From an uncultured Candidatus Saccharibacteria bacterium (lineage in GTDB: Bacteria > Patescibacteriota > Dojkabacteria > J137), in NCBI GenBank assembly GCA_964607415.1, contig CAZSKK010000001.1:333469-397468 (forward strand): a stretch of 64,000 nt of DNA, given 5' to 3'. Under the pieces are notes generated by a model. The model was given only the letters and a program-made list of their open reading frames with translations. It was not told the origin of the DNA and did not search any database. Positions within the stretch are counted from its first letter, which is position 1; each line of letters starts with the position of its first letter. This document shows positions 1-64,000 of this stretch, one piece after another. The translations under genes and the position numbers were made by a program.

Positions 1-1046
1 CTGTTAAAAATAGCTGATCCGTGAACTGTTGGAAGAACATCAACTTCCGCACCTAATTCTCTAATTTCATCTAATTTTCTACCTGAAACTCTTTTATCTT
101 CTGATAATACACCTTCTCTTAGAATTTTTCTTGCAATGTATTCAACAGCATTATAAATATCGCCTTCTGAATATCCGGTTTCTTCTGTTGCATATTTTTC
201 TGTAATTTCTTTTTTTGCTAAAGCCAAGCCTTCGTTTTGTTCGTCTTTAATACCAGTGTACAAAGCCTTCTTTATTTCCTCGTATTTTTCTTTTTTTACA
301 ATATCTACAAGATCATGCGGAGCTGGAACATCATCATACTCTCTATCCGATTTGAAAACTTTTTGGCCACATTTTTTTACAAATTCAATTTGAAAGTCAT
401 TAAGTTTTTTAATGTAATCCATTGACTCATCCAGAAGCTTATCCATGTGCTCATCTGACACTTCTTTTGCCCAACCTTCCATGTTTAAAACTTTTCCAGT
501 AACACCAGAAACCACCATTTCAGCTAAAAGCTCTTCTCTACCCTCAACTTCTGGGTTAATTAGTATTGAACCATCGTGATTTATACAAGCAACAACACTT
601 GCGGAAGGACCCATAAATGGAATTCCTGACTGCATCAAAGCCATACTTGCACCCAAAACTGCTAATGCTTCTGGATCGTTAATTCCATCGTATGTTAGAA
701 CAGTTAGAATGATAGTTGTTGGCCTTTTAAAACTTTTTGGGAAAAGTGATCTGATTGAATGATCAACTTGTCTTGCTTTTATGATTGCTTCATCCGTTGG
801 GTTGCTTTCTCTTTTTTGATATCTGGAACCCGAAATTGCACCTCTTGCGTACATTTTCTCAATGTATTCAATTGTTAGTGGAAAAAAATCACCGTCTGTG
901 TCTCCTGCATCAATTCCAACTGTTGCAAATAAAGTTGTACCTCCCATTTGAAGCATAATACTTCCTGGTGCTTGATTGGCGATTTTGCCTGTAGACGCTT
1001 TAATCTCTTTTCCAGAGATTTTTAAGGTTAAACTAACCTCTGCCAT
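1..1046 (-). CDS. pnp: Polynucleotide phosphorylase (PNPase), N-terminal ~348 aa; the 3' part runs off the window
   Basis: Reverse translation from the ATG at 1046..1044 gives MAEVSLTLKISGKEIKASTGKIANQAPGSIMLQMGGTTLFATV... An RNase PH-like core is followed by a helical region and the start of a second core, ...GRKLDEIRELGAEVDVLPTVHGSAIFN at window positions 1-90. This matches the PNPase second-core motif (VLPRTHGSALFTRGETQ). The ORF is absent from the track because it is truncated at the window edge. Confidence 0.8.
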   Translation of the reverse strand, partial: MAEVSLTLKISGKEIKASTGKIANQAPGSIMLQMGGTTLFATVGIDAGDTDGDFFPLTIEYIEKMYARGAISGSRYQKRESNPTDEAIIKARQVDHSIRSLFPKSFKRPTTIILTVLTYDGINDPEALAVLGASMALMQSGIPFMGPSASVVACINHDGSILINPEVEGREELLAEMVVSGVTGKVLNMEGWAKEVSDEHMDKLLDESMDYIKKLNDFQIEFVKKCGQKVFKSDREYDDVPAPHDLVDIVKKEKYEEIKKALYTGIKDEQNEGLALAKKEITEKYATEETGYSEGDIYNAVEYIARKILREGVLSEDKRVSGRKLDEIRELGAEVDVLPTVHGSAIFN

Positions 1047-1344
1047 AAGAAAATTTTAAAAAATTAAAATTTCTCTTAAGGTAAAAGAAGTATTTTGAGT
1101 CGAAGAGGGAAGAAAACGTTAAAGCAATTTTTAAATAAACTTAATTTAGAAATTCAAAAAATTGTTTATCACTTTCTTCTCACTTCGATACTCTTTAATC
1201 TTTTCCTTAAGAGTTTGTTGATTATAGTATAGCCAGCCATGTCTGGCAATAACTAATTACTAAACTCAAATTACTAATAGGACTCCTATTTTAAATTAGT
1301 TATTCAATAGTAATATTAGTCAATATTATCATTTGATCTTTTCT

Positions 1345-2736
1345 TTAGAATTTCTTCTCAAACTTCTTCCTACTCTTTTTTACTCTTTTGTTTTTAGTTT
1401 CAGAAACATTGTTTATTTTACTTTCTATATTTTTACCTACTTTATTTTCAAATTTAAGTCCCAATTTTTCTTGAACTTCTGTGAATTTTAACAAAGCGGC
1501 ATCAAACTTAAACTGAGTTGCTAGTAAACCTAAAATTATCAAAAACACTCCAATTAAAAGTTTATTATCACCGCCTTCAGAAAACAAAGCTGTAGCTGGT
1601 AGTGTACAACCGTTATTTGTGCAGTTTGCGTTATTCAAACACTGCGTCAAAACACATATATTTCTGGATGTGTCACATACATTTCCAACAGGACATGCAC
1701 CATTACTACCGCAAGCACTTCCACAAACGGGATCTACTGCACAGTCTGAATCATTCGGAATGCTAGGATTTCTACAAACTCCGCTGATACATTGCAAACC
1801 ACTTGCACAATTTCCCTGCCCTGTTCCAGTACAAGCTTCATTACAAACTGGGATTCCAGGATCTGGAGTACAATCTGCATCATTTGGTACTGCAGGGTTT
1901 CTACAAACATTATTTATACATTGAAGACCACTTGCACAGTTTCCTTGGCCTGTTCCTGTACATGCTTGATTACATTGAGCAGTAACAACAGGATTGCAAA
2001 CTGGCAATCCACAAGTAATTTGCTCGCCAGAAACTGCATCAACTTTAACTCCACAAAAGCTTCCTGGATTAGACACGCTAATATTACTTCCTTGCATTAT
2101 ATCAATCTGACCACACCTTCCATCTAATGTTGCACTACAACTTCCGTTTTCTGCAAATATTTGAACACCCACATCATCTCCTTGACATCTGTTATCGGTT
2201 CCACAGCCATTTGGGCACAGAAAAATCAAACAACCTCCAGCAGCTCCAGTACCGTTTGGACATTGAAGAGAACCCCCTGTACCAGAACATGCTGAACAAT
2301 CTCCTCCACAGTCTAATCCAGTTTCTCCACAATCTTGAGAACCATTAGAGCAGTGTGCGGTACCAGTACATGAAGACGCTGCATTACCCCCGCAAGCTAC
2401 AATAGCATCGGCGACAACGTTGGGATTGGATGAGTCACCATTATAACATCTATATTGGCCTTCATTTACTGTTCCTGAAGGACAAGGATTACATCCTAAT
2501 GGACCACCAGGTCCATCACATGCGTTAGGCCCACATGCAGTATTGCAACTTGCACCTAGACTTAATGTCGTGCCTGGATAAGGACATTGAATTTGAGCGC
2601 TTGTATCATCTGGCGCTTGATCTTGCTGATTAAGCCTTATAGCAATATAGACAGAAATTCCTGCAAGAACCAATGTCAAAATAATCAGAACAACAATTGT
2701 AATTTTTCTAGATCTTGGCATAAGATAAGAATACAT
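1345..2736 (-). CDS. Membrane-anchored Cys/Gly-rich tandem-repeat surface protein with a C-terminal LPATA + hydrophobic + Lys-rich tail (sortase-substrate-like)
   Basis: 463 aa. The N-terminal TM/signal anchor is ITIVVLIILTLVLAGISVYIAI. About 15% of residues are Cys. There are two ~40-aa repeats, C-N-x-ACTGTGQGNCASGLQCI-x-x-VCRNP-x-x-PND-x-DC. The C-terminus reads CTLPATALFSEGGDNK-LLIGVFLIILGLLATQFKF followed by a K-rich tail. Confidence 0.6.
   Translation of the reverse strand: MYSYLMPRSRKITIVVLIILTLVLAGISVYIAIRLNQQDQAPDDTSAQIQCPYPGTTLSLGASCNTACGPNACDGPGGPLGCNPCPSGTVNEGQYRCYNGDSSNPNVVADAIVACGGNAASSCTGTAHCSNGSQDCGETGLDCGGDCSACSGTGGSLQCPNGTGAAGGCLIFLCPNGCGTDNRCQGDDVGVQIFAENGSCSATLDGRCGQIDIMQGSNISVSNPGSFCGVKVDAVSGEQITCGLPVCNPVVTAQCNQACTGTGQGNCASGLQCINNVCRNPAVPNDADCTPDPGIPVCNEACTGTGQGNCASGLQCISGVCRNPSIPNDSDCAVDPVCGSACGSNGACPVGNVCDTSRNICVLTQCLNNANCTNNGCTLPATALFSEGGDNKLLIGVFLIILGLLATQFKFDAALLKFTEVQEKLGLKFENKVGKNIESKINNVSETKNKRVKKSRKKFEKKF
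1758..2000. repeat. Tandem ~120-bp coding repeat, two copies about 85% identical, inside the Cys-rich protein gene
   Basis: The DNA shows a direct repeat: ccacttgcaca(a/g)tttcc(c/t)tg(c/g)cctgttcc(a/t)gtaca(a/t)gct... These encode the duplicated CN(Q/E)ACTGTGQGNCASGLQCI module. Confidence 0.6.
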
Positions 2737-2924
2737 AATTCAGAGAAAGAGGTAAAGAGCTATGAAACAAATTTACCTAATTATTCTAAATACAAATAAA
2801 CTCGAAATTCAAAACCCTAAACAAATTTGAAACCAGAGGATAGAGGCTAGATGCCAGAATTCGAAGCTCACAGCTCGAAACTCGCAAACACGTTAACTCC
2901 TTGTTTTTCGCTATATGCTATAAG

Positions 2925-4478
2925 CTATACGCTTTCTCCATCAAGGTATTCCTTGGCTAGTCTTAACAAATCAATCTTCTTATTATAAAGTGGTTCGTCT
3001 ATAACCTTTTCCAAAAGATAATTTAAAACTTTACCTAGAACTGGCCCTTGCTGCAATTCGAAGTTTTCCATTAAATCAGCACCTGTTATGTCTAAATCAG
3101 AAACTTTTAACGCCATGTCTTTTGCTCTTACCGACGCAATCCTTTCAGATAAAATATCGATATCTTTGGGGTCAAATTCGCTTTTGGGGTTTGAAGCTGC
3201 ATCTGCTATTCTTAGTTTCATCAAATCCTCAATTGCATCTTCGCCGCCGACATTTATTATCAATCTTCTTATAGCACCATCAGACCAACCGAACTGAGCC
3301 TTTGGCTCAGGATGACGAATGACGGATGACGAATTACGAGTAGTCTCACCCTGCTCGCTTTGCTCGCCACCCTCTCCATTAAGGAGAACTGAGGGTGAGG
3401 TGGTGGTACTCACGCCTTTGCGCCAGTCTGCAGATGGATAATAAAACATATGCCACCTTACAAGTCTTACTACTCTATCTATTTCAGCGTTAGAAAATTT
3501 AAGCCTTTTCATTATTTCTTTTGTCATTTCAGACCCCATAACATCATGGCCATAAAAGTGAATGCCCTTTTCATCGTCACTTTTGCATCTTGGCTTTGCA
3601 ATGTCGTGAAAAAGGGCTGCTAATTTTACTGAATCTTCAGCTTCATCTACAGCTTTAATTGAATGTGTAAAAACATCATCTGTATGGAATTGCGGCTGAA
3701 CTACTTCAACACCTTCCAAAAGTTCTGGAACAAACAGCTCAAGAATTCCTGAATCTTTTAATAAGTTTAATCCTTTGGAAGGCTTTGGAGATTTTAAAAG
3801 AAGTTTCATCAATTCATCTCTAAACCTTTCAACAGAAACCTGTTTTGTTATATGCAAGGTTTGTTTGATTGCTTCAAAAGTTTTGGTTTCGATTTCAAAA
3901 TCAAGTTGAGATGCAAGTCTACAAGCTCGAACTGATCTTAATCCATCTTCTGAAAATCTTTCGATTGGATCTCTTACTGCTTTAATTACTTTATTCTTTA
4001 AATCAAAAATTCCATTATAAGGATCAATCAGAATTTGTTGTACTGAGACATCTGAATCATCAAAATGTTGCAAGTCCAATGCTATAGAATTGATTGTAAA
4101 ATCTCTTCTTGCGAGATCTTCGTTAATAGTTTTTGTAAATTCTACTTTTGTGGGCCATCTTCCCCCCATGTAATCAGCTTCAGATCTAAACGTTGTAACT
4201 TGTACGTCAAATTTTTCGCCATTTTCATCTTCACCGATAACTGTTATAGTTCCAAACTTTGCTCCAGTTGGAATTGATTTAGGGAAAATCTTAGAAATTT
4301 CATCAGGGTTTGCATCTGTTGCGATATCATAATCTCCTGGTAGCTTTCCAAGCAATATATCTCTAATACTTCCGCCCACCAAATAAGCCTTAAAATTATA
4401 TCTTTGCAGTTCTTCGGCAATGTTTATTACATAGCTTGGAATCAGTTTTTGAAATTGTGGAATAGTTAAGTCGATCAT
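2925..4478 (-). CDS. cca: tRNA nucleotidyltransferase (CCA-adding enzyme / poly(A) polymerase family) with a C-terminal HD domain; contains an in-frame low-complexity insertion
   Basis: Pol-beta head motifs GGSIRDILLGKLPGDYDIAT and RRDFTINSIA are present, as is an HD domain (LAALFHDIAKP, YGHDVMGSE). The segment WRKGVSTTTSPSVLLNGEGGEQSEQGETTRNSSSVIRHPEPKAQ is encoded by a GC-rich repeat. Confidence 0.75.
   Translation of the reverse strand: MIDLTIPQFQKLIPSYVINIAEELQRYNFKAYLVGGSIRDILLGKLPGDYDIATDANPDEISKIFPKSIPTGAKFGTITVIGEDENGEKFDVQVTTFRSEADYMGGRWPTKVEFTKTINEDLARRDFTINSIALDLQHFDDSDVSVQQILIDPYNGIFDLKNKVIKAVRDPIERFSEDGLRSVRACRLASQLDFEIETKTFEAIKQTLHITKQVSVERFRDELMKLLLKSPKPSKGLNLLKDSGILELFVPELLEGVEVVQPQFHTDDVFTHSIKAVDEAEDSVKLAALFHDIAKPRCKSDDEKGIHFYGHDVMGSEMTKEIMKRLKFSNAEIDRVVRLVRWHMFYYPSADWRKGVSTTTSPSVLLNGEGGEQSEQGETTRNSSSVIRHPEPKAQFGWSDGAIRRLIINVGGEDAIEDLMKLRIADAASNPKSEFDPKDIDILSERIASVRAKDMALKVSDLDITGADLMENFELQQGPVLGKVLNYLLEKVIDEPLYNKKIDLLRLAKEYLDGESV
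3301..3420. repeat. GC-rich mosaic repeat element inserted in-frame in cca
   Basis: ggctcaggatgacgaatgacggatgacg...gtctcaccctgctcgctttgctcgccaccctctccattaaggagaactgagggtgaggtgg. It contains the inverted pair CTCACCCT/AGGGTGAG and modules (ccaccctctcc, gagcaaagcgag, gctcaggatgac) shared with elements at 5447, 7509, 16409, 22607 and 51588. Confidence 0.55.
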
Positions 4479-4480
4479 AT

Positions 4481-4563
4481 TAGCTACAAGCCTTCAGCTA
4501 TCTGCTGTCAGCCCAAAATAGTTATTGCCCATCTGCTGATGGCTGATAGCCGACAGCTGTGGT
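4481..4563. repeat. Palindromic intergenic repeat (family R2), copy a, between the def stop and the cca start
   Basis: tagctacaagccttcagctatctgctgtcagcc...atctgctgatggctgatagccgacagctgtgg. It shares an identical 12-mer (ttcagctatctg) and an identical 16-mer (gctgatggctgatagc) with 45418..45476. Confidence 0.5.
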
Positions 4564-5091
4564 TTAGTCCATTTTATCCAGTTCTTGGGAAGTATACAAC
4601 TCTGAAGGATCTTTAATGTATGAAGTAAACAAAATTCCATCAAGATGATCTATTTCGTGTTGAAGAAGATGCGAAAAATAACCATCAGCTTTTATTACTT
4701 TTTTATCTCCTTTTGAATTCTGATATTCGACTGTAACTCTTCTAGGCCTTTCAACTTGTCCAAAAAGATTTCCACTATTTATGCTTAAACATCCTTCCCA
4801 ATAAATTGACTTTGCGTCACTTTTTTTCACAATTACAGGATTAATCATTACCTCCCATACATCTGTTCCATCAAAGTCCGGCTTATTTTCAAGATCTAAT
4901 CTTTTAACGATAGTTAATCTTTTTAAAACACCAACTTGATTTGCAGCTAAACCTGCAGAAAAATCCTCGCCTTTTTTAAGAGTATCTAACATTTCTGAAA
5001 TTAATTGCTTGAGTTCAGGATCAGAAAAATCTGTAATTTTTTCTGCTTTTTGTGTAAGGGATGGAAACCCAATTTGTTTTATTTGTAGCAT
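4564..5091 (-). CDS. def: Peptide deformylase
   Basis: 175 aa with the motifs GLAANQVG, EGCLSI and HEIDHLDG (GxGxAAxQ / EGCLS / HExxH). Confidence 0.85.
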   Translation of the reverse strand: MLQIKQIGFPSLTQKAEKITDFSDPELKQLISEMLDTLKKGEDFSAGLAANQVGVLKRLTIVKRLDLENKPDFDGTDVWEVMINPVIVKKSDAKSIYWEGCLSINSGNLFGQVERPRRVTVEYQNSKGDKKVIKADGYFSHLLQHEIDHLDGILFTSYIKDPSELYTSQELDKMD

Positions 5092-5352
5092 AACGCGATT
5101 ATATCATAGAATAGTTATAGTGTTTACGTGTTAACGAGTTAGAGAGCTAACTGATTAGATTATTAAAACTCAAAACAAGAATCTCCTAACTTTGATATAA
5201 TTCAGAATGACATCAGGGGTCAGAGACCTGAAGTTAGTGGCAAGATATCATAAGTAAGAATTTAAAGTTAATTCGTTTTGGTATGCGATTTCTGGATTCT
5301 AAATGTTTAGAATTTCCAATTTAGTATTTCGAATTTATCATTAATTTTTTCT

Positions 5353-6681
5353 ATGTTCATTTGTAGCAACTGTCAAAAAGAATTTTCTAAATGGAGTGGT
5401 CAATGTCCAAACTGTGGACAGTGGAATACACTAAATGAAGTTGATCCTTCGACTACGCTCAGGATGACAAAAACAAAATCGTCCAAAGCTTCCCGAAGCT
5501 CACGGCTCGAAGCTCGTAGCTCTCAGCAGCCAGTTAGACTTATTGATTTAGATAAAAAAGACGAAAAAGTAAGCTACAAACAAATAGAGCTCAAGACTGG
5601 TATCAAGGAATTTGATAATACAATTGGTGGAAGAATAATTTCTGGTCAAGTAATCTTGTTTGCTGGAAGCCCTGGCGTTGGTAAAAGCACTTTATCGTTA
5701 CAGATTACAGAAAGTTTTTCAAATCAAGGTTTAAAGATTCTATACATTGCAGGCGAAGAATCTCCAAGCCAAATAAAACACAGATCTGATCGATTAAAAC
5801 AAAAGCAAACTAATGTACTGTTTTACCCTGAGACAAACATAATCTCCATTCAAAACTATATTGCATCTCATTCAAAAGATATTGATTTAATTGTTGTGGA
5901 TTCAATTCAAACACTTTATTCACCGGATTTACCAAGTACTAGTGGATCCATTTCTCAAATTAGCGAATGCGCCGACAAGATTATAAGCTTAGCAAAAGGT
6001 TTTAGTATTCCTGCATTTATTATTGGTCATATTACAAAATCTGGTGAAATTGCTGGACCAAAAATTTTAGAACACATGGTTGACACAGTTTTATATTTTG
6101 AAGGTGATAAGCGTAGTGAATTAAGAATTCTTAAAGTAGAAAAAAATAGATACGGACCAACTGACGAAGCTGGGATTTTTAAAATGGCTGAAGGAGGCTT
6201 ATCAGAAGTTAAAGATACAAAAGAGCTTTTTGATCCAAGTAAAGAAGATGCTCCTGGATCTGTCTACTGTATGAGTTTAGAAGGTAACAGGCCAATAGTT
6301 GTGGAAGTTCAAGCACTTGCCACAAAAACATATTTTACAAACCCAAGAAGAACTTCTTCAGGTTTTGATTTAAATAGACTTTACATTCTCCTTGCAATTT
6401 TAGATAAAAAACTAAAACTAAAAACTTACGAATATGATGTTTATGTAAATATTACAGGAGGGATCAAAATTGTTGATCCTGGATTGGATTTAGCAGTCAT
6501 TAAAGCAATAGTTTCTTCAATTAAAAACGTAGTTGTCCCAAAAACTGAAGTATATTTTGGTGAAGTAGGTTTAACAGGTGAAGTTAGAAAAGTGATGTTT
6601 GAAGAAAAGCGAACAAAAGAATCTGAGAGAATGGGTTTTAAAAAGATAACTAATTCGAAAAATTTGAAAAGAATTAGTTAG
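5353..6681 (+). CDS. radA: DNA repair protein RadA/Sms
   Basis: N-terminal zinc finger CSNCQ...CPNCGQW, a RecA-like ATPase (GSPGVGKSTLSLQ) and a Lon-like C-terminal domain. An in-frame low-complexity insert (DPSTTLRMTKTKSSKASRSSRLEARSSQQP) is encoded by a GC-rich repeat. Confidence 0.85.
   Translation: MFICSNCQKEFSKWSGQCPNCGQWNTLNEVDPSTTLRMTKTKSSKASRSSRLEARSSQQPVRLIDLDKKDEKVSYKQIELKTGIKEFDNTIGGRIISGQVILFAGSPGVGKSTLSLQITESFSNQGLKILYIAGEESPSQIKHRSDRLKQKQTNVLFYPETNIISIQNYIASHSKDIDLIVVDSIQTLYSPDLPSTSGSISQISECADKIISLAKGFSIPAFIIGHITKSGEIAGPKILEHMVDTVLYFEGDKRSELRILKVEKNRYGPTDEAGIFKMAEGGLSEVKDTKELFDPSKEDAPGSVYCMSLEGNRPIVVEVQALATKTYFTNPRRTSSGFDLNRLYILLAILDKKLKLKTYEYDVYVNITGGIKIVDPGLDLAVIKAIVSSIKNVVVPKTEVYFGEVGLTGEVRKVMFEEKRTKESERMGFKKITNSKNLKRIS
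5447..5535. repeat. GC-rich mosaic repeat element inserted in-frame in radA
   Basis: cgactacgctcaggatgacaaaaac...cccgaagctcacggctcgaagctcgtagctctcagcagcc. Its modules are shared with 2857..2894 (cgaagctcacagctcgaaactcg), 36399..36445 (agctcgaaactcgtagct) and 3301..3420 (gctcaggatgac). Confidence 0.5.
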
Positions 6682-6797
6682 AAGCAGGAATCCTGGAGAC
6701 AAATGATACTTTCTTACACTTTTACTTCTGGATAACTATCTTCAAATTTGGATCGTGCTTCGAGTTTAGAATTTTAAATCAAAACACAACTATTTAA

Positions 6798-7454
6798 TCA
6801 CATTCTCTCTTTGTAGTGCTTCATTTCACCATCTGTAATAATCAGATATTCAAAAAATCCTAGCGAAGAATGTCCTAAATCTATAAATTGTTTTTCAGGT
6901 GTGAATTGATTTAAATGTGAATGACCACAAACTAAAATTTCATTTGGCTTTAAATTTGCTTGTGCCCAAGTTACCATTTCATCATTCATTTTCTGATACA
7001 GCTTTAAATATCTTTCTTTAAAAATCAAAATCAAAAAATTAATAGGATAGCTTGCAAGCCTGCTTAAAAACTTGTATTTATCAACAATCTTATGAATGAA
7101 ATTGAATTTTCCTACCTGCTGATGACCATGAGTAATATATAAAACTTTTCCATCTTTCAGTTCTATTTTATGTACATAAGTTTGAATATTAGAGAAGAGC
7201 GCAACTCTTTCATCTGTAAATTCCTCCTCGTCATGGTTACCAAAAATATAAATGGTATTTTTAGATTTTAATAAAGGGAAAAGTCTACTCCATTTTGAGT
7301 TAATAAAGTCATCAAATGAAATAAAGTCGTCATCCCAAAGATCTCCGTTTATAATAACTTTATCTACTGAGTTAATTAAATCCGCTAGTTTTTGAAATCG
7401 AGATTCGTTAAAACGTTTTTTTAAGTGTGTGTCTGAAATTATTAGTGTTTTCAT
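6798..7454 (-). CDS. Calcineurin-like metallophosphoesterase
   Basis: ISDTHL, INGDLWDD, GNHD and CGHSHL metallophosphatase motifs. Confidence 0.65.
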   Translation of the reverse strand: MKTLIISDTHLKKRFNESRFQKLADLINSVDKVIINGDLWDDDFISFDDFINSKWSRLFPLLKSKNTIYIFGNHDEEEFTDERVALFSNIQTYVHKIELKDGKVLYITHGHQQVGKFNFIHKIVDKYKFLSRLASYPINFLILIFKERYLKLYQKMNDEMVTWAQANLKPNEILVCGHSHLNQFTPEKQFIDLGHSSLGFFEYLIITDGEMKHYKERM

Positions 7455-7508
7455 ACTAGTTTATGAGATAAGTATATTTAGGAATTTAGTGCTTCAGGAT
7501 TTTCACTA

Positions 7509-7563
7509 AATTCCGGACTTCACCTCTCCTTCGACAAGCTCAGGATCGTTGAATCCGGAATAA
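7509..7563. repeat. GC-rich palindromic intergenic element
   Basis: aattccggacttcacctctccttcgacaagctcaggatcgttgaatccggaata. An 8-bp inverted repeat (attccgga/tccggaat) flanks a core whose motif ccttcgacaRgctcagg recurs at 53171..53188. Confidence 0.45.
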
Positions 7564-7624
7564 CATAAACAGACCATATATTTTAGCCCTAAGTCTCTTT
7601 AGCTCTACTGCTCTTAAGCTGAAC

Positions 7625-9997
7625 CTATTCCCACTGCCAATTTTTTATTTCCGGCATGTCATCACCGTTTTCAATAATATAATTTCTATGATCCCTAAGT
7701 TTATTTTGCATCATGTAAATGATGTCGTTTTTAATTTCGGCAATCTTTGTATTTTGTTTACTAGCAGCTTCTACAGCCTCGATTACTACATGAAACCTTG
7801 ATGTACCGTTCAAAACTTGCATATCAAATGGCGTTGTTGTTGTACCTTCTTCAATATAGCCTATAACTTTCATTCTGTTTGCGATAGGGTGTCCCCAAGT
7901 TAAAAGTTTTATGGCTTCAGGATAGCCATGGAAATTAAATACAATAGGTTTGTCATTCGTAAAGAAAAAGCCCATATCAGTTTCAGAAATTGAAGTGTAC
8001 TTTTTGTCACCAAGCCCTATTCTGGATAATTCATTGACATTAACATATCTAACCTTTAGTTCCGGAACATATTTTTTTATCAATGTTATTGCGGCCAGTG
8101 TTTCTGTAGTTTGATAATCTCCACTCGAAGCCAAAACTACATCGGGATTGTCCACGTCTGTAGATGCCCAATCCCACACAGAAATTCCTCGTTTAACATG
8201 CTCTTTAGCTTCATCAATATTAAGCCACTGTGGCATTTCTCGTTTATCTGAAATTATTAAATTGACGGAGTTTTTAGATTTCAAACTCTCCTCCATTACA
8301 TACAAAAGCGTATTTGTATCCGAAGGAAAGTAAATGTTAACTGAATCCGAATACTTTGATAAAAGGGTATTTATTAACGCTGGGTTCTGATGTGTGAACC
8401 CATTATGTTCCTGTCTCCAAATGGTGCTTGTTGCAATATAATTCATTGACGGTAAGGGTTTTCGCCATGAAAACTTACTGGACTGCTTTATATATTTAAT
8501 ATATTGCTCTATTTGACTTGTTATTATGCTTAAAAATGCCTCATACGAAACCAAAACTCCATGTCTACCAGTCAAACTGTAACCTTGCATCCAGGATTGT
8601 AAGGTATGTTCACTAAGAATCTCCAAAATTAAACCTTTCTCGTTGATATGAGTATCAATTGATCTAACAGGCCAAATATATTTTCTAGATGTTACTTTAA
8701 ACAAAGCTTCTAGTTTATTTGATTCTGATTCGTCTGGCGAGAAAATTCTAAAATTTTTGCTTTCTTTATTTAAACTTATCAGATCTGAAAAATATTCACT
8801 TATTTCGGCCATCTCTGAAGATTTGTTTTTACCTCTTTGAGTCTCATCAAATTGTATTCCATGTTTTTTTAAATCTGGAAGAATCAAAGCTTTGCTAATT
8901 TCACCACCAAAAGCATGTTTATTCTTGCCCATTTTTCGCTCATCCTTTACAACTAGATGAAGTACTTCGTTTTTAGGAACTTTAGTGACAGGTTCCAAAA
9001 GTTCATCTATTCTATAACTTCTTAGCCATCTTTCTAAGGCCTTTAATTGTTGTGCATCGTTTTTAGGGTCTTTAATTGGAATTCCATGAGAATAATTAAA
9101 ATCTTCCAGCCTAAGCAAGCTTACTTCTTCAGGACACGTCCAACCTTTTTTGGTTTTTAGAATAATCACAGGCCACTTTGGTTTGTCAATTCCATAACTT
9201 GACCATTTAGATTTGATATCCTGAATTGAATGGAAAGATTTTATTAAAGCTTGTAAAAAATCAATGTAAATATCTATGGATGTATATTGATCTACCCATA
9301 AAGGTTCATAGCCTAAACCTTTAAAATAGTTTTCAAGTTCTTCATGAGACATTGTTCCCATTAAAGTAGGGCCCGAAATTCTGTAACTATTAAGATGAAG
9401 GATTGGCAAAACTGCTCCATCTGTTTGAGGATTTAAAAATTTGTTAAATTGCCAACTTGCTGCTAACGGGCCGGTTTCTGCTTCGCCATCACCTACCACA
9501 CAAGTAACAATCAAATCAGGATTATCTAAAGCAGCTCCAAATGCCAAACCTAAAGAGTAACCCAGTTCACCACCTTCGTGAATTGTGCCTGGAAGTCCTG
9601 GATAAGTATGACTTGGAAATCCATTTGGCCAGCTAAATTCTTTTATCAAATTTTCCATTCCTTCTTTAGAAAGTGTAAATCTAGGATAATATTCACCTAG
9701 AGTTTCTTCTAAAAGCAAGCTTGCAAGTACTGCAGGAGCCCCATGACCTGGTCCAATTATCGGCAAAATGTTAGCATTGTATCTGCTTATAAGATAATTT
9801 AGCCCGCCGTAAACAAAATTTAATCCTGGAACTGTACCCCAATGTCCAAGAATTCTATCTTTTATGTGTTCGGGCTTCAGTTCATCTTCTAGAAAATAAT
9901 TATCTTTTAGATACAACATCGCAGAGCTTAAATAGTTTGTAAGCCTGTGATATTGTTTAAACCATTTAATTGTGTATTGAATATCAGAATCCAGCAT
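7625..9997 (-). CDS. xfp: Xylulose-5-phosphate / fructose-6-phosphate phosphoketolase
   Basis: 790 aa with the phosphoketolase signature GHWGTVPGLNFVYG...GPGHGAPA and a TPP-enzyme fold of the right length. Confidence 0.8.
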   Translation of the reverse strand: MLDSDIQYTIKWFKQYHRLTNYLSSAMLYLKDNYFLEDELKPEHIKDRILGHWGTVPGLNFVYGGLNYLISRYNANILPIIGPGHGAPAVLASLLLEETLGEYYPRFTLSKEGMENLIKEFSWPNGFPSHTYPGLPGTIHEGGELGYSLGLAFGAALDNPDLIVTCVVGDGEAETGPLAASWQFNKFLNPQTDGAVLPILHLNSYRISGPTLMGTMSHEELENYFKGLGYEPLWVDQYTSIDIYIDFLQALIKSFHSIQDIKSKWSSYGIDKPKWPVIILKTKKGWTCPEEVSLLRLEDFNYSHGIPIKDPKNDAQQLKALERWLRSYRIDELLEPVTKVPKNEVLHLVVKDERKMGKNKHAFGGEISKALILPDLKKHGIQFDETQRGKNKSSEMAEISEYFSDLISLNKESKNFRIFSPDESESNKLEALFKVTSRKYIWPVRSIDTHINEKGLILEILSEHTLQSWMQGYSLTGRHGVLVSYEAFLSIITSQIEQYIKYIKQSSKFSWRKPLPSMNYIATSTIWRQEHNGFTHQNPALINTLLSKYSDSVNIYFPSDTNTLLYVMEESLKSKNSVNLIISDKREMPQWLNIDEAKEHVKRGISVWDWASTDVDNPDVVLASSGDYQTTETLAAITLIKKYVPELKVRYVNVNELSRIGLGDKKYTSISETDMGFFFTNDKPIVFNFHGYPEAIKLLTWGHPIANRMKVIGYIEEGTTTTPFDMQVLNGTSRFHVVIEAVEAASKQNTKIAEIKNDIIYMMQNKLRDHRNYIIENGDDMPEIKNWQWE

Positions 9998-10055
9998 ATG
10001 CGAGTACTACACTCTAAAATAACATTATACACGCTTTAAATTAAGCTAGTTACTT

Positions 10056-11102
10056 TCACTTTACCACTTCTACCCATTTCTTCCAAACCAATTTTGGTGT
10101 TCCTTCATGATTTTTTAAGCCAATGGAATCAAACAACTCAAAACCTGTTGAAGCCGTACCATCAGACCACTGCACAACGTCGTTAACAAATATCCAATTT
10201 ATATATTCGAATTGATCAGGGGCCGATTTAAAGGTTAAAAGCCAATCTAAATATTGTACTTGCTCCTCTTCAGATCCAACAAAGCCTTGATTATTTAGAC
10301 TCTCAAGTTTTCCTCCGAATCTTGTTTTTGCAGGCCATCCTGTCTCTGTTATTGCAATTTTTGCCTCAGAATAATTTTTTAGCAGGTCAAAATAATCCGA
10401 CGGAATTTGATCGGGATTCTGATAATCAAAGTATGGATATGTTGTAATACCTATCAGATCTAATTTTTTAAATTTTGAAATTAATACAAATAAATCCGAT
10501 CTTTCATCTTTTTTACCCAAAAGGTATCCATCGCCTTTTAAATGTTCGTACTGAAAAACTGTATAAATTTTCACATCTGGAAAGCTTTCCTTTATTTCAG
10601 AATAAGCGTCGTTGTACAGATTAACAAAGCTATCAAATTGATTTGAATATTTCACATAAAGCATATCAACCTCATTGCCAATTGCAAAGTATTTAATGTT
10701 TTTATTTTGTGAAAGAAGTTGTTTAGATTTTGCTATGTACTGTTCTTTTGAATTTACCCATTCTGCTGGGTCCTGAATACCTAATACAAGTTCAATATCT
10801 TTATTAGTTTGCCTGCTTGCTGTGTCCAAAACTTTAGTATCCTTCCAATCAACATGAACCCCATAAACTTGAGTATAGCTTTTAATATCAGCCCAAAAAT
10901 TCTGAATTTCTGTCACATTTGAGTTTGGAAAGTTGGAAGGGGTATAGCCTGAAATTCCATATAATGGTTTTTCTTTTAATTCTTCAGCTGAATTTTCAAT
11001 TTTATTATTTTCTCGATTCGCTATAGCTAAAAGGAGTACAGAAAAAACTATCAGACAAGCAATAAGCAAAAGAAAGGCTATTAGAAATTTTTTTAATTTC
11101 AT
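10056..11102 (-). CDS. Secreted/membrane-anchored glycoside hydrolase, GH17-like (beta-1,3-glucanase-type TIM barrel)
   Basis: N-terminal signal/TM. Catalytic motifs FAIGNEVD (acid/base) and IAITETGWPAK (nucleophile) match GH17. Confidence 0.5.
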   Translation of the reverse strand: MKLKKFLIAFLLLIACLIVFSVLLLAIANRENNKIENSAEELKEKPLYGISGYTPSNFPNSNVTEIQNFWADIKSYTQVYGVHVDWKDTKVLDTASRQTNKDIELVLGIQDPAEWVNSKEQYIAKSKQLLSQNKNIKYFAIGNEVDMLYVKYSNQFDSFVNLYNDAYSEIKESFPDVKIYTVFQYEHLKGDGYLLGKKDERSDLFVLISKFKKLDLIGITTYPYFDYQNPDQIPSDYFDLLKNYSEAKIAITETGWPAKTRFGGKLESLNNQGFVGSEEEQVQYLDWLLTFKSAPDQFEYINWIFVNDVVQWSDGTASTGFELFDSIGLKNHEGTPKLVWKKWVEVVK

Positions 11103-11123
11103 GCATTAATTTATAACTTTAAA

Positions 11124-12266
11124 TTAAACTGCATTTGCAACTGCTTTAGCTACCCTTTTGTCGAATGGATCTGGAATAATTAGATCTTCTGTAGGGTTTT
11201 CAACTAGTGAAGCAATTGCTTTGGCAGCATTTAACTTTGTATCAGTAGTTACTTTTTTTAGGTTTTTATCCAGTAATCCTCTGAAAATTCCAGGAAAGCC
11301 TAGCACGTTATTTACCTGATTTGGATAATCGGACCTCCCTGTAGCAACAATTCTTGCACCTGCCTGCATAGCATCTTCCGGTAAAATTTCAGGATCCGGA
11401 TTTGCCATTGCAAAGATCACGGAATCTTTATTCATCTTTCTTACCATATCTTTGGTTAAGGCTCCTGCAACACTTAAACCTATAAAGATTTGAGCCTCTT
11501 TTATAGCATCTTCTAAAGTACCCGTAAGATTTTGTTTATTAGTAAAATTTAAAAGTAATTTTTTATATTTATTTAAATCGTTTCTATTCTTAGAAATAAT
11601 TCCAGTAGAATCACAAACTATCATGTTTGAAAATCCATAATCTCTTAGCAAGCTTGCTACAGCAGTTGCAGCAGCACCTGCGCCATTTATTACAACTCTG
11701 GAATTTTTCAAATCCTTACCTAGCACCTTAGCCGAATTAATAATTCCAGCTAAAACTACAATTGCAGTCCCATGCTGATCATCGTGAAAAACAGGAATAT
11801 CAAGAATTTCTTGTAATCTTTCTTCAATTTCAAAACACCTTGGTGCCGATATGTCTTCTAGATTTATTCCAGAAATAGACGGTGCTATATTGGTAATTGT
11901 GTTTATAATTTCTTCAGTATCTTGCGTTGCCAGCACAATAGGAATTGCATCAACACCACCAAATTCTTTTAATAAAAGGCATTTACCTTCCATAACAGGA
12001 AGCGCTGCTTCTGGACCAATATTTCCTAATCCTAGAACTGCTGATCCATCAGAAATTACTGCTACAAGATTTTTTCTCCAGGTTAGTTCTTTAACCCTTG
12101 ACTTATCAGCCTTAATTTCTAAACATGGTCCTGCAACTCCGGGACTATACGCCAATGATAATTCAATTTTATTGGTTACTTTAATTTTAGGTACAATCTG
12201 TAATTTTCCCCCATTATCCTTGTGCATTTTAATTGATTCGCTTTTATAATCCATATTTAGATGCAA
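11124..12266 (-). CDS. NAD(P)-dependent malic enzyme (small type)
   Basis: LAYSPGVAGPCLEI, SDGSAVLGLGNIGPEAALPVMEGKCLLLKEFGGVDA and the dinucleotide-binding motif VINGAGAAATAV. Confidence 0.8.
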   Translation of the reverse strand: MHLNMDYKSESIKMHKDNGGKLQIVPKIKVTNKIELSLAYSPGVAGPCLEIKADKSRVKELTWRKNLVAVISDGSAVLGLGNIGPEAALPVMEGKCLLLKEFGGVDAIPIVLATQDTEEIINTITNIAPSISGINLEDISAPRCFEIEERLQEILDIPVFHDDQHGTAIVVLAGIINSAKVLGKDLKNSRVVINGAGAAATAVASLLRDYGFSNMIVCDSTGIISKNRNDLNKYKKLLLNFTNKQNLTGTLEDAIKEAQIFIGLSVAGALTKDMVRKMNKDSVIFAMANPDPEILPEDAMQAGARIVATGRSDYPNQVNNVLGFPGIFRGLLDKNLKKVTTDTKLNAAKAIASLVENPTEDLIIPDPFDKRVAKAVANAV

Positions 12267-12672
12267 ACTTAAAAAGTAGTCTTATTTATTGAATAAGATT
12301 ATATGAAATATAGCATGGAATCAATAGTTGCCATTTTTTGTATTGAGGACAGAACACTAGAATTCAGTAAGAATATCACTAGCTTAATAAAGAAGTACAA
12401 TAAAGATCTTTTAAATTTAAAAATTAATGGCCTGCTAATTACTGTGAAGCCCCGAAACGCTAACTAAAAAAGAGATTAAATACAAAATAAAGCTTTGCAT
12501 GAAGGAAAGTAAAGAAACGTTTATTTGCAAGTATTCTACTAATCCGGAAGATTATCGACTACCAAAACTAAGCTACCCAGCTGCTAAAGATTTTTTTGCA
12601 TCAATTAGCTTGAAAGTTGATACATGAAGTTGTAATTAATTTTGAACCTGTTCTCTGTGTTATTTGGTATTT

Positions 12673-13701
12673 TCATACCCTAAGCTTTATCTCATTCAGA
12701 AACCTTTGCAACACCTCACTCACTTTCTCATCTGTATTTCCTCCCCCCGCATTTCTGTGCCCTCCTACCTTTACACCTATTGCTTTATAAATTTCCATAA
12801 TTTCTATTTTGCTCCCATTTTTAGTTCTCCAGCCAACTTTTGTTCCTCCATTTTTTTCATGCCATAAATCTATTGCGTAAGGAAAACCTTCAATTGTTCG
12901 CATAAATACTTGTTGATAATATTTATGTAAACCTCTTTCTTGCCAACCATTTCCAAACTGCTCAGCAAGAAACTTATCATCTTCTTCATCGATAACCAGA
13001 ACAGTTAATCCAAATTCAGGATAATATTTTGTTTTATTTATAGCCCAAACAGTAAAATCCATTGTTTCCTTGGATACTGTATATTCAACCGCTTTATCAT
13101 GGTCAACTCCTGCTGAATAAAGATCCGCTGCAAAAGTATAAGTTCCGGGATTTTTAATTGCATACATAAACCTTCCCGTATCGCCCATCAATGCCCAGTA
13201 AAGCCAAGTTGCAACATCACTATCCAATGCTGCTCCTGATGACTTAATGAACCATTCATAAAGAACTTTTGCTGTGCAACTATCATCTACTCTTAATGAA
13301 AAGTCCAAAAGATCTTTGGAAACATCACCTTCAGTATGGTGATCAATGTTTACAAACTTTTCTTTTGAAATATTTTGTACAAAGTCTTGCCAATTATCAC
13401 CTAGAAATTGTTTCCAATCTGATCCATCAAGTAATACTATACAATCAAAATCGTTAAAATCAACTTTATCAGGATACAAAAACTCTACCTTTTCAACATC
13501 TGGGAATTTATCTGCAAGTTCATTTCTCCAGTTAAAAGTTACAACTCTTGTATTCAATTTGCCAAGTTTATTAAGCCACCATTGTGTTGCTAAGGCTGTA
13601 CCCAAACAATCAAAATCTACAGGTCTTGACGCAACTATCAAAAAAGAATTTGACTCTTTTATTTTTTTTTGAATACTATCAGCTGCTTTGGTTGGATTCA
13701 T
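12673..13701 (-). CDS. DHH/DHHA1-family phosphoesterase (NrnA-like)
   Basis: NIDHHTEGD (DHH motif) and GGHRNAGGG (DHHA1 motif). Confidence 0.55.
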   Translation of the reverse strand: MNPTKAADSIQKKIKESNSFLIVASRPVDFDCLGTALATQWWLNKLGKLNTRVVTFNWRNELADKFPDVEKVEFLYPDKVDFNDFDCIVLLDGSDWKQFLGDNWQDFVQNISKEKFVNIDHHTEGDVSKDLLDFSLRVDDSCTAKVLYEWFIKSSGAALDSDVATWLYWALMGDTGRFMYAIKNPGTYTFAADLYSAGVDHDKAVEYTVSKETMDFTVWAINKTKYYPEFGLTVLVIDEEDDKFLAEQFGNGWQERGLHKYYQQVFMRTIEGFPYAIDLWHEKNGGTKVGWRTKNGSKIEIMEIYKAIGVKVGGHRNAGGGNTDEKVSEVLQRFLNEIKLRV

Positions 13702-13814
13702 TAATCTAAGGCTAGTAGGAATTTCAATAAAATATTTGTGGGTAGTAATATAGTAGTTACATATTGCAATACAATTGTATAAACTAATTTACAATGTATT
13801 ACTTCCTAATAATT

Positions 13815-14360
13815 CTATTTGACTTCTAAATCAATCGTTCTTTCAACCGTATTTGTATCAACAAAATATTGGGCTTTGACCTTATACGTACCTTTTTCTA
13901 AATTAACAATTAAATTGCTAGGATTAGATTTTGATACATCATATTCAATAAAAGTATCAACCGATCCTTTTGTTAGTGTCCAATAAATATCGAATTCTAA
14001 ACTTTCATCTCCTCCATAAGCTACTCCGTCGACAAATGGAATTGCTTTTAAATTAAAAGTGGTGATACCGCTTTGAATATATTCAATATCAACTCTATAC
14101 TCTTTATCTGCGCTTACTGTTACTTCACCTGTTGGTTTTCTGCTTGCGTAAAGGCCAATTCCAACTCCACCAATCATTATTGTTAATAAAGCGAAAACAG
14201 CCAACGGCTTTCCCAAGAACCCATATTTGGGCTGAGATAATCTTTGGATTTTTCTATTTTGCATAACTATAATTGCCGAAAATACAGCTATTACAAGAAC
14301 AGCCAATGTAAATATTGCGACATAAATTCCTAAATTTTCTGATATTGTCTTAGAGTCCAT
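13815..14360 (-). CDS. Hypothetical membrane protein (two TM helices plus an extracytoplasmic domain)
   Basis: ORF with hydrophobic helices; no recognisable motif. Confidence 0.4.
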   Translation of the reverse strand: MDSKTISENLGIYVAIFTLAVLVIAVFSAIIVMQNRKIQRLSQPKYGFLGKPLAVFALLTIMIGGVGIGLYASRKPTGEVTVSADKEYRVDIEYIQSGITTFNLKAIPFVDGVAYGGDESLEFDIYWTLTKGSVDTFIEYDVSKSNPSNLIVNLEKGTYKVKAQYFVDTNTVERTIDLEVK

Positions 14361-14420
14361 AAATATTTTTAATGTTTCTTTCAGATTGTACTACAAATTG
14401 TCAAAAAATTTCGGATTTTT

Positions 14421-15071
14421 TTACTTTAAAATTTGTAGCGAACCTATTAGATCAATAAACAACTTTGATTGGTTTCTGTTTTCTTGTTGATTAAACGATA
14501 AAATTCCCGAAGAAAGGCAAACATTATCTTCACTACAAATATGTATTTGTCGGTAAAAATCGTCTGGGCTTTCAATTGAAGCATCATTAATATTAACAGT
14601 GTTGTATTGTTCTAAAACTAAATTATAATCACCTTCTAAAAATTGTGTTTTTTTAGTTATAACTTCGCCTATAAACCCGCCCTTATATAAATATGCTCCT
14701 CCAATACTTAAAATGAATTCCACCTCTGAATTAGAAATATAATAAACTATACAAGATGAAGCTTGTGTGGAAGATTCACATTCAAAGAATTTGTCACTAA
14801 GAGTTTTCTGTGCTTTTGTAATTAGCCATGGATCAGTAATACTTATCTTTTTAGCTCCAAGTACTACACTTTTAGGATCTTCAAAAAAAATAACTTCTTT
14901 ATCTTCTACTGGCAAATCAAAAAAGTCATCATCATTTGTTTCATCACTTGAATTTTCATTATTATCCAAAATACCTGTAGCCAAAAATATTGTCATTAGG
15001 CCAATGGCTAGAAAAACGATTACAGTTAAAGCTAACCTACCGTAATCTTTTTTTTCAACTTTCTTTATCAT
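14421..15071 (-). CDS. Hypothetical N-terminally anchored exported protein
   Basis: N-terminal TM LALTVIVFLAIGLMTIFLATGIL; no recognisable motif. Confidence 0.4.
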   Translation of the reverse strand: MIKKVEKKDYGRLALTVIVFLAIGLMTIFLATGILDNNENSSDETNDDDFFDLPVEDKEVIFFEDPKSVVLGAKKISITDPWLITKAQKTLSDKFFECESSTQASSCIVYYISNSEVEFILSIGGAYLYKGGFIGEVITKKTQFLEGDYNLVLEQYNTVNINDASIESPDDFYRQIHICSEDNVCLSSGILSFNQQENRNQSKLFIDLIGSLQILK

Positions 15072-15130
15072 TTTTTGAAAAATTTAATTATGTTAATATA
15101 GTATAAGTAAATTAATTTTTGATGTAAACT

Positions 15131-15379
15131 ATGAATTTAAAAGTTGTAAGACAATTAGAAAAAAAGAAAGCCAAGTTGATGTTTATAGATTCTGAAGATA
15201 AAAAAAGAATTCAGAAACTGTGTGTAGAGCTTAACACTACTCCAATAGACGTAGTTTCTACGGCAACAAAACTACTAGAAAAATCATTAAATAAGAAAAT
15301 AATTTTAAGGGATGCGAAGACAAATACTGATTTAGAAATCGATATTTTTGAACATCTTAAAAAAAATTCCAATGAGTGA
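15131..15379 (+). CDS. Hypothetical small protein
   Basis: 82-aa ORF whose end overlaps the next ORF by 32 nt. Confidence 0.3.
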   Translation: MNLKVVRQLEKKKAKLMFIDSEDKKRIQKLCVELNTTPIDVVSTATKLLEKSLNKKIILRDAKTNTDLEIDIFEHLKKNSNE

Positions 15380-15836
15380 TAAGCAAAAACAAGAAAAGAT
15401 AATTTTTATCGACCCAAATGATTTAATTGGATTTGTTCAAGAAGGTACGGAAGATGACATTGATATGGATAATGCATCAGATGATTCTTCTTCGGAAAAG
15501 GGGATTATAAATACAACTACACTCTCAGATGACGATGATAATTTTTTAACTGAGGACGAGCTTACTGAACTTTTTGAAAAAAAATATTCAAAAGAGATTG
15601 ATGAAATTAAAATTTTAAAAAAACGAGAAAACACAAGAGGTGTATTAGCTGTTTTGTATACAATGCTTACTTTCTTAATATTTGGAATAGGCATGCTTGT
15701 TGCTACACTAGACGGGTTAAATCGCGACGTAAGTATAATTGATAATATGCAAGAAATTCTTCCTCTTTTGTCTGGCATCTTCTTAGGTTCTCTGGGTTTT
15801 GTACTGGGATATTATTTTAGAAAAGGTGATGAGTAA
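15348..15836 (+). CDS. Hypothetical acidic protein with C-terminal TM helices
   Basis: D/E/S-rich N-terminus and a hydrophobic C-terminus (LAVLYTMLTFLIFGIGMLVA). Confidence 0.35.
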   Translation: MNILKKIPMSDKQKQEKIIFIDPNDLIGFVQEGTEDDIDMDNASDDSSSEKGIINTTTLSDDDDNFLTEDELTELFEKKYSKEIDEIKILKKRENTRGVLAVLYTMLTFLIFGIGMLVATLDGLNRDVSIIDNMQEILPLLSGIFLGSLGFVLGYYFRKGDE

Positions 15837-15889
15837 CAACTTAACAATAAAGTTCAAGGCTCAGAAATCTCACGCATGTAGATTTAGCT

Positions 15890-16432
15890 ATGTTCGAAAT
15901 TAAAGAAGCAAATAGTGGTGATTTTGAACGTTTAAAACTTCTTATACTTGAGGCACTAAAAGAAGATCCCATCGCCTTTACTGTAACATTCGATGAGTAT
16001 AACCAAGGTAGTAATTCCTGGTGGCATTCTTTTTTAGATCCATACCTTTTACAAGATCATTCTAAATTATATATTGCAAAAAATAAAGATACAATTACTG
16101 GTATGATTGGAGTTCTTTTTTCAAGAAGAAGTAAACAAGAACATATTGCAACAATTGTTTGGTTTTATGTATCAAAAGAGTTCAGAGGAAATAAAGTTGG
16201 AAATGCATTATTTGAAAAATTACTAAATGATATAAGCGATATTAAGCGCATCAAAAAGATAACACTTAATGTAACAGCTACCCAGAAAGAGGCGCAAAAA
16301 ATTTATACAAAATATGGTTTTACTGTAGTTGGTGTTCTTAAAAATGACCTTCGCGAAAATGATACGTATCATGATATCGTTGTTATGGAAAAATATATAC
16401 GAAACCCTCACCCTAATGAGCAAAGCGAGTGA
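15890..16432 (+). CDS. GNAT-family N-acetyltransferase; the last ~8 codons are encoded by a GC-rich repeat
   Basis: FRGNKVGNALFEKLL and YTKYGFTVVG acetyl-CoA-binding motifs. Confidence 0.65.
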   Translation: MFEIKEANSGDFERLKLLILEALKEDPIAFTVTFDEYNQGSNSWWHSFLDPYLLQDHSKLYIAKNKDTITGMIGVLFSRRSKQEHIATIVWFYVSKEFRGNKVGNALFEKLLNDISDIKRIKKITLNVTATQKEAQKIYTKYGFTVVGVLKNDLRENDTYHDIVVMEKYIRNPHPNEQSE

Positions 16433-16475
16433 AGGGAGAGGGTGGCGAACGAACGTGAGCCGGGTGAGGGTGTTA
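16409..16475. repeat. GC-rich mosaic repeat bridging the GNAT stop and the ogg start
   Basis: cctcaccctaatgagcaaagcgagtgaagggagagggtggcgaacgaacgtgagccgggtgagggtg, with CCTCACCC...GGGTGAGG ends. Its modules match the reverse complement of the 3301..3420 element. Confidence 0.55.
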
Positions 16476-17344
16476 GGCCAAACAACTTAGCTCCTATGAA
16501 CAAAATATACTTACCAAACTACAATCTAAACACTACTTTGCTTGGTGGTCAATCATTTTCCTGGGAAGAAATTGATAAGTATTTTTACGGTTTTACACAA
16601 GATATGGTCATAAAATTAAAGCGTGAGAAAGACTTTTTATATTGGCAAACGTATCCTCAAAAAGATAATTTTGATTATTTAGCGACATATCTGCAAACTA
16701 ATTACGACTTTGAAACAAAAATAAAGCTGATTAATAAAGATAAACATATAAACTTAGCAATTGAGCAAAATAGAGGCTTAAGACTTTTAAAACAAGATTT
16801 TGAATTGACCACACTGTTTTTTATTTTATCTGCATTTAAAAATATTAAGGGGATACGGCATAGCGTAAAACTTTTATCAAAGCAACTTGGAGAAAAAGTC
16901 TTAGTTGATAATAAGGAATTTTATTTATTTCCTAAAACAGATACTATTGCAAATACTTCAGAACAAGAGCTTAAGAAATCGTCTATTGGCTACAGAGCCA
17001 AGTATTTAAAATTAACAAGTGAAATTCTTTTGAAAGAAAATATTTCTAGAAGTATTATTAATATGGATGAAACAGAGGCTAGAAAATTGCTGAAATCATT
17101 TCCAGGAATTGGAGATAAAGTTGCAGATTGTGTACTGACATTTGCTTTGGGATTTAGCACAACAACACCTTTAGATATCTGGGCAAAAAGAGTCTTAACT
17201 AACTTGTATGGACTTGATCCCAAAATGACTTACTTAGAGATGCGAGAATGGTTAAATAACTATTTTGAGGGCAACAGTGCACTTGCGGGTCAGTATTTGT
17301 TTGAGTATATTAGAAAACAAGGGAGATCAGTGTTGAAAAATTAA
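16442..17344 (+). CDS. ogg: 8-oxoguanine DNA glycosylase / AP lyase (OGG, HhH-GPD). The true start is probably the internal Met at 16496 (MNKIYLPNY), because the first 18 codons lie inside the GC-rich repeat
   Basis: OGG N-terminal domain (LGGQSFSWEE) and HhH-GPD (FPGIGDKVADCVLTFALG...TTPLDIWAKRV). Confidence 0.65.
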   Translation: MANEREPGEGVRPNNLAPMNKIYLPNYNLNTTLLGGQSFSWEEIDKYFYGFTQDMVIKLKREKDFLYWQTYPQKDNFDYLATYLQTNYDFETKIKLINKDKHINLAIEQNRGLRLLKQDFELTTLFFILSAFKNIKGIRHSVKLLSKQLGEKVLVDNKEFYLFPKTDTIANTSEQELKKSSIGYRAKYLKLTSEILLKENISRSIINMDETEARKLLKSFPGIGDKVADCVLTFALGFSTTTPLDIWAKRVLTNLYGLDPKMTYLEMREWLNNYFEGNSALAGQYLFEYIRKQGRSVLKN

Positions 17345-17436
17345 AAAGTTTAAATTTTTCAATTTTATAGCTTTAAAACTTTAAAAAAATCGTTAATCTA
17401 ATTTTTTGATTCTCTAATCTTTATTCGTTAATTTTC

Positions 17437-18387
17437 ATGATCGAACGTAGTATAGGACAAAAATTAAAATCAGAAAGATTAAAACAAGAATTGACGCTTG
17501 ACCAAATTTCTGTAGAAACCAAAATAAGGAAAGAGGTTTTAAAATCTATTGAGACTGATAATTTTTCTAGTTTTGATTCACATGTTTATGCAAAAGGTTT
17601 TATAAAAAACTATGCGAAATATTTGAATCTGGATGAAGAACAACTTCTTGGAATTTATAGAAGAGATTTTGAATTTAAGACATCGGATAGAAAAACATTG
17701 ACAAAAGATGATGCGAAGACTAAACAAAATCCAGATGTTAATAATAGGCTTGAGATAACCTCAAAACAACTTTTTTTTATAATAGTTTTAATAATTATTT
17801 TAGCAGTAAGTTTTCTAGCAATTAGATTGCTGTTGCATGCCTTCAGAAAACCTTATTTAAAAATTACAGCTCCTGTAGAAATTAGTGCACAATTTGACGG
17901 AAAAATTGAATACCCAGAAAAATCTATAAAACTTTTTGGAGAAACCGAAAAGAGTATAAAGATTTATATCAATGAAGAGCCTGTAACATTAAAACCTGGG
18001 AATATTTTTGAATCACAACCAATTCCACTTTTATCTGAACGAAATATAATCGAAATTGAAGCAAGAAGTACTCTTGGAATCAGTTCAAGAATAAAAATTG
18101 AAATCCCAAAATCTGAAAATGCTTCTCAAGCTGAATTTAATGGTATCGATAGCATTATTACAATAAAAAATGACACTACTTTTTTACTCGTTAGAGCTGA
18201 TGGCGTCATAAAATTTAACGACCAAGCCTTTCCAAACGATGCATTTAACATTAAAGCAGAAAGGAATATTGAAATTGAAACTTCAACTCCAGAAAATGTT
18301 GTAGTTATAATTGATAACCAGGAATATAACCTTTCGAAGCAGAATGAGTTGTTTGAATATAATCACGGAATTGTAACTCAGAAATAA
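17437..18387 (+). CDS. rodZ: RodZ-like cytoskeleton protein (N-terminal HTH, single TM, C-terminal domain)
   Basis: IGQKLKSERLKQELTLDQISVETKIRKEVLKSIETDNFSSF...YAKGFIKNYAKYLNLD matches the RodZ HTH region, followed by a TM (FFIIVLIIILAVSFLAI). Confidence 0.55.
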   Translation: MIERSIGQKLKSERLKQELTLDQISVETKIRKEVLKSIETDNFSSFDSHVYAKGFIKNYAKYLNLDEEQLLGIYRRDFEFKTSDRKTLTKDDAKTKQNPDVNNRLEITSKQLFFIIVLIIILAVSFLAIRLLLHAFRKPYLKITAPVEISAQFDGKIEYPEKSIKLFGETEKSIKIYINEEPVTLKPGNIFESQPIPLLSERNIIEIEARSTLGISSRIKIEIPKSENASQAEFNGIDSIITIKNDTTFLLVRADGVIKFNDQAFPNDAFNIKAERNIEIETSTPENVVVIIDNQEYNLSKQNELFEYNHGIVTQK

Positions 18388-18813
18388 CTAGTTCATAAAA
18401 TAGTTATTAGGATTTGAAGGATTTGAAAACTTTGATTCAGTTTTAATAAGCCTTTCAAAAAAATTATCTAAACCATTCTTAACCAGATCAACTTGTGACT
18501 TAAAGTTTTCGTCAAAAATATTTAATTTATATAAGTCATATAAATCCAAGAAAAAATAATAGGAAATGTTGAAAATATGTCTTGCATTAGCAAAAGGAAA
18601 TGCATAATCTTCAACTAATTCATTCAACTTGCAAGTAAAAATGTCAACATTAATCAAAAACTCAAACACCCTATCGGAATCAACATCTTGTAAGAGTGGT
18701 TTCAAATCATTAATAACGTTTGTTAGATCTTTAACTTTATTTCTAAGATCGTCTTTTTCTGGAGAACTACATTGTAAATCAAAATCGTCTTTATACATAA
18801 AAAGCGGTGGCAA
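18388..18813 (-). CDS. Hypothetical protein
   Basis: 141-aa ORF directly abutting the rodZ stop; no motif. Confidence 0.35.
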   Translation of the reverse strand: MPPLFMYKDDFDLQCSSPEKDDLRNKVKDLTNVINDLKPLLQDVDSDRVFEFLINVDIFTCKLNELVEDYAFPFANARHIFNISYYFFLDLYDLYKLNIFDENFKSQVDLVKNGLDNFFERLIKTESKFSNPSNPNNYFMN

Positions 18814-19018
18814 AATTTCCTAGCAATAGTAACATAACTTTTCCAAAATATTAAGACTATACGATTTATCAAGAAAAATAGTTGAACTGAAAAATGACAT
18901 TTTCATAATTTGTAATAAATAACATAAACTCTTTATGCTAAAATTTTTTACTACGAAAATTTTAAGTTTTTGATTTAAAATTTATCTAAATCTCAATCTT
19001 ACTCTTAATCTTGATCTA

Positions 19019-22000
19019 ATGAGCTTTACTCACTTACATGTTCACACAGAATATTCATTACTCGATGGGGTTTCTAAAACACCAAAGCTTTTTGAAAAAG
19101 TTAAAGAACTTGGCATGGACTCAGTAGCAATGACTGATCATGGTGTGCTTTATGGCGCAGCAGAGTTTTGGAAACTATCAAAAGACTTTGGTATTAATCC
19201 AATAATTGGTTGCGAAATATACGTAGCACCTTTAGAAAGAACACTTAGGCAACCTGTTAACGGGATAAAATACTACCATTTATTACTACTAGCTAAATCT
19301 TTAGAGGGTTATCAAAACCTTGTAAAGATAGTATCCATAGGTCAACTAGAAGGAATGTACTATAAACCCAGAGTAGACAAAGAAACTTTAGCAAAGTATT
19401 CCAAGGGTATAATTTGCACTTCTGCATGTATGGCTGGGCCTCTTTCACGCCATATTTTGCGAGGCGAATTTGATCAGGCTGAGGACTGGCTAAGATTTCT
19501 TAAAGGTACCTATGGAGAGGACTTTTATTTAGAACTACAAAGACATGGATATGACGGTAAAGATGATCTAAACATTAATGAATATCTTGTTAAAAATACT
19601 TCCCAAGAAGATGACTCTTCCGAAGAGTCAATTGACGATTCATCACAGCAAAAATTTGCAAATTTAAAGCTAAGGGAATTTGCAGAGAAATATAAGCTGC
19701 CTGTTGTTGCTACTACTGATGCTCACTATTTAAATAAAGAGGATAAAGAAGTGCAGACTGTTCTTTTTGCCATTAAAGATGGGAAGTTAATTAGCGATGA
19801 CACTTGCAGGAAAGGATATGAAGGAACATATATAATGTCGCCTGAAGAAATGAAACTTAAGTTCTCCGATATACCAGAAGCGGTTGATAATACAATGGTT
19901 ATAGCAGATAAAATTGAACATTTTGGACTTAAGTTTGAAAGAGTTCAACCACGTTTTTGGAATATTCCAAAAGGTTCAACAGCTAAATCTGAATTGAAAA
20001 AGCAAGCCTATATCGGAGCTGTGAAAAAATATACCGAGTATTTGAACTTAAAAGACAAAGGGGATGATGTTTCTGTTTTTGAAAATGCAATAGATAAATT
20101 TTCTCAAAATATGTTCGATGATGCTTCAAAAATATTGACACAAGAGCTAATTGATAGATTGGAATATGAACTAATGGTAATCGATAAAAAAGGTTATAAC
20201 GACTACTTTTTGGTCGTAGGCGACCTGATGCAGTTTGGTAGAAGGAATGGAATTCTAGTTGGAGCAAGAGGATCTGCTGCAGGTTCAGTGATAGCGTATG
20301 TTTTAGATATTACTAATGCTGAACCAATAAAATGGGAATTATACTTCGAAAGATTTTTAAATTTGGAAAGACCATCCCCTCCTGATATAGACATGGATAT
20401 TCAAGATGATAGACGAGATGAAATAATCCAGTATGCCAGAGATAAATACGGTGAAGAATGTGTTGCAGCTATTTGCACTTTCGGAAAATTAAAAACAAAG
20501 GCAGCCATTCGAGATGTTTCAAGAGTATTGGGAATAGATTTAAAAACCGCAGATAAGCTTTCCAAAATGGTAACAGTTTTATTTGGAAAGCCTTTCCCTA
20601 TTTCTAAAATGATGGAAGTTGATAAAGAGTTTGCAGAGATAATAAATAGTGATGAAAATCTTCAAAAAATGTCTAGCATTGTTAAAAAAATTGAAGATTT
20701 GGCAAGACATGTTTCTACCCATGCTGCGGGCTATCTGATTACTCCTGAACCCATAACTAATTATATGGCTTTACAACGTGACGCAAAGGATCCAGAAAAA
20801 ATAATGACCCAAATGGATGGAAATTTTGTGGACAAACTAGACTTCATGAAATTTGATTTTCTTGGGCTGCGAACTTTAACAATCATAAGAAATGCACTAG
20901 AGTACATTGAACAAAGGCATAATAAGAAAATCGATATAACTAGAGTGCCAGAAAATGACCCTGATACTTTTGCACTTTTTTCTAAAGGAGATACGGTAGG
21001 TGTATTTCAATTTGAGTCTCCTCCAATGCAACAATTTTTAAAGGATCTCCAGCCAGAAACCCTTGAAGACATTTGTTTCCTTGCGGCAGCATATCGCCCG
21101 GGCCCTATGAAATATATTCCAGATTACATTTTGTGTAAACATGGCAAAAAAGAACCAGAATATCTAATTCCTGAATTAGAACCTTTACTGAATAAAACCT
21201 ACGGTTTTCCTATTTACCAAGAACAGCTTTTAAAAATTTGCATGGAACTTGCAAACTTTACTCTTGCCGATGGAGATGTTATTCGAAATGCTTTAAAGAA
21301 AAAGCAGTTAGATATACTGAAAGCGAAAGAGCCTGATTTCAAAAAGAATTTTATGGATAAATTTGGTTATTCTCAAGATATTGCAGATAAACTGTGGAAG
21401 CAACTGGAACCATTTTCTGATTACGGATTTAATAAGGCTCACTCTGCAAGCTATGCTGTTGTTGCTTATTGGTGCGCATATTTAAAGGCTCATTACCCTA
21501 TTGAATTTATTACAGCTTTAATTCACTCCGACCTTGAAAATTTAGAAAGAGTTACTGTTGATATTAAAGAAGCAAAAAGAATGGGATTCAAAGTTTCTCC
21601 TCCAGATATAAATTATTCTGAAGTTTACTTTAGGCCTGAAAATGAAGATACTATTCGATTTGGCTTAGGTGCAATTAAAAATGTTGGGTTTAAAGTTTGT
21701 GATGAAATTGTTTCTGAAAGAAATAAGAATGGCTTATTTAAAAGTCTTGCCGATTTTACACAAAGAATGGGAACAAAAAATGCAAATAAACGAGTTCTAG
21801 AAGCTTTAATAAAATCGGGAGCCATGGATGAGTTTGGCGATAGAAATGCGCTTTTACAAGTTATTCCAGAAGCAATAGAAATTGCTGCTGGAAAAGAAAA
21901 AAGTAAATCCTTAGGTCAAACTGATCTTTTTGGGTCAAGTGATAGCTCTGGCGATTCAATTTCAATAAGTATTTTAAATCTTCCTAAAGTTGAACCCGTT

Positions 22001-22606
22001 AGTGAATCTCAATTAATTGAATGGGAAAAGGAATTTATGGGTATTTTTATTTCAACTCATCCACTTGAAAACTATAAATGGATAACGCTTTTGAATGGAT
22101 TTAAAACTATATCTGAGATAGAGGCATTACATTCGGGTGATAATGTAAAATTTATGGGCATCATAAGTGGAATTAAAATTACGGCAACTAAAGCAGCAGG
22201 AGAAAAAATGGCAATTCTAACAATTGAGGACATGTCGGGAAAACATGAAGCAGTTTTGTTTCCTAAAAAATATTCAGAAATACTTTCAAAAAATTTATTA
22301 GTGGAAACGAAGCCAATTATTTTTGCAGGTGTAATTAATGAACGAAATGATAGAAGATCAATCGTAATAAATGAAATGGCGTTTGCAGAAATTGTGGATA
22401 AGCCAAAAACTTTAATACTAGATATTAGGGGTGTTGAAGACCAAAAAAAGCTTTCTAATATTAAACAATGTTTTTCTGACGAAGGTGACGTACAAGTGAA
22501 CATAATCTACGGAACGCAATCTGAGCCCAAAAGCATTACTAGAAAAAGCCATTTGACCGATGAACATTTTGAAATTTTGAGGGAGTTTATAAAGCGTACT
22601 TGGTAG
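19019..22606 (+). CDS. dnaE: DNA polymerase III alpha subunit
   Basis: 1195 aa. PHP domain HLHVHTEYSLLDG, polymerase core, and OB fold near the C-terminus. There is an acidic low-complexity insert, TSQEDDSSEESIDDSS. Confidence 0.9.
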   Translation: MSFTHLHVHTEYSLLDGVSKTPKLFEKVKELGMDSVAMTDHGVLYGAAEFWKLSKDFGINPIIGCEIYVAPLERTLRQPVNGIKYYHLLLLAKSLEGYQNLVKIVSIGQLEGMYYKPRVDKETLAKYSKGIICTSACMAGPLSRHILRGEFDQAEDWLRFLKGTYGEDFYLELQRHGYDGKDDLNINEYLVKNTSQEDDSSEESIDDSSQQKFANLKLREFAEKYKLPVVATTDAHYLNKEDKEVQTVLFAIKDGKLISDDTCRKGYEGTYIMSPEEMKLKFSDIPEAVDNTMVIADKIEHFGLKFERVQPRFWNIPKGSTAKSELKKQAYIGAVKKYTEYLNLKDKGDDVSVFENAIDKFSQNMFDDASKILTQELIDRLEYELMVIDKKGYNDYFLVVGDLMQFGRRNGILVGARGSAAGSVIAYVLDITNAEPIKWELYFERFLNLERPSPPDIDMDIQDDRRDEIIQYARDKYGEECVAAICTFGKLKTKAAIRDVSRVLGIDLKTADKLSKMVTVLFGKPFPISKMMEVDKEFAEIINSDENLQKMSSIVKKIEDLARHVSTHAAGYLITPEPITNYMALQRDAKDPEKIMTQMDGNFVDKLDFMKFDFLGLRTLTIIRNALEYIEQRHNKKIDITRVPENDPDTFALFSKGDTVGVFQFESPPMQQFLKDLQPETLEDICFLAAAYRPGPMKYIPDYILCKHGKKEPEYLIPELEPLLNKTYGFPIYQEQLLKICMELANFTLADGDVIRNALKKKQLDILKAKEPDFKKNFMDKFGYSQDIADKLWKQLEPFSDYGFNKAHSASYAVVAYWCAYLKAHYPIEFITALIHSDLENLERVTVDIKEAKRMGFKVSPPDINYSEVYFRPENEDTIRFGLGAIKNVGFKVCDEIVSERNKNGLFKSLADFTQRMGTKNANKRVLEALIKSGAMDEFGDRNALLQVIPEAIEIAAGKEKSKSLGQTDLFGSSDSSGDSISISILNLPKVEPVSESQLIEWEKEFMGIFISTHPLENYKWITLLNGFKTISEIEALHSGDNVKFMGIISGIKITATKAAGEKMAILTIEDMSGKHEAVLFPKKYSEILSKNLLVETKPIIFAGVINERNDRRSIVINEMAFAEIVDKPKTLILDIRGVEDQKKLSNIKQCFSDEGDVQVNIIYGTQSEPKSITRKSHLTDEHFEILREFIKRTW

Positions 22607-22691
22607 AGCCTCACCCGGCTTCACTTTGTTCAGCCACCCTCTCCAGTTTGGAGAGGGTAGTTTGAGCTTGCTCAAACTGGTGAGGCTACGG
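22607..22691. terminator. GC-rich palindromic element between convergent dnaE and relA-like genes; candidate bidirectional terminator
   Basis: gcctcacccggcttcactttgttcagccaccctctccagtttggagagggtagtttgagcttgctcaaactggtgaggc. It has nested inverted repeats (ccctctcca/tggagaggg, gtttgagc/gctcaaac, cctcacc/ggtgagg). Confidence 0.5.
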
Positions 22692-24167
22692 CTACTCTTC
22701 TCCCATCGCCCTTAAAGTCCTCCTAATCCTTGACTTTGTTTCTGCCATTTTACACTTTGCAAGCCAACCTCGATTTGTGTTTTTATGCTTTGTTGTAATT
22801 ACTTCGCACACATCTCCTGTTTGTAAAACATGATCCAATGTTACAATTTTTTTATTAATATACGCGCCATTACATCTGTCTCCAATTTGCGTATGAACTG
22901 CATAAGCAAAATCTAATGGAGTAGATCCCTTTTCCAAAATTACAACTTTTCCCTTGGGTGTAAAAACAAATACGCTTTCAGAAAATGCTTTAATTTTATA
23001 GGATTTAGTTGCTTCATCGGAGTTATTCTTCCAATCAACAAGTTCTTTGGTCCAAGTAAATGATTCTTTTTTAGAATTCATTTGGAGTTTGTATGCAATA
23101 TGGCTTGCGGGTCCAAATTCATTATATTCATGCATTTCAGCAGTTCTAATTTGAATTTCTGCAACAAAGCCATCAATATCTACTACTGTGTGAATAGATT
23201 TATATCCACTTGCTTTTGGCTTAATTATGTAATCGTCAAATTCTTCAGGGAAGTAGTCCCATTTTCCATGAATCAAACCTAAAACCAAGTAACACTCAGC
23301 CTCTGTATTTAAAATTACTCGAATTCCTAAAAGGTCTTTCAGTTTCTTAATGTGTGTTTCATTTAGAGTCTCGCCTTCATTCATATATTTCTTTTTTATT
23401 TTATTGTAGGTGCTACTATAATTTTTTGTTCTATAAGAAATGCTTACAGGCTTAACATTGTACTTTGATAATAGGTTCAAAATCTCATCCTCAACTTTTT
23501 TAAATATTGATTGGCTTTCCAAGTAAATTTTATCGGTATAAGATTTTATAAAATTATACTCTGTAGGATTTAAGATCTTTAATGCAGTGTTTTCAAATAT
23601 CGATTGAAAATGCCCCAATCCGAGATATTCACAAAGAGGCGCATACACAAGTTTTAATTTATATGCCTGATTCTTTTGAGTTTCGATTGGTAAAATATCA
23701 AGCGAAAAAGAATTATATAGTTTATTTGCAAGTCTGATTATTAAAATTCGAATATCTTCACTTGATGCAATCATAAGTTTTCTAAAGTTATCTGGATCTT
23801 CATTATGAAGTTCAAAACTTTCTGAATGCTCCTTAATCTGACTTAAACCATCAACAATAAATGCAACTTCTGTTCCAAACTTCTTATCTATTTCTTCAAT
23901 TGTTGCATGTTTTAAATCAACAATTTTGTGAAGCAGGCTTGCAATTACAGAAGTTGTGTCTAAATTAAGCTTTACAATATAGCTTGCAACAGTTAGCAAA
24001 TGTGTATCCATTGATTTGCCTGAAAGTCTTTTATCGTTCTTATGAAGTTCTGACGCATAATCAAACGCTTCTTTAATTTTTGAAACGTCGTATTTTATTA
24101 TTGAAGAATTTATTAGTTCTTCAAGTTCAGCAAAAGTTGTAATTTCGTTAAAGGTTAAGGTTTTCAT
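22692..24167 (-). CDS. relA: RelA/SpoT-family (p)ppGpp synthetase with a degenerate HD hydrolase domain and a TGS domain
   Basis: HD-like N-terminal region, but the site reads LLHKIV rather than LLHDV. Synthetase motifs DLLGIRVI and YKSIHTVVD...EIQIRTAEMHEYNEFGPASHIAYK are present. TGS domain: VFVFTPKGKVVILEKGSTPLDFAY. Confidence 0.8.
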   Translation of the reverse strand: MKTLTFNEITTFAELEELINSSIIKYDVSKIKEAFDYASELHKNDKRLSGKSMDTHLLTVASYIVKLNLDTTSVIASLLHKIVDLKHATIEEIDKKFGTEVAFIVDGLSQIKEHSESFELHNEDPDNFRKLMIASSEDIRILIIRLANKLYNSFSLDILPIETQKNQAYKLKLVYAPLCEYLGLGHFQSIFENTALKILNPTEYNFIKSYTDKIYLESQSIFKKVEDEILNLLSKYNVKPVSISYRTKNYSSTYNKIKKKYMNEGETLNETHIKKLKDLLGIRVILNTEAECYLVLGLIHGKWDYFPEEFDDYIIKPKASGYKSIHTVVDIDGFVAEIQIRTAEMHEYNEFGPASHIAYKLQMNSKKESFTWTKELVDWKNNSDEATKSYKIKAFSESVFVFTPKGKVVILEKGSTPLDFAYAVHTQIGDRCNGAYINKKIVTLDHVLQTGDVCEVITTKHKNTNRGWLAKCKMAETKSRIRRTLRAMGEE

Positions 24168-24218
24168 TAAAAGTTAGACAAATTTTTAATTTCAGATATA
24201 ATAACTTGAAAATATACT

Positions 24219-25928
24219 ATGATGCAAGCAGAAGAAACACCACCAAAGCTACCTCCTCTTCCAGATAATTACGAACTTACTATAACTGACCCTGAAAAAA
24301 CAGGTATTAGACTTTTTCGACTTGCAGATAAGCAAACCGGTATTGTAACAACCTTTATAGAGTTTAATAAAGATTTTGATATTCATGCAGCAATTGCATG
24401 GGCTGGAGCCCGAACTTCAAGAACTAATGATAGTTATGAAAGTATTTACGCTGAAATTTATGAAGCTTCTAAAGCAGGAAGATACCAAGCTGGTGAAAAA
24501 CTAATGAAAGTTTTCTTGAATTATGGACACGCCTCTGTTGCAGATATGTCACCTATTATGATTGGAATTGAAAATATTCCAATGCTTGAAGCTTTCTTTA
24601 TTTTTGATCATACAAGTGTAAACGCAGGACAAGAGCTTTCCACAAGATATGTAGAAATCTCAGATTTAGGTGTACCTGAAATTCAAGATTTGCTTGATTT
24701 GGAAAGCTTAGAAGGTGAACAAAAAGAGAAAATCCAAAAATTATGGGGAAAAATCCAAGATAATTGCTCAAGGCAATACACCAAGTGGACTTCACTTATT
24801 AAACCACGTATTGAGAAATTTATTGAAGAAGGGGGCAAAAAACCTTCAAAGGATACTGTAAATGCTAGAACTCTTGACATTGCAAGAATGTGGATTCCTG
24901 TAGGAGCAAGTACTTCTATGATCTCACTTTCTTCAACAAGAGATTGGGTAAACATGATAAAACAACTACGCGAAAATGAAAGCCCCATTTCAGATAGTAT
25001 TGCTGACCAAATCCTGGTTACTTTAAACTTAAAAAATTATAGCGAAGGCGAATCATTACAAGCCGATATAGGCAGATTAACAAAATACCACGAAGGGACC
25101 TTTACCGTTAATCAAAATTTAAAGAATCTGCAGGAACTAATTTTAACAATTTCTGAATTTTCAGATTTAGTTGATCAACCTATTTCACACGAACCTAAAT
25201 CGTCACCCAATAAAGCAAAAATATTGAACCTTGGCACAAATTATAGCCCAGGAACTTTACTTGCAGCAGAATATATTTCAGTGCTATTTCCTAATATTGA
25301 TGAGGAAGCAATATTAGAAAAACTGGTAGCTCTTGATAATAACTTAAAAGGTGAGATAGGTAGAATTATACTAGATGGACATAACCACCATGACTTACTA
25401 AAAAATGCTGCAGATGTAAGGGGCACTCTAGTTGTTGTAGAGACTGCTCTTGCATACTTAAGAGATTTAAATAGGCATAGAGCTCTAGGTAGATTAATGC
25501 ACTTACTTGAAACAAAAAATACTGACGCAATTGTCTACCAAGGATTCAACCAAAACTTTGCACTTAATAACTCAGATTATTTAAAAGATCTCTCTCCTAT
25601 GTGGGAAGAGGACATGGCCCAACATTACGAAATGATTTTTGAATTTTATGAGGTTCTCAAAGAAAGTCTTGGGGATAATTTAGATAGTAAAATTCTCAAC
25701 TATATTCTCCCATTAGGTCACCAGGTAAAAGCTCACTTTAGCGGGCCACTTTTGCAATTTGACTACATGTTAAGTTTAAGAATTTCGCTAGGGGGTGATT
25801 TTGGTTATAGGGATACTGCTCATCAAATTTTAGAGTTGTTTAGGCAAGATCCTTTTTTAATAAGTATGTTAGAAAAAATTGAGAAACCTGATCCTAATGA
25901 CTTGACTCAAGTTGTAGGAAGAAGCTAA
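24219..25928 (+). CDS. ThyX-like (flavin-dependent thymidylate synthase fold) protein with a large central insertion; function uncertain
   Basis: The N-terminal part (YGHASVADMSPIMIGIENIPMLEAFFIFDHTSVNAGQELSTRY) and C-terminal part (ILPLGHQVKAHFSGPLLQFDYMLSLRIS) align by eye with ThyX blocks (GHETPFEH...[40 protein letters not shown]). The RHR residues are replaced by DHT. Confidence 0.4.
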   Translation: MMQAEETPPKLPPLPDNYELTITDPEKTGIRLFRLADKQTGIVTTFIEFNKDFDIHAAIAWAGARTSRTNDSYESIYAEIYEASKAGRYQAGEKLMKVFLNYGHASVADMSPIMIGIENIPMLEAFFIFDHTSVNAGQELSTRYVEISDLGVPEIQDLLDLESLEGEQKEKIQKLWGKIQDNCSRQYTKWTSLIKPRIEKFIEEGGKKPSKDTVNARTLDIARMWIPVGASTSMISLSSTRDWVNMIKQLRENESPISDSIADQILVTLNLKNYSEGESLQADIGRLTKYHEGTFTVNQNLKNLQELILTISEFSDLVDQPISHEPKSSPNKAKILNLGTNYSPGTLLAAEYISVLFPNIDEEAILEKLVALDNNLKGEIGRIILDGHNHHDLLKNAADVRGTLVVVETALAYLRDLNRHRALGRLMHLLETKNTDAIVYQGFNQNFALNNSDYLKDLSPMWEEDMAQHYEMIFEFYEVLKESLGDNLDSKILNYILPLGHQVKAHFSGPLLQFDYMLSLRISLGGDFGYRDTAHQILELFRQDPFLISMLEKIEKPDPNDLTQVVGRS

Positions 25929-25996
25929 CAAAGGTTCTTTAATTACCTCCAGTATTTTAGTAAATTATAATTAACCCTAAATTTTACTCTCACGTT

Positions 25997-26548
25997 ATGA
26001 TTTTATCTGACAAAACTCTAAAAAAATTAATTGATAATAAAGAAATTGTAATAACACCACTTTCAGAAAATGCAATACAACCAGCGTCTGTAGATTGCAG
26101 GCTTGGAGAAAAATTTCTAGTTTTAGAAGATTCAATGGAATCTATCCGCATGGATGAGCCTATAAAATATCGAGAAATTATTACTAACGAAATCACAATA
26201 CCTCCAAAATCTTTTATACTCGGAACCACTATGGAATATTTGGAGCTTCCATCAAATCTTACTGTATTTATTGAAGGAAGAAGCTCCATTGGTAGAATGG
26301 GATTGTTTATTGAGAATGCCGGTTGGATAGATCCTGGCTTTAAAGGCAATTTAACTTTGGAATTATACAACGCGAATTCTTTACCAATTAAACTTATAGC
26401 TGGAAGACGTATTTGCCAGTTTGTATTTTGCATGATGGACCAAGAAGCTGAAATTCCTTATGGTGATTCTCGTCTTAAAAGCAAATATCAAGGCCAAGCC
26501 TCGACTGTTGGAAGTCTTATTTCTCAAGACATTGAAACTAAAAAATAG
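25997..26548 (+). CDS. dcd: dCTP deaminase
   Basis: 183 aa with PASVDCRLG, GRSSIGRMG and AGWIDPGFKG motifs (Dcd/dUTPase fold). Confidence 0.8.
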   Translation: MILSDKTLKKLIDNKEIVITPLSENAIQPASVDCRLGEKFLVLEDSMESIRMDEPIKYREIITNEITIPPKSFILGTTMEYLELPSNLTVFIEGRSSIGRMGLFIENAGWIDPGFKGNLTLELYNANSLPIKLIAGRRICQFVFCMMDQEAEIPYGDSRLKSKYQGQASTVGSLISQDIETKK

Positions 26549-26567
26549 TATATTAAAGTAGCAAAAG

Positions 26568-26610
26568 AGCTATAGAGGCGGAGAGGCGAAGAGCTGCCGA
26601 ATGCAGCCTA
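26568..26610. repeat. GC-rich repeat fragment with a hairpin downstream of dcd
   Basis: gagctatagaggcggagaggcgaagagctgccgaatgcagcc. The hairpin is gctgc-cgaat-gcagc; the ggcgaag/gagagg modules are shared with 51588..51665. Confidence 0.4.
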
Positions 26611-26666
26611 ATACATTTTGCTTTTCAAGGTGTGTTTTTTAATCTTAAAATCGTTAGCCTTAATTA

Positions 26667-27998
26667 ATGCACAGAGATCTAACCCAATCCACAATTCAAG
26701 ATGTTAATGCAAGATTTTATAATGTAGATTTGTCAAAAAGCTATGTTGAGTCGGGCAAAAAATTTGCAGAAGTTTTGCAAAAGCACTATGGTACAAACAA
26801 ATCCTATTCTATTGTATGCGGTCTTGGTGGAAACGCAGGTGATGGTTTATCAACCGCTCTTGAACTCTCAAAAAATAATACACAGGTTAAAGTCTTTTTA
26901 GTTGGAAGAGCAAATTTAATTGAGAATGTTTCTACAAAGGACCTTTGGGATAAAGTCTATAATAATAAATCGATAGAAACAAAGCAGGACTGTTACGCTA
27001 AAGATATAGAAAAATCAGACATAATTTTAGAGTGTTTAGTAGGAACTGGACTTGCTGGATCTACGCTTAATAAAAGGTTTTTTGATGTTATTAAAAGCAT
27101 TTCCCACTTTAAGTCCGAAATTGTTGCTATTGATAAATCCTGCCCACATTACACCCCCAGTTTAGTTGTATCAATCAACTATCCCAAAACTGAAAATGCT
27201 GAAGTTATAAAAGTAAGTTATCCACAAAGCTTGGATTTGCATATTGGTCCTGGCGAAGTAAAAAGTTTAATAAAACCTAAAATACAATCTCACAAAAATA
27301 AAAATGGCAAAGTATTAATAATTAATGATTTAGATAACGATTGTAATGAACTTGTTGCAACTGCGATTAAACAATATGAATGTAGTGCAAGTGTTTATAG
27401 CTTTAGAGGTGTTGGTAAAAATAAGCTTTTTGATAAAGTTTTATCTAATGGTGATTTGGAAGAAGCTATAGTCGAGTGTAATTCTGTGTTCTTAAGTGAG
27501 CTACCTGTGGATGATTTTATTTCAAAGGCATTTGTAAATGAACTTGTTAAATACATTGAAGATAAACCTTTAATAATATTCGGAAGTGCGCTCAATTACT
27601 TTGATGCTGATCTTTTAAAAAGAATTAAAAATAAAATACTATTTTTTGATTTAACAAGTTTTTTTAGATTTTCAAATTCAAAAATAAGTAAGGTTGAAGG
27701 ATTAGCTGCAAGGTTAGCAAAAGAAACTTCATCAACTTGCGTAATATATTCAACACAAACTTATATTTTTGACGAAGAAGGAAATTACAAAATTCATCCT
27801 AAAAATATAAATGACTATAACTCTAAACTAATAATCACAAGCCTTACCGCAGCTTTTGCTTCTAAAAATTCAACAGCGCTTTCTGCAGGAAGTGCAAATT
27901 TTGTTTATAGTGTTGCTGAAAAATTAAGTGCAGATCCTTCACCAACCAATGTTGCTAAATCTTTATCTGCTGCTTACAACGAGTGTCTTGAATTTTGA
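26667..27998 (+). CDS. nnr: Bifunctional NAD(P)H-hydrate repair enzyme-like protein (YjeF_N epimerase plus YjeF_C-like domains)
   Basis: YjeF_N motifs YSIVCGLGGNAGDGLSTALEL, ECLVGTGLAGS and VAIDKSCPH. The C-terminal part begins HKNKNGKVLIIND, resembling the YjeF_C HKGxxG motif. Confidence 0.55.
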   Translation: MHRDLTQSTIQDVNARFYNVDLSKSYVESGKKFAEVLQKHYGTNKSYSIVCGLGGNAGDGLSTALELSKNNTQVKVFLVGRANLIENVSTKDLWDKVYNNKSIETKQDCYAKDIEKSDIILECLVGTGLAGSTLNKRFFDVIKSISHFKSEIVAIDKSCPHYTPSLVVSINYPKTENAEVIKVSYPQSLDLHIGPGEVKSLIKPKIQSHKNKNGKVLIINDLDNDCNELVATAIKQYECSASVYSFRGVGKNKLFDKVLSNGDLEEAIVECNSVFLSELPVDDFISKAFVNELVKYIEDKPLIIFGSALNYFDADLLKRIKNKILFFDLTSFFRFSNSKISKVEGLAARLAKETSSTCVIYSTQTYIFDEEGNYKIHPKNINDYNSKLIITSLTAAFASKNSTALSAGSANFVYSVAEKLSADPSPTNVAKSLSAAYNECLEF

Positions 27999-28426
27999 TT
28001 GCCAATTTTGTATACTTCGGCATGAATATACTGGCTTCATTAAGAAACTTAATTATAAATAACAATCAACAAGAGTATAACCAGCAGGTATCTCAGATGC
28101 TTTTGGATTCACGTGGAGAACTGTCATTAGAATTCATTAGTCCTGATCTTCTTAGATACATTATAGATAACTCCTTTTTACTCTCACCGGATGACACTAT
28201 CAATATTGGTAACACTTTATGTAAAAATGTAAAAGAACTTTACAGTAGTAGATTTGCGGGAATACAAAGCCTTATGCCTGGTGCGTTGCTTGCTATTTAT
28301 GAAAGACTTCAAGAACATTTTCCAGACATAAATAGCGATATGGAGGCTTCAACTTTGGAATTAAGCTTGCGCCCGATAGTAAGTCAAATTGTTCAAGAAG
28401 GCCAAGTTATTAACCCTGAGCCATGA
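27995..28426 (+). CDS. Hypothetical protein (ATGA-coupled to nnr)
   Basis: 143-aa ORF with a 4-nt start/stop overlap with the upstream gene. Confidence 0.35.
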   Translation: MIANFVYFGMNILASLRNLIINNNQQEYNQQVSQMLLDSRGELSLEFISPDLLRYIIDNSFLLSPDDTINIGNTLCKNVKELYSSRFAGIQSLMPGALLAIYERLQEHFPDINSDMEASTLELSLRPIVSQIVQEGQVINPEP

Positions 28427-28938
28427 GCGAAGATATATCTGTAGAAATAGATACTGCTCCTGCAACTCATATCGTAACCAATGACGAAATACTGAACGAT
28501 GAATTGCATTTGGATAACTCGCTTATCGATCAGCTTTTAAGTTTACTAGGGGGCTGTAGTTTCAAAGTTGATGAAGAATCTGAAACCCTAATTATCGAAA
28601 CATACATCCCTGGAAAGCTTGTAAAGCTTCCCCTTCAGGGGATTTTTTCTGATCCAGAAATCCTGAAAATATTTGATGTCATTCAAGGCAGAGATAATTC
28701 AGTATCACTAACTAAGCTTAGCAATCATGCATTGCGACAAGTTGCAAGAAGATTTGGAATAGACCCTTATACTGTATTTGAGCCAATACAAAAAAAGTCC
28801 AGACAAAGACCAGCGCACCTTCACGAAAAAATCACATCAAAATCTGAAGGCAGAAAACAAAGAAATAAACGGATGGCTCGTAAACGTAGGTATAAAAGAG
28901 GTTATGAAGATATGTACAACAAAAATTTTGAACAATAA
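28423..28938 (+). CDS. Hypothetical protein with an Arg/Lys-rich C-terminal tail
   Basis: 171 aa with a 4-nt overlap with the upstream ORF. The tail is KKSRQRPAHLHEKITSKSEGRKQRNKRMARKRRYKRGYEDMY. Confidence 0.35.
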   Translation: MSEDISVEIDTAPATHIVTNDEILNDELHLDNSLIDQLLSLLGGCSFKVDEESETLIIETYIPGKLVKLPLQGIFSDPEILKIFDVIQGRDNSVSLTKLSNHALRQVARRFGIDPYTVFEPIQKKSRQRPAHLHEKITSKSEGRKQRNKRMARKRRYKRGYEDMYNKNFEQ

Positions 28939-28952
28939 AACACCTCCCTTAA

Positions 28953-28970
28953 TCCCTCCTATAGGAGGGA
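28953..28970. terminator. Perfect GC-rich hairpin between convergent genes (a hypothetical gene and dnaK); bidirectional terminator candidate
   Basis: tccctcc-tata-ggaggga, a 7-bp stem in an otherwise AT-rich spacer. Confidence 0.5.
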
Positions 28971-29020
28971 GAAAAAGACGTGACTAAATACCCTAATTCT
29001 TGAATCGTGGATCTTGATTC

Positions 29021-30934
29021 TTATTCTACTACTTCCCCTTCTTCAGGTTCATCTTTATTATCTTCATTCTTACTCTTATCCTCACTCTCACCCTTTGATT
29101 CTTCACCTGCAGCAGCTTCGTACATTTTAGCTCCCACTGCTTGAAGTTTTTCCATTAAGGCATCAACTGCTTTCTTTAAAGCTTCTTGATCAAGTTCAGA
29201 TTTTCCAAGTTCCTCTTTAACAAGTTTAATTTGATCATCTAAAGCTTTTTTATCCTCTTCACTAATCTTATCTTTATTATCTTTAATTAATTTTTCTGCC
29301 TGAAAAACTAATGAATCAGCTTCATTAATAAGTTTCAATCTTTCAACCTCTGCTTTATCTTTAGCTTCGTTTTCTGCTGCTTCTTTAACTAGTTTATCTA
29401 TTTCAGATTCTTCTAAGTGAGTTGACGCAGTAATTGTAATATCTTTTTCTTTGCCAGTTCCTAAATCTTTTGCCTTAACGTTCAAGATTCCATTTGCATC
29501 AATTTTAAATGTAACAGAAAATTTAGGTACACCTCTTGGTGCAGATGGAATTCCGTCTAGTCTAAATACGCCTAGTTCTTTGTTATCTTTAGCTAAAGGT
29601 CTTTCTCCTTGTAAAACTCTAACATCAATTGCATTTTGGTTATCTACAGCAGTTGTAAATCTATCTTCAGACTTTTCTGCAGGGATCGTTGTGTTTCTTG
29701 GGATTAAGATATGCATTTCGCCCATATTAACTTCAAGACCAAGTGATAATGGAGTTACATCTAACAAAGTGATGTCTTCAACACCAGAATCTCCAGCTAA
29801 AACTGCGCCCTGAACTGCAGCTCCAACTGCAACAACTTCATCTGGGTTTACGCTTTGATTTGGTTTTTTACCAAAAAATTCTTCAACTTTTTTTACAACC
29901 AAAGGCATTCTTGTCATTCCTCCAACCATAATTACTTCTTCAATTTCTGTTTTTTCTTTTTTAGCATCTTTTAATGCTTTTTTGATTGGCTCAATAGTTT
30001 TATCTACCAAATCAAGTACAAGTTTTTCATACTCAGATCTTGTTAAATTCATTCTAAAGTGTTTTGGCCCTTTACTATCTGCTGTAATATATGGAAGATT
30101 AACTTCTGTTGATTCGCTTGAAGATAAAGTAATTTTTGCCTTTTCAGCAGCTTCTTTAAGTCTTTGCAGTGCGGCTGGGTCTTCTTTTAAATCAATTCCT
30201 TGTTCTTTTTTAAATTGAGCAATCATATAATCAATCAATACTTGATCAAAGTCATCTCCACCAAGGTGTGTATCTCCATTTGTAGATAAAACTTCGTAAA
30301 CTCCGTCACCTATTTCTAAAATTGAAATATCAAAAGTACCTCCACCCAAGTCGTAAACAGCAATTAACTGATTTTTATCTTTTTTATCCAAACCATATGC
30401 AATTGCTGCAGCAGTAGGTTCGTTAATAATTCTTTTTACATCAAGTCCAGCTACTTTTCCTGCATTTTTTGTTGCCTGTCTTTGAGAATCATCAAAATAT
30501 GCAGGAACTGTAATTACTGCTTCTGTTACAGGTTCACCCAAAAACGCCTCTGCATCTGATTTTAGTTTAGCAAGAACTTTTGCAGAAATAACTTCTGGCG
30601 CAATCCATTTATCACCAAATTGAATTTCAACTCCTCCTTTGTCACTTTTTTTAATGTTGAACGGAAAAAGTTTTATATCTTTTTGAACTTGTTCATCATC
30701 AAATTTTCTACCTATTAACCTTTTTATTGAGTAAAAAGTGTGCTCTGGATTGATAGCCATTTGATTTTTTGCTGTAATCCCTACAACTTCTGATTTATTA
30801 TCTGTATCAATTGCAATGACTGAAGGCGTTGTTCTAGCACCTTCCTTATTGGTAATTACTTCTGGTTTTCCAGCTTGTACAAAAGCAACAACAGAGTTTG
30901 TTGTTCCTAAATCTATTCCTACGATTTTTCCCAT
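29021..30934 (-). CDS. dnaK: Chaperone DnaK (Hsp70)
   Basis: 637 aa with IGIDLGTTNS, DLGGGTFD and VGGMTRMP Hsp70 signatures, and an acidic C-terminal tail. Confidence 0.95.
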   Translation of the reverse strand: MGKIVGIDLGTTNSVVAFVQAGKPEVITNKEGARTTPSVIAIDTDNKSEVVGITAKNQMAINPEHTFYSIKRLIGRKFDDEQVQKDIKLFPFNIKKSDKGGVEIQFGDKWIAPEVISAKVLAKLKSDAEAFLGEPVTEAVITVPAYFDDSQRQATKNAGKVAGLDVKRIINEPTAAAIAYGLDKKDKNQLIAVYDLGGGTFDISILEIGDGVYEVLSTNGDTHLGGDDFDQVLIDYMIAQFKKEQGIDLKEDPAALQRLKEAAEKAKITLSSSESTEVNLPYITADSKGPKHFRMNLTRSEYEKLVLDLVDKTIEPIKKALKDAKKEKTEIEEVIMVGGMTRMPLVVKKVEEFFGKKPNQSVNPDEVVAVGAAVQGAVLAGDSGVEDITLLDVTPLSLGLEVNMGEMHILIPRNTTIPAEKSEDRFTTAVDNQNAIDVRVLQGERPLAKDNKELGVFRLDGIPSAPRGVPKFSVTFKIDANGILNVKAKDLGTGKEKDITITASTHLEESEIDKLVKEAAENEAKDKAEVERLKLINEADSLVFQAEKLIKDNKDKISEEDKKALDDQIKLVKEELGKSELDQEALKKAVDALMEKLQAVGAKMYEAAAGEESKGESEDKSKNEDNKDEPEEGEVVE

Positions 30935-31038
30935 AATAAAAAAAATTAAATTTTAAAAGTATAAAGATTAGAATTATGATTCAAGATTCATGATTCAGGA
31001 AAAGTGAATAATATTCTTGAATCCTGAATCTTAATTCT

Positions 31039-31053
31039 CTGCCTGAAAGGCAG
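31039..31053. terminator. Hairpin downstream of orf183, upstream of the dnaK CIRCE
   Basis: ctgcc-tgaaa-ggcag. Confidence 0.35.
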
Positions 31054-31055
31054 AA

Positions 31056-31082
31056 TTAGCACTTAAAGTATAAGATTGCTAA
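31056..31082. promoter_or_regulatory. CIRCE-like HrcA operator upstream of dnaK
   Basis: TTAGCACTT-aaagtataa-GATTGCTAA. Its TTAGCA-N15-TGCTAA spacing is identical to the CIRCE consensus TTAGCACTC-N9-GAGTGCTAA. Confidence 0.6.
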
Positions 31083-31091
31083 TTTGTTTTG

Positions 31092-31643
31092 TCAAGATTC
31101 ATTCGTTATCATCTTTAAAACCTCAGCAAACCTTTCTTCCTTAAACATAAATAGTGGTCCTTCATAAATTTTTATCTGTCTGAACTTCACATCTTCTTCC
31201 CTTGTGTACCATTGCATAAAAAGTGTTGATGATTCACTAACACCCAATCTATTAAATAAACCGTATAATTTATAGATAGCATAAAAATCATTGCCTACTA
31301 TATTAAGATCACTGGCGTTTGGTCTCCTTTCATCGGTTCTATACTCAGCACTTGCCACTCTTGTGTAAAGACCAGTTATTCTAACCAGATCGGGATGATT
31401 TATTGCTGGGTTCGTATCTATTGTTAAGGCAACTATGTAATCCTCAATTTCCAAAGAAACAACGCCTTTGATATTTGTAAAGCTATGTAATCTAAAGATT
31501 TCACTAATATCTGGTAGCTTTACATTAATATCTTCCAAATCAAAAGCTAATACAGTCACATCTATTGTTTCGCCTGGTTTATAAATATTGGGTATAGATC
31601 TTTTTAAGGTTACTACCTTTCCTATATTTTCACCTTCTATCAT
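31092..31643 (-). CDS. Hypothetical protein embedded in the heat-shock operon between grpE and dnaK
   Basis: 183 aa. Its start overlaps the grpE stop by 4 nt (ATGA). No recognisable motif. Confidence 0.45.
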   Translation of the reverse strand: MIEGENIGKVVTLKRSIPNIYKPGETIDVTVLAFDLEDINVKLPDISEIFRLHSFTNIKGVVSLEIEDYIVALTIDTNPAINHPDLVRITGLYTRVASAEYRTDERRPNASDLNIVGNDFYAIYKLYGLFNRLGVSESSTLFMQWYTREEDVKFRQIKIYEGPLFMFKEERFAEVLKMITNES

Positions 31644-32146
31644 TTTCCAACAATAACTTTTGCTGGTTTCAGAACATTTACTTGTCCTATATATTTATAA
31701 GCTGAACTAATAACAACAATAACCTTATTCTTATTGCGTTCATCCGCAACAGTTTGTATTGCTTCCATCTTTGATCTATCAAATTCATCCCCTACATTTA
31801 CTTCAACTTTTTCAACACCTGCACTTTTTACAGCTGCAATTAATTTATCTTGAGCAGTTTTTAAAGAACTTTTAGCATGTTCTAAATTTAAACCACCATC
31901 TTTCAGTGCAAGCTCCATATCATCGTGAATTTCCAACATCTCAGAAATTAAACCCATATTTGCAATTGCTCCAAAAGTCGCTCTTTCAGCATCCATTCTT
32001 TTTCTGTAGTTATCAAAATCAGCCATAAGCTGGAGCTTTTGACTTTTTAATGCTTCAACTTGCATTTCAAGTTCTTTAAGTTTGCTAATTTCATCATTTT
32101 GAACCTTTACTTCATTTTCTTTTTTATTATGTTTTGCTTTTGTCAT
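31640..32146 (-). CDS. grpE: Nucleotide exchange factor GrpE
   Basis: Coiled-coil N-terminus with ADFDNYRKRMDAE, and a C-terminal beta domain (VLKPAKVIVG). Confidence 0.8.
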   Translation of the reverse strand: MTKAKHNKKENEVKVQNDEISKLKELEMQVEALKSQKLQLMADFDNYRKRMDAERATFGAIANMGLISEMLEIHDDMELALKDGGLNLEHAKSSLKTAQDKLIAAVKSAGVEKVEVNVGDEFDRSKMEAIQTVADERNKNKVIVVISSAYKYIGQVNVLKPAKVIVGK

Positions 32147-32351
32147 ATTATATTAAATTAAAGAATGTAAAAATCTGGTAATTCAATTGAAATTAAGTAG
32201 TAATTCGTTGTAGAACAGAATAACGAAACAAAAATTACGGATTTCAAATTATGTGTTGTTTAACTTGTAATTCTCGATTTGCTTCCTCGTAATTAATGCG
32301 CATACACGACTTACGCTCTCTTATGGCTTTTTACCTCTAAACCTGTTTTCA

Positions 32352-33089
32352 CTACTTCCATCCTCGAATTAAATATCCAATTGTATTTGAAAAGTATTTA
32401 ACTGAAGCTATTACCATTTGATAATTCATTCTATTTGGTCCAACAACTGCTAGGTATCCATTTTTATTATCAGGTAATTTTATTTCTGAAAAAACAACAG
32501 CGTAATCATCAAAAAGGTCAATATCAGCTTCTTCACCAACCAAAACTCTAATTTCAGCATCGCCTCCCTTCTCAAACATTTTTGCAAGTGTCGAGTAATC
32601 TTCTAAAATTCTAAGAATATTTCTAAGCTTTTCCAACTCTCTAAATTCTGGAAGCATAACCATATTTGATAGACCTGCATAATATACATCCTTATCAATA
32701 AGTGCAACTGCGACATTTCCAGTTAAACTATTTAAATAATTTAAACTATTTCGAATTAAATTTTCAGTTTCAAATTTAACTTTGTTTAATTCAATTTTAA
32801 CTTTTTCCCTAGTTACGACATCTATAATATCTTCTGTTTCATCATCAATTTCGTCCAAGTAAAATCTCCAGCCCTTTGTAGTTGGAATCCTTCCTCCGCT
32901 CGAATGTTTCATAAATAAGTATCCCTTTAAAACCAAATCGGACATTTCATTTCTGATTGTTGCAGGACTTACTTTAAATTGATACTTAGTTTGAAGCGCA
33001 AGGGATCCAACAGGTTCCCCTGATGTTATAAAGTCATCAATTATTGCTTTTAAAAGTTGCTGTTGTCTATCGGATAAATCCATATACAC
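32352..33089 (-). CDS. hrcA: Heat-inducible transcription repressor HrcA (short form, 245 aa)
   Basis: LSDRQQQLLKAIIDDFITSGEPVGSLALQTKY...VSPATIRNEMSDLVLKGYLFMKHSSGGRIPTTKGWRFYLD matches the HrcA N-terminal wHTH. Confidence 0.75.
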   Translation of the reverse strand: MYMDLSDRQQQLLKAIIDDFITSGEPVGSLALQTKYQFKVSPATIRNEMSDLVLKGYLFMKHSSGGRIPTTKGWRFYLDEIDDETEDIIDVVTREKVKIELNKVKFETENLIRNSLNYLNSLTGNVAVALIDKDVYYAGLSNMVMLPEFRELEKLRNILRILEDYSTLAKMFEKGGDAEIRVLVGEEADIDLFDDYAVVFSEIKLPDNKNGYLAVVGPNRMNYQMVIASVKYFSNTIGYLIRGWK

Positions 33090-33161
33090 TACGTTTGAAG
33101 GTTATAAAGTCGGAATGCTACAACGTTAAAACACTAAAAACTTTTATACATTTTAACTAAT

Positions 33162-33188
33162 TTAGCAGAGAAAGTTAAGAGGTGCTAA
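33162..33188. promoter_or_regulatory. CIRCE-like HrcA operator upstream of hrcA
   Basis: TTAGCAGAG-aaagttaag-AGGTGCTAA. This is TTAGCA-N15-TGCTAA with correct spacing, 73 bp upstream of the hrcA start. Confidence 0.55.
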
Positions 33189-33288
33189 TAAAAAAGTTTA
33201 AGTGTAAGTTTAAGATTAAGCGAAAAGCGCTTGAAAAAATAAATTTACCGGTGCTATAATTTTGTCATCATAATTTAGCAGCAATATA

Positions 33289-33822
33289 ATGAGCAGCGAG
33301 TTCAGAAATAACATGTCTTCAAAAGATTGTTACGGTAGTACAAAAAGCCACAATTCGCGCAATATGGTTGAAAGCCCATGGAAATTTTCTAATGATAGTC
33401 GCTTCAATACTATCTATTTGGCAATTAGTCATGCTTTCAGCTATGCCAATTTGGATGAAGGGGAAGAAACGATTGAGCTCGATAAGGATTTAACAGAAGC
33501 CGACTTAAATCCTGGGGTAATGGAAGTCGATGGTACTGAGTTAAAGGAATTATTAGGTCAAATTCTAGAAACATCAGACTTATCACCTTTTGATCATAAT
33601 ATATTATTCAGAGTTACTAGCTCAAGCGATCCTAATGCTGCATTAATACAAATTTTTACTGAGAACAATGATTTTGTAACTTTATCAGACTTGGAATCTT
33701 ATTTTTGTTCTTTGTTAGTTCAGTTACAAGAACATATTGCTTCAACTGGAATGGAACAGACTCTTAAAAAACTAATTGGGATATCGCTACAAGATGATGA
33801 TGATAATGCTAGTGAAATCTAA
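33289..33822 (+). CDS. Hypothetical acidic protein ending in a poly-Asp tail
   Basis: 177 aa; the C-terminus reads ...LQDDDDNASEI. Confidence 0.35.
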   Translation: MSSEFRNNMSSKDCYGSTKSHNSRNMVESPWKFSNDSRFNTIYLAISHAFSYANLDEGEETIELDKDLTEADLNPGVMEVDGTELKELLGQILETSDLSPFDHNILFRVTSSSDPNAALIQIFTENNDFVTLSDLESYFCSLLVQLQEHIASTGMEQTLKKLIGISLQDDDDNASEI

Positions 33823-33840
33823 TCTAACTGGGCAGCTTTT

Positions 33841-36357
33841 TTACATCAACCCCAACTGCTCTGGATGAATCTTTTTTGGAGTCTTTGGCTTTTGTGTTTT
33901 AGAGGACACGCTATTTTCGTTTTTAATCTTACTCTCAGACTCGCTCTTATTCTCAAATCCACTTAGTATTTCATTCGCTCTGTTAATAACTTCATCTGGA
34001 ATTCCAGCAAGCTTTGCTACATGAACTCCGTAACTTCTGTTTGTTGCACCTTTTACAATTTGATGTTGAAAAGTAATTTCGCCATCCTTGTCAGAAACTG
34101 CAACATTGTAATTTTTTATAAATTCAAAACTACCTTCTAATTCTGTAAGTTCATGATAATGAGTTGCAAATAGCGTTTTAGCTTTTAAGTTTCTTGCAAT
34201 AAATTCTACAACTGACCATGCTATTGCAACTCCATCGTATGTACTTGTTCCTCTCCCAACCTCATCCAAAATTATTAAACTTTTATCAGTTGCATTATTT
34301 AATATATTTGCAGTTTCGTTCATTTCAACCATGAAAGTAGACTCGCCTCTAGATAAATTGTCTGAAGCTCCAACTCTTGTAAAAACTCTATCCACAATGC
34401 TCCATTCCATTGTACTAGCTGGAACAAAACAACCTATTTGAGCAATAAGAACAATCAATGCAACTTGCCTAATGTATGTTGATTTACCTGACATATTGGG
34501 ACCAGTTAGCAAATGAATAGTTGATTTTTCTGAAAATTCCACATTGTTAGGAATAAAGTTCCTAACAATTCTTTCAACTACCAAGTGTCTACCATCTTTT
34601 ATAACAAGCTTATTACCATTTGAGACTTGAGGTTTTACGTATTCATACTCTCTTGAAATAAAGCCAAAATTAGAAAGCACATCAATTTCTGCCAAAATAT
34701 CACCAACCTCTATTAAGTCTTTTGCGTACTCTGATATCTTTTCTCTAATGTTCAAAAATATCTCTGCTTCAAGTTTTAATAGCTCTGTCTCGGCACTTAA
34801 AATTTTAGACTCCAGCTCTTTAAGCTCTTCGGTTATATATCTTTCTGCATTAGCTAAGGTCTGTTTTCTAACATAATGGCCCGGAACTTTATCCATATGT
34901 ACTTTCGTGACTTCGATATAATATCCAAATACCTGATTAAAAGAAATTTTTAGCGAAGAAATGCCAGTAGATTGAATCTCTTTTTGCTGAATTTCAGCTA
35001 AAATTTGCTTTGCATTTTTTTGTAGATTTCTTAATTCTTGTACTTTGGGACTGTATTGATCTTTAATAACACCACCTTCATTAAAGTTTGCAGGTGCAGT
35101 TTCAAGAATCGAGTCATCGATCAATTTAATAACCAAACTAATAATTTCAAAGTATTTGCCCGATTGGTTAAATAATGATAGAAAATACTTTATTCTTTCT
35201 GACGATTTGTCCCTAGAACCTAGGCTTGCAATTAAATTTAATGTTGAGTTTAAAGTATATTTCAAAGCTACAAGATCTTTCGGATTTGCACTGCTTACAC
35301 CAATTCTGCCTGCAATTCTTTCAAGATCAGACATTTGTGATAATTTATCTTTAATATCCGAGTTAAACATTTTATCTTGATAAAAAAATTCGACAGTACT
35401 TAATCTTTGTTCAATTATTTCTTTATTGATTAAAGGTTGTAAAATCCAGTGTCTTAATTTTCTTTTTCCCATAGCACTTTCGCATGTGTTTAGAGCATTA
35501 TAAACCGTAGCCGAAAAATCCATTCCTGACTGAGGAAAAATCAATTCCAAGTTTCGGATAGTTTCCTGATCCAACTGCATATGATCAGAATAATCATAAA
35601 GCTTTATGGATTTAAGGTGCTTAATATTGGTTTTTTGTGTTTCTTTTAAGTATTTAACCAAACTTCCAGCTAAATTTATCAAATCCTTTTTTTCATCAAT
35701 TCCAAAACCTTTAAAATTAGATACCTGAAACTGGTCTTTTAGAATCTGTGATGATTCACTTTCATTGAAGTAAGAGCTGTCTGCAGGCTCTAGTCGATTC
35801 TTATAAATAATTTCTATTTTGCTTCTTTGATCTTCTTTTATTATTACTTCACTAGGATTTATTTTATGAAGTTCTGCTTTTAGAATATTTGCATTTTTTG
35901 TTTGAAAAGCTCTAAAAAGACCTGTAGTTAAATCTGCATAAACAAGATTAAACAAATAAGTATCCTTATTTTCGGAAATAAATATACCTGCAATATAATT
36001 ATTTTTAGAAGAATCCAATGAATTTTCATCAATTACTGTTCCAGGGGTAATTATTTTTGTAATCTGCCTATCAACCAACTTTCCCGCACTTGCTTCTTCA
36101 ACCTGATCAGCAATAGCAACCTTGAGCCCAGCTTCAACTAGTTTTGGAAGATAATTTTTAAGTGCATGATGTGGGATTCCTGCCATTGGGTATCTAGCCT
36201 CCCCTGTGCCACGGCCTGTCAATGTAATGCCCAAAACCTTTGAAATACTAACTGCATCATCATTGAAAGCTTCAAAAAAATCACCAAGCCTGAAGAGAAC
36301 AATGTAGTCCTTATACTCTGATTTAATCTTTTGATATTGTTCTTGCATTGGTGTCAT
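33841..36357 (-). CDS. mutS: DNA mismatch repair protein MutS
   Basis: MTPMQEQYQKIKSEY... gives the canonical MutS N-terminus, so the start at 36357 is preferred over the upstream ATG at 36399. Walker A GPNMSGKST and the TH motif FATHYHEL are present. Confidence 0.9.
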   Translation of the reverse strand: MTPMQEQYQKIKSEYKDYIVLFRLGDFFEAFNDDAVSISKVLGITLTGRGTGEARYPMAGIPHHALKNYLPKLVEAGLKVAIADQVEEASAGKLVDRQITKIITPGTVIDENSLDSSKNNYIAGIFISENKDTYLFNLVYADLTTGLFRAFQTKNANILKAELHKINPSEVIIKEDQRSKIEIIYKNRLEPADSSYFNESESSQILKDQFQVSNFKGFGIDEKKDLINLAGSLVKYLKETQKTNIKHLKSIKLYDYSDHMQLDQETIRNLELIFPQSGMDFSATVYNALNTCESAMGKRKLRHWILQPLINKEIIEQRLSTVEFFYQDKMFNSDIKDKLSQMSDLERIAGRIGVSSANPKDLVALKYTLNSTLNLIASLGSRDKSSERIKYFLSLFNQSGKYFEIISLVIKLIDDSILETAPANFNEGGVIKDQYSPKVQELRNLQKNAKQILAEIQQKEIQSTGISSLKISFNQVFGYYIEVTKVHMDKVPGHYVRKQTLANAERYITEELKELESKILSAETELLKLEAEIFLNIREKISEYAKDLIEVGDILAEIDVLSNFGFISREYEYVKPQVSNGNKLVIKDGRHLVVERIVRNFIPNNVEFSEKSTIHLLTGPNMSGKSTYIRQVALIVLIAQIGCFVPASTMEWSIVDRVFTRVGASDNLSRGESTFMVEMNETANILNNATDKSLIILDEVGRGTSTYDGVAIAWSVVEFIARNLKAKTLFATHYHELTELEGSFEFIKNYNVAVSDKDGEITFQHQIVKGATNRSYGVHVAKLAGIPDEVINRANEILSGFENKSESESKIKNENSVSSKTQKPKTPKKIHPEQLGLM

Positions 36358-36398
36358 GTGACAGTTGTAAGTTTTAAGTTTGCAGTAATAACATAACA

Positions 36399-36445
36399 CT
36401 GCTACTAGCTCGAAACTCGTAGCTTATAGCCCCCAGGAGATTTTA
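36399..36445. repeat. GC-rich repeat fragment between the mutS start and the CaCA stop
   Basis: ctgctactagctcgaaactcgtagcttatagcccccagg. It shares agctcgaaactcg with 2857..2894 and 5500..5525. Confidence 0.4.
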
Positions 36446-36451
36446 GCATAA

Positions 36452-37417
36452 TTAATCGTGGAATTTTCCGACCAGAATGATCAATTCCGTAATGAGAAAA
36501 ACAAAGTATAAAAGAATAAGCAGTGTTGCTTCCTTTTTTGTGATTTCTTTTCCAGTCCAGCTGAACCACATAAAAAGAACCAAAACAAAAGAAAGTAACA
36601 CGCAAACAGGAATTATTGCTAAAAAGTTTGTAAAAGTAAAACCACTAGACATTATTGCCAAAAAACCAGCTATACCAACATTAGCAGATGCACTTCCAAT
36701 AAAATTTCCAATCACTAGATTTTTGACTTTGTCTTCTTCTTTGGGAGAAGTTAACAACAATGTGATTTCAGGAATATTAGTACCAATAGCAACAACAAAT
36801 AGGCCTATTAAAGATTCAGATACTTCTAATAAACTTGCAAGCTCAACAGAAACATCAACTAAGAGTGATGAAGCAACCAGTAATATGATTATAGAAAAAG
36901 CTGCTTTAAGAAACTTGGCAAAAACTTTGCTTGCGAAAACTTTTGCTTGTCTTGCATGTTGTTTATTTTTAAACTTGTTACTGATATAAAATAAATATAC
37001 GCCATAACTTGCCATTAAAAATACTCCATCAGTTACGGAAAGAGTCTTATCTAAAAGCAACCCAACAATTAAAGAAATACTTAGCAAAGACAAAATAATT
37101 TCGTACTGACCAAACTTTCCACGAAAGCTCAAATTCCCATATTTAAGAATTGAGCCACCTATTATCAATGTAAGTAGAATCAAAGTTGCTCCAAGAAGAT
37201 TTCCAATTGAAAGTTCTGGTGCATCACTGCTGGAAGAGGCAGCAATAGCAATCTCAGGCAGTGAAGTTACAATTCCGAGAATTCCAAAGCCTACAAAAAA
37301 TTCGTTTACTTTAAGCTTTCTTGCTAGATAAACAAATGCATCCTCAACGTATTCCGCTGCCTGGACAAGTATAAAAAGCAATATTGCTATAAAACCAAAT
37401 AGAAGTAAAATGTCCAT
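36452..37417 (-). CDS. Ca2+/cation antiporter (CaCA family, YrbG-like)
   Basis: About 10 TM helices and two alpha-repeat motifs (SIGNLLGATLILL and IGNFIGSASANVGIAG). Confidence 0.6.
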   Translation of the reverse strand: MDILLLFGFIAILLFILVQAAEYVEDAFVYLARKLKVNEFFVGFGILGIVTSLPEIAIAASSSSDAPELSIGNLLGATLILLTLIIGGSILKYGNLSFRGKFGQYEIILSLLSISLIVGLLLDKTLSVTDGVFLMASYGVYLFYISNKFKNKQHARQAKVFASKVFAKFLKAAFSIIILLVASSLLVDVSVELASLLEVSESLIGLFVVAIGTNIPEITLLLTSPKEEDKVKNLVIGNFIGSASANVGIAGFLAIMSSGFTFTNFLAIIPVCVLLSFVLVLFMWFSWTGKEITKKEATLLILLYFVFLITELIILVGKFHD

Positions 37418-37624
37418 ATATAGAGATTAGTGATTAGAGCCAAAGACTAGAGACAAGAGATTAGGTTTTGGATTCAAAAATTACAAAAGTTACAATTAAA
37501 AGAATTTATTTTTCCAGATGCATTACTTTAACGATAATCTTTGAAATTTTTCTCTAATTGTAAATTGATAATTTAATTTATATTATTTGCCTATTTTGGT
37601 GTCTGTTTTTGGCTCTCTATATAC
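37418..37624. repeat. Intergenic segment bounded by ~18-bp inverted repeats (TATATAGAGAGCCAAAAA-like)
   Basis: Left end: tatatagaga[ttagtgatta]gagccaaag. Right end: tttttggctctctatata. The left copy carries a 10-nt internal duplication. Confidence 0.35.
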
Positions 37625-37627
37625 CTA

Positions 37628-40018
37628 CTATACTTCATACACCCTGCCCATCTCTTTTTTTCTTTGATAATATTTAGACACACCTAAAATTAATACAGTC
37701 GCAACAGGCACTACTAATCCAACAATAAGCAATGTATTCTTTTCATCTTTATTCAAATCAATTCTAGGTGCCACTCTAGTTTTAGCTTTAATTTCTGAAA
37801 TAGCTTTTTCATTTGCTAACCATTCCAAACTAGAAAGCCCAAAAGTAAAGTTATCATTTTGATTAATATACTGATCAGTCAGAAACAAAGAATCAGCTAC
37901 TATAATTGCCCTACCTCCTTGCTTATTTTCCAAAGACAATGCAATTGTTTTTATTGAATCTGTATCTTTATATGACCATCTTTGTCCTGGCTCCAACTTC
38001 ACTTCTTCAATAGTTTGAATATTTCCATCCGGGCTTGTCTCTAAAAGCCGTGTTAAAGTTCTTTCCTTCTCTGATGAGTTTTCAATTGTAATAGAACTTG
38101 CCCACAGAAAAGACACATTGTTAACTTGAGCAATAACAGGATTATTTTCTCCGGTCGTAATAGATTTTATCCACAAAGGATAATCTACAGGAATAACAAT
38201 AAGATCACTTCCACCATTAATTTGATTATTACTTGAAAGATCATAGACAAAATTCTGGTCAACAACCACACCATAATCACTAAACAGGTCAGCCATGGAA
38301 AACTCGTTGATAGTAGGCGATAGTGTTTCAAAAGGCACATCAATTGTTTCTGTCATTAAAAAGACTGATTTACCACTTTCAAAAAAATTCTTAATGTTAC
38401 TTATAACTTCATCTGGGTATTTTGCATTTGGAGCTGTAAGAACTATTACATCAATATCATCAGGGATTTCTGATTGACTTTCATCTAAGGTTAGATCCCT
38501 TATATCATAAAGCTCATCTAGTTCAGTTGATAAGTTTCTATAATCTGATAATCTTCCTTTTATTACATTATTGGGAACGAAGGCTATTACTTGTTTTTCC
38601 GTCTTTGTCAATTTTTGGATTTTCTTGGTAAGTTGAAATTCAATATCACTTGTAATACTACCCGTACTTCCAACCAATTGTAATGCTTCACTTGTTTGCT
38701 CATAAGAAATCTTTAAGCCAAAATATCCTACAGCTCTTTGGCTACTATCTTGAGTGTTGACTGCAAATACAAGTTCCTGCAAACCTATTTGACTTGCCTC
38801 AGTCGCAGCGGAATCATCTTTATCTGTATATTTTTTTTCTATGTTAATTTTCCCTTTAGATTGAATAGCATAATCTCTCAATATATCTTCAACGCTTCTA
38901 AGTTCCTCTTGAAACTGCATTGGAAGGTTTGTAGAAGTATATAAAGTAATTGTCATGTCATTAGCTATTTCAGTGATTATTGATTTTGTTGAATCAGAAA
39001 GTGTGTATTTTTTATTTGAAGTAAAATCAATCCTACCTGGTATAAATTGCCCTAATGCTCCTATTGTTATTACAACTACAATTGATACAATTAAGACAAC
39101 TTGTGAAATTCTTAAGACTTTGCTATTTGCAGGATATTTTATTTTTGCTAAAGAATAGTTTGATATAACTAGAAAAACTACAATAAAAGATGCGAAATAA
39201 ATTACATCCCTAATATCCAAAACGCCCCTAGAAAGTGAGACAAAATGAGCGTATAGTCCTACTTTGCTCAAAATTGCATCAAAATTAGCAGGCAATATTC
39301 TTATTATTTCTGAACCCACAAGAGTTAAAATTCCAGAGACTACTAAACTTGTTAAAAAAGCTGAAATTTCATTTTTAAATAGCGAAGAGGATGCAATTCC
39401 AACGCTTGCAAAACAAACTCCCAATATAAACGCTCCAACATATTGCATAGCAATCTGACCGTTATCAACAGCTGAAATGTTGCCTATGAACAAAGTAATT
39501 GGTGTTGTAAGAATTAACATGATAACTATAATAAAGCTTACAGAGAACAACTTAGAAAGCAAAAATTGCAATTCAGTAATAGGCTTTGTTAGGATATATT
39601 CTATTGTTGTGTTTTCCTTTTCCTTTGAGATTGCTCCCATCGTAAGGGCTGGAATTATGAAAACAAATGCAAAAGATATACTTGTAAAAAGTTGCGTTAA
39701 ATCCGATGTTCCAAATTCAAGGTATCTAAAAACTCCAAGCAGAATTCCGCACACAGCAATAACAAACATTGTAAGGACTATGTAGACAAGTGTAGAAGAG
39801 AAATAGTTATTAATCTCTTTTTTGGTTAGATAATAGAGCACTTTAAAGCCTGAAACACTTTCTTTAAGGCTTTTTTTAGGGTCAAGCCTAAATTTAGAAA
39901 TCGGTTCAGGTTTATAAGTAGTCACACTCTTTGACTTATTCTTATCTTGAGCCTTATTCTTAATTTTGCTCTTATTCACACTCTTAGCTTTACTTGTTGT
40001 TTTTTTACTAGTTGCCAT
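37628..40018 (-). CDS. Fused ABC-2 type permease (GldF-like) and large extracytoplasmic GldG-like auxiliary domain with a C-terminal TM anchor
   Basis: 796 aa. A basic N-terminal tail is followed by ~6 TM helices, a ~450-aa hydrophilic domain and a final TM (LLIVGLVVPVATVLILGV). The cognate ATPase is immediately downstream on the same strand. Confidence 0.55.
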   Translation of the reverse strand: MATSKKTTSKAKSVNKSKIKNKAQDKNKSKSVTTYKPEPISKFRLDPKKSLKESVSGFKVLYYLTKKEINNYFSSTLVYIVLTMFVIAVCGILLGVFRYLEFGTSDLTQLFTSISFAFVFIIPALTMGAISKEKENTTIEYILTKPITELQFLLSKLFSVSFIIVIMLILTTPITLFIGNISAVDNGQIAMQYVGAFILGVCFASVGIASSSLFKNEISAFLTSLVVSGILTLVGSEIIRILPANFDAILSKVGLYAHFVSLSRGVLDIRDVIYFASFIVVFLVISNYSLAKIKYPANSKVLRISQVVLIVSIVVVITIGALGQFIPGRIDFTSNKKYTLSDSTKSIITEIANDMTITLYTSTNLPMQFQEELRSVEDILRDYAIQSKGKINIEKKYTDKDDSAATEASQIGLQELVFAVNTQDSSQRAVGYFGLKISYEQTSEALQLVGSTGSITSDIEFQLTKKIQKLTKTEKQVIAFVPNNVIKGRLSDYRNLSTELDELYDIRDLTLDESQSEIPDDIDVIVLTAPNAKYPDEVISNIKNFFESGKSVFLMTETIDVPFETLSPTINEFSMADLFSDYGVVVDQNFVYDLSSNNQINGGSDLIVIPVDYPLWIKSITTGENNPVIAQVNNVSFLWASSITIENSSEKERTLTRLLETSPDGNIQTIEEVKLEPGQRWSYKDTDSIKTIALSLENKQGGRAIIVADSLFLTDQYINQNDNFTFGLSSLEWLANEKAISEIKAKTRVAPRIDLNKDEKNTLLIVGLVVPVATVLILGVSKYYQRKKEMGRVYEV

Positions 40019-40151
40019 TCTAATTTGTTTAGTTAAAATGTTTCGAGCTTACGTGTCTAGAAAAAATTGTTTCAAAAATTAAATTTATTTAAAAATTGAT
40101 ATATTGTATCATCGTTATATTCCGCAATAAAGGCGGTATGACGCATCTTTG

Positions 40152-40889
40152 CTATCTTGTGACTTCCTCCACTCCCTTTGTTACTTCTCTAAAAAGCTCC
40201 TCAAGTGTAATTTTTCTTTTGATAAGGTCCCTGGAAGTTTTTTCAATGCTTTCATCGTAAACGACTTTCCCTTTGTTAATTATTACTACTCTTGTACACA
40301 TTGCTTCCACTTCTTGCATAACATGCGTGCTAATCAAAACGGTTCTTTCCTTACCTAAACTCTTAATCAAGTTTCTTATTTCTAGCCTTTGATTCGGATC
40401 TAATCCTTCTGTTGGTTCGTCTAGAATTAAAATCTTAGGATCATGCACCAACACCTGATCAAGCCCAACTCTTTGTTTATAACCTTTTGACAACTGCGAG
40501 ATAGGCCTATAATAAACATTTTCAATTCCTGTTGATTGGACCACATAATCAATTCTTTCTTTCCATAATGATCTCTTAACACCATGAAGTTCAAGTGAAA
40601 ATTGAATTGCATCTCGAACCAGCATTTCTTTATAAAGTGGGTTATTTTCTGGCATGTAACCAATTATTCTTTGTGATTCTATTAAGTTGTCTTTTAAATC
40701 TTTATTATCAATCTCAACCTTGCCTTCATCAGCAACCAGGAAGCCGGAAATTATTTTCATAGTTGTGCTTTTACCTGCACCATTCGGTCCAAGAAGAGCA
40801 ACAATTTCAGAAGTCTCAATTTCTAGAGAAAGATTATCAACTGCATTAACCTTACCGTAAGTCTTAGTGATTTTAGAAAGTTTTATCAT
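40152..40889 (-). CDS. ABC transporter ATP-binding protein (ABC-2 / GldA-like)
   Basis: Walker A GPNGAGKST, signature LSKGYKQRV and Walker B ILILDEPT. Confidence 0.85.
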   Translation of the reverse strand: MIKLSKITKTYGKVNAVDNLSLEIETSEIVALLGPNGAGKSTTMKIISGFLVADEGKVEIDNKDLKDNLIESQRIIGYMPENNPLYKEMLVRDAIQFSLELHGVKRSLWKERIDYVVQSTGIENVYYRPISQLSKGYKQRVGLDQVLVHDPKILILDEPTEGLDPNQRLEIRNLIKSLGKERTVLISTHVMQEVEAMCTRVVIINKGKVVYDESIEKTSRDLIKRKITLEELFREVTKGVEEVTR

Positions 40890-40992
40890 AGGTATAGTAA
40901 TTTGTATTCATTCATTTTATAATACGTTTGCCCCTTGAAGTCAAGAAAAACCCCTATGAAGATTTAGTGAATATTATTTTTATTCCTTAAAA

Positions 40993-41496
40993 ATGAGTAT
41001 TTTTCATTTCCAACCGGACAAACCGGTTGACAGTAATGCCGCTGATGGAATCTGCTGTGTTGCTTTACACTTACATTACCAAGACTTCCCTTTAGATGAA
41101 GTTACAGGACAGATTAGGTTGTTACTAAGTAATACTACTGGACTACTTGAAGATCCTAGCTCCGGGACCAAAGCAAAAATAATGAAATTTCTTCTTGAAG
41201 AAGAAATTCCTGAAACGTTTGCAGAAGAGCTAAAAGATCCCGCCTTTTATAATAAAGTTGTACTTCGTTTGAGAGCATCCCGAACGTCTATAGATACATT
41301 CGTTAACGAATGTCTGAAAGGTATAAATACAGATCTAGAGCGATGGAAGAATTTAGACAATACTCTTGGTAAAAAAGAACATTTCCAAAATTTATCGAGA
41401 ATGCTTACAAGAGTGCAAAAAAGAATGATAGAATTTTTAGACAATAATTGTCACATTAAAACACAAAATATTAATAATTTAACTTTTGAGCAGTAA
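40993..41496 (+). CDS. Hypothetical protein
   Basis: 167-aa ORF with no motif. Confidence 0.35.
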   Translation: MSIFHFQPDKPVDSNAADGICCVALHLHYQDFPLDEVTGQIRLLLSNTTGLLEDPSSGTKAKIMKFLLEEEIPETFAEELKDPAFYNKVVLRLRASRTSIDTFVNECLKGINTDLERWKNLDNTLGKKEHFQNLSRMLTRVQKRMIEFLDNNCHIKTQNINNLTFEQ

Positions 41497-41501
41497 AATT
41501 T

Positions 41502-41996
41502 ATGGATAGAGCTTTACAACAAATAGAAACTCCTGTTATAGAACTAACACCGATTGCTTCAAAGATTCAAAGCTTATGTGAAATTCCTAATAATCAATTA
41601 GCTGTAGATGATATAAATACCTTTTTATTTGGTGGTAGACACGACGAAAGTAATTATGCCACGACAAAATTTTTGCAAAATAATAACGAGGGTATTCTTG
41701 AATATCTGGAAAAGTTATCCCACCAAATAATAGACCGTACAGCCAGAGCGATACTCCAACTTGATATAGATTTTTTTCATATGCAATATTCTGGAAAACT
41801 AGAAATACATGGTGAGACTGGCCAAATAGTCGATAGGTTAACTGAGGAGGACTTAAAAAATTTAGAACACGATCCAGGTTGTCTAAAACTATATAAAGGA
41901 ATTAAATCCAACCAAGAACTTCTATTTAAATTAAACTTAGGCAAAACGCGCATAAAAAAATTGAAGCAGACAAGCTGGATAGACGGTATACTGTGA
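41502..41996 (+). CDS. Hypothetical protein
   Basis: 164-aa ORF, 5 nt after the previous ORF. Confidence 0.35.
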   Translation: MDRALQQIETPVIELTPIASKIQSLCEIPNNQLAVDDINTFLFGGRHDESNYATTKFLQNNNEGILEYLEKLSHQIIDRTARAILQLDIDFFHMQYSGKLEIHGETGQIVDRLTEEDLKNLEHDPGCLKLYKGIKSNQELLFKLNLGKTRIKKLKQTSWIDGIL

Positions 41997-42029
41997 AATT
42001 AAATGTTTACATTTACTGTTTTTCACTCT

Positions 42030-42330
42030 ATAATTAATTCAACTCACAAGGATGAAAGTTCCCAGCTTTCGGAGTGATGGCAGAACTGCGATTAATTCGA
42101 ATAATGCCAGCTGAACTTGCAGTGTTAAAACAAGAACAACGAGTCTCGCGAATTCGAGAGAAACAAGGTGGTACCGTGAACAATTTACAATTTTAAATTT
42201 TTTAATTTCCAAATCATTAACTTGAAAATTGGTAATTAGAATTTTAAAATTAATTGCATCGCCCTTGCATTTAGATATTAGCTAAAGATTTTGTCTTTAT
42301 TTAGTATTTGAGCGCAAGGGTTTTTTGTTT
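42030..42330 (+). promoter_or_regulatory. T-box riboswitch-like leader of proS
   Basis: The GC-rich structured leader contains AACAAGGUGGUACCGUG at 42163..42179, matching the T-box consensus AAnnnGGGUGGUACCGCG. A helix tctcg-cgaatt-cgaga lies just upstream. A downstream hairpin (cccttgc...gcaaggg) plus a U-tract sits at 42262..42326. Candidate Pro specifier triplets (CCC at about 42077, CCA at about 42111) were not resolved. Confidence 0.5.
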
Positions 42331-42403
42331 ATCTCTGCTGATTACCGAAAACTGAAAATAATTTTAATTACTGAAAACACATAACTCATTACTCACAACC
42401 AAT

Positions 42404-44116
42404 ATGAAATACTCAACTTTATTCGGAAAAACCGTTCGAGAAGCAACCAAAGATATGGCTATGACTTCTCACAAATTACTTTACCAGGCAGGATTTATTA
42501 GAGAATCTACTGCAGGTAGATACTTCTTTCTACCACTAGGTTGGAAAGTTCATGACAAGATTAAGCAAATCATCAAAGAGGAAATGGACAAAGCTGGAGG
42601 ACAGGAAATGATTTCGCCAGTTTTACATCCATTGGAACTTTGGAAAGAAACCAATAGAACTAATACAGTAGGATTTGAATTAATGGTAATTAAGGATCAT
42701 AGAGGTGCAGAATTTGCACTTGGAGGAACAGCAGAAGAAATGTTTGTAGATGTAGTTCGGAAATTTCAACTGAGCTATAAAGACTTGCCATTTAATATTT
42801 ATCAATTCTCAACAAAATTTAGAGATGAAAAACGAGCTCGTGGTGGTCTTTTAAGGGTTAGAGAATTTGTAATGAAAGATGCCTATTCATTTGATAAAGA
42901 TGAAGAAAGCTTTAAAAAAACTTACACATTAATGGCTGAAACTTACAAAAAAATATTTGAACGCGTAGGCTTAAATGCATTTATGGTGCCTGCTGATAAT
43001 GGTTACATTGGTGGTGAATACTGTGATGAATTTCAAGTTGAGCACGAGAAAGGTGAGGGTAAATTTTTTGTATCTGAAGATGGAACTTATATTGCGCATG
43101 AAGACATTGCTACATTTAAACATGAAGAAAAAAATCTTTCAGAAGGGCTTAAAGAATATCAGGAGATTGACGCAGTTAGAGGAAACTCAATGGAAGATGG
43201 GGTGAAACTTCATGGATTACCACTTTGGCAACAAATGAAAGATGTAATGTTTGCAGATGAAAAAGGAAATCTTATTTTATGCATAATTCGTGGAGATTTA
43301 GATGTTAACGAAACAAAAGCACTACACGCATCTGGAGCAGCTCAGTTAAGGCCTGCAACAGAAGAAGAAATTAGAGCCATTGGATCTGAACCAGGATTTA
43401 TTTCTCCCGTTGGGTTAAAGGGTAAAGTTAAAATCATTGGTGATACTTCGCTTAGAACTGTAAAAAATATGTATGGTGGTGCAAATAAAAAACATAAAGA
43501 TGTACTTAACATGAATATTGATCGTGATTATCAACTGGATATTGAAGCGGATATTGCAATGGCACAAGATGGATTTTTGTCTCCAGATGGTAAAAGTGTT
43601 TTGAAAGAAAAACGCGGAATTGAAGTTGGAAATATATTTCAGCTTGGTTACCACTATACAAATCTTATGCAAAACGCTTTGTATACAGATGAAGATGGTA
43701 CTCAGAAGAAATTTTATATGGGATGTTACGGTATTGGACTTGGAAGAACTTTGGCAACAATTGTAGAAAAACATCATGATGAAAAAGGTATTATTTGGCC
43801 TAAGTCAGTTACTCCATTTCATGTACATTTGGTAACAATTGCAAAGTCTATAGATGATGAAAGTTATAACAAATCAAATGAACTTTATAATAAACTGATG
43901 GCTAGTGGAATTGATGTACTTTGGGATGATAGGTTGGATGTATCTGCAGGTGGTAAGTTTAATGATTCAGATTTAATAGGAATTCCTTTAAGACTTATAA
44001 TTAGTCCTAAAACTTTAGAGCAAAATGGTGTTGAAGTTAAAGAAAGATCTAAATCTGACTTTGAAATAATGGCAGAAGACAAACTGGTTGAATTTATAAA
44101 GAGTTATTATAAGTAG
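42404..44116 (+). CDS. proS: Prolyl-tRNA synthetase (bacterial type with an INS editing domain)
   Basis: 570 aa. Class II motifs FRDEKRARGGLLRVREFVMKDAYSF, an INS-like insert (GFISPVGLKG) and a C-terminal anticodon-binding domain. Confidence 0.9.
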   Translation: MKYSTLFGKTVREATKDMAMTSHKLLYQAGFIRESTAGRYFFLPLGWKVHDKIKQIIKEEMDKAGGQEMISPVLHPLELWKETNRTNTVGFELMVIKDHRGAEFALGGTAEEMFVDVVRKFQLSYKDLPFNIYQFSTKFRDEKRARGGLLRVREFVMKDAYSFDKDEESFKKTYTLMAETYKKIFERVGLNAFMVPADNGYIGGEYCDEFQVEHEKGEGKFFVSEDGTYIAHEDIATFKHEEKNLSEGLKEYQEIDAVRGNSMEDGVKLHGLPLWQQMKDVMFADEKGNLILCIIRGDLDVNETKALHASGAAQLRPATEEEIRAIGSEPGFISPVGLKGKVKIIGDTSLRTVKNMYGGANKKHKDVLNMNIDRDYQLDIEADIAMAQDGFLSPDGKSVLKEKRGIEVGNIFQLGYHYTNLMQNALYTDEDGTQKKFYMGCYGIGLGRTLATIVEKHHDEKGIIWPKSVTPFHVHLVTIAKSIDDESYNKSNELYNKLMASGIDVLWDDRLDVSAGGKFNDSDLIGIPLRLIISPKTLEQNGVEVKERSKSDFEIMAEDKLVEFIKSYYK

Positions 44117-44117
44117 A

Positions 44118-44615
44118 TTGGACACAACTTTTGGACCTGGATTTACCAACTTTGAAAAAAACCCTGTTCATAAGCTTACTAAGTACTTTCAACACTGGCC
44201 AACAAGTATAGAGTCTAGTGAAGTTGCAATTGAATCTACTGAAGAAGATTCAAATTTCCGAGAATTACTTACTCAACAGATGCGTATTGGATTTTTAGCA
44301 TACCTTGAAGTAATGACCAGGGAAAGAGAAGTTTCAAACTACTATTTAGAAATTTATATTCCGAGAGAAGCACTCAAAATTGTACGAGCTTATAAAGACG
44401 AATGCGTTGTTTGTGCATTATTCAATGCATCGGAACCTGATTTCTTTGATTTTGCCCTTTCAAAATTTTCTTATGATAAGCACGATATGACCCACGGGGC
44501 TCTTGTTGACTTCGCCTATGATATTTATGAAATAAAATATCATAGCCAGTTAGGCGAAAGCGTTATCGATTGGCTAACCAGCACCTTACAAGGAGAAGAC
44601 GATGATGATAGCTAA
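44118..44615 (+). CDS. Hypothetical acidic protein ending in a poly-Asp tail
   Basis: 165 aa, starting 2 nt after the proS stop. The C-terminus reads ...LQGEDDDDS. Confidence 0.35.
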   Translation: MDTTFGPGFTNFEKNPVHKLTKYFQHWPTSIESSEVAIESTEEDSNFRELLTQQMRIGFLAYLEVMTREREVSNYYLEIYIPREALKIVRAYKDECVVCALFNASEPDFFDFALSKFSYDKHDMTHGALVDFAYDIYEIKYHSQLGESVIDWLTSTLQGEDDDDS

Positions 44616-44662
44616 CCTCTAACCTAATTCGCTCTAATACTCCCTACACCTTACTTCTAGTG

Positions 44663-45370
44663 TTACTCAACTATCTTCCCACTTTCCATCTTAATAATTC
44701 TTTCTGTCTTTTCAGCAATTTCTTCGTCGTGAGTTACTACAACAACTGTAATATCGTATTTTTTATTTAGATCAAGAATCAAATCAAACACTTCAAATGC
44801 TGTTTTTCGATCAAGATTTCCAGTTGGTTCATCTGCCCAAATCACTGATGGTTTATGAACCAAAGCTCTTGCGATTGTAACTCTTTGCCTTTGGCCTCCT
44901 GAAAGCTCGTTTGGTTTGTGGTCGATTCTATCTTTCAGGCCTACAACTTCCAACATTTCAATTGCAAGTTTTTTAGCTTTTTTCTGAGGCATCCCAGAAA
45001 TTAATAAAGGCATTTCAACGTTTTCCAAAGCTGTTAAAACTGGAATTAAGTTAAAAGTTTGAAAGATGAATCCCATGTTTCTTGCTCTGTATGCAGTCTT
45101 TTTTCTATCCTTCATTTTTTGAATGTCTTGACCTGCAATTAGAATTTGACCTTCAGAAGCCTCATCAATTCCTGAAAGACAATTCATTAAAGTAGTTTTT
45201 CCAGATCCTGATGGACCCATGATTGCCACTACTTCACCTTTTTGAATCTCAAGATTTACTCCATCAACTGCCCTAACTTCGTTTGGCAGTCCTTTGTTGT
45301 ACACTTTGTGAAGATCTACTGCCTTCACGATGATTTCTTTTTTAGATTTTTCTGTTTTTTTATCGGCCAT
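44663..45370 (-). CDS. ABC transporter ATP-binding protein (MacB/LolD-type)
   Basis: GPSGSGKTT, LSGGQRQRV and IWADEPTGNLD motifs. Confidence 0.85.
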   Translation of the reverse strand: MADKKTEKSKKEIIVKAVDLHKVYNKGLPNEVRAVDGVNLEIQKGEVVAIMGPSGSGKTTLMNCLSGIDEASEGQILIAGQDIQKMKDRKKTAYRARNMGFIFQTFNLIPVLTALENVEMPLLISGMPQKKAKKLAIEMLEVVGLKDRIDHKPNELSGGQRQRVTIARALVHKPSVIWADEPTGNLDRKTAFEVFDLILDLNKKYDITVVVVTHDEEIAEKTERIIKMESGKIVE

Positions 45371-45417
45371 ATCATTTGTTTTAAGAATTATTATTAAACT
45401 ATAGTTTTAAGGTTTTC

Positions 45418-45476
45418 GTTTGAGCTATCGGATGTCTGCTTTCAGCTATCTGAGAGCTGATGGCTGATAGCTGCTT
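45418..45476. repeat. Palindromic intergenic repeat (family R2), copy b, between the permease stop and the ATPase start
   Basis: gagctatcggatgtctgctttcagctatctgagagctgatggctgatagctgc. It shares an identical 12-mer and 16-mer with 4481..4563. Confidence 0.5.
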
Positions 45477-48400
45477 TTATTCTGGATAATTTGTAGCCTC
45501 AACTGGACTCAATCTTGATGCCTTTATTGAAGGCAGTAGAGAGAATAAGATTGATGCTATATAAACCAGGAACGAAATTATAAATATTTCTACCCAAGGT
45601 ATTACAAGAGTTATTTGCTCAGCATTATCCTGGCTAACTTTTACAGCTGTGTACGCTCCTAAAATTCCCATCGAAAGCCCAATGGCGATTGCTAAAACTG
45701 TTATAAATGTTGCTTCTATAAAAAAGCTTAGAAGCACCATATTTCTTTGAAATCCCAGGCTTCTTAACATACCTATTTGTTGCTTTCTTTCATTTACAGA
45801 TCTAACCATTATGATAGCCAGACCAGATGTTCCAACAATTAAACTGAAAGCTAGAAACCCTTGTAACATAGCTATAATGTTATTTATGAATAGCTGAGTA
45901 ACGCCGAGAATTTCATCTACAGAAAAAATATAAATAATACTATAATTTGCTGTAGCTTTTCTTAGATCCTTTGATACCACTTTACTATCTTTCCCATCTT
46001 CTATTTTTGTTAAAACAGAAAAATTAGAATAAGTATCAACATAACTAGTATCAAACATCAACTCTAGGTTCTCTTTTGTTGTAATAATATTTGAGTAAAA
46101 ATCAAAAGAAGCGATTCCTTGAACAGCTGGTTTTACCATTCCTATCACTTCCTTTTCCTTGACCTCATTATTAAATAGATCTGCTACTTTGATCTTATCA
46201 CCAACTTTTATAGATGGTCTTCTTCCATATCCTTGGGCTACAAACCCACTTCCTAAAACTACCTTAGATGGATCTTCTATTACAGCCTGCCAAACTTCCT
46301 GCTTACTTTCATAATCCTGCGAAAACTCTTCTAGATCAATGTTCTGGTTTTTAATAAAATCAGATGGAAGAGCATCTACTGTTGTTTGAAAATAATCCTC
46401 ATCCTCGAAAACAGGTAAAAGTGTTGGGTCACCAAAGTAAGGTTGTTCTGGTAAATCTTTGTATTTAAAATCAGGCATTATAACCGCAGTATTTGTAATT
46501 GAGGTCACATCTTTTATTCCATCTACTTCGTCCGCAGCTTCACTTATTGATTTAACATCTTCGCTGGAGTTAAATTGATCTGGAAAGATTATTATTTCAT
46601 ATCCACCCAAGGCTTTCCTGAATAAATCACCGGTTTGTTGATTAGCAATTGCTTTGTTAATACTAATATACCCAATTAAGAATATTATTACAGCAAACAT
46701 AACAAGAGTTAATCCTGTTCTACCTACATTTTCAGCAGGATACCTAAACGCTGTAAGGAATACAGGTTTTTGTTTTCTAAACGGTTTTGTAAAAATATTT
46801 ATGAATGAAACAATAAGATTAAGATTATAAGTTACTATTAAAGCTAAACTCAAAACAAGAACCAAACCTGAAATAAAAAATAGTGCAACGCCTGATTCCT
46901 CATTCAAAGCTTTAGAGATAGCTTCAATTTCAACCATAAAATACGAAAAAATTATTAATACGCTACCAGCAATAGTAACAACAGGCTTTGAAATGTCTTT
47001 TTTTGCAAGCTTGGCAAATCTGATTAGTAAAAAGCTTGCCAGTAAAACTGAAAGCGTAACACCTAAATATAATGAATATGCTGTAACCATATTTACAGTT
47101 TGGTCAAACTGTTTATCTGTCATTGTTGTAAACGGATTATTCTTTATATTTTGTTCGATTGCCTGCTCTCTACTTTGTTCAAGAAAATCTTTTGCAATAA
47201 AAGCAAATCCAAGTGTTGATACTGCGTTACACAAAACCAGGAACATTAATATAGTTGTAACAATCCACTTGAAGTTTATTTTCGATTCTTTATATTCTTC
47301 AGTATCCCTAATTGCCGAAACAATATTTAATTTACTTATTCTGAAACTAGTAAATAATGTTGTAATAATTGTAATTAAAGCACCGGCTGCAAATGCAATT
47401 ATCATGCTCGAAGGCTGCACATCAAAAGAAAGTCCAAATCCATTGCCTCCACCTTGTTGATCAAACAATTGTCTGATCAGGTTTGATAAAATAAACACAA
47501 GTCCGTACCCAAGACCCAAACCAACAAAACTACCCACCAGTGCCGCAATAACAGAGTAGAAATAACCTTCATATACAAATGTTTGAGCCAGTTTGAACCT
47601 TGTTAATGCGATAGCTCTCAAAATTCCCATCTCAGATTTTCTTTCAGAAGCAAGCATGGAGTAAAGATTCACAATTAAAAGAATTCCTGAAAATATTCCA
47701 AACATACTTAGCACTAAAAATATATCAGCCAAGAATCCTGCGCCAAATCCATCCAATGCATTTTGCTTTTGTTCTGTGCTAATAGGCTTAACACTTTCAG
47801 ATTTAAAGTTTTCTAAAAGAGAATCTACATGCTTTTTGAAATCCTCACCATCATAATTTTCAGGAATTACTCCGCCTTTGGATGATACATATACATAATT
47901 AAATGTATTATCAGGAATTCCAAGCTCATTCCATAAATAATGAGCGTCTACAACGATAGTATTACCGCCAAACAATCCCTTATCTTCTGATATTTTCTCA
48001 ACTTCAAAAACAACAGGTTGATTGAATACTTTTACACTTACCATATCCCCAATATTTAGCTCCAGCAAATCTGCCGCATTTTTGGACACTATAATTCCGT
48101 TATCTGACTTCAAATCTTCTAAGACCTGTGGATTTTGACCAAAGGATTTTAGATCTTCAAAATTATATCCTGTTAGTTGGATTTGATATGCGTTTATGAT
48201 AGTGTTCCCATTTTGGTCAATTTTTTGAGGAGAGGAATAAAAGAATAAAACAGGCAGTACACCATCAATCTGTTCGTCATTTAAAGTTTTCTTAAGTTCT
48301 CCAACTTCTTTTTGGTTGACAGTAGCAACTCCTAAAGGACTAGGAGCAATTTCCTTAAAATTCAAGTATACATCTATTTCGCCAATTTGGTCTTCAACAA

Positions 48401-48650
48401 GATTGACAAAAGTTTTATCTAATGAATCACCCAAAACCAAAGAGCCAGAAATCAATGCTGTTCCTACCATTGAGCCAATAATTACAAGAACTGTATTTCC
48501 TATTCTTCTTTTTACATTTCTTAATCCTATTTTCCTTGGAACTTTGCTGAAAAATGCCGAAACAAGAATAATTACTGAAAGAGTAACAAAAGTTGCGAGT
48601 AAAAATATTGATATTGATGACATAGTATGTGGATGTAAAATTAAGCGCAA
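45477..48650 (-). CDS. Large FtsX/MacB-type ABC transporter permease with two tandem FtsX (4-TM) modules and two extracytoplasmic domains
   Basis: 1057 aa. Two hydrophobic 4-TM clusters are each preceded by a ~250-aa hydrophilic domain. It is adjacent to the MacB-type ATPase. Confidence 0.65.
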   Translation of the reverse strand: MRLILHPHTMSSISIFLLATFVTLSVIILVSAFFSKVPRKIGLRNVKRRIGNTVLVIIGSMVGTALISGSLVLGDSLDKTFVNLVEDQIGEIDVYLNFKEIAPSPLGVATVNQKEVGELKKTLNDEQIDGVLPVLFFYSSPQKIDQNGNTIINAYQIQLTGYNFEDLKSFGQNPQVLEDLKSDNGIIVSKNAADLLELNIGDMVSVKVFNQPVVFEVEKISEDKGLFGGNTIVVDAHYLWNELGIPDNTFNYVYVSSKGGVIPENYDGEDFKKHVDSLLENFKSESVKPISTEQKQNALDGFGAGFLADIFLVLSMFGIFSGILLIVNLYSMLASERKSEMGILRAIALTRFKLAQTFVYEGYFYSVIAALVGSFVGLGLGYGLVFILSNLIRQLFDQQGGGNGFGLSFDVQPSSMIIAFAAGALITIITTLFTSFRISKLNIVSAIRDTEEYKESKINFKWIVTTILMFLVLCNAVSTLGFAFIAKDFLEQSREQAIEQNIKNNPFTTMTDKQFDQTVNMVTAYSLYLGVTLSVLLASFLLIRFAKLAKKDISKPVVTIAGSVLIIFSYFMVEIEAISKALNEESGVALFFISGLVLVLSLALIVTYNLNLIVSFINIFTKPFRKQKPVFLTAFRYPAENVGRTGLTLVMFAVIIFLIGYISINKAIANQQTGDLFRKALGGYEIIIFPDQFNSSEDVKSISEAADEVDGIKDVTSITNTAVIMPDFKYKDLPEQPYFGDPTLLPVFEDEDYFQTTVDALPSDFIKNQNIDLEEFSQDYESKQEVWQAVIEDPSKVVLGSGFVAQGYGRRPSIKVGDKIKVADLFNNEVKEKEVIGMVKPAVQGIASFDFYSNIITTKENLELMFDTSYVDTYSNFSVLTKIEDGKDSKVVSKDLRKATANYSIIYIFSVDEILGVTQLFINNIIAMLQGFLAFSLIVGTSGLAIIMVRSVNERKQQIGMLRSLGFQRNMVLLSFFIEATFITVLAIAIGLSMGILGAYTAVKVSQDNAEQITLVIPWVEIFIISFLVYIASILFSLLPSIKASRLSPVEATNYPE

Positions 48651-48731
48651 ATTTAATTTTACTCTCCAAAATACTAAAAGGCAAATTTATCGATAAATTA
48701 AACTCCAATAGCGTTCTGATTGATATAAAGT

Positions 48732-49565
48732 TTACGATTCACGGTTATAAGTGTTATTTAGACTGTCTATAAGTTTTTTATATGCCGTTTTTTCAGCTTT
48801 ATTATTAAAGTTTACGCTTTGAGTAGGCTCAAAATACATTATGCCGCTAGGTAATCTTGTTCCGATAATATCAAACTTAAATCCATCCTCATTGTAGGAT
48901 TGCTGGTACCCATTAGCTTGCTTATTTAGAATTTTTTGATTCTCTGCAACGCGAAACGCATTATTGGCATCCTTAAGTTTACTTGCTATTTCCGAATCCT
49001 CAACAATCATCAAGCTTTCTAGCGCTAAAGGTAAATTTGAAATAACACCATTTGTGTCAGTTATTCTAGGAAGAATTCCTTGAGTAGTTTTACTTGCGCC
49101 ATAAACTAAAGCTGTTTCTGTTATATCACTACCCTTTCTTTTAAAAACAACAACAATATCTTTTTCTAAAGAAGTAAATTGTTCATGTACAGTTCCTACT
49201 TCAAGGCTCGTCAAAATACCTCCTTTGTTGTACTGTCCTTCTAGAGCTTCTCTAGAATTTTTAGGCACTAGTGATCTTATAGCTAAAGCTATTTGCCTTG
49301 GTGTATGTGTGCTAAGCTCGTAAACAGCTTTTGGGTAAACAACTCTCCCTCTTGACAGCTCCACACCAGCAACTTCCGCATGTGTTTCATAGTTCCTATC
49401 TATTGATTTACTGCCATTACCTCTTTTATTCACAAAATCAACCTCTTTGCCATTATTAGCTTGGCTCCAGTATAAGTTTTGCGGGTTTAATGGAGATTCG
49501 TGCTCTTGAATATAACCATATACATCATCACCTTTTTTCATAGTATCTAATTGTAACGAATCCAT
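48732..49565 (-). CDS. Hypothetical soluble protein
   Basis: 277-aa ORF with no motif. Confidence 0.35.
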   Translation of the reverse strand: MDSLQLDTMKKGDDVYGYIQEHESPLNPQNLYWSQANNGKEVDFVNKRGNGSKSIDRNYETHAEVAGVELSRGRVVYPKAVYELSTHTPRQIALAIRSLVPKNSREALEGQYNKGGILTSLEVGTVHEQFTSLEKDIVVVFKRKGSDITETALVYGASKTTQGILPRITDTNGVISNLPLALESLMIVEDSEIASKLKDANNAFRVAENQKILNKQANGYQQSYNEDGFKFDIIGTRLPSGIMYFEPTQSVNFNNKAEKTAYKKLIDSLNNTYNRES

Positions 49566-49757
49566 ATAAACTTAATGTTAACATCTAAAATTTCCGAATT
49601 TTAGCACCCTGTATTATATGTAGCAAGAAAATCTTAAATACTGATTTAATATTAAAATTGTATACATTGACTTGAAAACTCATTGAGCTGTAAGATGTTT
49701 AGTAGCGTTAGACGTTAGAAGTTTGACGTAGGACGAAGAACAAGCATTAGCTTGCTG

Positions 49758-49820
49758 ATTTGTTAATTAGTAAAAGGTTAATTAGTGCCTAACCAATTAA
49801 CCGGCCACAAGTTAACTAAA
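49758..49820. promoter_or_regulatory. Conserved AT-rich operator-like motif, copy 1 (GTTAATTAG direct repeats plus TTAACCAATTAACC)
   Basis: tttgttaattagtaaaaggttaattagtgcctaaccaattaaccggccacaagttaactaaa, upstream of the gene at 49908 and closely matching 55714..55825. Confidence 0.45.
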
Positions 49821-49907
49821 TAGGCTTAGTATTTCAAATTTTATTAAGTTATATTCCGGACTAAATCCGAAATGACGCTACAATGCTTAAATCATTAACA
49901 TTCTACT

Positions 49908-51587
49908 GTGGCAAAAAAACGTAGACGAAAAAAGAAAACTAACTATTTTAGATATATAATTCTAATAGCATTAACTATTGGTGTTTATTTTGGCTATTCT
50001 AAATACATGGAATCAAAAGCTTTTGCAGATTTTCCATCTTCTTTAACAACGAAATCAAATTCTACTCACTGGTGGAATGATAACTACGCTTATAGAAGAG
50101 AAATTAATTCGACAAATCAAAATAGTTTAAAATATTTTGTATTAAATCATGGAGAGCTAGTAATTAATTCAAAATCAAACGAAGATGGATCAGATTTAAT
50201 TCTTGTTTCTCAAGATAATTCAAATAAGTCAACAGAACTTCCATTTGAAATCAGGAATATTGATGAAATTAATGTTGAAATAGGATTTGATTCTTCAAGC
50301 TTAATATCTCAAAAAGTCTTTTTGTATTACGGAAATAAAATGCCTGAGAAAAATAATGTATTAGGCACTTTTTCTATACTGGACAATGCAGAAGAAGTTT
50401 CAATCGGCATTGAGGAATCACCTGTTGTTACAATAATACCTTCACATTCGTGGGTTTTAAAAGAAAATTCCGGTACCAAACTAGACTTAATGCTTAATTA
50501 CGATCAATCAATAGGAAACTACTTCGAAGCTTCTTATGTTATAGATCAAAACGAACCTGTAAAAGTGAAATCGTCAGGTAAAAACCTGGAAGTAAATCTT
50601 TCGAATATAGCTATTGGCAAGCACAGTCTTTTCTTGCTCATTAAAGATAAGGATACAAAATATAGAACAAACACCATTGATATTATCATTTCTGCTCCAG
50701 TTTATGTTGCCTGGACACTTGATTGGGAAGGAATTGATCCAACCCCTGAAAACCTTGCGGACCTGGAGAAAGTTGCTAATGAACACAAAATACCATTAAT
50801 ACATTACTTTAATCCTCGTGTTCTTATTCACACCGCAATTACAAAACAAAGAAAGCAAGATATTGTAAACTGGTTGAAAAAAAGAATTCAAAATGGGGAC
50901 GAATTTGGCATGCATATGCATATGCATCATGACATGGTTGAATTTGCAGGAATAAAACCCAGAGAAACTGCTCCTACTTGGGATGGTGGCACAAAAGGAT
51001 ACGATACACCAACCAGTGAGTATCCATATGCTGAATTTTTAAAACTTGTAAACTGGGCAAAAAGCATGTTCAGTCAATACAACCTGCCTGCACCCGTAGG
51101 CTATAGAGCTGGCGGTTGGTTTGCGGACACAGATACTCTTAAAGCTTTGGAAGATGCTGGCTTTAAATACGACAGTTCTGGTAGAAAACCTTTTGCACTA
51201 GGATCAACTGGTATTCAACAAGCGTGGACTTTAGATATAACAACACAACCTTATTATCCGTCTTACACCAATCAGAATAATCAGGGTGCAACCGATCCTA
51301 TGAAACTTCTTGAAATTCCAAACAACGGAATGGATTCTTATTGGTCCGAAACTCAACAGTTAATAGATAACTTTTATGCAAACTATGTCCCTGGAACCTT
51401 TTTAAATGAAGATATTGTGATTGTGTATTTGACCCATCCGGAATGGTTTAATTCTGTAGATAAGCCTAAGGTTAAACAACTATTTAACGAATTAGATAAA
51501 TACTCCTACGAAAAGAATAAAGGACCGGTGAAGTATGTGACGCTTGAGAACTACATGAAAGAATCCGTAAGATTGAACGAAAAATAG
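49908..51587 (+). CDS. Hypothetical N-terminally anchored exported protein; possible divergent polysaccharide deacetylase (CE4)-like C-terminal domain
   Basis: N-terminal TM YIILIALTIGVYFGY. The C-terminal domain has WTLDWEG (compare the NodB TFDDG motif), a His cluster HMHMHMHHD and YRAGGW. Confidence 0.3.
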   Translation: MAKKRRRKKKTNYFRYIILIALTIGVYFGYSKYMESKAFADFPSSLTTKSNSTHWWNDNYAYRREINSTNQNSLKYFVLNHGELVINSKSNEDGSDLILVSQDNSNKSTELPFEIRNIDEINVEIGFDSSSLISQKVFLYYGNKMPEKNNVLGTFSILDNAEEVSIGIEESPVVTIIPSHSWVLKENSGTKLDLMLNYDQSIGNYFEASYVIDQNEPVKVKSSGKNLEVNLSNIAIGKHSLFLLIKDKDTKYRTNTIDIIISAPVYVAWTLDWEGIDPTPENLADLEKVANEHKIPLIHYFNPRVLIHTAITKQRKQDIVNWLKKRIQNGDEFGMHMHMHHDMVEFAGIKPRETAPTWDGGTKGYDTPTSEYPYAEFLKLVNWAKSMFSQYNLPAPVGYRAGGWFADTDTLKALEDAGFKYDSSGRKPFALGSTGIQQAWTLDITTQPYYPSYTNQNNQGATDPMKLLEIPNNGMDSYWSETQQLIDNFYANYVPGTFLNEDIVIVYLTHPEWFNSVDKPKVKQLFNELDKYSYEKNKGPVKYVTLENYMKESVRLNEK

Positions 51588-51665
51588 CCTCACCCAATTC
51601 CGACTAATCGGAATTTCCCTCTCCATCTGGAGAGGGCGGCGAAGCCGGGTGAGACTATTTAGTAT
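51588..51665. terminator. GC-rich palindromic element between convergent genes (49908 gene and asnS); bidirectional terminator candidate
   Basis: gcctcacccaattccgactaatcggaatttccctctccatctggagagggcggcgaagccgggtgag. It has nested inverted repeats (ctcaccc/gggtgag, aattccga/tcggaatt, ccctctcca/tggagaggg). Confidence 0.5.
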
Positions 51666-52958
51666 TTATGGTCTTGTTAAAACTGTCGTTCTTGGGAACG
51701 CAATAGTCTCTCTAATATGGTGAACTCCACTTACCCACCTAACCATTCTTTCTAGTCCTAAACCAAAGCCACTGTGAACCACAGACCCATACTTTCTAAT
51801 GTTTAAGTACCACTCATAATCTGATACTGGATAGTTTCTCGCTTTCAGTTCCGCAAGCAGTTTGTCATAATCTTCTTCTCTTTGGCTCCCACCAATAATT
51901 TCTCGAGCTTCTTCTGGAGCAATTAAGTCCGCATTTCTTGCTCTAACCATTCCTTTATCATCTGTATATTTTTTCATGTAAAATGCTTTAACAGCAAATG
52001 GATAATCTTCAATAAATACTGGAACTCCAAAGTGATTTCCTATTTCGATTTCCTCCTCTGTGGTCATGTCGTCGTTATAATCAACCTTAAATCCTTTTTC
52101 TTCCATTAGCTTTTTAGCATCATAATGCTTCATTCTAACAAAAGGAGTGTTTACTGTTTTTTCCAGTACAGTTGTATCTCTTTCCAAAATTTCTAATTCA
52201 ACTTTACAGTTTTCAATACAATCTTTAAGAATCCTTTTTACCATTGCTTCTTGAACATCTTCATTCATTGATTGATCATGAAATGCCATTTCAGCATCCA
52301 TCATCCAAAATTCCGATAAATGATTTCTGGTCTTACTTTTTTCTGCTCTAAAAACGGGGCCAAAATCGTAAACTTTTCCAAAACTCATAATCGCAGCCTC
52401 ACTATAAAGCTGACCTGATTGAGTTAAATACATTTGATCTTCATAGTACTTTAGTGAAAATAGTTGAGTTGTATCCTCACAACTTGTTGGTTGCAAAATT
52501 GGAGTATCAAATCTAATAAAACCTTGCTCGTGATAAAAGTTTGTAATAGATCTAAAAACCTGATCTCTGATTCTTAAAACAGCCCAAGGAGTTTTTGATC
52601 TTAAATACAAATCCCTGTTTTCAAATAAAAATTCTGGCCCATGTTCTTTTTTACCAATTGGGAAATCTTCTGATTTTCCAATAAGTTTAACTTCTGAAAC
52701 TTGAATTTCATATTCTTCTTTTTTAGGATGTTTAGAGATTGTGCCATTAATTTCAACTGATGATTCTAAACCTAGTTCTTCAGCATACTTCCAAGTCTCT
52801 TCTGAAACTTTATCTTTTTCTACAACCGCTTGAATAAATCCTGACCCATCACGTAACTGCAAGAATGCTATTTTCCCAGAGGATCTTTTATTGTACATCC
52901 AGCCTTTAAAGATGATTGATCTATCTACGAACTCTTTTGCTTTTGAAATTGTGAACAT
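51666..52958 (-). CDS. asnS: Asparaginyl-tRNA synthetase
   Basis: 430 aa, class IIb. Motif 2 is FRAEKSKTRNHLSEFWMMDAEMAF (EFWM is AsnRS-like). Motif 3 is GGSQREEDYDKL...YGSVVHSGFGLGLERMV...AFPRT (GSVxHSGFG and the FPRT end are AsnRS-like). Confidence 0.75.
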   Translation of the reverse strand: MFTISKAKEFVDRSIIFKGWMYNKRSSGKIAFLQLRDGSGFIQAVVEKDKVSEETWKYAEELGLESSVEINGTISKHPKKEEYEIQVSEVKLIGKSEDFPIGKKEHGPEFLFENRDLYLRSKTPWAVLRIRDQVFRSITNFYHEQGFIRFDTPILQPTSCEDTTQLFSLKYYEDQMYLTQSGQLYSEAAIMSFGKVYDFGPVFRAEKSKTRNHLSEFWMMDAEMAFHDQSMNEDVQEAMVKRILKDCIENCKVELEILERDTTVLEKTVNTPFVRMKHYDAKKLMEEKGFKVDYNDDMTTEEEIEIGNHFGVPVFIEDYPFAVKAFYMKKYTDDKGMVRARNADLIAPEEAREIIGGSQREEDYDKLLAELKARNYPVSDYEWYLNIRKYGSVVHSGFGLGLERMVRWVSGVHHIRETIAFPRTTVLTRP

Positions 52959-53207
52959 ATATTTTAAGATATAAGTAATAAGTTATGAGTAACTAGTTTT
53001 ATTTTTAGCTAATAGCTTATAGCTAATAGTTAAACCATTTACTTCCCCTGAGAATGCATATTATGCATTCGAATGTAGCTAACTTAGCTCCACTCAACAG
53101 CACAATGTGCTGTTTCGGGATGAGGTATAAGATAAATAAGCTGTTAAAACTTTCTGCTCAGCTAGGATTCCCTTCGACAGGCTCAGGGTAAACTCCAAAG
53201 TAATAAT

Positions 53208-53290
53208 CTGGCATGGTAGGACTCGAACCCCAAACAGTATATTATACTGTTTGGCAAAACATAAGTTCTATATTAATTTGAACTTATGTA
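53208..53290 (-). other. tRNA 3'-end-like fragment (GGGGTTCGAGTCCTACCATGCCAG) preceded by two perfect 10-11 bp hairpins; a second tRNA-Asn 3'-end-like fragment lies at 53140..53180
   Basis: The minus strand reads ACATAAGTTC-aaattaatata-GAACTTATGT TTTG CCAAACAGTAT-aata-ATACTGTTTGG GGTTCGAGTCCTACCATGCCAG, which resembles the tRNA-Asn T-arm/acceptor (CTAGGTTCGAATCCTAGCTGACCAG). At 53148..53162 the plus strand reads gctcagctaggattc, compared with ggtcagctaggattc in the tRNA itself. No complete cloverleaf can be drawn. Confidence 0.3.
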
Positions 53291-53298
53291 AACAGAAA

Positions 53299-53370
53299 CT
53301 GGTCAGCTAGGATTCGAACCTAGAGTCTTCCCGTTAACAGCGGGATGCAATACCATTATGCTACTGACCA
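53299..53370 (-). tRNA. tRNA-Asn (anticodon GUU)
   Basis: Reverse complement: TGGTCAG-TA-GCAT-AATGGTAT-TGC-AT-CCCG-CUGUUAA-CGGGA-AGACT-CTAGG-TTCGAAT-CCTAG-CTGACCA-G. The acceptor is a perfect 7 bp. The anticodon loop is C-U-GUU-A-A. The T-loop is GGTTCGAATCC, the discriminator is G, and CCA is not encoded. Confidence 0.85.
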
Positions 53371-53379
53371 TTATAGCTT

Positions 53380-53412
53380 TTGTGTCACTCTGAGGGAAAT
53401 CGAAGAGTGACA
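53380..53412. other. Perfect 10-bp hairpin immediately upstream (5') of tRNA-Asn
   Basis: gtgtcactct-gagggaaatcgaa-gagtgacac. Confidence 0.4.
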
Positions 53413-53470
53413 CACTTAAAACCATACGTCATAGTTCAATTTCCTCCACTACGACATTGTATAAAAACAA

Positions 53471-53500
53471 AAAAACTCCTTTTTCCCAGGAGTTTTATTA
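53471..53500. terminator. Intrinsic terminator hairpin with T-tracts on both strands, downstream of aspS
   Basis: aaaactcct-ttttccc-aggagtttt. On the minus strand it is followed by tttgttttt. Confidence 0.5.
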
Positions 53501-53667
53501 TTCTTAACAACAATAAAAGCTCCGGTTTAGGAGTTGTTATTATTATTGTTATTATTAGCTTTCTTGAACATAAATAAATTATACCAATGAGTTAATCAAA
53601 TAACAAGACTACTGTCCTTCCGAAGCAACCTATGCATGTAAATGAATACAGAATGACACCGCGGAAT

Positions 53668-55464
53668 TCACACTGAAAAATCACCTAGAATTGGATTAAC
53701 CGCATCAACTAAATCTTTAGCCTTCATTTCAATTGAGCAGGTTCTTTTGCCACAGTTAAAGTCAACTGTTTCGTTATTTAAAATCTTTTCATCAAAATAC
53801 GTTTTTAAGCCTAAAAGATTCCCTAGTGGAGGAACTCCACCAACTTGAATTCCAAATTTTTCTAAAATCACTTCTGGTTTTTCAAATTCAATTGCTTCTC
53901 CCAAAATTTCTTTTGCTTTAGTCATATCTAGTTTTAAGTGAGCTGGCATTACAAACATAAAGTTCTCGCTAGATTTCTTGCCTTTAACAATTAGAGCCTT
54001 AGCTCCTTCTTCAATTTTGGTTCCTCTAACTCTACTTGCATCTTCACTTGTTACAACTTCTTCATGTTCATCGTATTCATATTTAAAACCAAATTTATCT
54101 AAATGTTTTTTTATTTGCTCTGTAACATCAATATTTTTGTTGAATTTTCTTTTGATTGGAACACCAGCAATTCGCTTTGTGTCTGATGGGAACAAAACTG
54201 TCTCTCTGATATTTTCTAAACCTAGAAGCTGTAGAGTAAATCTTTCAAGGCCAATCCCAAACCCTCCATGTTTTGGCATACCGTATTTGAATATTGATAG
54301 ATAATCCGTAAAATCTTCCGGATTTAAACCCTTCATTTTTAAACTTTCTACCAAATCATCGTATTTATCAATTCTTTGGCCTCCACTTGAAACTTCAGTT
54401 CCATTACAAATTAAATCCCCGTAGTTACAAACCAGTGGATTTTCTTCATTTGGTTTTGCATAAAATGCACATTTTGTTCTTGGGAAGTGAGTAACAAAAA
54501 TAAAATCAATTCCAAATTTTTCTTTAGCATATTTACATATAAATCTTTCCGCATCAGGCGAAAGATCATTTTCATTTCTTTCATCTTTGCCTGTTGCTTC
54601 AAAATATAGTTCTAGTGCTTCTTTTAATGTAACTTTTGGAATTGTAATCTCATCTTTAAGAGTTGCAAAATTAGGAAAGAGTTTAATTTCTTCAGCACAT
54701 TTTTCCAGAACTTTTTTATACATTGCTTTAATTACTTTTTCCTCCCACTCCAAAACTTCATCAAATTTTTCAATAAATCCAACTTCAAATTCAAACTGAG
54801 TTGCTTCTGTAATATGTCTTCTGGTATTTGATTTTTCAGCTCTAAAGCACTTCAAAGTTCCAAAAACTCTTTCAAAAACACCAACCATCATTTGTTTATA
54901 TAGTTGGTTTGATTGAGCTAATTTTGCTTCAACACCAAAGTAATCGACAGTAAAAAGTTCTGCCCCACCCTCACTTGAAGCTCCAATAATGGCAGGTCCC
55001 ATAAACTCTGTAAATCCTTGAGATATAAGATATTCTCTATATCCTTCTAAAATTGCAGCTTGAATCTTAAAAACTGCACTGATTTTTTCATTCCTTAAAG
55101 TTAGCGGTCTATAATCTAAAATTGTATCAATGTGAGCATTAATTTCTGGTTTATTAACTTCAACAGGCCAAGGTTCCGTTATAGCATTTTCAATTGTAAT
55201 TTCAGGATTAGTGATTTCAAAACCAAGCTCTGCTTGTGAATTTTCTTTTACAATTCCAAAAATTTTTATAATTGATCCAGGCTGAAGTGTACTTAAATTT
55301 TTTATATCATCCGCATTTTCAACAAAAACCTGAACCAAACCGCCTCTATCTCTTAAAATTAAAAAAGCAATTTTTCCAAGTTTCCTAAAGTTATGTAACC
55401 AACCTTTTATATAGACTTTTTCGCCCACTTTTTCTTGGCACTCAGTAGATATTATTCGTTCCAC
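53668..55464 (-). CDS. aspS: Archaeal/eukaryal-type aspartyl-tRNA synthetase fused to a C-terminal YbaK/ProX-like aminoacyl-tRNA deacylase domain
   Basis: 598 aa. N-terminal OB fold. Motif 2 is FRAEKSNTRRHITEATQFEFEVGF. Motif 3 is SSGGQRIDKYDDLVESLKMKGLNPEDFTDYLSIFKYGMPKHGGFGIGLER...LFPSD (compare archaeal AspRS GMPPHGGFGLG...FPRD). An extra ~150-aa C-terminal domain has ALIVKGKKS..FMFVMPAHLKLDMTKAKEILG, FGIQVGGVPPLGN and FNCGKRTCSIEMKAKDL, matching the YbaK blocks (YKTLLV.., GYLVGGISPLG, VSGGKRGLDIEL). Confidence 0.75.
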   Translation of the reverse strand: MERIISTECQEKVGEKVYIKGWLHNFRKLGKIAFLILRDRGGLVQVFVENADDIKNLSTLQPGSIIKIFGIVKENSQAELGFEITNPEITIENAITEPWPVEVNKPEINAHIDTILDYRPLTLRNEKISAVFKIQAAILEGYREYLISQGFTEFMGPAIIGASSEGGAELFTVDYFGVEAKLAQSNQLYKQMMVGVFERVFGTLKCFRAEKSNTRRHITEATQFEFEVGFIEKFDEVLEWEEKVIKAMYKKVLEKCAEEIKLFPNFATLKDEITIPKVTLKEALELYFEATGKDERNENDLSPDAERFICKYAKEKFGIDFIFVTHFPRTKCAFYAKPNEENPLVCNYGDLICNGTEVSSGGQRIDKYDDLVESLKMKGLNPEDFTDYLSIFKYGMPKHGGFGIGLERFTLQLLGLENIRETVLFPSDTKRIAGVPIKRKFNKNIDVTEQIKKHLDKFGFKYEYDEHEEVVTSEDASRVRGTKIEEGAKALIVKGKKSSENFMFVMPAHLKLDMTKAKEILGEAIEFEKPEVILEKFGIQVGGVPPLGNLLGLKTYFDEKILNNETVDFNCGKRTCSIEMKAKDLVDAVNPILGDFSV

Positions 55465-55713
55465 AGTAATATGATTAAATAATAAAGATTATAGATTAAC
55501 GACTAAAGAAAATCTTTAATTTACAAACATCAGTTTTAAAAACTGAGAATTCTTTAAAACTTGTCCTGAACTAGTTTCAGGATTGTACTTTGAAAATTAT
55601 TTTGAATGCTTTGATCTTGATTATTTGGGCTCATTCGTGCTCTTTACCTCTCTACCTTTTCTAAGTATACTATTCAAAGATTATAGCAAAAATGAAAGAA
55701 TAGAAGAGTTAAT

Positions 55714-55825
55714 TTGTTAATTAGTCTCAGGTTAATTAGTAAAATACGAATTAACTTTTTTACTAGTTAACCAATTAACCTATGCAATATAAACTCAAAA
55801 CCCTTAACCCGTTAACTCTTAAACT
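55714..55825. promoter_or_regulatory. Conserved AT-rich operator-like motif, copy 2
   Basis: tttgttaattagtctcaggttaattagtaaaatacgaattaacttttttactagttaaccaattaacc...cccgttaactc, upstream of the gene at 55832. Confidence 0.45.
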
Positions 55826-55831
55826 TTTCAT

Positions 55832-56581
55832 ATGAATGATGCACAAATTACAGACCAGGAATTTAAGAAATATATAAAAAGACTTGTAAATATTAATCGA
55901 AAAAGAAATGTTGCCTTCAGGGGACTTATTAATGGGGTTTTTACAGCCATCGGAGCGACCTTGGGATTTGCTATTGTGCTTGTAATAACCGCCCAACTTC
56001 TTTCAAGTTTAAGGCAAGTGAGCATAATCGATCAATTTTTAAGCGAAACTAAACTTGATGTTTTAATCGAATCTCAACTTAAGCAAATCCAGCAAGAAGA
56101 ATTAAAACAAGAAGAAAATTCCGAGGAAGGCACAAATGATAATAAAGATACAAATTCAGAAGACCAACCTTATTATTTGAGTTATGAAAATAAGGCTCTG
56201 GATTTAACTTTCAACTATCCTGCCAGTCTTACAAATTTTAGTGAGTATGATATTAATTCTACAAACAGCAATGATTCTTTTATCCTTTCTTTTGAAGGAT
56301 TCGGAATCATAAAAAGTCTTGTTGTTTATATTAACCCTGACAGTGTTGATTTAATAGGAAGCTCGCAAAGTTATGATGTAGAATCAACTTTGGAAGAAAA
56401 ATCGAAAGTCCTTATTTATGAAAAAGGTGCAACAGTAAATGGTGACGAAGTATCTGACCCTGTTTTATACTTCAAGTTCACCAAAGGGGCTAACAATTTT
56501 TATATGATTGCTAAAGCTGACAGTTCAACACCTAAGATAGCAAGAGAGATTTTCTTAACAGTTGCTGAGAGTATAAGATAG
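55832..56581 (+). CDS. Hypothetical N-terminally anchored exported protein
   Basis: TM FTAIGATLGFAIVLVITAQLL, then an acidic hydrophilic domain. Confidence 0.4.
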   Translation: MNDAQITDQEFKKYIKRLVNINRKRNVAFRGLINGVFTAIGATLGFAIVLVITAQLLSSLRQVSIIDQFLSETKLDVLIESQLKQIQQEELKQEENSEEGTNDNKDTNSEDQPYYLSYENKALDLTFNYPASLTNFSEYDINSTNSNDSFILSFEGFGIIKSLVVYINPDSVDLIGSSQSYDVESTLEEKSKVLIYEKGATVNGDEVSDPVLYFKFTKGANNFYMIAKADSSTPKIAREIFLTVAESIR

Positions 56582-56744
56582 GCTACAAGCGCGACTCAGG
56601 TTAAAGGTTTGTGCAGTATGAGTCACGATATGTCGGGAATTGCAATACAAATCCGTCAACATCATGTGTCTACTTCGAATTTTTTCGAAGTGACAGTAAT
56701 TAAGAAATTTTTTCTTATTATGCCTTGTTCCTTATACCTTACTT

Positions 56745-57518
56745 TTATTTCACCTTCTTAACCTCTCCACTTCCTGAAATATTCTGGCTGAAATTATCAG
56801 GATCACCTTTGTAGGAGATTTTCCCACTACCTGAAATATTTATATCTAACTTCTTTTCGGCTGAAATTTCTGCTTCAGCTGAACCACTTACATCTATTTC
56901 CGTTTCTTTTGTCTCTAAGTCTAATGCTAAATATTTTCCGGATCCACTTATATTTATGTCTTGTTTATCTGCAACTCCAAAAAGTGTAAGTTCACCGCTA
57001 CCACTAATATCGACATTAAGCTCTTTTATTTTTACCTCCAACTCGACGACTCCGGACCCGTTAATATCAACTTTTAGCTTATCTGTATTTAAAACGTAGT
57101 TATTTGCACCCTTAAAACTAGCCGAGCCATTAACTTTTAGCTCTTCTAAATCTGTGGTTGTTATTTTTATTCTGATTTTGTCCGATGGTTTATAGTTCTT
57201 TGAAAAAATCATTGCTATGTCATTTTTGAAATCGATAACAAGTCTTCTTCCTGAAACATTAGCTTCTATTCCTTTGATAATATTATCATCTGATTCAATT
57301 TCAATTTTTTCTTTCGAACCTTCTTCAATAACAACTTCCGCTGGTATATTAACAGTAACCTTTCTAAAAATCTTAAGATTTCTTGATTCAGACTCTATAA
57401 TTCCTGAACCTTTAACAGTATTAGCTTTAGAATAAATATAAAGTCCAAAAACTACTGCAGAAAGAAGAAAACAAAAAATACTTAAAAGTACTATTAAAAC
57501 AATGCTGACTTTTTTCAT
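56745..57518 (-). CDS. Exported repeat protein (DUF2807 / putative adhesin head-like beta-helix repeats)
   Basis: N-terminal TM. Repeated units are I-x-(I/V)SGSG-x-(L/V), including DINISGSGKYLAL, DISGSGELTLFG, IDVSGSAEAEISA, INGSGVVELEV and DINISGSGKISYKG. Confidence 0.45.
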   Translation of the reverse strand: MKKVSIVLIVLLSIFCFLLSAVVFGLYIYSKANTVKGSGIIESESRNLKIFRKVTVNIPAEVVIEEGSKEKIEIESDDNIIKGIEANVSGRRLVIDFKNDIAMIFSKNYKPSDKIRIKITTTDLEELKVNGSASFKGANNYVLNTDKLKVDINGSGVVELEVKIKELNVDISGSGELTLFGVADKQDINISGSGKYLALDLETKETEIDVSGSAEAEISAEKKLDINISGSGKISYKGDPDNFSQNISGSGEVKKVK

Positions 57519-57906
57519 ACTGAAAGTATTGATAATAACTAGAATGTAGTATTAGTATAGAATATAGACAAATTTAAAGCAATTTGAGGTCAATCTGAAG
57601 TATAAAGCTAGAAATCTTTAGCTTTAGGCATTGGGTTTTAGTTTTGTTGCTTGGGGCCCCTTGCAACAGTTCAACAAGATTGTATTTTTTATGGTTCGCG
57701 TACATCTTCAACCTTGTTTTGAACTTACAAATGTTAACAATTACAAAAAATCTGGTCAATGAAATTGTGAAGAGAATATGATATGTTTAAACTAGATTGG
57801 CTATATTAGCATTATATTGTAATAAGCCGTCATCATGAATTCATTTCAGGATCTTGCGTTAATCCAAAAAATGCCATACCAAGTTTAGCATGGTGTCTTT
57901 CTTTTG

Positions 57907-59931
57907 TTAGTACTTTCTCAAACTTTCAATACTTGTTTGTTCTGGAGCTACTTTTCTTTCAACTTGAACTGGTTTTTGATTTGTATACAAAGGCATTCCA
58001 AAACTAAATACACTGCCTTCCCCGACTTTACTTTGAACATCTAAAATTCCTTCCATTATCCTTATAAGATTGAATGAAACGTAAAGTCCTAGACCGGTAC
58101 CACCTGGTCTCACAATTGATGCTGGATCGCCTGGATCTCCTGTATACTGCTTTGCACGAAAGAACTTTCTTCCAAGCTTTTTTAAATCCTGCTCATCAAT
58201 ACCGATCCCAGAATCTCTAACATGCACCCAACCAAAGTTATCCTTAACTTCAACAGATATTTCTACAAAACCTTTAGGAGTGTATTTAATTGCGTTTCCA
58301 ATAAAGTTATCTGCAACTTCTTGAATTCTTGTTCTATCGCAGTAAACAAATACGTCCTTTTCTGGCTTTTGATACTTAATTTCAAGGCCTCGCTTAATTG
58401 CTTGACCTTTTAAAGCTTCCAACGAATCATTAATAACATCCAAAAGATCAACCTTTTCAATAGCCAATTGAAAGCCTTTGCTGTCTGCTTTTGTTGCAGA
58501 AAGAAGTGTTTCAATAAGGTTAATTTCTCGTTTTGCAGATTCAATTGCTGCATCTACATATTTTTGTTGTTTATCTAAAGGAATAGAACCTTCCTTTTTT
58601 AAGTGAAGCTCCATCATGCCTAAAGCATTTCTAACAATAGACATTGGAGTTCGAAGTTCATGTCCCATAATGTCAATCATATCCCGTTCACGCTCGCGGG
58701 CAATTTGAAGTTCGCTTAGTGCTATCTCCAGATTATTTTTAACTCTTTCAACTTCTGTAAATAATCTTGCATTTTCTAGTGCAATACCAATTTGAGTTGT
58801 ATATGTTTGCAATAGTTGCTTTTGATTTTCTTCCAATTCTTCAGACCCTTTATCCTTTATCAGATAACCTATTGTTCCTACAATTCTGCCCCTAGAAAAT
58901 ACTGGATACACTGCTATGGATTTTACGTTTATAATTCTAAGAAGTGGTGTTATCAATGTTTTTGGAATTGGTGGTGAAAAAGCATTTATAAGGTCATTAG
59001 AAAACTGCGGTTCCCCTGAAAGGATAGCTTTCACAGTAGGCGTTCCAACTGCAGCTGGGTCTTTTACAAAAGTTTCATATTTTTTAAAGTCTCCCAGTAA
59101 ATTTCTTGCAGCATCTGAAATTCTGTTTCTTGTTAATGCTTTGACTGTAATTGAACCTTCTAAAGAGTCGTAATCAGTAAGAATACCACCTATCATCATT
59201 TGATCTTGTGGCAAAGAATCAACAGCAGTTTGACTTACTACATCAGGATCCAATGATTTACTGATTTGAGAAGTTAGGTTGTAGAGGGAGGCAAGTTCAT
59301 TTGCCTTCAAACGTATAGTATGGAGCTGATTATTTTTTTCTTCGAAAGATTGAGCATTGAAAATGGCGATTGCAACTTGAGATGAATAGATTTTTAATAA
59401 ATCAAAGTCGGAACTAAAAGATTCATCTTTTAGCTTAGTAAACATTATTACACCTAAACAGTCAGTTCTGTATATTAATGGTAATGACACAATTCTTTTT
59501 GTTCTGCTTAGATTCTGCAAAATGTTTGCAACATTAGACGTTATTGTAGGAACAATAAAATCTGCAAGATTCTCAGATTCCTTAATTTCTTTGTCTAAAA
59601 ATGTTCTAACAATAAAGTTGGATTTTTCTGCAATAGAAACATTAAGACTATCAAATGATCCACCAATAAGCCTTTTCGTAAGCAAGTTATTAATAGCCTT
59701 ATTAGTAAATGTCTTACTATAAATTTTTTGCGCTTTATCATTATATAAAAAAACTACCGCACTATCATACTTCAGTTTATTTACAATTATATCCACAGAC
59801 TTTTGTAATATTTCGTCAAGGCTTAAGCTAGTACCTATCAAATTGCCAACGTCAATAACAGCAGCGTACTTAGACTGAACAATCTGGGTGTCCATTTGAC
59901 TATTTGTTATTGTTTTTCTAGAACCAAACAT
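57907..59931 (-). CDS. Cytoplasmic sensor histidine kinase with tandem GAF-like domains
   Basis: 674 aa. H-box MGHELRTPMSIV and HATPase_c (VRDSGIGIDEQ, GGTGLGLYV). No TM segments. Confidence 0.8.
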   Translation of the reverse strand: MFGSRKTITNSQMDTQIVQSKYAAVIDVGNLIGTSLSLDEILQKSVDIIVNKLKYDSAVVFLYNDKAQKIYSKTFTNKAINNLLTKRLIGGSFDSLNVSIAEKSNFIVRTFLDKEIKESENLADFIVPTITSNVANILQNLSRTKRIVSLPLIYRTDCLGVIMFTKLKDESFSSDFDLLKIYSSQVAIAIFNAQSFEEKNNQLHTIRLKANELASLYNLTSQISKSLDPDVVSQTAVDSLPQDQMMIGGILTDYDSLEGSITVKALTRNRISDAARNLLGDFKKYETFVKDPAAVGTPTVKAILSGEPQFSNDLINAFSPPIPKTLITPLLRIINVKSIAVYPVFSRGRIVGTIGYLIKDKGSEELEENQKQLLQTYTTQIGIALENARLFTEVERVKNNLEIALSELQIARERERDMIDIMGHELRTPMSIVRNALGMMELHLKKEGSIPLDKQQKYVDAAIESAKREINLIETLLSATKADSKGFQLAIEKVDLLDVINDSLEALKGQAIKRGLEIKYQKPEKDVFVYCDRTRIQEVADNFIGNAIKYTPKGFVEISVEVKDNFGWVHVRDSGIGIDEQDLKKLGRKFFRAKQYTGDPGDPASIVRPGGTGLGLYVSFNLIRIMEGILDVQSKVGEGSVFSFGMPLYTNQKPVQVERKVAPEQTSIESLRKY

Positions 59932-61081
59932 TAATATTACTTCCTTTAACTATAAGAATGAGTTCGCTAAGCAATTTTTGAATATCTCCAGAGAGATTCT
60001 GTTCTAATAACAATAATATATAGAAATTTAGTACATATTCTAATATACTATCAAACTTTTCTATTTCATCAAAACTTTTAAAATCATCAATTATAGTATT
60101 AATGATCTTTTTAAATAAAGTGCATACTGCTTCCTCACCCCGTGTAAAGGTATTTAGATCATTATTGAACTTACCATCAAATACCTCTGAAAAAAGGTTA
60201 GTATCGTTTCTATCTTTATCTTGTTCATAATCAAGCATGTCATCTAGTAACACATTTAATATTCCTACACCTCTAAATGCCATAATCAGATGACTTAAGA
60301 CCTCGTAATTACTTAGCTCATTCAATTCCATATAAACAAATAGTGGAACTAGAAAACTTATGCTATCTCCTAGGAATTGAAACCAAAGCTCATGACTTTT
60401 AACCCAACCAGGAACACTTTTCCAAGATGTATTATCATATTGAAATGTAGTTTCTCTAAGCTTAATTTTTAAGGACTGCTTTTCAGATTCATCCCTAACA
60501 TGGTCAAGAGCTATAAATGTGTAATATTCAGTAAGTCTTTTATCAACAACTTCTAGTGTTTTTGTATCCATCGGTTTCTTGATATTAATAAGGTCTCTAA
60601 ACCTTATCCCTAATTTCTTGTATAAGTCATTCCAACCATTAAGAATCTGGCTTTCAAGTTGAGAATAATTTTTATTAGGGAAAATACTTTGTTGATCACC
60701 ATATAATATATTGCTTTTCATCGCTTCAAAAATGTAGAGTTGGTCATCCATATTACGTAACATTTCAATTTCACTTAGAGTATCCGCAAAGTCTACTTGG
60801 GTAAATTCTAAAATTGCAATTGCCTCTATGGTTTCCCTTTTTAACTTTTTCCCTTTTTTATATTTTTCTAATACGCTTTGAAAGTAGATAAGCGCTGCTA
60901 CAGTATGAAGTTTTTTTAACTGTACTAAATTCAATATATTCTGTTCATCGCCTAGAGCATTACTGGCAAGAGCTTTAGATTTAAGCTCTGCTGTAAATGT
61001 TTCACTTATGAAAATGTCTACCTTATCACTATAGTAGAAGTAGTGTTTGGAGCTAAGAATTTTTTCTAAAGTTTGGTTCAT
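59918..61081 (-). CDS. Hypothetical all-alpha protein (operon partner of the GAF kinase)
   Basis: 387 aa. It overlaps the kinase start by 14 nt and the regulator stop by 4 nt. It contains LLDDMLDYEQDKD; no family recognised. Confidence 0.4.
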   Translation of the reverse strand: MNQTLEKILSSKHYFYYSDKVDIFISETFTAELKSKALASNALGDEQNILNLVQLKKLHTVAALIYFQSVLEKYKKGKKLKRETIEAIAILEFTQVDFADTLSEIEMLRNMDDQLYIFEAMKSNILYGDQQSIFPNKNYSQLESQILNGWNDLYKKLGIRFRDLINIKKPMDTKTLEVVDKRLTEYYTFIALDHVRDESEKQSLKIKLRETTFQYDNTSWKSVPGWVKSHELWFQFLGDSISFLVPLFVYMELNELSNYEVLSHLIMAFRGVGILNVLLDDMLDYEQDKDRNDTNLFSEVFDGKFNNDLNTFTRGEEAVCTLFKKIINTIIDDFKSFDEIEKFDSILEYVLNFYILLLLEQNLSGDIQKLLSELILIVKGSNINVWF

Positions 61082-61839
61082 GTTTTAAGTTTACTAATTG
61101 CTATGGCAACATTTTCTGAAAAAAGTTTTAATGTTTCAAAGTCTGCTTTGAAGTCATCCGTATAAGATTTACCGTAATAAATAGCTCCTATGGATTTATC
61201 ATTTACTACTAACGGGAATGCAATCCCTGTTTTAACTCTTGCAATTCTCTCAAGCACTCGAGCTATATTTTTATTTACCGCAGGAGCTAGAAAATCTTCA
61301 TGTTTATTACTCATTTGATATGTTCTACTTATAATCGCCTTAACCATCAAATTTTTTTCCTCGTTGATCGATACTTTAATCTTTTGAATAGGTTTACCTA
61401 TAATTTTCATAGATAAATCGCTATACCAAGAATTGGTAAATGCTTTTAATACTACGCTATCATCTTCAACTAGAACTATAAAGCTTCCAAGCAAATTTAA
61501 AGTATATGCTATTTCATTTACAGCAACTTGTGCCACCTTCCCAATACTATCATATCTATGAAAAGAATTAATTGTACTAATTATGTTCATAACATATTGT
61601 CTAGTATCAATACCAAAAACTTCTGATGCTTCATTTGCATTTAGTTGCAACATATCAATTATTTTTACGAGAGTTTCCTTCGTTGGGTTCACCTCACCAT
61701 TTTCAATTCTACTAATACTCCCTGGGCTTGCGTCAATTAGGCCTTCCAACTTCATTTGGCTAAGCCCTGCTCTTAAACGGAAGTTGCGGATTTTATTGCC
61801 TAGATCGTAAGTTTTTTGCTGGATTGTGTTGGGTGTCAT
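61078..61839 (-). CDS. XRE-family HTH transcriptional regulator with a C-terminal GAF-like sensor domain
   Basis: The N-terminal HTH is LGNKIRNFRLRAGLSQMKLEGLIDASPGSISRIENGE. The C-terminal ~170 aa are GAF-like. Confidence 0.55.
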   Translation of the reverse strand: MTPNTIQQKTYDLGNKIRNFRLRAGLSQMKLEGLIDASPGSISRIENGEVNPTKETLVKIIDMLQLNANEASEVFGIDTRQYVMNIISTINSFHRYDSIGKVAQVAVNEIAYTLNLLGSFIVLVEDDSVVLKAFTNSWYSDLSMKIIGKPIQKIKVSINEEKNLMVKAIISRTYQMSNKHEDFLAPAVNKNIARVLERIARVKTGIAFPLVVNDKSIGAIYYGKSYTDDFKADFETLKLFSENVAIAISKLKT

Positions 61840-62049
61840 TGTTTGTAAAGATTATATCATTCAATAAATGATAATTACTCGTACTAGATTTTCACCATGG
61901 GTTGGTCTACTTTTAATGAAAAAGTTTTTCATTGGGATTTCATTCGTTATTAGTGATTCGAATTTTGTCATTCCACAAAATGTTTTTGGTAAGTCTACCA
62001 AAAATATTTTGTGGCCGCATTGTATTGCGGTACAAATTTTGAGTGAAAT

Positions 62050-62547
62050 TTATTTTTGAAACTGCTCGTTGAAAGAAATAAGTTCCTCTGAGTTTGATAG
62101 CCAAGGGACTAAGTTAATGAGCTCTTCAGTACTACAAGGTTTTATAAACTTTACTGCGCTCTTATCATCAAGTTTTTCGTTTGTTGAAAGTTTGAGTTCG
62201 CTTGAAGTTTTTTGCAATTTAAGCATAAGCCTCACTTGCAAATATTCTTGTAAACTAAGATTCTGAGGATCATTCTCAATCAAGTAATAACCAAAAAACT
62301 GAAGTTCATCCTTATGGCTTTCAATTTTCAAATTTGTTTCCTCAAAAACTTCACGAATAGCAACCTGATCAATAGATTCGCCTTCTTCTGGATGTCCACC
62401 TGGAAACTGCCATTTATTTCCATCTTTAGAAACTAAAATGATTTTATTATCTTCTGTAACTAGCCAAACATATACTTGAAGCACTTCAATATTTTGATGT
62501 TGCCTGCCGATTTTGTTTGCAGCGAACCATTTCCTTGTTAGTTCCAT
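62050..62547 (-). CDS. NUDIX hydrolase
   Basis: Nudix box GGHPEEGESIDQVAIREVFEETNL. Confidence 0.8.
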   Translation of the reverse strand: MELTRKWFAANKIGRQHQNIEVLQVYVWLVTEDNKIILVSKDGNKWQFPGGHPEEGESIDQVAIREVFEETNLKIESHKDELQFFGYYLIENDPQNLSLQEYLQVRLMLKLQKTSSELKLSTNEKLDDKSAVKFIKPCSTEELINLVPWLSNSEELISFNEQFQK

Positions 62548-62582
62548 AGTTAAAAATTTTATAAAATCTGCATTAATTATTA

Positions 62583-64000
62583 TTACCTCCCTAATAATTC
62601 GTAATAGAAATCTTCACCGTCAATTGGCTTAGATTTCATTAATTTTAATTTTTTATTTTCTATCTTATAAGCTTGTTCTATATTTAAATCTTGCATTAAG
62701 TCAATGTCATGAGATATCAATAATATTGCTCCAGGAAAATTATTTAAAGAGTCTGTAATAATCTCTAGTGTCTCTATATCCAGATTGTTAGTCGGTTCAT
62801 CAAGAATTAATATGCTCACAGGTGAGCTAGTAATCATAGCAAATGATAACCTTGCTGTTTCGCCACCACTTAAAGTTCCAGCAAGCTTTTCAACATCCTC
62901 TGTTTGATAGAACAGTACATTTCCAAGATACCTCCTTGCCTCTTCGTAGGTTAGCAAGGGATTCGCTTTTTGCATATTTTCAATCAAAGATAAACTGGGA
63001 TCAACTATGTCGTATTTTTGACTCATATAAAGAATAGAAGCATTCTCATTTCTCCTAACTTCACCATCAACCTCAGCGCCACTACTTAAGCCTTGAATAG
63101 TTTTAACTAAAGTTGTTTTACCACTACCGTTAGGCCCAGTTATTGCAATGCGGTCACCGTACTTTACAGAAAGATTTATATTAGATATTAATGTAGTATT
63201 TCCAACTGACACCTCAACATTTTCAAGATTGATAATATTTCTCTTGCCAGCCTCAGGTTGAATTTCCAAATAAGCTTTTTTCGTTTTCCTAGTTTTTAGT
63301 TCCTCTACCTTAGTAGTTGCATCATCTATTTTCTTTGTTGCGGCACTCCCTTTTTTTCCTGCAGACTGTGATGCTTTTTCTGCAAACCATCCTTTTTCAT
63401 AAGCTGACATACTTCTGTCCGTTCTTGCTTTCTTCCCTTCCTTATTAGATCTCGCTGCTCTTTTTTCTTCAGCTTGCTTAGCTCTTCTTGCCTTTCTTAG
63501 CTCTTTTTGTGCAGCCTCTAAATCTCTTTCTCTACCGAGTGAAATAGCTTCTTTCTGTAAATCATAGTCAGTATAATTCCCTCCAAATCTTTTAATTGTT
63601 TTTTCATCTAGTTCCCAAACTTTATTTACTACTAAATCTAAAAAGAATCTGTTATGAGAAATAATTACAAAGCCACCTTCAAAATCCTCAAGAAATTCTC
63701 TTAAAATCTCAATTGATTCTATGTCTAAATGATTTGTAGGCTCATCTAGCAAAAGAATATCAGGTTTTTTTGCCAATGCTATTGCAAGATTCATTTTTAC
63801 AAGTTCTCCTCCGCTTAAAGAACTAATTGGCCTATCTAAATCCACAATAGTAAGTTTAAATTTCTGCTCCAAAATTTCTGTCACTTCCCACCATTCTTCG
63901 TGTTGAGCTTGAATTAGTTCATAGATTGGTTGATTGATTGCTACCTGATCAAAATTTAATTGGGATACAGTTGCAGATATGCCTTTAAATTTAACATCAC
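62583..64000 (-). CDS. ABC-F family ATPase (tandem ABC domains), N-terminally truncated by the window edge
   Basis: The frame stays open to position 64000 (...FKGISATVSQLNFDQVAINQPIYELIQAQHEEWWEVTEILEQ...). The first signature is LSGGELVKMNLA, followed by a charged linker. The second Walker A is GPNGSGKTT, the second signature is LSGGETARLSFA, and Walker B is ILILDEPTNNLD. Confidence 0.8.
   Translation of the reverse strand, partial: DVKFKGISATVSQLNFDQVAINQPIYELIQAQHEEWWEVTEILEQKFKLTIVDLDRPISSLSGGELVKMNLAIALAKKPDILLLDEPTNHLDIESIEILREFLEDFEGGFVIISHNRFFLDLVVNKVWELDEKTIKRFGGNYTDYDLQKEAISLGRERDLEAAQKELRKARRAKQAEEKRAARSNKEGKKARTDRSMSAYEKGWFAEKASQSAGKKGSAATKKIDDATTKVEELKTRKTKKAYLEIQPEAGKRNIINLENVEVSVGNTTLISNINLSVKYGDRIAITGPNGSGKTTLVKTIQGLSSGAEVDGEVRRNENASILYMSQKYDIVDPSLSLIENMQKANPLLTYEEARRYLGNVLFYQTEDVEKLAGTLSGGETARLSFAMITSSPVSILILDEPTNNLDIETLEIITDSLNNFPGAILLISHDIDLMQDLNIEQAYKIENKKLKLMKSKPIDGEDFYYELLGR

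Follow-up and report, generated by a model that had tools for sequence, protein, structure and literature searches.

The window analysed here, a 64-kb stretch of DNA from a genome of low GC content (about 33%), carries a gene for a 569-aa protein of the flavin-dependent thymidylate synthase (ThyX) superfamily, followed by dcd (Table 1). The open reading frame had been picked out by an earlier sequence-only reading and is real; the same reading named the next gene as dCTP deaminase and took the pathway context from it, correctly on both counts. The promoter-like site upstream of the ATG is the top-scoring one of its region and is a consensus match only, the same region holding 14 such sites against 10.0 ± 2.8 in shuffled sequences. 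No terminator-like site was seen on the plus strand between the two genes, and dcd is probably co-transcribed with the long ThyX gene as a supplier of dUTP/dUMP.

Within the 64-kb window, tblastn with E. coli ThyA and FolA and with T. maritima ThyX, SHMT and FolD gave no significant matches, and neither these searches nor Pfam on 14 open reading frames found thyA, folA, a canonical thyX, glyA or folD there. Scanned for Rfam families and tRNAs, the window yielded one tRNA-Asn only, which has no bearing on the ThyX gene.

Table 1. Positions in the window of the long-form ThyX gene, its domains and residue motifs, and flanking features
Feature	Position	Strand	Description
Promoter-like site TAGACA-16 nt-TATAAT	24175..24202	+	17 nt upstream of ATG; 11/12 matches
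Long-form (two-domain) ThyX gene	24219..25928	+	569 aa plus stop
N-terminal ThyX domain, about residues 16-270	24264..25028	+	Thy1 match, secondary-structure order, conservation
G103-H104-A105-S106	24525..24536	+	T. maritima G52-H53-E54-T55; M. tuberculosis S71
D130-H131-T132-S133, degenerate RHR position	24606..24617	+	Aligned to T. maritima R78-H79-R80
Q138-E-L-S141-T-R143-Y144	24630..24650	+	T. maritima N85-E86-L-S88-G-R90-Y91, dUMP/flavin-carbinolamine loop
R217-T-L-D220-I-A-R223	24867..24887	+	T. maritima E144...R147 helix
S239-T-R241	24933..24941	+	T. maritima N163-A-R165; M. tuberculosis R190
Inter-domain linker, about residues 271-340, partly helical	25029..25238	+	AF2 secondary structure H296-308, H312-318
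C-terminal ThyX domain, about residues 341-569	25239..25925	+	Stand-alone model, Foldseek, profile matches
R415-D416-L-N-R419-H420-R421-A-L-G-R425, RHR motif	25461..25493	+	RHR on RHR of PBCV-1 ThyX
Y516-M-L-S-L-R521	25764..25781	+	R521 at T. maritima R174, PBCV-1 R182; "slR" on "ELR" of PBCV-1 ThyX
C-terminal G-R568-S	25917..25925	+	Penultimate Arg R568 in 266/266 members
dcd (dCTP deaminase)	25997..26548	+	TIGR02274, 185 bits (cut-off 92.8)

Two ThyX domains in one chain

The whole protein matches the Pfam Thy1 profile (PF02511) in two stretches with E = 9.4e-15 and 55.3 bits (cut-off 24.8), which confirms the assignment to the ThyX superfamily made from the sequence alone. The ThyX equivalog model TIGR02170 is matched with 42.4 bits, under its cut-off of 87.9, and the long-form family as a whole shares 12-19% identity with the solved ThyX proteins.

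The sequence-only reading had matched the N- and C-terminal blocks by eye to the two halves of one ThyX, and had regarded what lies between them as a central insertion of about 250 aa in which an RHR occurs, in this anatomy by chance. A phmmer search of PDB with the whole protein would agree with this anatomy, being marginal only and touching C-terminal residues 456-547 at E about 0.7. Each half of the protein, however, matches ThyX separately. The N-terminal block alone (residues 60-250) spans Thy1 profile positions 13-165 of 191. When a profile of the family is used instead of a single sequence, which was needed for the alignment to PBCV-1 ThyX, its positions 390-539, corresponding to the C-terminal half, align to PBCV-1 ThyX residues 56-207 with RHR placed on RHR. 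A profile of the C-half by itself also matches PBCV-1 ThyX (E = 1.4e-6). Thy1 is also matched by 15 of the 21 family C-halves (best E 3.2e-6); the C-half of the window protein gives 17.5 bits by itself.

The structural models lead to the same anatomy. Residues 318-569, modelled alone, reach a pLDDT of 89.1, and a Foldseek search of PDB with this model returns 128 matches at E ≤ 1e-3; among the 50 matches listed, all are ThyX or PolB, with target TM values of 0.52-0.67, so the C-half has a complete three-dimensional ThyX fold. The order of helices and strands, as given by the AF2 secondary structure, recurs in both halves. A single ThyX split by an insertion is thus extremely improbable, and we reject that anatomy on the N-block match to Thy1, the C-half alignment to PBCV-1 ThyX, the Foldseek matches and the 15 C-halves recognised by Thy1.

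The 569-aa protein is therefore composed of two complete ThyX-fold domains in tandem, fused in one chain. Direct comparison of the N-half with the C-half (BLASTP, HHalign) gives no convincing match, the best E being about 1e-3 over an LP-loop/beta/helix segment. Because the halves are too diverged to match each other directly, the duplication is deduced from the separate match of each to ThyX. For the linker between the domains (about residues 271-340), no family match was found. Since the C-half aligns to PBCV-1 ThyX on its own, RHR on RHR, the later RHR within LNRHRALGRL belongs to the second ThyX domain. It is a true RHR (R419-H420-R421). The sequence-only reading was right that an RHR occurs there, and erred in placing it within an insert and about 270 residues downstream of the first position, the distance being 289 residues.

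Catalytic residues of the two domains

To relate the two domains to solved enzymes, each half was aligned by HHalign to the single sequence of T. maritima ThyX; these alignments are sensible, carry very low probabilities and were used for residue mapping only, with a cross-check by HMMER alignments to PBCV-1 ThyX. Conservation was counted across 266 members of the long-form family.

The N-domain, whose motif region reads DHTS...ELSTRY, retains H104, S106, S141, R143, Y144, R223 and R241, a set that contains the counterparts of T. maritima H53, S88, R90, Y91, R147 and R165, and has lost the RHR. H104 and S106 are found in 261 and 262 of the 266 members, respectively, at a GHxS site to which a flavin/folate-stacking histidine and a contact to the FAD phosphate have been assigned (PMC11940539, PMC6514825). 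The loop that follows is nearly invariant, with S141, R143 and Y/F144 each in 266/266 members and Q138 in 265/266. D220 is likewise present in every member, R223, the equivalent of the arginine that holds the dUMP phosphate, in 261, and R241 in 254; the R165/R190 position that R241 occupies provides an FAD phosphate contact from a second subunit (PMC6514825).

The sequence-only reading had noted correctly that the position aligned with RHR is altered, here D130-H131-(T132)-S133. The alteration is no peculiarity of this gene: the N-domain RHR is altered in all 266 members examined, the columns varying family-wide between N/Y, E/L/H, T/N/G and S/P/A. The N-domain position of R174, which the alignment leaves ambiguous by one residue (L250 or R251), is variable across the family as well.

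The C-domain shows the opposite pattern: it retains the RHR (R419-H420-R421) together with R521, and the serine loop is lost. R419 is present in 266/266 members, H420 in 242/266 and R421 in 259/266, while R521 is found in all 266 at the R174/R182 position that activates dUMP (PMC8316439, PMC3498832). In the alignment to PBCV-1 ThyX, a 6-residue deletion after the C-domain RHR removes the N85-S88 loop, and the sequence continues with GR(L/F). The C-domain positions of S88, R147 and R165 are variable across the 266 members, and the stretch equivalent to H53 is not invariant, as judged from the alignment without a column-by-column count.

Taken over the whole chain, counterparts of H53, R78, H79, R80, S88, R90, Y91, R147, R165 and R174 are all present, as H104, R419, H420, R421, S141, R143, Y144, R223, R241 and R521, each conserved in 242-266 of the 266 members. 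The contiguous motif RHRxxSxxxxSxR is found within neither domain and is complete only across both. Residue losses in the two domains complement each other across the 266 members.

Proposed active sites and assembly

In solved ThyX structures, the groups of active-site residues come from different subunits (PMC6514825, PMC3498832, PMC11940539). Each site of the canonical homotetramer is built from three of them: subunit A gives the RHR and R174 (role A), subunit B the serine of GHxS and R165 (role B), and subunit C the S88/R90/Y91 loop (role C). Catalytic roles have been described for S88, R90, Y91 and R174 (PMC8316439).

We consider it probable, at roughly three chances in four, that the product of the window gene is a flavin-dependent thymidylate synthase of the long form, with two ThyX-fold domains in one chain. 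In such an enzyme, the RHR of the C-domain would bind FAD and stabilise the reduced flavin, and R521 would activate dUMP, with each C-domain acting in role A and each N-domain serving role B at one site and role C at the other. Because the residue groups come from different subunits in canonical ThyX, we infer a homodimer of the fused chain, which would form a ThyX-like pseudo-tetramer in which two FAD/dUMP sites are complete and two are dead. The live sites would methylate dUMP to dTMP with methylene-tetrahydrofolate and NAD(P)H, and the precursor of dUMP would be provided by the neighbouring dcd.

An active long-form synthase could also be organised differently, as a monomer with one site, as a tetramer of fused chains with eight domains, or with both types of site active through substitute residues. 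R425, at the R90 position of the C-domain, and K/R251 of the N-domain are fairly conserved and could serve the second type of site. Against such arrangements, roles B and C of a canonical site are filled by two subunits; since the residues for both survive in the N-domain alone, a single chain cannot complete a site. Moreover, the N-domain has neither a conserved RHR nor a conserved R174 residue, and the deletion described above falls in the catalytic loop of the C-domain. We thus regard other quaternary arrangements as unlikely and prefer the pseudo-tetramer.

Several conserved residues lie beyond the proposed model: R425 (249/266 members), D416 at the Q75 position (266/266), G525-G526, Y530-R531 and R568. 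These could belong to pockets that have been put to new use. Repurposing of the degenerate pockets, as a site reserved for NAD(P)H, folate or an allosteric nucleotide, of which canonical ThyX has none, or along with a shifted substrate specificity, seems to us a long shot. If it did apply, the long form would stand apart in mechanism as a separate class of flavin-dependent nucleotide methylases in CPR bacteria, DPANN archaea, Chloroflexota, cyanobacteria and the phages of these groups.

The same residues bear on the question whether the protein is a ThyX-derived enzyme with another activity, such as the (hydroxy)methylation of UMP or dCMP, as PolB acts with UMP, or the use of a new ligand at the degenerate sites. 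Besides the several invariant residues that have no canonical counterpart, an invariant D416 stands where Gln75 lines the uracil pocket. The sub-threshold TIGR02170 score, the low identity to solved ThyX proteins and the presence of PolB among the structural matches point in the same direction; in addition, phages carry copies of the long form, and modification of DNA bases is common in phages. On the other hand, none of the residues shown to be important in binding or activating dUMP or in transferring the methylene group has been lost, the neighbouring genes of the family are suppliers of dUMP (dcd, dCMP deaminase) and methylene-tetrahydrofolate (glyA, folD) and a consumer of dTMP (tmk), and a duplicated form has been reported as the sole thymidylate synthase in Chloroflexi (PMC3224940). 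A different activity is accordingly improbable in our view. Between the two options that the sequence-only reading had left standing, an elaborated ThyX is favoured by the full set of catalytic residues and by the dTMP-pathway neighbours, and nothing was found for a different function.

Family context and comparison with known systems

Long-form proteins were found in CPR bacteria, DPANN archaea, Ktedonobacteria, cyanobacteria and phages; the complete Dojkabacteria genome AP024679.1 and the Daviesbacteria chromosome CP066688.1 are among the carriers. The nearest relatives of the window protein come from Patescibacteria (CPR) MAGs at 47-48% identity, and the window copy shows no deviation at any invariant position. 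The gene is thus an ordinary, typical member of a known and understudied long form.

The gene neighbourhoods of the family support a role in dTMP synthesis. In addition to the dcd directly downstream in the window, 48 of 82 related loci have at least one of dcd, dCMP deaminase, glyA, folD, folA and tmk nearby. Among the 82 loci, dcd occurs in 37, glyA in 29, folD in 29, tmk in 6, dCMP deaminase in 5 and folA in 1, the counts for dcd, glyA and folD being dominated by related Dojkabacteria-type loci that are not independent observations. The Dojkabacteria loci have the order folD-glyA-thyX-dcd, an SR1 MAG has dcd-thyX-folA, and in a Nanoarchaeota MAG thyX is followed by tmk. The Ktedonobacteria loci are uninformative, with ClpB, a LacI-type regulator, LysE and a PhoD-like protein.

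As well as being a target for antibacterials, ThyX is the textbook case of an enzyme whose active site is shared by three subunits. The long form amounts to a natural experiment in which a homo-oligomer became a fused pseudo-hetero-oligomer, each copy keeping the residues of its own role. Many CPR and DPANN organisms with reduced genomes, Ktedonobacteria and some phages may also have no other route to thymidylate. Databases name some members ThyX; since long forms fall under the ThyX equivalog threshold and are often entered by NCBI as "hypothetical protein" in MAGs, metabolic reconstructions can overlook dTMP synthesis.

The existence of the long form has been known since 2009, so that finding it in the window is in itself ordinary. 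In that year, Valas and Bourne remarked on a duplication of the ThyX domain in Chloroflexi, then uncharacterized, and stated that Chloroflexi except Dehalococcoides have the duplicated ThyX as their only thymidylate synthase (PMC3224940). Our literature search for a characterised tandem ThyX returned this remark only, with no purified protein or solved structure, and the report itself describes the Chloroflexi form neither at the residue level nor mechanistically. The Chloroflexi protein shares with the window protein the architecture of two ThyX domains per chain. Full-length homologues are present in Chloroflexota, namely in Dictyobacter species and Thermosporothrix hazakensis, which are cultured Ktedonobacteria, and in Ktedonobacteraceae MAGs; in tblastn their identity to the window protein is 27-29%, with E from 1e-45 to 4e-56 and coverage of residues 1-569 (approximately) or 18-569, and they carry the same invariant residues.

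A second group of two-domain proteins, of 470-550 aa, is found in cyanobacteria and phages (Calothrix WP_190627989.1, Microcystis phage Ma-LMM01/MaMV and Tunturiibacter phage Tunturi_5), where databases list them as FAD-dependent or putative thymidylate synthases. Members of this group (P0162 and P0181) show the same YGH(T/S)SVAD, GQ(E/Q)RS(T/S)RY, (D)L(N/V)RHR and GGHINYR motifs and the C-terminal DRS, whereas their identity to the window protein is only about 20-24%. PolB, the UMP/dUMP methylase of Streptomyces cacaoi (PDB 4p5a/4p5b), also has the ThyX fold and is among the structural matches; it differs in being a single-domain enzyme of nucleoside-antibiotic biosynthesis, a gene context that is absent from the window locus.

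The chlamydial ThyX, of about 529 aa, may be a two-domain form as well. Among the results of the family protein search, none was a Chlamydia-named protein, and a repeat with a broader alignment gave essentially the same proteins. The chlamydial enzyme is so divergent that ThyX phylogenies omit it (PMC6171736), and it is active in NADPH-oxidation assays (PMC3498832).

With canonical ThyX/FDTS (PF02511, TIGR02170; T. maritima TM0449, M. tuberculosis ThyX and PBCV-1 A674R), both halves of the window protein have the fold in common, and the protein shares the same catalytic residues and the context of dUMP and methylene-tetrahydrofolate supply. The canonical enzyme consists of one domain of about 220-260 aa and forms a homotetramer with four identical sites and a contiguous RHRxxSxxxxSxR. 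In the window protein, by contrast, the domains are fused, the motif is divided into SxRY (N-domain) and RHR (C-domain), and we predict two of the four sites to be dead.

Domain organization of the long ThyX

The window protein belongs to the ThyX (flavin-dependent thymidylate synthase) family, as the sequence-only reading had proposed. It matches Pfam Thy1 (PF02511) in two stretches (E=9.4e-15; 55.3 bits against a gathering score of 24.8) and scores 42.4 bits with the curated equivalog TIGR02170, below the cut-off of 87.9. That reading also posited a ~250-aa central insertion in one ThyX. We find a duplication instead: the best Thy1 stretch, residues 60-250, corresponds to profile positions 13-165 of 191, and the N-terminal block alone thus spans nearly the entire model.

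The C-terminal part of a family profile made from an alignment of 30 homologues aligns to residues 56-207 of PBCV-1 ThyX (E=5e-6), with RHR falling on RHR and a 6-residue gap thereafter, and a profile of the C-half only (residues 318-569) again matches PBCV-1 ThyX (E=1.4e-6). Pfam Thy1 is matched by 15 of 21 C-halves on their own. The AlphaFold2 model of the whole protein is confident (pLDDT 89.7, pTM 0.89), and its secondary-structure order repeats between N-half and C-half: E112-121/E402-410, H122-130/H411-417, E136-139/E424-427, H166-204/H456-487, H211-225/H490-496, E231-239/E501-509, H240-252/H511-521 and H256-269/H528-542. With the C-half modelled alone (pLDDT 89.1), Foldseek returns 128 PDB matches at E<=1e-3, the best 50 of which are all ThyX or the ThyX-fold methylase PolB (~220 columns, target TM 0.52-0.67). 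We conclude, with a probability of about 0.95, that the protein comprises two ThyX folds. When the halves are compared directly, the signal is weak (HHalign E about 1e-3), and therefore the duplication is old. PDB profile searches with the full-family and C-half profiles found no long-form member.

Catalytic residues and proposed active-site assembly

We projected an alignment of 266 distinct long-form sequences onto T. maritima ThyX, the reference sequence being identical to PDB 1kq4 (see the table). In the N-domain, the R78/H79/R80 positions are variable (N/Y, E/L/H, S/P/A) and the R174 position is hydrophobic or K/R. In the C-domain, a 6-residue deletion takes out the N85-S88 loop, the R147 and R165 positions are variable, and the stretch corresponding to H53 is not invariant in the 30-homologue alignment. 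At none of the invariant positions does the window protein depart from the family. Therefore, the altered RHR (D130-H131-T132-S133), correctly noticed together with a separate true RHR at residues 419-421, is a family trait across the 266 sequences rather than a peculiarity of this protein; the initial observation is real but misdescribed.

Coordinates of the features (nucleotides of the window; residues of the ThyX protein with conservation in 266 long forms)
Feature	Position	Strand	Remarks
RelA/SpoT-family gene	22692-24167	-	491 aa; HD_4, RelA_SpoT, TGS
Promoter-like TAGACA-16-TATAAT	24175-24202		upstream of ThyX ORF; consensus resemblance
Long-form ThyX ORF	24219-25928	+	569 aa
dCTP deaminase gene (dcd), next after ThyX	25997-26548	+	TIGR02274 185 bits; Pfam DCD 2.9e-44
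YjeF_N (NAD(P)HX epimerase) protein gene	26667-27998	+	443 aa; domain clear
N-domain	H104		261/266; T. maritima H53
N-domain	S106		262/266; T55 (M. tuberculosis S71)
N-domain	Q138		265/266; N85
N-domain	S141		266/266; S88
N-domain	R143		266/266; R90
N-domain	Y/F144		266/266; Y91
N-domain	D220		266/266; E144
N-domain	R223		261/266; R147
N-domain	R241		254/266; R165
C-domain	R419		266/266; R78
C-domain	H420		242/266; H79
C-domain	R421		259/266; R80
C-domain	R521		266/266; R174

In solved ThyX tetramers, three subunits build each active site: in M. tuberculosis, subunit A provides RHR 95-97 and R199 (= T. maritima R174), B provides S71 and R190 (= R165), and C provides the Q103 backbone, S105, R107 and Y108 (= E86, S88, R90, Y91) (PMC3498832, PMC11940539, PMC6514825). 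Methylene transfer and dUMP activation involve S88, R90, Y91 and R174 (PMC8316439), while R78 stabilizes the reduced flavin and H53 stacks on flavin or folate (PMC11940539). In the long form, the role A residues survive in the C-domain only, and those of roles B and C in the N-domain only. This distribution plausibly points to a homodimer with two composite sites. Two fused chains that dimerize with 222 symmetry would form two sites, each from a C-domain (A), an N-domain (B) and the other N-domain' (C), and the remaining two would be devoid of every role residue. Since roles B and C have to be filled by two separate N-domains, no site could be completed within one chain.

Invariant residues that the canonical mechanism does not account for are D416, R425, G525-G526, Y530-R531 and the C-terminal R568. 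D416 (25464-25466) stands where solved ThyX structures have Gln75, a residue lining the uracil pocket (PMC3498832), and this replacement could alter substrate contacts. An invariant (D/G)-R-S closes the chain (residues 567-569; 25917-25925); its R568 (266/266) is without a counterpart in canonical ThyX and might act as a C-terminal arginine finger that extends into an active site.

Gene context and spread of the family

The neighbour first read as dcd is indeed dCTP deaminase, and no terminator-like site was found on the + strand between it and the ThyX gene. The RelA/SpoT-family gene is divergent, with start codons 51 bp apart; in the YjeF_N protein, the match to the Carb_kinase/dehydratase domain is very weak (12.4 bits, where the cut-off is 27). 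At least one of dcd, glyA, folD, tmk, dCMP deaminase and folA lies near the long ThyX in 48 of 82 related loci (37, 29, 29, 6, 5 and 1, respectively), the large counts stemming mainly from related Dojkabacteria. The dcd homologue is directly downstream, as in the window, or directly upstream, and glyA (SHMT; NF000586 at 600 bits) and folD are directly upstream. The order folD-glyA-thyX-dcd-sufS, with a ThyX of 531 aa, occurs in about 29 species-level Dojkabacteria-type genomes (loci L033-L080, such as L069:2658-3869 and L073:1482-2333). That the arrangements vary from phylum to phylum speaks for selection on linkage. Within the 64-kb window, no thyA, folA, canonical thyX, glyA or folD was found. 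We consider the window protein very probably a working thymidylate synthase.

Some loci have other neighbours. A nucleoside 2-deoxyribosyltransferase-like/Tmk fusion is encoded by a single ORF directly downstream of the long ThyX in a Nanoarchaeota MAG (JBDRSD010000078.1; L026:5670-6791, +), and other Tmk homologues occur at L034, L040, L043, L046 and L077. An SR1 MAG (JACMQI010000030.1; L010:3381-6182, +) has a compact dcd, long-ThyX, folA-like cluster with the sole folA of the 82 loci (ORF 5682-6182; E. coli FolA, 5e-22). A DHFR beside a ThyX-type enzyme is unexpected, since ThyX yields tetrahydrofolate rather than dihydrofolate. In a Dojkabacteria MAG (WJKM01000019.1), a 242-aa ORF (L002:7226-7954, +) between dCMP deaminase and long ThyX is without a recorded Pfam family and matches no NCBIfam model at E<=1e-5; SurE (5'-nucleotidase) is further upstream.

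A word-indexed search gave 70 full-length relatives (424-587 aa), and a profile search run exhaustively over 1.84 billion cluster representatives gave 347 at E<=1e-30 and 2444 at E<=1e-3. Scanning one genome per GTDB species, we found 146 species with the long form. Carriers include CPR/Patescibacteria (Dojkabacteria, Woesebacteria, Daviesbacteria, SR1, Paceibacterota and MAGs labelled Saccharibacteria), DPANN archaea (Woesearchaeota, Nanoarchaeota) and cultured Ktedonobacteria (five Dictyobacter species and Thermosporothrix hazakensis); a few MAGs bear other labels, to be taken with caution. Phage carriers are Microcystis phages Ma-LMM01 and MaMV, Tunturiibacter phage Tunturi_5 and a Microcoleus phage (records NC_008562.1, PP885688.1, OR578706.1), besides about 28 IMG/VR contigs (L084-L110 among them). 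The 144-kb contig CAZDZR010000001.1 (L083) looks like a cyanophage because it carries NblA, PhoH, RecA-like and tail-collar genes with the long ThyX. At species level, the window protein is closest to proteins from Patescibacteria MAGs (47-48% identity), and a 96% identical protein is also in the database. In the exhaustive search, some proteins of 220-275 aa (E 1e-69 to 1e-87) match the N-half only (P0172, P0176, P0189, P0195) or the C-half only (P0183, P0187, P0199); possible explanations are truncation at contig ends, splitting of the gene under an alternative genetic code, or N-type and C-type subunits that are truly separate.

Comparison with known ThyX enzymes

The window protein is a typical representative of the domain-duplicated (long-form) ThyX family. 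This architecture was noted in 2009 (PMC3224940), and databases already name many members ThyX; therefore, little here is new. JGI uses 'thymidylate synthase ThyX' for many, RefSeq 'FAD-dependent thymidylate synthase' for a 550-aa Calothrix member (WP_190627989.1), and NCBI 'hypothetical protein' for several MAG copies. Our literature search found no biochemical study of long-form ThyX. Chlamydial ThyX is about 529 aa long. It is active and very divergent (PMC3498832, PMC6171736). The complementary split, defined at the level of residues, is a neat feature, open to testing, of an enzyme class that has received little study.

Follow-up and report, generated by a model that had tools for sequence, protein, structure and literature searches.

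In Bacillus subtilis and other Gram-positive bacteria the canonical arrangement of the major chaperone genes is an hrcA-grpE-dnaK(-dnaJ) operon under HrcA/CIRCE control. Non-canonical genes occur in DnaK-system loci of other bacteria, for example dafA in the dnaK-grpE-dnaJ-dafA-clpB cluster of Thermus thermophilus and hspR in actinobacterial dnaK operons; both are expressed together with the operon, are conserved within their own clades and have been shown to act in the chaperone system. Bacterial genomes in general contain orphan genes of narrow taxonomic range, as well as integration hot spots flanked by conserved core genes, and the small genomes of CPR bacteria are full of species-specific hypothetical genes. 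The 64-kb stretch of DNA analysed here (the window) contains a heat-shock locus with the same order and strand of hrcA, grpE and dnaK as the B. subtilis operon and, also as in that operon, with CIRCE repeats that overlap sigma-70-type promoters. It differs from the B. subtilis operon in having two CIRCE-promoter units, no dnaJ downstream and an extra, unconserved cistron after grpE. A literature search returned no report of a gene located between grpE and dnaK, nor of heat-shock loci in Dojkabacteria.

Read along the minus strand, the locus consists of hrcA, grpE, an ORF of 183 codons (ORF183), a CIRCE operator, a hairpin and dnaK (Table 1). The interval between grpE and dnaK is 705 bp long with ORF183 as the sole ORF inside it, and the ATG of ORF183 (31643-31641) shares letters with the TGA of grpE (31642-31640), forming an ATGA overlap. 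The first-pass annotation had described an hrcA-grpE-dnaK order interrupted by an ORF coupled in this way, and all of these elements were recovered on the minus strand; the ORF is a genuine insertion. It was equally correct that dnaJ does not follow dnaK: the next gene is a convergent ORF without known family, and tblastn with an E. coli J-domain query detected no J-domain anywhere in the 64-kb window. A hairpin followed by a second CIRCE had been placed ahead of dnaK; both are present, but in the opposite order, with the CIRCE preceding the hairpin.

Table 1. Positions of genes, operators, promoters and hairpins at the heat-shock locus, in minus-strand order.
Feature	Position in window	Strand	Basis or remark
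CIRCE-like operator 1, TTAGCACCT-N9-CTCTGCTAA	33162-33188	-	upstream of hrcA, overlaps candidate hrcA promoter
Candidate hrcA promoter, TTAACT-17-TAAAAT	33178-33150	-	promoter scan
hrcA, heat-shock repressor	32352-33089	-	Pfam PF01628, E = 7.7e-23
grpE, nucleotide exchange factor	31640-32146	-	Pfam PF01025, E = 1.5e-24
ORF183, 183 aa	31092-31643	-	ORF list; no Pfam match
dnaK promoter, TTGACA (31095-31090) - 17 nt - TATACT (31072-31067)	31067-31095	-	11/12 matches
CIRCE operator 2, TTAGCAATC-TTATACTTT-AAGTGCTAA (N9 spacer)	31056-31082	-	dnaK -10 box inside spacer
7-bp GC-rich hairpin, TCTGCCT-GAA-AGGCAGA	31038-31054	-	dnaK 5' leader, no U-tract; sequence and fold
Long imperfect inverted repeat, GATTCAGGATTCAAGAAT ... 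CCTGAATCATGAATC	30970-31037	-	second dnaK-leader hairpin; 24 nt, 83% complementary; conserved in L009
dnaK (Hsp70)	29021-30934	-	Pfam PF00012 (HSP70), E = 1.8e-241
Strong hairpin with U-run after dnaK	28941-28985	-	inverted repeat; fold -26.8 kcal/mol, z = -2.49

Operator 2 deviates from the CIRCE consensus at two positions (0.03 such sites expected by chance), and the dnaK promoter that it overlaps had the joint-best score in the promoter scan. Operator 1 is degenerate, with five mismatches to the Bacillus-type consensus, and the same variant is found upstream of dnaK in two related lineages, L010 and L095. In the 64 kb there are exactly two occurrences of a relaxed CIRCE core, TTAGCA-N15-TGCTAA, against none in 200 shuffles. 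The mark of the HrcA/CIRCE regulon, a TTAGCACTC-N9-GAGTGCTAA-like repeat at the promoter of the unit, was found upstream of hrcA in the form of operator 1. The CIRCE core lies directly upstream of dnaK in nearly every lineage surveyed; the operator 2 element in particular is found immediately upstream of dnaK also in L011, L013, L014, L096 and L099. Two layouts were observed in the clade. One has the -10 box (TATACT) within the CIRCE spacer, as for dnaK in the window, L011 (position 6607), L013 (position 5521), L014 and L096, and the other has the -35 box (TTGAC or TTAAC) there, as for hrcA in the window and dnaK in L010 (position 5733) and L095 (position 4629).

The region between the dnaK promoter and the dnaK start codon (30935-31066, minus strand) is a leader of about 130 nt made up of the short GC hairpin and a long imperfect hairpin of GATTCAAG/GATTCAGG motifs. 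Its predicted fold has an energy of -33.1 kcal/mol (z = -4.84). L009, the nearest relative, has an almost identical leader and L011 lacks it, and the same distribution was seen for the 7-bp hairpin on its own. The leader could be a leader-stability or thermosensing element; an Rfam scan of the locus, leader included, gave nothing above noise. The 7-bp hairpin was considered as a canonical terminator for ORF183 and rejected, being located downstream of the dnaK -10 box, lacking a U-tract and being absent from the output of the terminator scan. Because the leader hairpin has no U-tract, unlike the strong hairpin after dnaK, upstream transcripts may read through into dnaK.

A 26-nt motif, ATTCTTGAATCNTGNATCTTNATTCT, brackets dnaK, with one copy directly after the stop codon (28996-29021) and one in the leader (31013-31038), and an inverted copy with three mismatches is also present in the leader (30970-30995). 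The motif occurs nowhere else in the 64 kb, where none would be expected by chance; L009 lacks the copy that follows dnaK. The convergent gene beyond dnaK (28423-28938, plus strand) is a 171-aa orphan ORF without detectable counterpart in L009, in which a 159-aa ORF is found at the same position (BLASTP E = 0.067). The strong hairpin between the two genes is likely to be a terminator common to both. dnaK is thus bordered on both sides by fast-turnover orphan genes, and the genes that come next, a 143-aa ORF and a YjeF_N gene, are conserved. At the other end of the locus, a 177-aa ORF without Pfam match (33289-33822, plus strand) lies between mutS and hrcA, divergent from hrcA; the equivalent interval of relatives contains different small ORFs or, in L011 and L093, a NUDIX gene, and may be another variable slot.

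Several lines of evidence bear on whether ORF183 encodes a protein. The window has a G+C content of 33.1% and stop codons are therefore frequent in it; at this composition chance would produce an ORF of 183 codons or more only 0.014 times per window. A codon log-likelihood trained on the 29 window ORFs with 250 or more codons gave ORF183 a score of +0.232 per codon in its own frame, compared with -0.195 to -1.29 in the other five frames. This is near the low end of the host range, as the training genes scored 0.312 on average (sd 0.062, minimum 0.220). The G+C contents at the three codon positions (GC1/GC2/GC3 of 0.41/0.32/0.25) follow the genome pattern (0.45/0.33/0.23), and the overall value of 0.328 matches the genome. 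Twelve contigs of public assemblies carry a call for the 183-aa gene. The eight loci retrieved, from as many sequencing runs, were identical to the window at the DNA level (100%), and a strain variant from a ninth run had five SNPs in 2290 bp, three of them inside ORF183, with the frame intact. The runs with such contigs are SRR29850203, SRR22443709/10, SRR33509047, SRR7415548/9, SRR20083768, SRR7663064 and SRR23814899. One of these three is non-synonymous (a conservative N6S) and two are synonymous, numbers too small for a selection test; weak constraint would be consistent with the share of SNPs that fall inside ORF183. On this evidence ORF183 is taken to be a real gene of host-like composition. 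Its product of 21.1 kDa (pI 4.97) contains no cysteine, no hydrophobic or transmembrane segment and no signal peptide, and is predicted to be a soluble, acidic, cytoplasmic protein.

Homology searches returned essentially the protein itself. The initial view that it contains no recognisable motif held against Pfam (no match at E <= 1), NCBIfam, PHROGs, PADLOC and PDB sequences (no match at E <= 10). A tblastn search of the window found only ORF183 itself, no relative was found among GenBank phages by tblastn, and peptide-pattern scans gave no credible relative in GTDB genomes, IMG/VR or JGI metagenome contigs. A k-mer protein search of 5.8 billion clusters recovered the protein itself alone, and an exhaustive phmmer search of 1.84 billion cluster representatives recovered itself and a single other match (P0027, E = 8.3e-5). 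The latter is a 956-aa protein with four near-identical ricin-type trefoil repeats and a GH25 lysozyme domain that gives strong matches to ricin profiles. It was rejected as a relative: the score was summed over three near-identical repeat stretches and is spurious, the alignment (26% identity) spans the junction of two trefoil domains, and ORF183 itself had no match at E <= 1 to the ricin-type beta-trefoil profiles (PF14200 and PF00652). Structure prediction, which had been suggested for this protein, yielded no confident fold: AlphaFold2 models computed with no alignment had a mean pLDDT of 33.8 (whole protein) or 36.4 (residues 1-105) and were uninformative, low values being expected for any single-sequence prediction.

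Comparison with L009 defined the inserted DNA precisely. Identities between L009 and the window are 96.7% for DnaK, 91% for the YjeF_N protein, 85% for HrcA and 71% for GrpE. By blastn, homology through hrcA and grpE (75% identity) ends at 31642, in the stop codon of grpE, and resumes at 31104, 12 nt before the stop of ORF183, from where it extends across dnaK (90% identity). The L009 DNA between the two breakpoints contains an ORF of 192 aa whose two strongly hydrophobic segments indicate a two-TM membrane protein. This ORF was rejected as a hyper-diverged orthologue of ORF183 on the basis of a BLASTP E-value of 9.8 and of its two TM helices against none, and orthology is also contradicted by the 75-90% identity of the flanking DNA. 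The resumed block starts with ATCTTGACA, and in both ORFs the TGA forms part of TTGACA, the -35 hexamer of the dnaK promoter; the two ORFs end at the same place because this hexamer is conserved. The dnaK promoter is conserved in L011 as well, and in both relatives it lies where DNA homology resumes. No target-site duplications and no direct or inverted repeats were found at the breakpoints of the insert, and no integrase, tRNA or other insertion signature was found at the slot.

The slot between grpE and dnaK was surveyed in a small sample of 13 lineages, the window included, in which dnaK follows grpE on the same strand. The relatives were gathered one by one through exact-protein look-ups, and none of them had a GrpE between 71% and 100% identical to that of the window. 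GrpE homologues, which place the organism among CPR bacteria of small genome size, were found with 48-71% identity in related CPR contigs, and a GrpE-profile scan of GTDB gave three close relatives among the at least 80 loci listed. A Candidatus Dojkabacteria MAG was the only species-level name among the matches listed, the others being labelled Saccharibacteria or Patescibacteria group. The slot was empty in eight of the 13 lineages (70-311 bp). Five of these (L013, L099, L098, L037 and L103) have a spacer of 70-138 bp with a CIRCE-promoter in all but L103, and three (L102, L095 and L010) have 248-311 bp with no ORF of at least 60 aa. The slot was occupied in the remaining five: by ORF183 in the window, by the gene for the two-TM protein in L009, by a 335-aa HD-domain gene on the opposite strand in L011 (and L012), by an uncharacterised 139-aa ORF on the opposite strand in L014, and by a VapB-like gene together with a PIN-domain gene in L096. 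These cargo proteins are mutually unrelated, an all-against-all BLASTP giving no E-value below 0.05, and the insertions were always located between the grpE stop and the dnaK promoter. In three further lineages (L093, L094 and L101) other genes follow grpE and dnaK is elsewhere or off the contig. Conservation of the gene at this position, a check proposed at the outset, was not borne out: ORF183 was absent from all 12 related lineages, with the slot empty in eight and filled by unrelated genes in four. ORF183 is restricted to one species-level CPR lineage. The compact grpE-CIRCE-dnaK arrangement is common in the survey and is therefore probably ancestral, the original state of the slot probably being a spacer of 70-100 bp. 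In L103 (Candidatus Dojkabacteria KatS3mg085, AP024679.1; 2995-3303, 4026-5916) hrcA is a 102-aa fragment, grpE has 128 aa and dnaK is split into two ORFs of 70 and 564 aa, which suggests frameshifts or assembly errors in that genome.

The anatomy of the locus suggests why the slot could tolerate insertions. Its limits are the stop codon of grpE on one side and the -35 box of the CIRCE-controlled dnaK promoter on the other. With two CIRCE-controlled units, hrcA-grpE and dnaK, DNA inserted between them would disturb neither, and the slot would tolerate unrelated cargo because grpE ends one unit and dnaK has a promoter and operator of its own. Insertion of unrelated cargo at this one site would then have taken place independently in different lineages.

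For ORF183, co-transcription with hrcA and grpE is most likely because it is on the same strand, its ATG overlaps the stop codon of grpE and no canonical terminator precedes it. The sole output of the terminator scan here was a weak hairpin of 5 bp within grpE (32032-32020); no site was reported between grpE and ORF183. ORF183 would most likely be the last cistron of an hrcA-grpE-ORF183 transcript starting from the CIRCE-bearing hrcA promoter, and its translation may proceed by termination-reinitiation of ribosomes finishing grpE; genes at this locus are without obvious Shine-Dalgarno sequences. On this arrangement ORF183 is probably co-expressed with grpE and would be derepressed with hrcA and grpE under heat stress, that is, heat-inducible by position. 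The first-pass annotation had proposed a new member of the HrcA regulon. As regards position this is probable, given the ATGA overlap, the lack of a canonical terminator upstream and the CIRCE operators before hrcA and again before dnaK, but ORF183 does not qualify as a conserved heat-shock factor. Between hrcA and grpE, a non-coding spacer of 205 bp (32147-32351, minus strand) could hold another promoter. In L011 the two genes are about 11 bp apart and nothing corresponds to this spacer, and its conservation in L009 is limited to the ~25 nt that immediately precede the grpE start (TTTAATTTAATATAATATG). The spacer was also considered as a possible RNA and rejected, conservation being confined to those ~25 nt and Rfam giving no match above noise.

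We consider it probable that ORF183 is a genuine, lineage-restricted gene that occupies the grpE-dnaK slot as an accessory passenger and is not a conserved part of the DnaK machine. What such a passenger might do can be approached from the other occupants of the slot. Because the content of the slot turns over and one relative has a PIN/VapB-like pair there, a conflict-type accessory function is a reasonable guess. The product of ORF183 would then be a toxin or immunity protein, or would act against phages as an effector, with the gene carried in a small accessory hot spot and its expression linked to stress. The other fast-turnover cargo in L009, L011 and L014 fits this, as do strict orphan status and presence or absence at species level, both of which are typical of conflict genes. 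A specific assignment of this kind is nevertheless unlikely: toxin, antitoxin and defence profiles gave no match in PADLOC or Pfam, PHROGs gave none either, ORF183 is a single gene with no partner ORF in the interval, phage and viral collections contained no relative, and the sequence carries no sign of nuclease, NTPase or membrane activity.

It is rather unlikely that ORF183 is without function, either as the remains of an acquired gene in decay or as a recently arisen proto-gene whose translation is due solely to its place after grpE. The missing homologue among 1.84 billion representatives, a codon score near the lower edge of the host range, the three of five variant-strain SNPs and the lack of a confident AlphaFold model would all suit such an origin. 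Against this, a frame of 183 codons is very unlikely to persist unselected in DNA of 33% GC, the codon bias is frame-specific and host-like, the frame is intact in both strains with two synonymous changes and one conservative change, and a low pLDDT says little when the prediction is made from a single sequence.

The proposal of a co-chaperone-like factor fared worst. ORF183 would then be a lineage-specific co-chaperone or regulator whose GrpE-coupled synthesis ensures matched stoichiometry and which binds DnaK or GrpE and tunes the cycle. Its position between grpE and dnaK over the grpE stop codon, the absence of dnaJ from the operon and of a J-domain from the window, and an HPD tripeptide at residues 83-85 could be read in this way. 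However, the DnaK of L009 is 97% identical and would need the same partner, yet ORF183 is absent there, as it is from the other relatives, which argues strongly against a core co-chaperone role. Absence from close relatives had been named at the outset as an outcome that would refute the proposal. No DnaJ, GrpE (PF01025) or other chaperone-family Pfam match was obtained at E <= 1. The HPD tripeptide was rejected as a lead to a J-domain (PF00226), with no Pfam match at E <= 1: BLASTP against the J-domain of E. coli DnaJ aligned only 11 residues, at a distance from the HPD, which lies between two strands in both low-confidence AlphaFold models and not, as in a J-domain, in a helix-loop-helix. 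We regard a co-chaperone role as very unlikely, and give equally little credence to a bolder version in which synthesis is deliberately tied one-to-one to GrpE, ORF183 being a lineage-specific modulator of the DnaK cycle or a heat-shock-triggered effector or toxin that senses stress via the HrcA regulon, and the grpE-dnaK gap a dedicated docking site; were it true, this gap in these CPR bacteria would place newly acquired genes under stress control.

In its present state the finding is of little consequence, ORF183 being one of many species-specific hypotheticals in CPR bacteria. As an accessory passenger, it provides a clear example of an orphan that has become attached to a core stress gene, by what appears to be translational coupling, and would offer a convenient test of whether passengers gain stress-linked functions if a cultured or enriched system existed. 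More widely, insertions recur within sharp boundaries between grpE and dnaK in this clade, which calls for caution in reading function from operon position. Like dafA and hspR, ORF183 is a non-canonical gene inside a DnaK-system locus; unlike them, it occurs in a single species-level lineage and resembles no known family in sequence. The slot resembles known integration hot spots in its conserved flanks, sharp breakpoints and alternative, unrelated cargo including a toxin-antitoxin pair, but is very small (one or two genes), lies inside a stress operon and showed neither an integrase or tRNA nor repeats at its edges. As a whole this is an ordinary heat-shock locus of the HrcA/CIRCE type in which the promoter architecture is split, and ORF183 is a new orphan protein of a familiar kind.

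Follow-up and report, generated by a model that had tools for sequence, protein, structure and literature searches.

A probable tRNA-Pro-responsive T-box riboswitch with a short Stem I and an intrinsic terminator upstream of proS in Patescibacteria

What controls a prolyl-tRNA synthetase gene that follows a leader of some 400 nucleotides? In the window, by which we mean the whole stretch of 64,000 nucleotides that was analysed, a gap of 407 nucleotides (41997-42403) separates a hypothetical ORF, whose last position is 41996, from the ORF at 42404-44116 (+ strand). The latter is proS and encodes a prolyl-tRNA synthetase (ProRS) of the bacterial type with an editing domain: it scores 610.9 bits against NF006625 (cutoff 558) and 529 bits against TIGR00409, and the precomputed Pfam domains of its homologues are PF00587, PF04073 and PF03129. 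T-boxes are textbook regulators of Firmicutes, and a first-pass annotation of this DNA had proposed that one of them controls proS here. By computation we find in the leader the modules of a T-box, covariation in their helices, two mutually exclusive folds and conservation, and the same modules precede proS in related genomes. These results support the proposal, and we consider it very probable that the leader acts as a T-box riboswitch, responding to tRNA-Pro and governing proS through transcription attenuation. No second T-box was found upstream of the gene for AspRS (53668-55464), the other synthetase encoded in the window.

The leader is predicted to be a structured RNA. A 301-nucleotide segment from 42035 folds better than 100 of 100 dinucleotide shuffles (z = -4.8), in agreement with the earlier description of a structured proS leader of about 400 nucleotides. 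The accompanying statement that it is more GC-rich than its surroundings does not stand: the whole leader has 31.0% GC versus 33.1% in the window, and only positions 42041-42180 are GC-rich (44.3%). An insertion at 42181-42258, to which we return below, has 15.4% GC. A promoter-like site with 11 of 12 consensus matches is located at 42006-42034 (+ strand; -35 TTTACA at 42006-11, a 17-nt spacer, -10 TATAAT at 42029-34), from which transcription would be predicted to start near 42041.

We compare this leader with those of its relatives throughout. The organism belongs to the Patescibacteria (CPR, Microgenomates-like). At 55-73% identity, its closest ProRS sequences are those of Patescibacteria (BroJett037, Levyibacteriota, Woesebacteria, Beckwithbacteria, Collierbacteria and Pacebacteria), and one metagenomic contig, L161, has a 95%-identical ProRS. 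The same element is present upstream of proS in 12 further loci, which make 11 distinct leaders: L161, L017, L010, L012, L097, L166, L170, L172, L164, L082 and the one leader shared by L167 and L169. In L161 both promoter hexamers are the same as in the window and the spacer between them differs; a promoter-like site a few nucleotides 5' of Stem I is also seen in L097, L017, L010 and L012.

Antiterminator and terminator

The part of the leader nearest the gene has the layout of a T-box discriminator. The first-pass annotation had pointed to AACAAGGUGGUACCGUG at 42162-42178 as close to the T-box consensus, and the resemblance holds: AAGGUGGUACCGUG (42165-78) agrees at 12 of 14 positions with the 14-nucleotide consensus AGGGUGGNACCGCG (PMC11297988). 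No intergenic copy of GGTGGNACC occurs in the window apart from the one in this segment, AACAAGGTGGTACCGTG at 42162-42178; a second exact match, at 58096, is inside an ORF. The T-box sequence and the 5' half of the antiterminator together occupy 42162-42179 (+ strand), with A1 (CAAGG, 42164-68), a 7-nt bulge (UGGUACC, 42169-75) and A2 (GUGA, 42176-79). Folding and covariation place the 3' half at 42259-42267 (+ strand), where UCGC (42259-62) completes A2 and CCUUG (42263-67) completes A1. The bulge sequence UGGU (42169-72) is found in 12 of 12 leaders and fits a tRNA with discriminator base A73, whose ACCA-3' end is predicted to pair with it, as had been suggested.

The short helix noticed earlier just upstream of the motif proves to be Stem III, which covaries among relatives (UCUCG 42144-48 / CGAGA 42155-59). 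It follows a purine-A-G (GAG, 42141-43), an element described before Stem III in known T-boxes (PMC11297988), and the two span 42141-42159 (+ strand). Of the 10 other leaders, 8 have AAG or GAG immediately before Stem III, and in L097 and L167 one nucleotide intervenes; in L164 Stem III could not be placed. The changes in Stem III between the window and L161 are confined to the loop (42149-52).

Between the two halves of the antiterminator, on top of helix A2, is an insertion of 79 nucleotides (42180-42258, + strand; 15% GC) made up almost entirely of A and U, which is predicted to form a single long hairpin. In L161 it is 88.5% identical: one pair is replaced in a compensatory way (C42209-G42232 to U-A), one change turns A-U into G.U, and two others are disruptive. 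In relatives other than L161 it is absent or much shorter. A second promoter-like site (42222-42250) falls within the insertion. T-boxes with a short Stem I frequently have helix A2 extended by an insertion (PMC7583486).

Downstream, the first-pass annotation had noted a GC hairpin with a U-tract. This hairpin has the form of an intrinsic terminator (42261-42326, + strand) in which GCCCUUGC (42261-68) pairs with GCAAGGGU (42314-21) around an inner hairpin and is followed by six U (42321-26). Folded alone, it has a predicted energy of -29.5 kcal/mol. Positions 42261-67 belong to both structures, to the 5' arm of the terminator and to the 3' strand of the antiterminator. For 42141-42326 the lowest-energy fold is the terminator, at -52.1 kcal/mol versus -41.0 kcal/mol with the antiterminator forced. 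If the discriminator RNA ends before the 3' arm of the terminator, the unconstrained lowest-energy fold is the antiterminator, with UGGUACC as a 7-nt bulge. A competing topology that involves GGUGGUACC, which the first-pass annotation had asked for, is thus present, and it is the predicted lowest-energy fold of the pre-terminator RNA.

How general are the two folds? The full-length RNA folds into the terminator in 8 of 8 leaders folded, in each case overlapping the antiterminator and ending in at least five U, and hand pairing gives the same overlapping terminator with at least five U in the four leaders found later. For the pre-terminator RNA, the canonical antiterminator is the lowest-energy fold in the window, L097, L166 and L170, half of the eight. 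In L161, which is near-identical to the window, and in L017, L010 and L012, some other structure of the truncated RNA has the lowest energy, though the antiterminator can be drawn.

Such a T-box might instead act on translation, or at both levels, by sequestering and releasing the ribosome-binding site, as most T-boxes with a short Stem I (classes III and IV) do. Large A2 insertions like the present one are indeed typical of translational T-boxes (PMC7583486). The alternative helix here, however, is a hairpin with six U that ends 78 nucleotides before the start codon and does not touch the start region; a hairpin with at least five U recurs in 12 of 12 leaders. No Shine-Dalgarno sequence is visible before the proS ATG at 42404, and the 77-nt spacer after the terminator is unconserved, with 53% identity to L161. 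In several relatives, moreover, a separate small ORF is called between terminator and proS (L097, L172, L164, L167 and L169), and in L082 the two are about 1.1 kb apart. We therefore regard translational control as improbable and retain transcription attenuation as the preferred reading.

A proline-decoding module on a short Stem I

If the leader responds to tRNA-Pro, its 5' half should hold a proline specifier. The Rfam T-box alignment places a short Stem I at 42046-42075 (+ strand), and its helix covaries in relatives. At the base, AC (42046-47) pairs with GU (42074-75) and is followed by a 3-nt bulge, AAG (42048-50); tandem G.A/A.G pairs between GA (42051-52) and GA (42072-73) and then a U42053.G42071 pair give the base the sequence of a K-turn. 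The resemblance is one of sequence, and the Rfam alignment matches this part to the K-turn of the model. The corresponding sequences in L010, L012 and L017 are GAUGA...GGAG or UGA...GAGC. Above the K-turn, GAAAG (42054-58) pairs with CUUUC (42066-70) to give a helix of 5-6 bp, closed by the apical loop UUCCCAG (42059-65) of 7 nucleotides, or of 5 if U42059.G42065 closes it. Stem I in L161 is identical save for A42048U in the bulge.

This stem is far from the long Stem I by which classes I and II, the transcriptional archetype, are recognized, and in which an AG bulge and the distal loop make up the tRNA-elbow platform (IDTM). Only about 30 nucleotides (42046-75) lie between the promoter and Stem II, and since the promoter-like site directly precedes Stem I there is no room for a longer one. 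The minimal Stem I of the first-pass annotation is thereby borne out: the Rfam alignment replaces 76 distal positions of the model by 9 nucleotides.

The specifier appears to be a proline codon in the apical loop, either CCC (42061-63) followed by A42064 or CCA (42062-64) followed by G42065 (feature 42061-42064, + strand). The earlier candidates were misplaced. The CCC that had been put at about 42077 is actually at 42061-63, and the CCA put at about 42111 is really at 42107-09, within the 3' strand of Stem II, and hence is not the specifier. The loops of the relatives carry the argument, as all 12 leaders, each of them upstream of proS, have CCN plus a purine in the apical loop: UUCCCAG in the window and L161 (CCC-A or CCA-G), UUCCCCG in L010 and L012 (CCC-G), UAUCCCG in L017 (CCC-G), UUCCCG in L097 (CCC-G), UAACCGG in L164 (CCG-G), CUUCCUA in L082 (CCU-A), CUCCUAA in L170, L172 and L167 (CCU-A) and ACUCCUACC in L166 (CCU-A). 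The CC is invariant. The third base varies, and all four nucleotides are represented there only under the CCA reading of the window. An invariant CC, a varying third base and a following purine are what one would expect of a specifier for tRNA-Pro.

Which of the two registers is used? Loop position, judged from the loops that end in G, favours CCA-G in the window; loop format, judged from the CUCCUAA-type loops (anticodon-loop-like N-U-CCN-A-R), favours CCC-A. The registers are not separable because the window holds no tRNA-Pro gene, tRNA-Asn being its sole tRNA gene, and no tRNA genes were found in 50 related loci (of about 173). As both registers encode proline, only the isoacceptor differs between them.

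Stem II follows at 42076-42110 (+ strand) in the Rfam alignment. UGGCA (42078-82) pairs with UGCCA (42105-09), and beyond an internal loop GAA / AAUA there is a distal hairpin. The internal loop resembles an S-turn in sequence (GAA...AAUA versus the consensus GAA...AGUA), and it holds no contiguous string of five purines. In L161, Stem II has a 2-nt loop deletion (42094-95) and the change A42101C.

Next comes a Stem IIA/B pseudoknot (42111-42134, + strand), modelled on the topology of the relatives, with IIA formed by CUG (42111-13) and CAG (42120-22) and IIB by CUUG (42116-19) and CAAG (42131-34). Relatives have the same topology with different pairs, namely CUCA/UGAG, GUCA/UGAC, UUGU/ACAA, GUAG/CUAC, GACG/CGUC and GAGA/UCUC. 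A first model of the window, with CUUG/CAAG as IIA and a pseudoknot UGUU/AACA, was dropped in favour of the present one, which fits the topology of the relatives. Under the present model the L161 changes at 42110 and 42126 are unpaired. At the F-box position the window has the degenerate CAGUGUUA, and relatives keep CCGUUA or CCGUAA.

Evidence from Rfam, covariation and conservation

How far does this element stand out from chance? A permissive Rfam search of 601 nucleotides (41900-42500) aligns the full RF00230 model (positions 1-219) to 42040-42197 at 18.6 bits, with E = 0.066 after multiplication by 4227 families. The T-box match is not listed in a search of the whole window at E ≤ 1, and at the gathering threshold the window and 18 related loci yield no T-box match, the window giving tRNA-Asn only. 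Of the two observations that the first-pass annotation had said would jointly count against a T-box, one is therefore made, a score of 18.6 bits versus a gathering score of 93 for RF00230, and the other, the lack of a competing fold, is not. The cutoff is a strict one: class I proS T-boxes also fall below it (92.2 bits in Clostridium; 70.4 and 64.4 bits in two Chloroflexota), so that missing it is uninformative by itself.

The T-box motif might still be a chance match in a region that encodes a different structured RNA or a small protein. A loose descriptor of antiterminator plus terminator (a UGGNACC bulge, 8 flanking pairs and an overlapping terminator) has one match in the window and at least one in 19 of 300 dinucleotide shuffles (6%; p ~ 0.06), so the case rests on position, homology and covariation and not on the motif alone. 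ORFs of 40-57 amino acids also overlap the leader (42074-42196 on the + strand, 42034-42212 on the - strand). We rejected the small ORFs across the leader: L161 lacks two nucleotides at 42094-95, which puts all three ORFs out of frame, yet its RNA helices are kept.

Against a chance match stand 11 independent relatives with the same modules in the same order before proS. Scores against RF00230 among the relatives are 49.4 (E 4e-8), 42.3, 40.4, 38.8, 37.2, 33.9, 31.3 and 25 bits; seven of their leaders, at 31-49 bits, have E-values from 4e-8 to 5e-4, and distal Stem I is deleted in every match. In those searches L012, L161 and L166 gave no Rfam T-box match, yet the motif and the helices are present in them. 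No other Rfam family scores meaningfully better than the T-box on the leader. With these results, we find it hardly credible that the motif is accidental, and the T-box reading stands.

Covariation was assessed in the 11 distinct leaders over the strands of seven helices: Stem I, IIA, IIB, III, A1, A2 and the base of the terminator. As loop lengths vary, MAFFT misaligned the 3' strands of the discriminator, and hand-extracted helix segments took the place of a covariance model. Over 29 pairs and 311 cells, 99% are paired, a percentage that is partly circular, the segments having been chosen by hand, sequence by sequence; in 25 of the 29 pairs both partners vary. The covariation score reaches 0.75, versus 0.21 for shuffled data (0 of 500 as high) and 0.10-0.14 if partners are slid by 1-3 columns. 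Circularity weighs least on helices A1 and A2, as the invariant bulge sets the position of their 5' strands and their 3' strands adjoin each other. Even there, the pair beside the bulge goes from G-C to A-U in L010, and CAAGG/CCUUG becomes AACGG/CCGUU in L170 and L172; the pairs of A2 vary among the leaders between G-C, A-U, U.G, C-G and U-A.

Could the leader be a decaying, non-functional remnant of an ancestral T-box, with proS constitutive or expressed from another promoter? Several features would fit: the very low Rfam score (18.6 bits), the degenerate F-box, a 15%-GC insertion that splits the antiterminator, a promoter-like site inside that insertion, and the many related proS genes that have no leader at all. 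The element is present in 6 of 10 close relatives looked up, and since proS in L001, L162, L163 and L173 lacks any leader its distribution is patchy.

The comparison with L161 points the other way. The T-box core is 93.5% identical between the two and the terminator 95.6%, as against 74.6% at third codon positions of proS; these values match the first plus second codon positions of the gene (95.9%). Identity over the whole proS gene is 88.8%, the figure of 88.5% for the A2 insertion has been given, and the flanking ORFs are at 57-65%. Substitutions in the L161 leader either are in loops or keep the pairing, as in a U-A to U.G change in the terminator. Chief among the exceptions is the first pair of A2, replaced by A.C in L161 and likewise A.C in L172. 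All helices are intact, and in the window the antiterminator is the lowest-energy fold of the truncated RNA despite the insertion. We judge decay to be very unlikely, and a functional T-box remains the preferred reading.

Proposed mechanism and relation to known T-boxes

By analogy with the T-box family we infer tRNA binding, charge sensing and the regulatory outcome as follows. [quoted passage not shown] As there is no distal Stem I platform, the tRNA elbow would not be contacted, as in class III T-boxes. If the tRNA is uncharged, its free ACCA-3' end would pair with UGGU (42169-72) in the bulge and stabilise the antiterminator (A1, 42164-68/42263-67; A2, 42176-79/42259-62), so that the polymerase would read into proS. 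If the tRNA is charged or absent, 42261-68 would pair with 42314-21 to form the more stable terminator, and transcription would stop at the U-tract. The 79-nt insertion and the long terminator put about 145 nucleotides between the bulge and the 3' arm of the terminator, a distance that may lengthen the time window for tRNA binding.

In current thinking, T-boxes that lack the elbow contact capture tRNA slowly and for that reason act on translation. Transcriptional T-boxes generally need a long Stem I, which speeds tRNA capture before the polymerase reaches the terminator (PMC7583486). If the leaders represent the undescribed clade considered below, the present element would be a natural counter-example to the elbow-platform rule for transcriptional T-boxes, in which insertion and terminator may buy time. 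Its combination of a short Stem I with a terminator would allow a direct test of the kinetic argument.

The natural range of T-boxes would then also extend into the candidate phyla radiation, for which the T-box reviews consulted and the TBDB paper have no entry. The phyla named in the consulted papers on T-box origin and distribution are Firmicutes, Actinobacteria, Chloroflexi, Deinococcus-Thermus and a few Proteobacteria, and our search for literature on T-boxes in CPR, Patescibacteria, Saccharibacteria or Microgenomates found none, which is absence of evidence only. A conserved T-box before proS suggests that bacteria with small genomes and a probably symbiotic life have kept a direct check on tRNA charging, and it adds a data point for an old T-box origin among related phyla.

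It also exposes an annotation gap, a whole group of leaders being missed at the Rfam threshold. The TBDB model for short Stem I was built from Actinobacteria and is applied elsewhere only to matches of the Rfam-based model (PMC7778990). Do these leaders form an undescribed T-box clade? We see the question as evenly balanced. Such a clade would be proline-specific and class III-like (apical-loop specifier, no elbow platform) with an intrinsic terminator, widespread before proS in Microgenomates-type Patescibacteria, with at least two Stem I sub-architectures, and too divergent for the Rfam threshold.

Where does the window element belong among known T-boxes? Four classes are distinguished. Class III, with N. 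farcinica ileS as its representative, lacks the elbow platform on its short Stem I, carries the specifier in the apical loop and requires Stem II; it is "mostly" translational, and its apical loop is stated to be a penta- or hexaloop (PMC10482949). We take the work on class III (Sherwood 2015; Suddala & Zhang 2019; Battaglia 2019) as far as it is summarised in PMC10482949 and PMC7583486. Like the ileS elements of Nocardia farcinica and Mycobacterium tuberculosis, the window element has an apical-loop specifier followed by a purine on a short Stem I that lacks the interdigitated T-loop platform, and it shares with them the K-turn, Stem II, the IIA/B pseudoknot, Stem III, the T-box bulge and the A2 insertion. 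Unlike them, it is proline-specific and precedes proS, it comes from Patescibacteria and not Actinobacteria, and its expression platform is an intrinsic terminator in place of Shine-Dalgarno sequestration, with no ribosome-binding site sequestered. Its apical loop has 7 nucleotides (5 with U42059.G42065) versus the stated 5-6, and its S-turn and F-box sequences are degenerate.

The class I proS T-boxes of Clostridium (L068/L076) and Chloroflexota (L042, L116) share with it the regulated gene, UGGU for A73, the terminator/antiterminator logic and the discriminator domain; in contrast to them (64-92 bits in Rfam), the window element is without about 76 distal Stem I positions of the model. The staphylococcal glyS T-box with stem Sa offers another parallel, as it too is transcriptional and carries a lineage-specific hairpin in the antiterminator/terminator domain (PMC9177973; PMC7583486). 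That T-box, however, is glycine-specific and has a long Stem I and no Stem II, and unlike stem Sa the insertion described here is 79 nucleotides long, nearly pure A/U, and seated on A2 of a T-box with a short Stem I. The window element is best placed among the T-boxes as a variant that is class III-like, transcriptional and specific for tRNA-Pro.

Architecture of the proS leaders

Stem I, the short 5' helix that carries the proline specifier codon in its apical loop, has a second sub-architecture in four of the relatives (L166, L167, L170 and L172): a three-way junction in which the specifier hairpin (loop CUCCUAA) and an extra hairpin are enclosed by an outer helix, paired as ACCU/AGGU or AGCU/AGCU. 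The relative L017 has a 30-nt hairpin insertion 3' of its specifier hairpin.

In the antiterminator, the first pair of A2 (the helix 3' of the UGGUACC bulge) is an A.C mismatch in L172 (position 766) and in L161 (position 1168, window 42176), the metagenomic relative whose ProRS is 95% identical to that of the window; it is G-C or A-U in the remaining leaders. The mismatch is either an A+.C pair or part of an 8-nt bulge. The A/U-rich A2 insertion of the window (79 nt, 42180-42258) contains a promoter-like site, TTGAAA-17-TAAAAT (42222-42250), which may be a chance match in sequence of 15% GC.

Surroundings of proS in the window and in relatives

Between the window and L161, DNA identity is 89% for proS and 88-96% for its leader (T-box core, 93.5%; A2 insertion, 88.5%; terminator, 95.6%) vs 57-65% for the flanking hypothetical ORFs (40993-41996 and 44118-44615). 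Judged from these identities, the flanking ORFs would either be evolving much faster than proS and its leader or have been exchanged.

Several relatives have an ORF of 80-95 amino acids between the T-box terminator and proS, which by its location would therefore be co-regulated. Examples include L097 (1205-1445), L164 (1609-1890), L172 (873-1142) and L167 (1105-1392), the last with a GIY-YIG domain. In the window this gap is only a 77-nt spacer. In the relative L171 (1-2850), proS directly adjoins genes for proC (P5C reductase) and a proA-like aldehyde dehydrogenase, a gene order that suggests a proline biosynthesis-proS operon.

Other loci in the window

At 53299-55831, the minus strand encodes an AspRS of the non-discriminating type (53668-55464; NF003483, 487 bits) with a C-terminal extension of approximately 165 amino acids past the profile. 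This strand also carries a tRNA-Asn(GUU), approximately 300 nt downstream of AspRS, and the 367-nt region upstream of AspRS contains no T-box motif. Also on the minus strand, within 37628-40889, the gene for a GldA-like ABC ATPase (245 amino acids) adjoins that for a 796 amino acid protein combining GldF-like permease and GldG-like regions, with every score for these assignments below the equivalog cutoff.

Comparison with known proS T-boxes

The gathering score of the T-box model (RF00230) in Rfam 15 is 93 bits. The proS T-box of a Clostridium (L068) scores 92.2 bits, and those of two Chloroflexota (L042 and L116) score 70.4 and 64.4 bits, all below this value; proS T-boxes may be under-annotated in general.

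Follow-up and report, generated by a model that had tools for sequence, protein, structure and literature searches.

Almost nothing is known about how genes are controlled in the Patescibacteria, which have few regulators. In the genome studied here, the same ordered set of short AT-rich boxes stands upstream of two genes for membrane-anchored proteins, raising the question of what the boxes are and whether they act on DNA, act on the mRNA or have no role for the genes that follow. The sequence-only reading of the locus took them for a promoter-region binding array through which a dimeric regulator would jointly control envelope proteins. We analysed both arrays within the window (throughout, the whole 64,000-nt stretch of DNA, with a G+C content of about 33%) and compared them with the corresponding loci of relatives, with the same words in other organisms and with known repeat and operator systems. 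The shared element proved to be real, far from chance and lineage-specific, while the operator interpretation fared less well.

Genomic setting of the two genes

The ProRS encoded in the window shares 66–70% identity with proteins named Woesebacteria, Collierbacteria, Pacebacteria and "Patescibacteria group", from which we place the genome among Microgenomates-type members of the candidate phyla radiation. The first gene downstream of an array (gene 49908; positions 49908..51587, plus strand) encodes a 559-aa protein with an N-terminal membrane anchor and a DUF2334 domain, homologs of which are given as predicted deacetylases by some database sources. The product of the second (gene 55832; 55832..56581, plus strand) is a 249-aa protein with a weak match to DUF5665 and a single hydrophobic segment, around residues 30–55. 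With one N-terminal hydrophobic segment each, both products are N-terminally anchored, as the sequence-only reading had it, and they are not homologous to each other. Each array lies between divergent genes.

The organism does not use Shine–Dalgarno sequences, and a Shine–Dalgarno-like 4-mer was found upstream of 5 of 49 window genes, compared with about 7% of composition-matched shuffles. Two regulators were found to be encoded in the window, and both are candidates for a protein that would bind the arrays: HrcA, whose gene has CIRCE-like inverted repeats nearby (31056-31082 and 33162-33188), and an XRE-HTH/GAF protein (61078-61839), whose gene forms one operon with that of a GAF histidine kinase. 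The two proteins of this operon are encoded 2–6 kb away, and a box scan of the window found no array at the operon; the search for a cognate regulator near the arrays identified none.

Two arrays built from one box

The unit of both arrays is a 10-nt box, GTTAAYTNGT, with forward boxes first, reverse boxes after and free 5-nt spacers, forming imperfect palindromes of four to six boxes at a 15-nt pitch. The 40-nt composite GTTAATTAGT-N5-GTTAATTAGT-N5-ACNAATTAAC is exact at both loci and was absent, even at three mismatches, from dinucleotide-preserving shuffles of the window, which bears out the claim that the two genes share one ordered, non-random arrangement. Copy 1 (49759..49819, plus strand) contains four 10-nt boxes at an exact 15-nt pitch and is symmetric about 49789: two forward boxes reading GTTAATTAGT (F1, 49762-49771; F2, 49777-49786) are followed by the reverse boxes ACCAATTAAC (R1, 49792-49801) and ACAAGTTAAC (R2, 49807-49816). 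Its arms of 28 nt are 71% complementary, with 5 nt between them. Copy 2 (55704..55820, plus strand) contains six boxes and is symmetric about roughly 55743, with forward boxes F0 (55708-55717), F1 (55716-55725) and F2 (55731-55740), reverse boxes R1 (55746-55755), R2 (55762-55771) and R3 (55770-55779), and a weak outer pair at 55807-55820. The order of the boxes was as first described, although the layout is more regular than stated, given the 15-nt pitch, and copy 1 reads CTAACCAATTAACC, one mismatch away from the TTAACCAATTAACC that had been quoted for it.

Variation within the boxes is confined to few positions. All four main forward boxes have one sequence, from which the additional box F0 deviates only at position 8; the reverse boxes deviate from the forward consensus at positions 8 and 6 only. 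In the predicted stem, box position 8 is mismatched in most cases, and the T-to-C change at position 6 of the reverse boxes yields a G.U pair on the plus-strand RNA. In line with the earlier statement that the spacers differ, those of copies 1 and 2 are unrelated (AAAAG/CTCAG, GCCTA/AAAAT and CGGCCA/TTTTTT). Likeness between the copies is limited to about 44–75 nt and the downstream proteins are unrelated, which rules out a larger duplication that includes coding sequence.

The words are also far more frequent than expected from chance. The exact 9-mer GTTAATTAG occurs 6 times in the 64-kb window versus 1.17 expected (6 or more in 0 of 100 shuffles) and the double box, at up to three mismatches, 3 times versus 0.04 expected, which excludes a random frequency here. 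At copy 2, the density of GTTAA/TTAAC is 10 per 120 nt, compared with 0.39 expected. Of 12 perfect GTTAAYTNGT boxes in the window, 10 fall in the two arrays and two are isolated, at 5267 and, within coding sequence, at 555. Another word family, GCTGATGGCTGATAGC, was seen in two or three other spacers of the window, at 4535 and 45456 and as a variant at 53008.

The arrays lie in predicted 5′ leaders

Promoters were predicted with the aid of two loci from a sister strain: a 23-kb syntenic contig (L252) with a ProRS 95% identical to that of the window, and a locus at the gene for the 249-aa protein (L124). The probable promoter of gene 49908 (49667..49696, plus strand) consists of TTGACT, an 18-nt spacer and TAAGAT, with a predicted start near 49703, and is kept in L252 as TTGACT-18-TATTAT. 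On the other strand, the divergent gene at 48732-49565 has a probable promoter at 49598..49626 (TTGCTA, 17-nt spacer, TAAAAT with TG), and the 60 nt around it (49588-49647) match L252 at every position. For gene 55832 (plus strand), the probable promoter comprises TTTACC (55643-55648), a 17-nt spacer and TATACT (55666-55671), with 9 of 12 consensus matches and a predicted start near 55678. The surrounding plus-strand block, 55639..55690, matches L124 at 98% identity and L128, an ortholog locus from another relative, at 86%, compared with 38–55% in the flanks; because L128 has no divergent upstream gene, we assign this block to the gene for the 249-aa protein. Its -35-type motif, GCTCTTTACCTCT, recurs exactly at 2748 on the minus strand, as part of TTTACC-17-TATTCT with an ATG 6 nt further on, a spacing consistent with a leaderless transcript.

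Both arrays lie downstream of these conserved promoter-like sequences, and the promoters at 49667-49696 and 55643-55671 are probably the ones used. Counting from the predicted starts, which derive from consensus match and conservation, copy 1 is situated at about +60..+114 and copy 2 at about +31..+102, with the ATG of gene 55832 at +155. The arrays are thus placed in predicted 5′ leaders by the conserved promoters upstream of both, and not in the promoter regions where the sequence-only reading had located them. The boxes themselves can be ruled out as a promoter, because a pitch of 15 nt does not match the distance between -35 and -10 elements and because canonical, conserved promoters are present further upstream. 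A TACAAT at 49879-49884 was likewise considered as the -10 element of gene 49908 and dropped, because the promoter conserved in L252 is further upstream and places this stretch inside the leader.

The leader of gene 49908 is also expanded. By gapped alignment, the plus-strand stretch 49697..49880 is about 155 nt longer than in L252, giving a leader of about 205 nt in the window versus one of about 42 nt, free of any array, in the sister strain. The copy 1 array lies in this expansion, together with a small hairpin (49741-49754) picked up by the terminator scan and, ahead of the array, TTAG words (49699-49718) at 9- and 7-nt pitch. At several gene starts in the window, a -10-like hexamer lies within about 20 nt of the ATG, against which leaders of 155–205 nt stand out. 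From the last clear box to the start codon there are 91 nt at copy 1 and 52 nt at copy 2.

Presence and absence in relatives

No perfect box was found in about 22 kb of sister-strain sequence (L252, L253, L124 and L129), and the sister-strain orthologs of both genes (L252 and L124) have no array. More distant DUF2334 orthologs (L130 and L131; 45% identity) likewise lack an array in their upstream regions of about 80 nt, and in L130 the sequence TTGCAA-17-TAGAAT ends 6 nt before the ATG. The contrast between the window and the sister strain, with arrays at both genes or at neither, is compatible with a shared role, although it represents one comparison.

The locus of the 249-aa protein is more informative. 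The proteins of L124 and L128 are each 80% identical to that of the window and 92% identical to each other, but only L128 keeps the copy 2 array, with 68 of 77 positions identical (88%) and no indel between flanks that are about 38–55% identical. Within it, the spacer between F1 and F2 has changed at 4 of 5 bases while the adjoining boxes are intact. In this one ortholog, the alignment points to sequence constraint on the array. L124 instead carries about 140 nt of unrelated sequence at the array site, with inverted repeats of only 12 nt and a predicted fold no better than that of shuffles (z -0.5). Because L124 and L128 are closer to each other than to the window, the copy 2 array would be older than the split between the window and L128 and would later have been swapped out in L124. 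An element that is either kept well or replaced wholly appears to behave as a discrete cassette, unlike one in slow decay.

The same words in other organisms

At least 118 stretches with GTTAATTAG-N6-GTTAATTAG were found in a set of one genome per species, and at least 120 with a 20-base version of the double box in metagenomes. No contig among those listed from the metagenomes resembled the window, and look-ups of the exact proteins led only back to this region, at 100% identity; DNA of the strain itself occurs at 100% identity in sequencing runs such as SRR30932924 and SRR22443710. The matches listed came mostly from Ca. Falkowbacteria, other Patescibacteria and Bacteroidota (many of them Mucilaginibacter), with some from Cyanobacteria and from gammaproteobacterial and planctomycete MAGs. 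We analysed 218 GTTAATTAG-N6-GTTAATTAG arrays among the matches listed from public genomes and metagenomes, 94% of which were outside long ORFs. Among these 218, 55 had an inverted partner downstream and 3 had one upstream, counting partners that lay no more than 220 nt away and matched at 17 or more of 25 positions. Neighbours on the left of the arrays listed were gene ends in 98 cases and divergent starts in 87, and those on the right were starts in 84 and ends in 82.

In Patescibacteria, double boxes adjoin genes for rplK, rpsG, L23, HU, MreB, an nrdG-like protein, ABC transporters and membrane proteins. No enrichment for envelope genes is seen, since ribosomal, HU, MreB and transporter genes adjoin arrays as well. 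Word-repeat hairpins fill leaders and intercistronic spacers in Patescibacteria MAGs, and in Patescibacteria relatives C/A-rich words end 0–20 nt before start codons. The clearest example seen was the S10 operon of a Falkowbacteria genome, in which 9 of 10 spacers are word hairpins that run from stop to start. A comparison of sense and antisense folding and of G.U counts across Falkowbacteria spacers, bearing on an RNA versus a DNA role, revealed no consistent asymmetry.

Arrays of other organisms differ in construction from those of the window, in that their spacers are words themselves (GATTA, GATTG and so on) and their loops are long. Among about 240 arrays listed from other organisms, none has the compact F-N5-F-N5-R layout. 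The window arrays nevertheless seem to belong to this broad class of short-word repeats, an assignment based on shared words and orientation rather than on architecture.

Comparison with known systems

Cyanobacterial STRR heptamers are related to a second group of heptamer repeats, built on TAACTGA, which is the closest parallel that we found in the literature. TAACTGA direct repeats are intergenic in Beggiatoaceae, Cyanobacteria and Bacteroidetes (MacGregor 2015, PMC4679880), where they occur just upstream of start codons that lack ribosome-binding sites, and also inside ribosomal-protein operons; a post-transcriptional role is suspected, and the survey counted 169 direct sets and one indirect set (PMC4679880). 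Taken together with the same words in other organisms, the window arrays resemble them as short, stop-codon-rich intergenic words that precede unrelated genes without a canonical ribosome-binding site, ribosomal protein genes included, and that have a patchy phylogenetic spread. Unlike them, the window arrays combine a 10-nt box with a free, non-repetitive 5-nt spacer instead of a contiguous 7-mer, follow their forward boxes with an inverted set to form a palindrome, and end 52–91 nt from the start codon rather than within a few nucleotides of it. Forward words within a few nucleotides of the start codon occur in Falkowbacteria loci and not at the window arrays. A literature search found no published account of such repeats in Patescibacteria, which is not proof of absence.

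REP and BIME elements are similar in being short imperfect palindromes in untranslated DNA with several copies per genome, and we also count as a likeness that they are transcribed and have been proposed as mRNA stabilisers. The superfamilies described in a published account of REP elements are GTAG- and CGTC-tagged (PMC3733652). The arms of the window arrays begin with TTTGTTAATTAG and AGAGTTAATTTG and have no such terminal tag; their stems are AT-rich, there are two copies in 64 kb, and the copies have boxes but not spacers in common. A Pfam scan of the window genes revealed no RAYT-type or other transposase.

Among protein-bound arrays, the heptads recognized by omega-like ribbon-helix-helix proteins and the MetJ boxes are contiguous units of 7–8 bp that overlap promoters. 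Like the window arrays, they consist of several identical short boxes, some direct and some convergent, in which the box sequence is conserved and the flanks are free, but the window arrays have a 15-bp pitch and lie well downstream of the predicted starts. No ribbon-helix-helix gene was found near the arrays. CIRCE, the HrcA operator, is comparable in being an inverted repeat with the outer bases TTAG...CTAA, and HrcA is encoded in the window, but CIRCE is a single TTAGCACTC-N9-GAGTGCTAA repeat that the arrays do not match. Stabiliser hairpins of 5′ leaders, such as that of E. coli ompA, are located at the extreme 5′ end. The window arrays are similar to the ompA type in placing a stem-loop, here a predicted one, in the long leader of an envelope-protein mRNA, but differ in starting 31–60 nt into the predicted leader.

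Predicted folding and a possible role in the mRNA

As RNA, copy 1 folds with a predicted energy of -15.9 kcal/mol (z -2.2) and copy 2 (55700-55830) with -25.8 kcal/mol (z -4.8). For the complete leader of copy 2, z is -4.6. We considered several known kinds of RNA structure as explanations. An intrinsic terminator is ruled out by the divergent-gene context and the AT-rich stems; the sole terminator-like match is on the minus strand of copy 1, with no gene upstream, and the convergent spacers of the window carry G+C-rich hairpins. No Rfam family matched the window at the gathering score, and hits at E ≤ 1 in 49500-56000 were limited to tRNA-Asn and a chance-level match at 53380-53459, outside both arrays. 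In these comparisons, the arrays match no known RNA family, riboswitch or tRNA.

Our preferred reading, held tentatively and at somewhat less than an even chance, is that the arrays are a lineage-specific element of repeat origin that acts on the mRNA as an AU-rich stem-loop of the leader. Both sites would be copies of one compact, imperfect palindrome of GTTAAYTNGT boxes that is specific to the lineage. Palindromic repeats of short words are common between genes in Patescibacteria and several other phyla, and this palindrome would be a local variant of them. Each copy would lie within an expanded 5′ leader of its gene, past the predicted start of transcription. Once transcribed, the element may form a two-tier stem-loop, which may influence mRNA stability or access to the Shine–Dalgarno-less start region rather than promoter activity. 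We favour a role at the RNA level because the arrays lie in predicted leaders, long leaders are unusual here and word-repeat hairpins are frequent in Patescibacteria. That the leader RNA folds as predicted in the cell, and that its folding alters expression, we infer from these models.

Several observations count against a leader hairpin. Substitutions that separate the window from L128 do not compensate for one another, and three of them break predicted pairs. A need for structure alone would also leave unexplained why the same boxes occur at two unlinked loci with diverged spacers, which keeps both the DNA-operator and the RNA-platform readings discussed below alive. We had considered from L124 that the hairpin might be conserved while its sequence is not, but this was not upheld, given that the L124 replacement folds no better than shuffles. 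Because that replacement has no significant hairpin, a leader hairpin is not a conserved requirement of the gene for the 249-aa protein.

Competing explanations

If the arrays act on DNA, the 10-bp boxes would be half-sites at which two or three dimers, or a tetramer, bind cooperatively, block elongation past the start and repress both genes. We consider this unlikely, although several features speak for it: the boxes are conserved while the spacers, though of constant length, diverge between the two loci and also in L128; the F-F-R-R layout is symmetric; the array stands at both genes here and at neither in the sister strain; and the XRE-HTH/GAF protein and GAF histidine kinase are encoded within a few kilobases. 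There is also precedent in ribbon-helix-helix repressors of the omega type, as omega of pSM19035 reportedly binds short repeats arranged in arrays, some direct and some convergent. The arrays, however, occupy +31..+114 instead of covering -35, -10 or +1, their distances from the -10 hexamer are unequal at the two promoters (45 and 66 nt), and a 15-bp pitch corresponds to about 1.4 helical turns. Furthermore, the operon of the candidate regulator has no array upstream, the double box in other phyla adjoins unrelated housekeeping genes and gene ends as often as starts, and the classical operator in the window, the CIRCE-like repeat near hrcA, is a single inverted repeat. Of the proposed binding array for a dimeric regulator, what stands is the symmetry of the palindromic boxes, while a pitch off the helical repeat and the absence of the array from the relative with a 95% identical ProRS do not fit. 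Position, phylogenetic distribution and the wider occurrence of the words do not support the idea of an envelope regulon controlled by a promoter operator. A separate possibility, also of low probability in our estimate, is that the arrays are neutral or selfish repeats that arose by slippage or template switching, or as REP- or MITE-like mobile palindromes, and are tolerated in untranslated DNA without a role for the adjacent genes. Such an origin would agree with their all-or-none distribution between close relatives, in which one array is replaced wholesale and the other amounts to a leader difference of about 155 nt, as well as with the spread of the GCTGATGGCTGATAGC family through other window spacers, the location of arrays near gene boundaries of either type across phyla, and the breakage of relatives' contigs near array regions (L129). 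It is harder to reconcile with L128, where an array 88% identical and free of indels between poorly conserved flanks indicates either constraint or recent transfer. Nor were a target-site duplication, a GTAG or CGTC tag or a transposase seen at the arrays or in the Pfam comparison of window genes, and the wholly different spacers of the two copies are unlike those expected of recent copies of a mobile element.

Two further explanations act, like the preferred leader stem-loop, through the transcript. The less probable of them, which we regard as very unlikely, is an RNA platform in which the C/A-rich reverse words (ACNAATTAAC) and the G/U-rich forward words would be bound by an RNA-binding protein or S1, tuning translation that proceeds without Shine–Dalgarno sequences. 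The lack of such sequences in this organism fits, as do the C/A-rich words that closely precede start codons in Patescibacteria relatives and the role proposed for TAACTGA repeats (PMC4679880). The G/T-rich arm comes first in 55 versus 3 of the arrays listed, an orientation that a plain need for a hairpin would not yield. Against this, the last boxes are 52 and 91 nt from the start codons rather than adjoining them, gene ends are as frequent as gene starts across phyla, and a candidate binding protein was not found. Rather unlikely too, in our view, is a broader interpretation in which the arrays are the local form of an undescribed, phylum-spanning punctuation of messages, made of stop-to-start word hairpins with the G/T-rich arm first in bacteria without Shine–Dalgarno sequences; such hairpins might pair stop with start for ribosome hand-over or mark processing sites.

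Implications

The type of array described here is a variant of known but poorly understood short-word intergenic repeats, and the more striking pattern is found in related loci. If the arrays act on mRNA, they would open a way into the study of post-transcriptional regulation in a group without cultured members, and would link this Microgenomates genome with the still unexplained repeats of short words in Beggiatoaceae, Cyanobacteria and Bacteroidetes. If they were an operator instead, the two genes would form one of the first regulons defined in the lineage. In either case, the promoter should be located before a shared upstream motif is called an operator in genomes of this kind.

Orientation of the double-box arrays

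Among the 218 arrays in the matches listed (L006-L251, double-box loci from public genomes and metagenomes), the GTTAATTAG double box had its inverted counterpart downstream in 55 cases versus upstream in 3, and therefore the G/T-rich arm always precedes the C/A-rich arm. This order is a rule across phyla, and one that would not be expected from a plain hairpin requirement.

Other hairpin-forming spacers

A second word family occurs in the window itself, with GCTGATGGCTGATAGC identical at 4535 and 45456 and a variant at 53008. These words (4479-4563 and 45371-45476, with the variant at 53008-53023) lie within spacers between co-directional genes that form hairpins (z = -4.3, -5.3 and -6.6) whose arms are composed of GCTGAYR-type heptamers. 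The 407-nt spacer 5' of ProRS (41997-42403) has a strong hairpin with a T run behind it (z = -6.6 at 42232-42321), and no Rfam family, including T-box, scored over threshold. Three convergent spacers (22607-22691, 51588-51665 and 28939-29020) share CCCTCTCCA...TGGAGAGGG and carry nested hairpins that are probably bidirectional terminators; these are G+C-rich, whereas the arrays of the window are AT-rich.

Word-repeat spacers were also found in the S10 ribosomal-protein operon of a Candidatus Falkowbacteria MAG (L030, JAZDKT010000054, 346-6076, minus strand), where 9 of 10 intercistronic spacers, 78-203 nt in length, share one build. A 7-10-nt word is repeated in tandem from or across the stop codon; next come a short loop and the complementary words, the latter mostly ending no more than about 10 nt from the ATG. 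The repeated words differ in each spacer, folding energies reach -46 kcal/mol and a Shine-Dalgarno sequence is absent from these spacers. Similar spacers are present in three other MAGs (L069, L056 and L110), with z-scores down to -6 to -12, and some of these word-repeat hairpins enclose an intrinsic terminator.

Gene starts and promoters

The gene starts of the window do not use Shine-Dalgarno sequences, with an SD-like 4-mer in only 5 of 49 genes, and G is depleted upstream of them. At several genes a -10-like hexamer lies no more than about 20 nt from the ATG (for example, 5092-5110 and 61840-61860, and 9960-10003 in the syntenic relative L130), which suggests that their mRNAs are leaderless or have very short leaders. 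The motif GCTCTTTACCTCT, found at 2748-2760 (minus), 55639-55651 (plus) and 32326-32338 (plus), exact in two instances and with one mismatch in the third, appears to serve as an extended -35 element (TTTACC) in a single type of promoter. A 60-nt block that holds the probable divergent promoter (49588-49647) is 100% identical to positions 9789-9848 of the sister-strain contig L252. The gene that this promoter would transcribe is nevertheless very different, encoding 277 aa in the window (48732-49565, minus) versus 671 aa in L252 (7752-9767, minus), and the two proteins are homologous over their last 63 residues only (49% identity).

Neighbouring genes

Assemblies from five separate sequencing runs (L001-L005) contain the same strain, identical to window positions 53098-64000 at every nucleotide (100%) across as much as 10.9 kb. 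A class II Asp/Asn-type tRNA synthetase (53668-55464) with a C-terminal fusion to the aminoacyl-tRNA editing domain PF04073 adjoins a second paralog of 430 aa (51666-52958) and tRNA-Asn(GTT) (53299-53370), all on the minus strand, a layout also present in L130.

An HrcA homolog (32352-33089, minus) is encoded ahead of grpE and a putative dnaK gene of 637 aa. The two adjacent upstream regions carry CIRCE-like inverted repeats, TTAGCACTT-N9-GATTGCTAA at 31056-31082 and TTAGCAGAG-N9-AGGTGCTAA at 33162-33188, which look like a heat-shock operator of the classical type, here in the genome of a member of the Patescibacteria.
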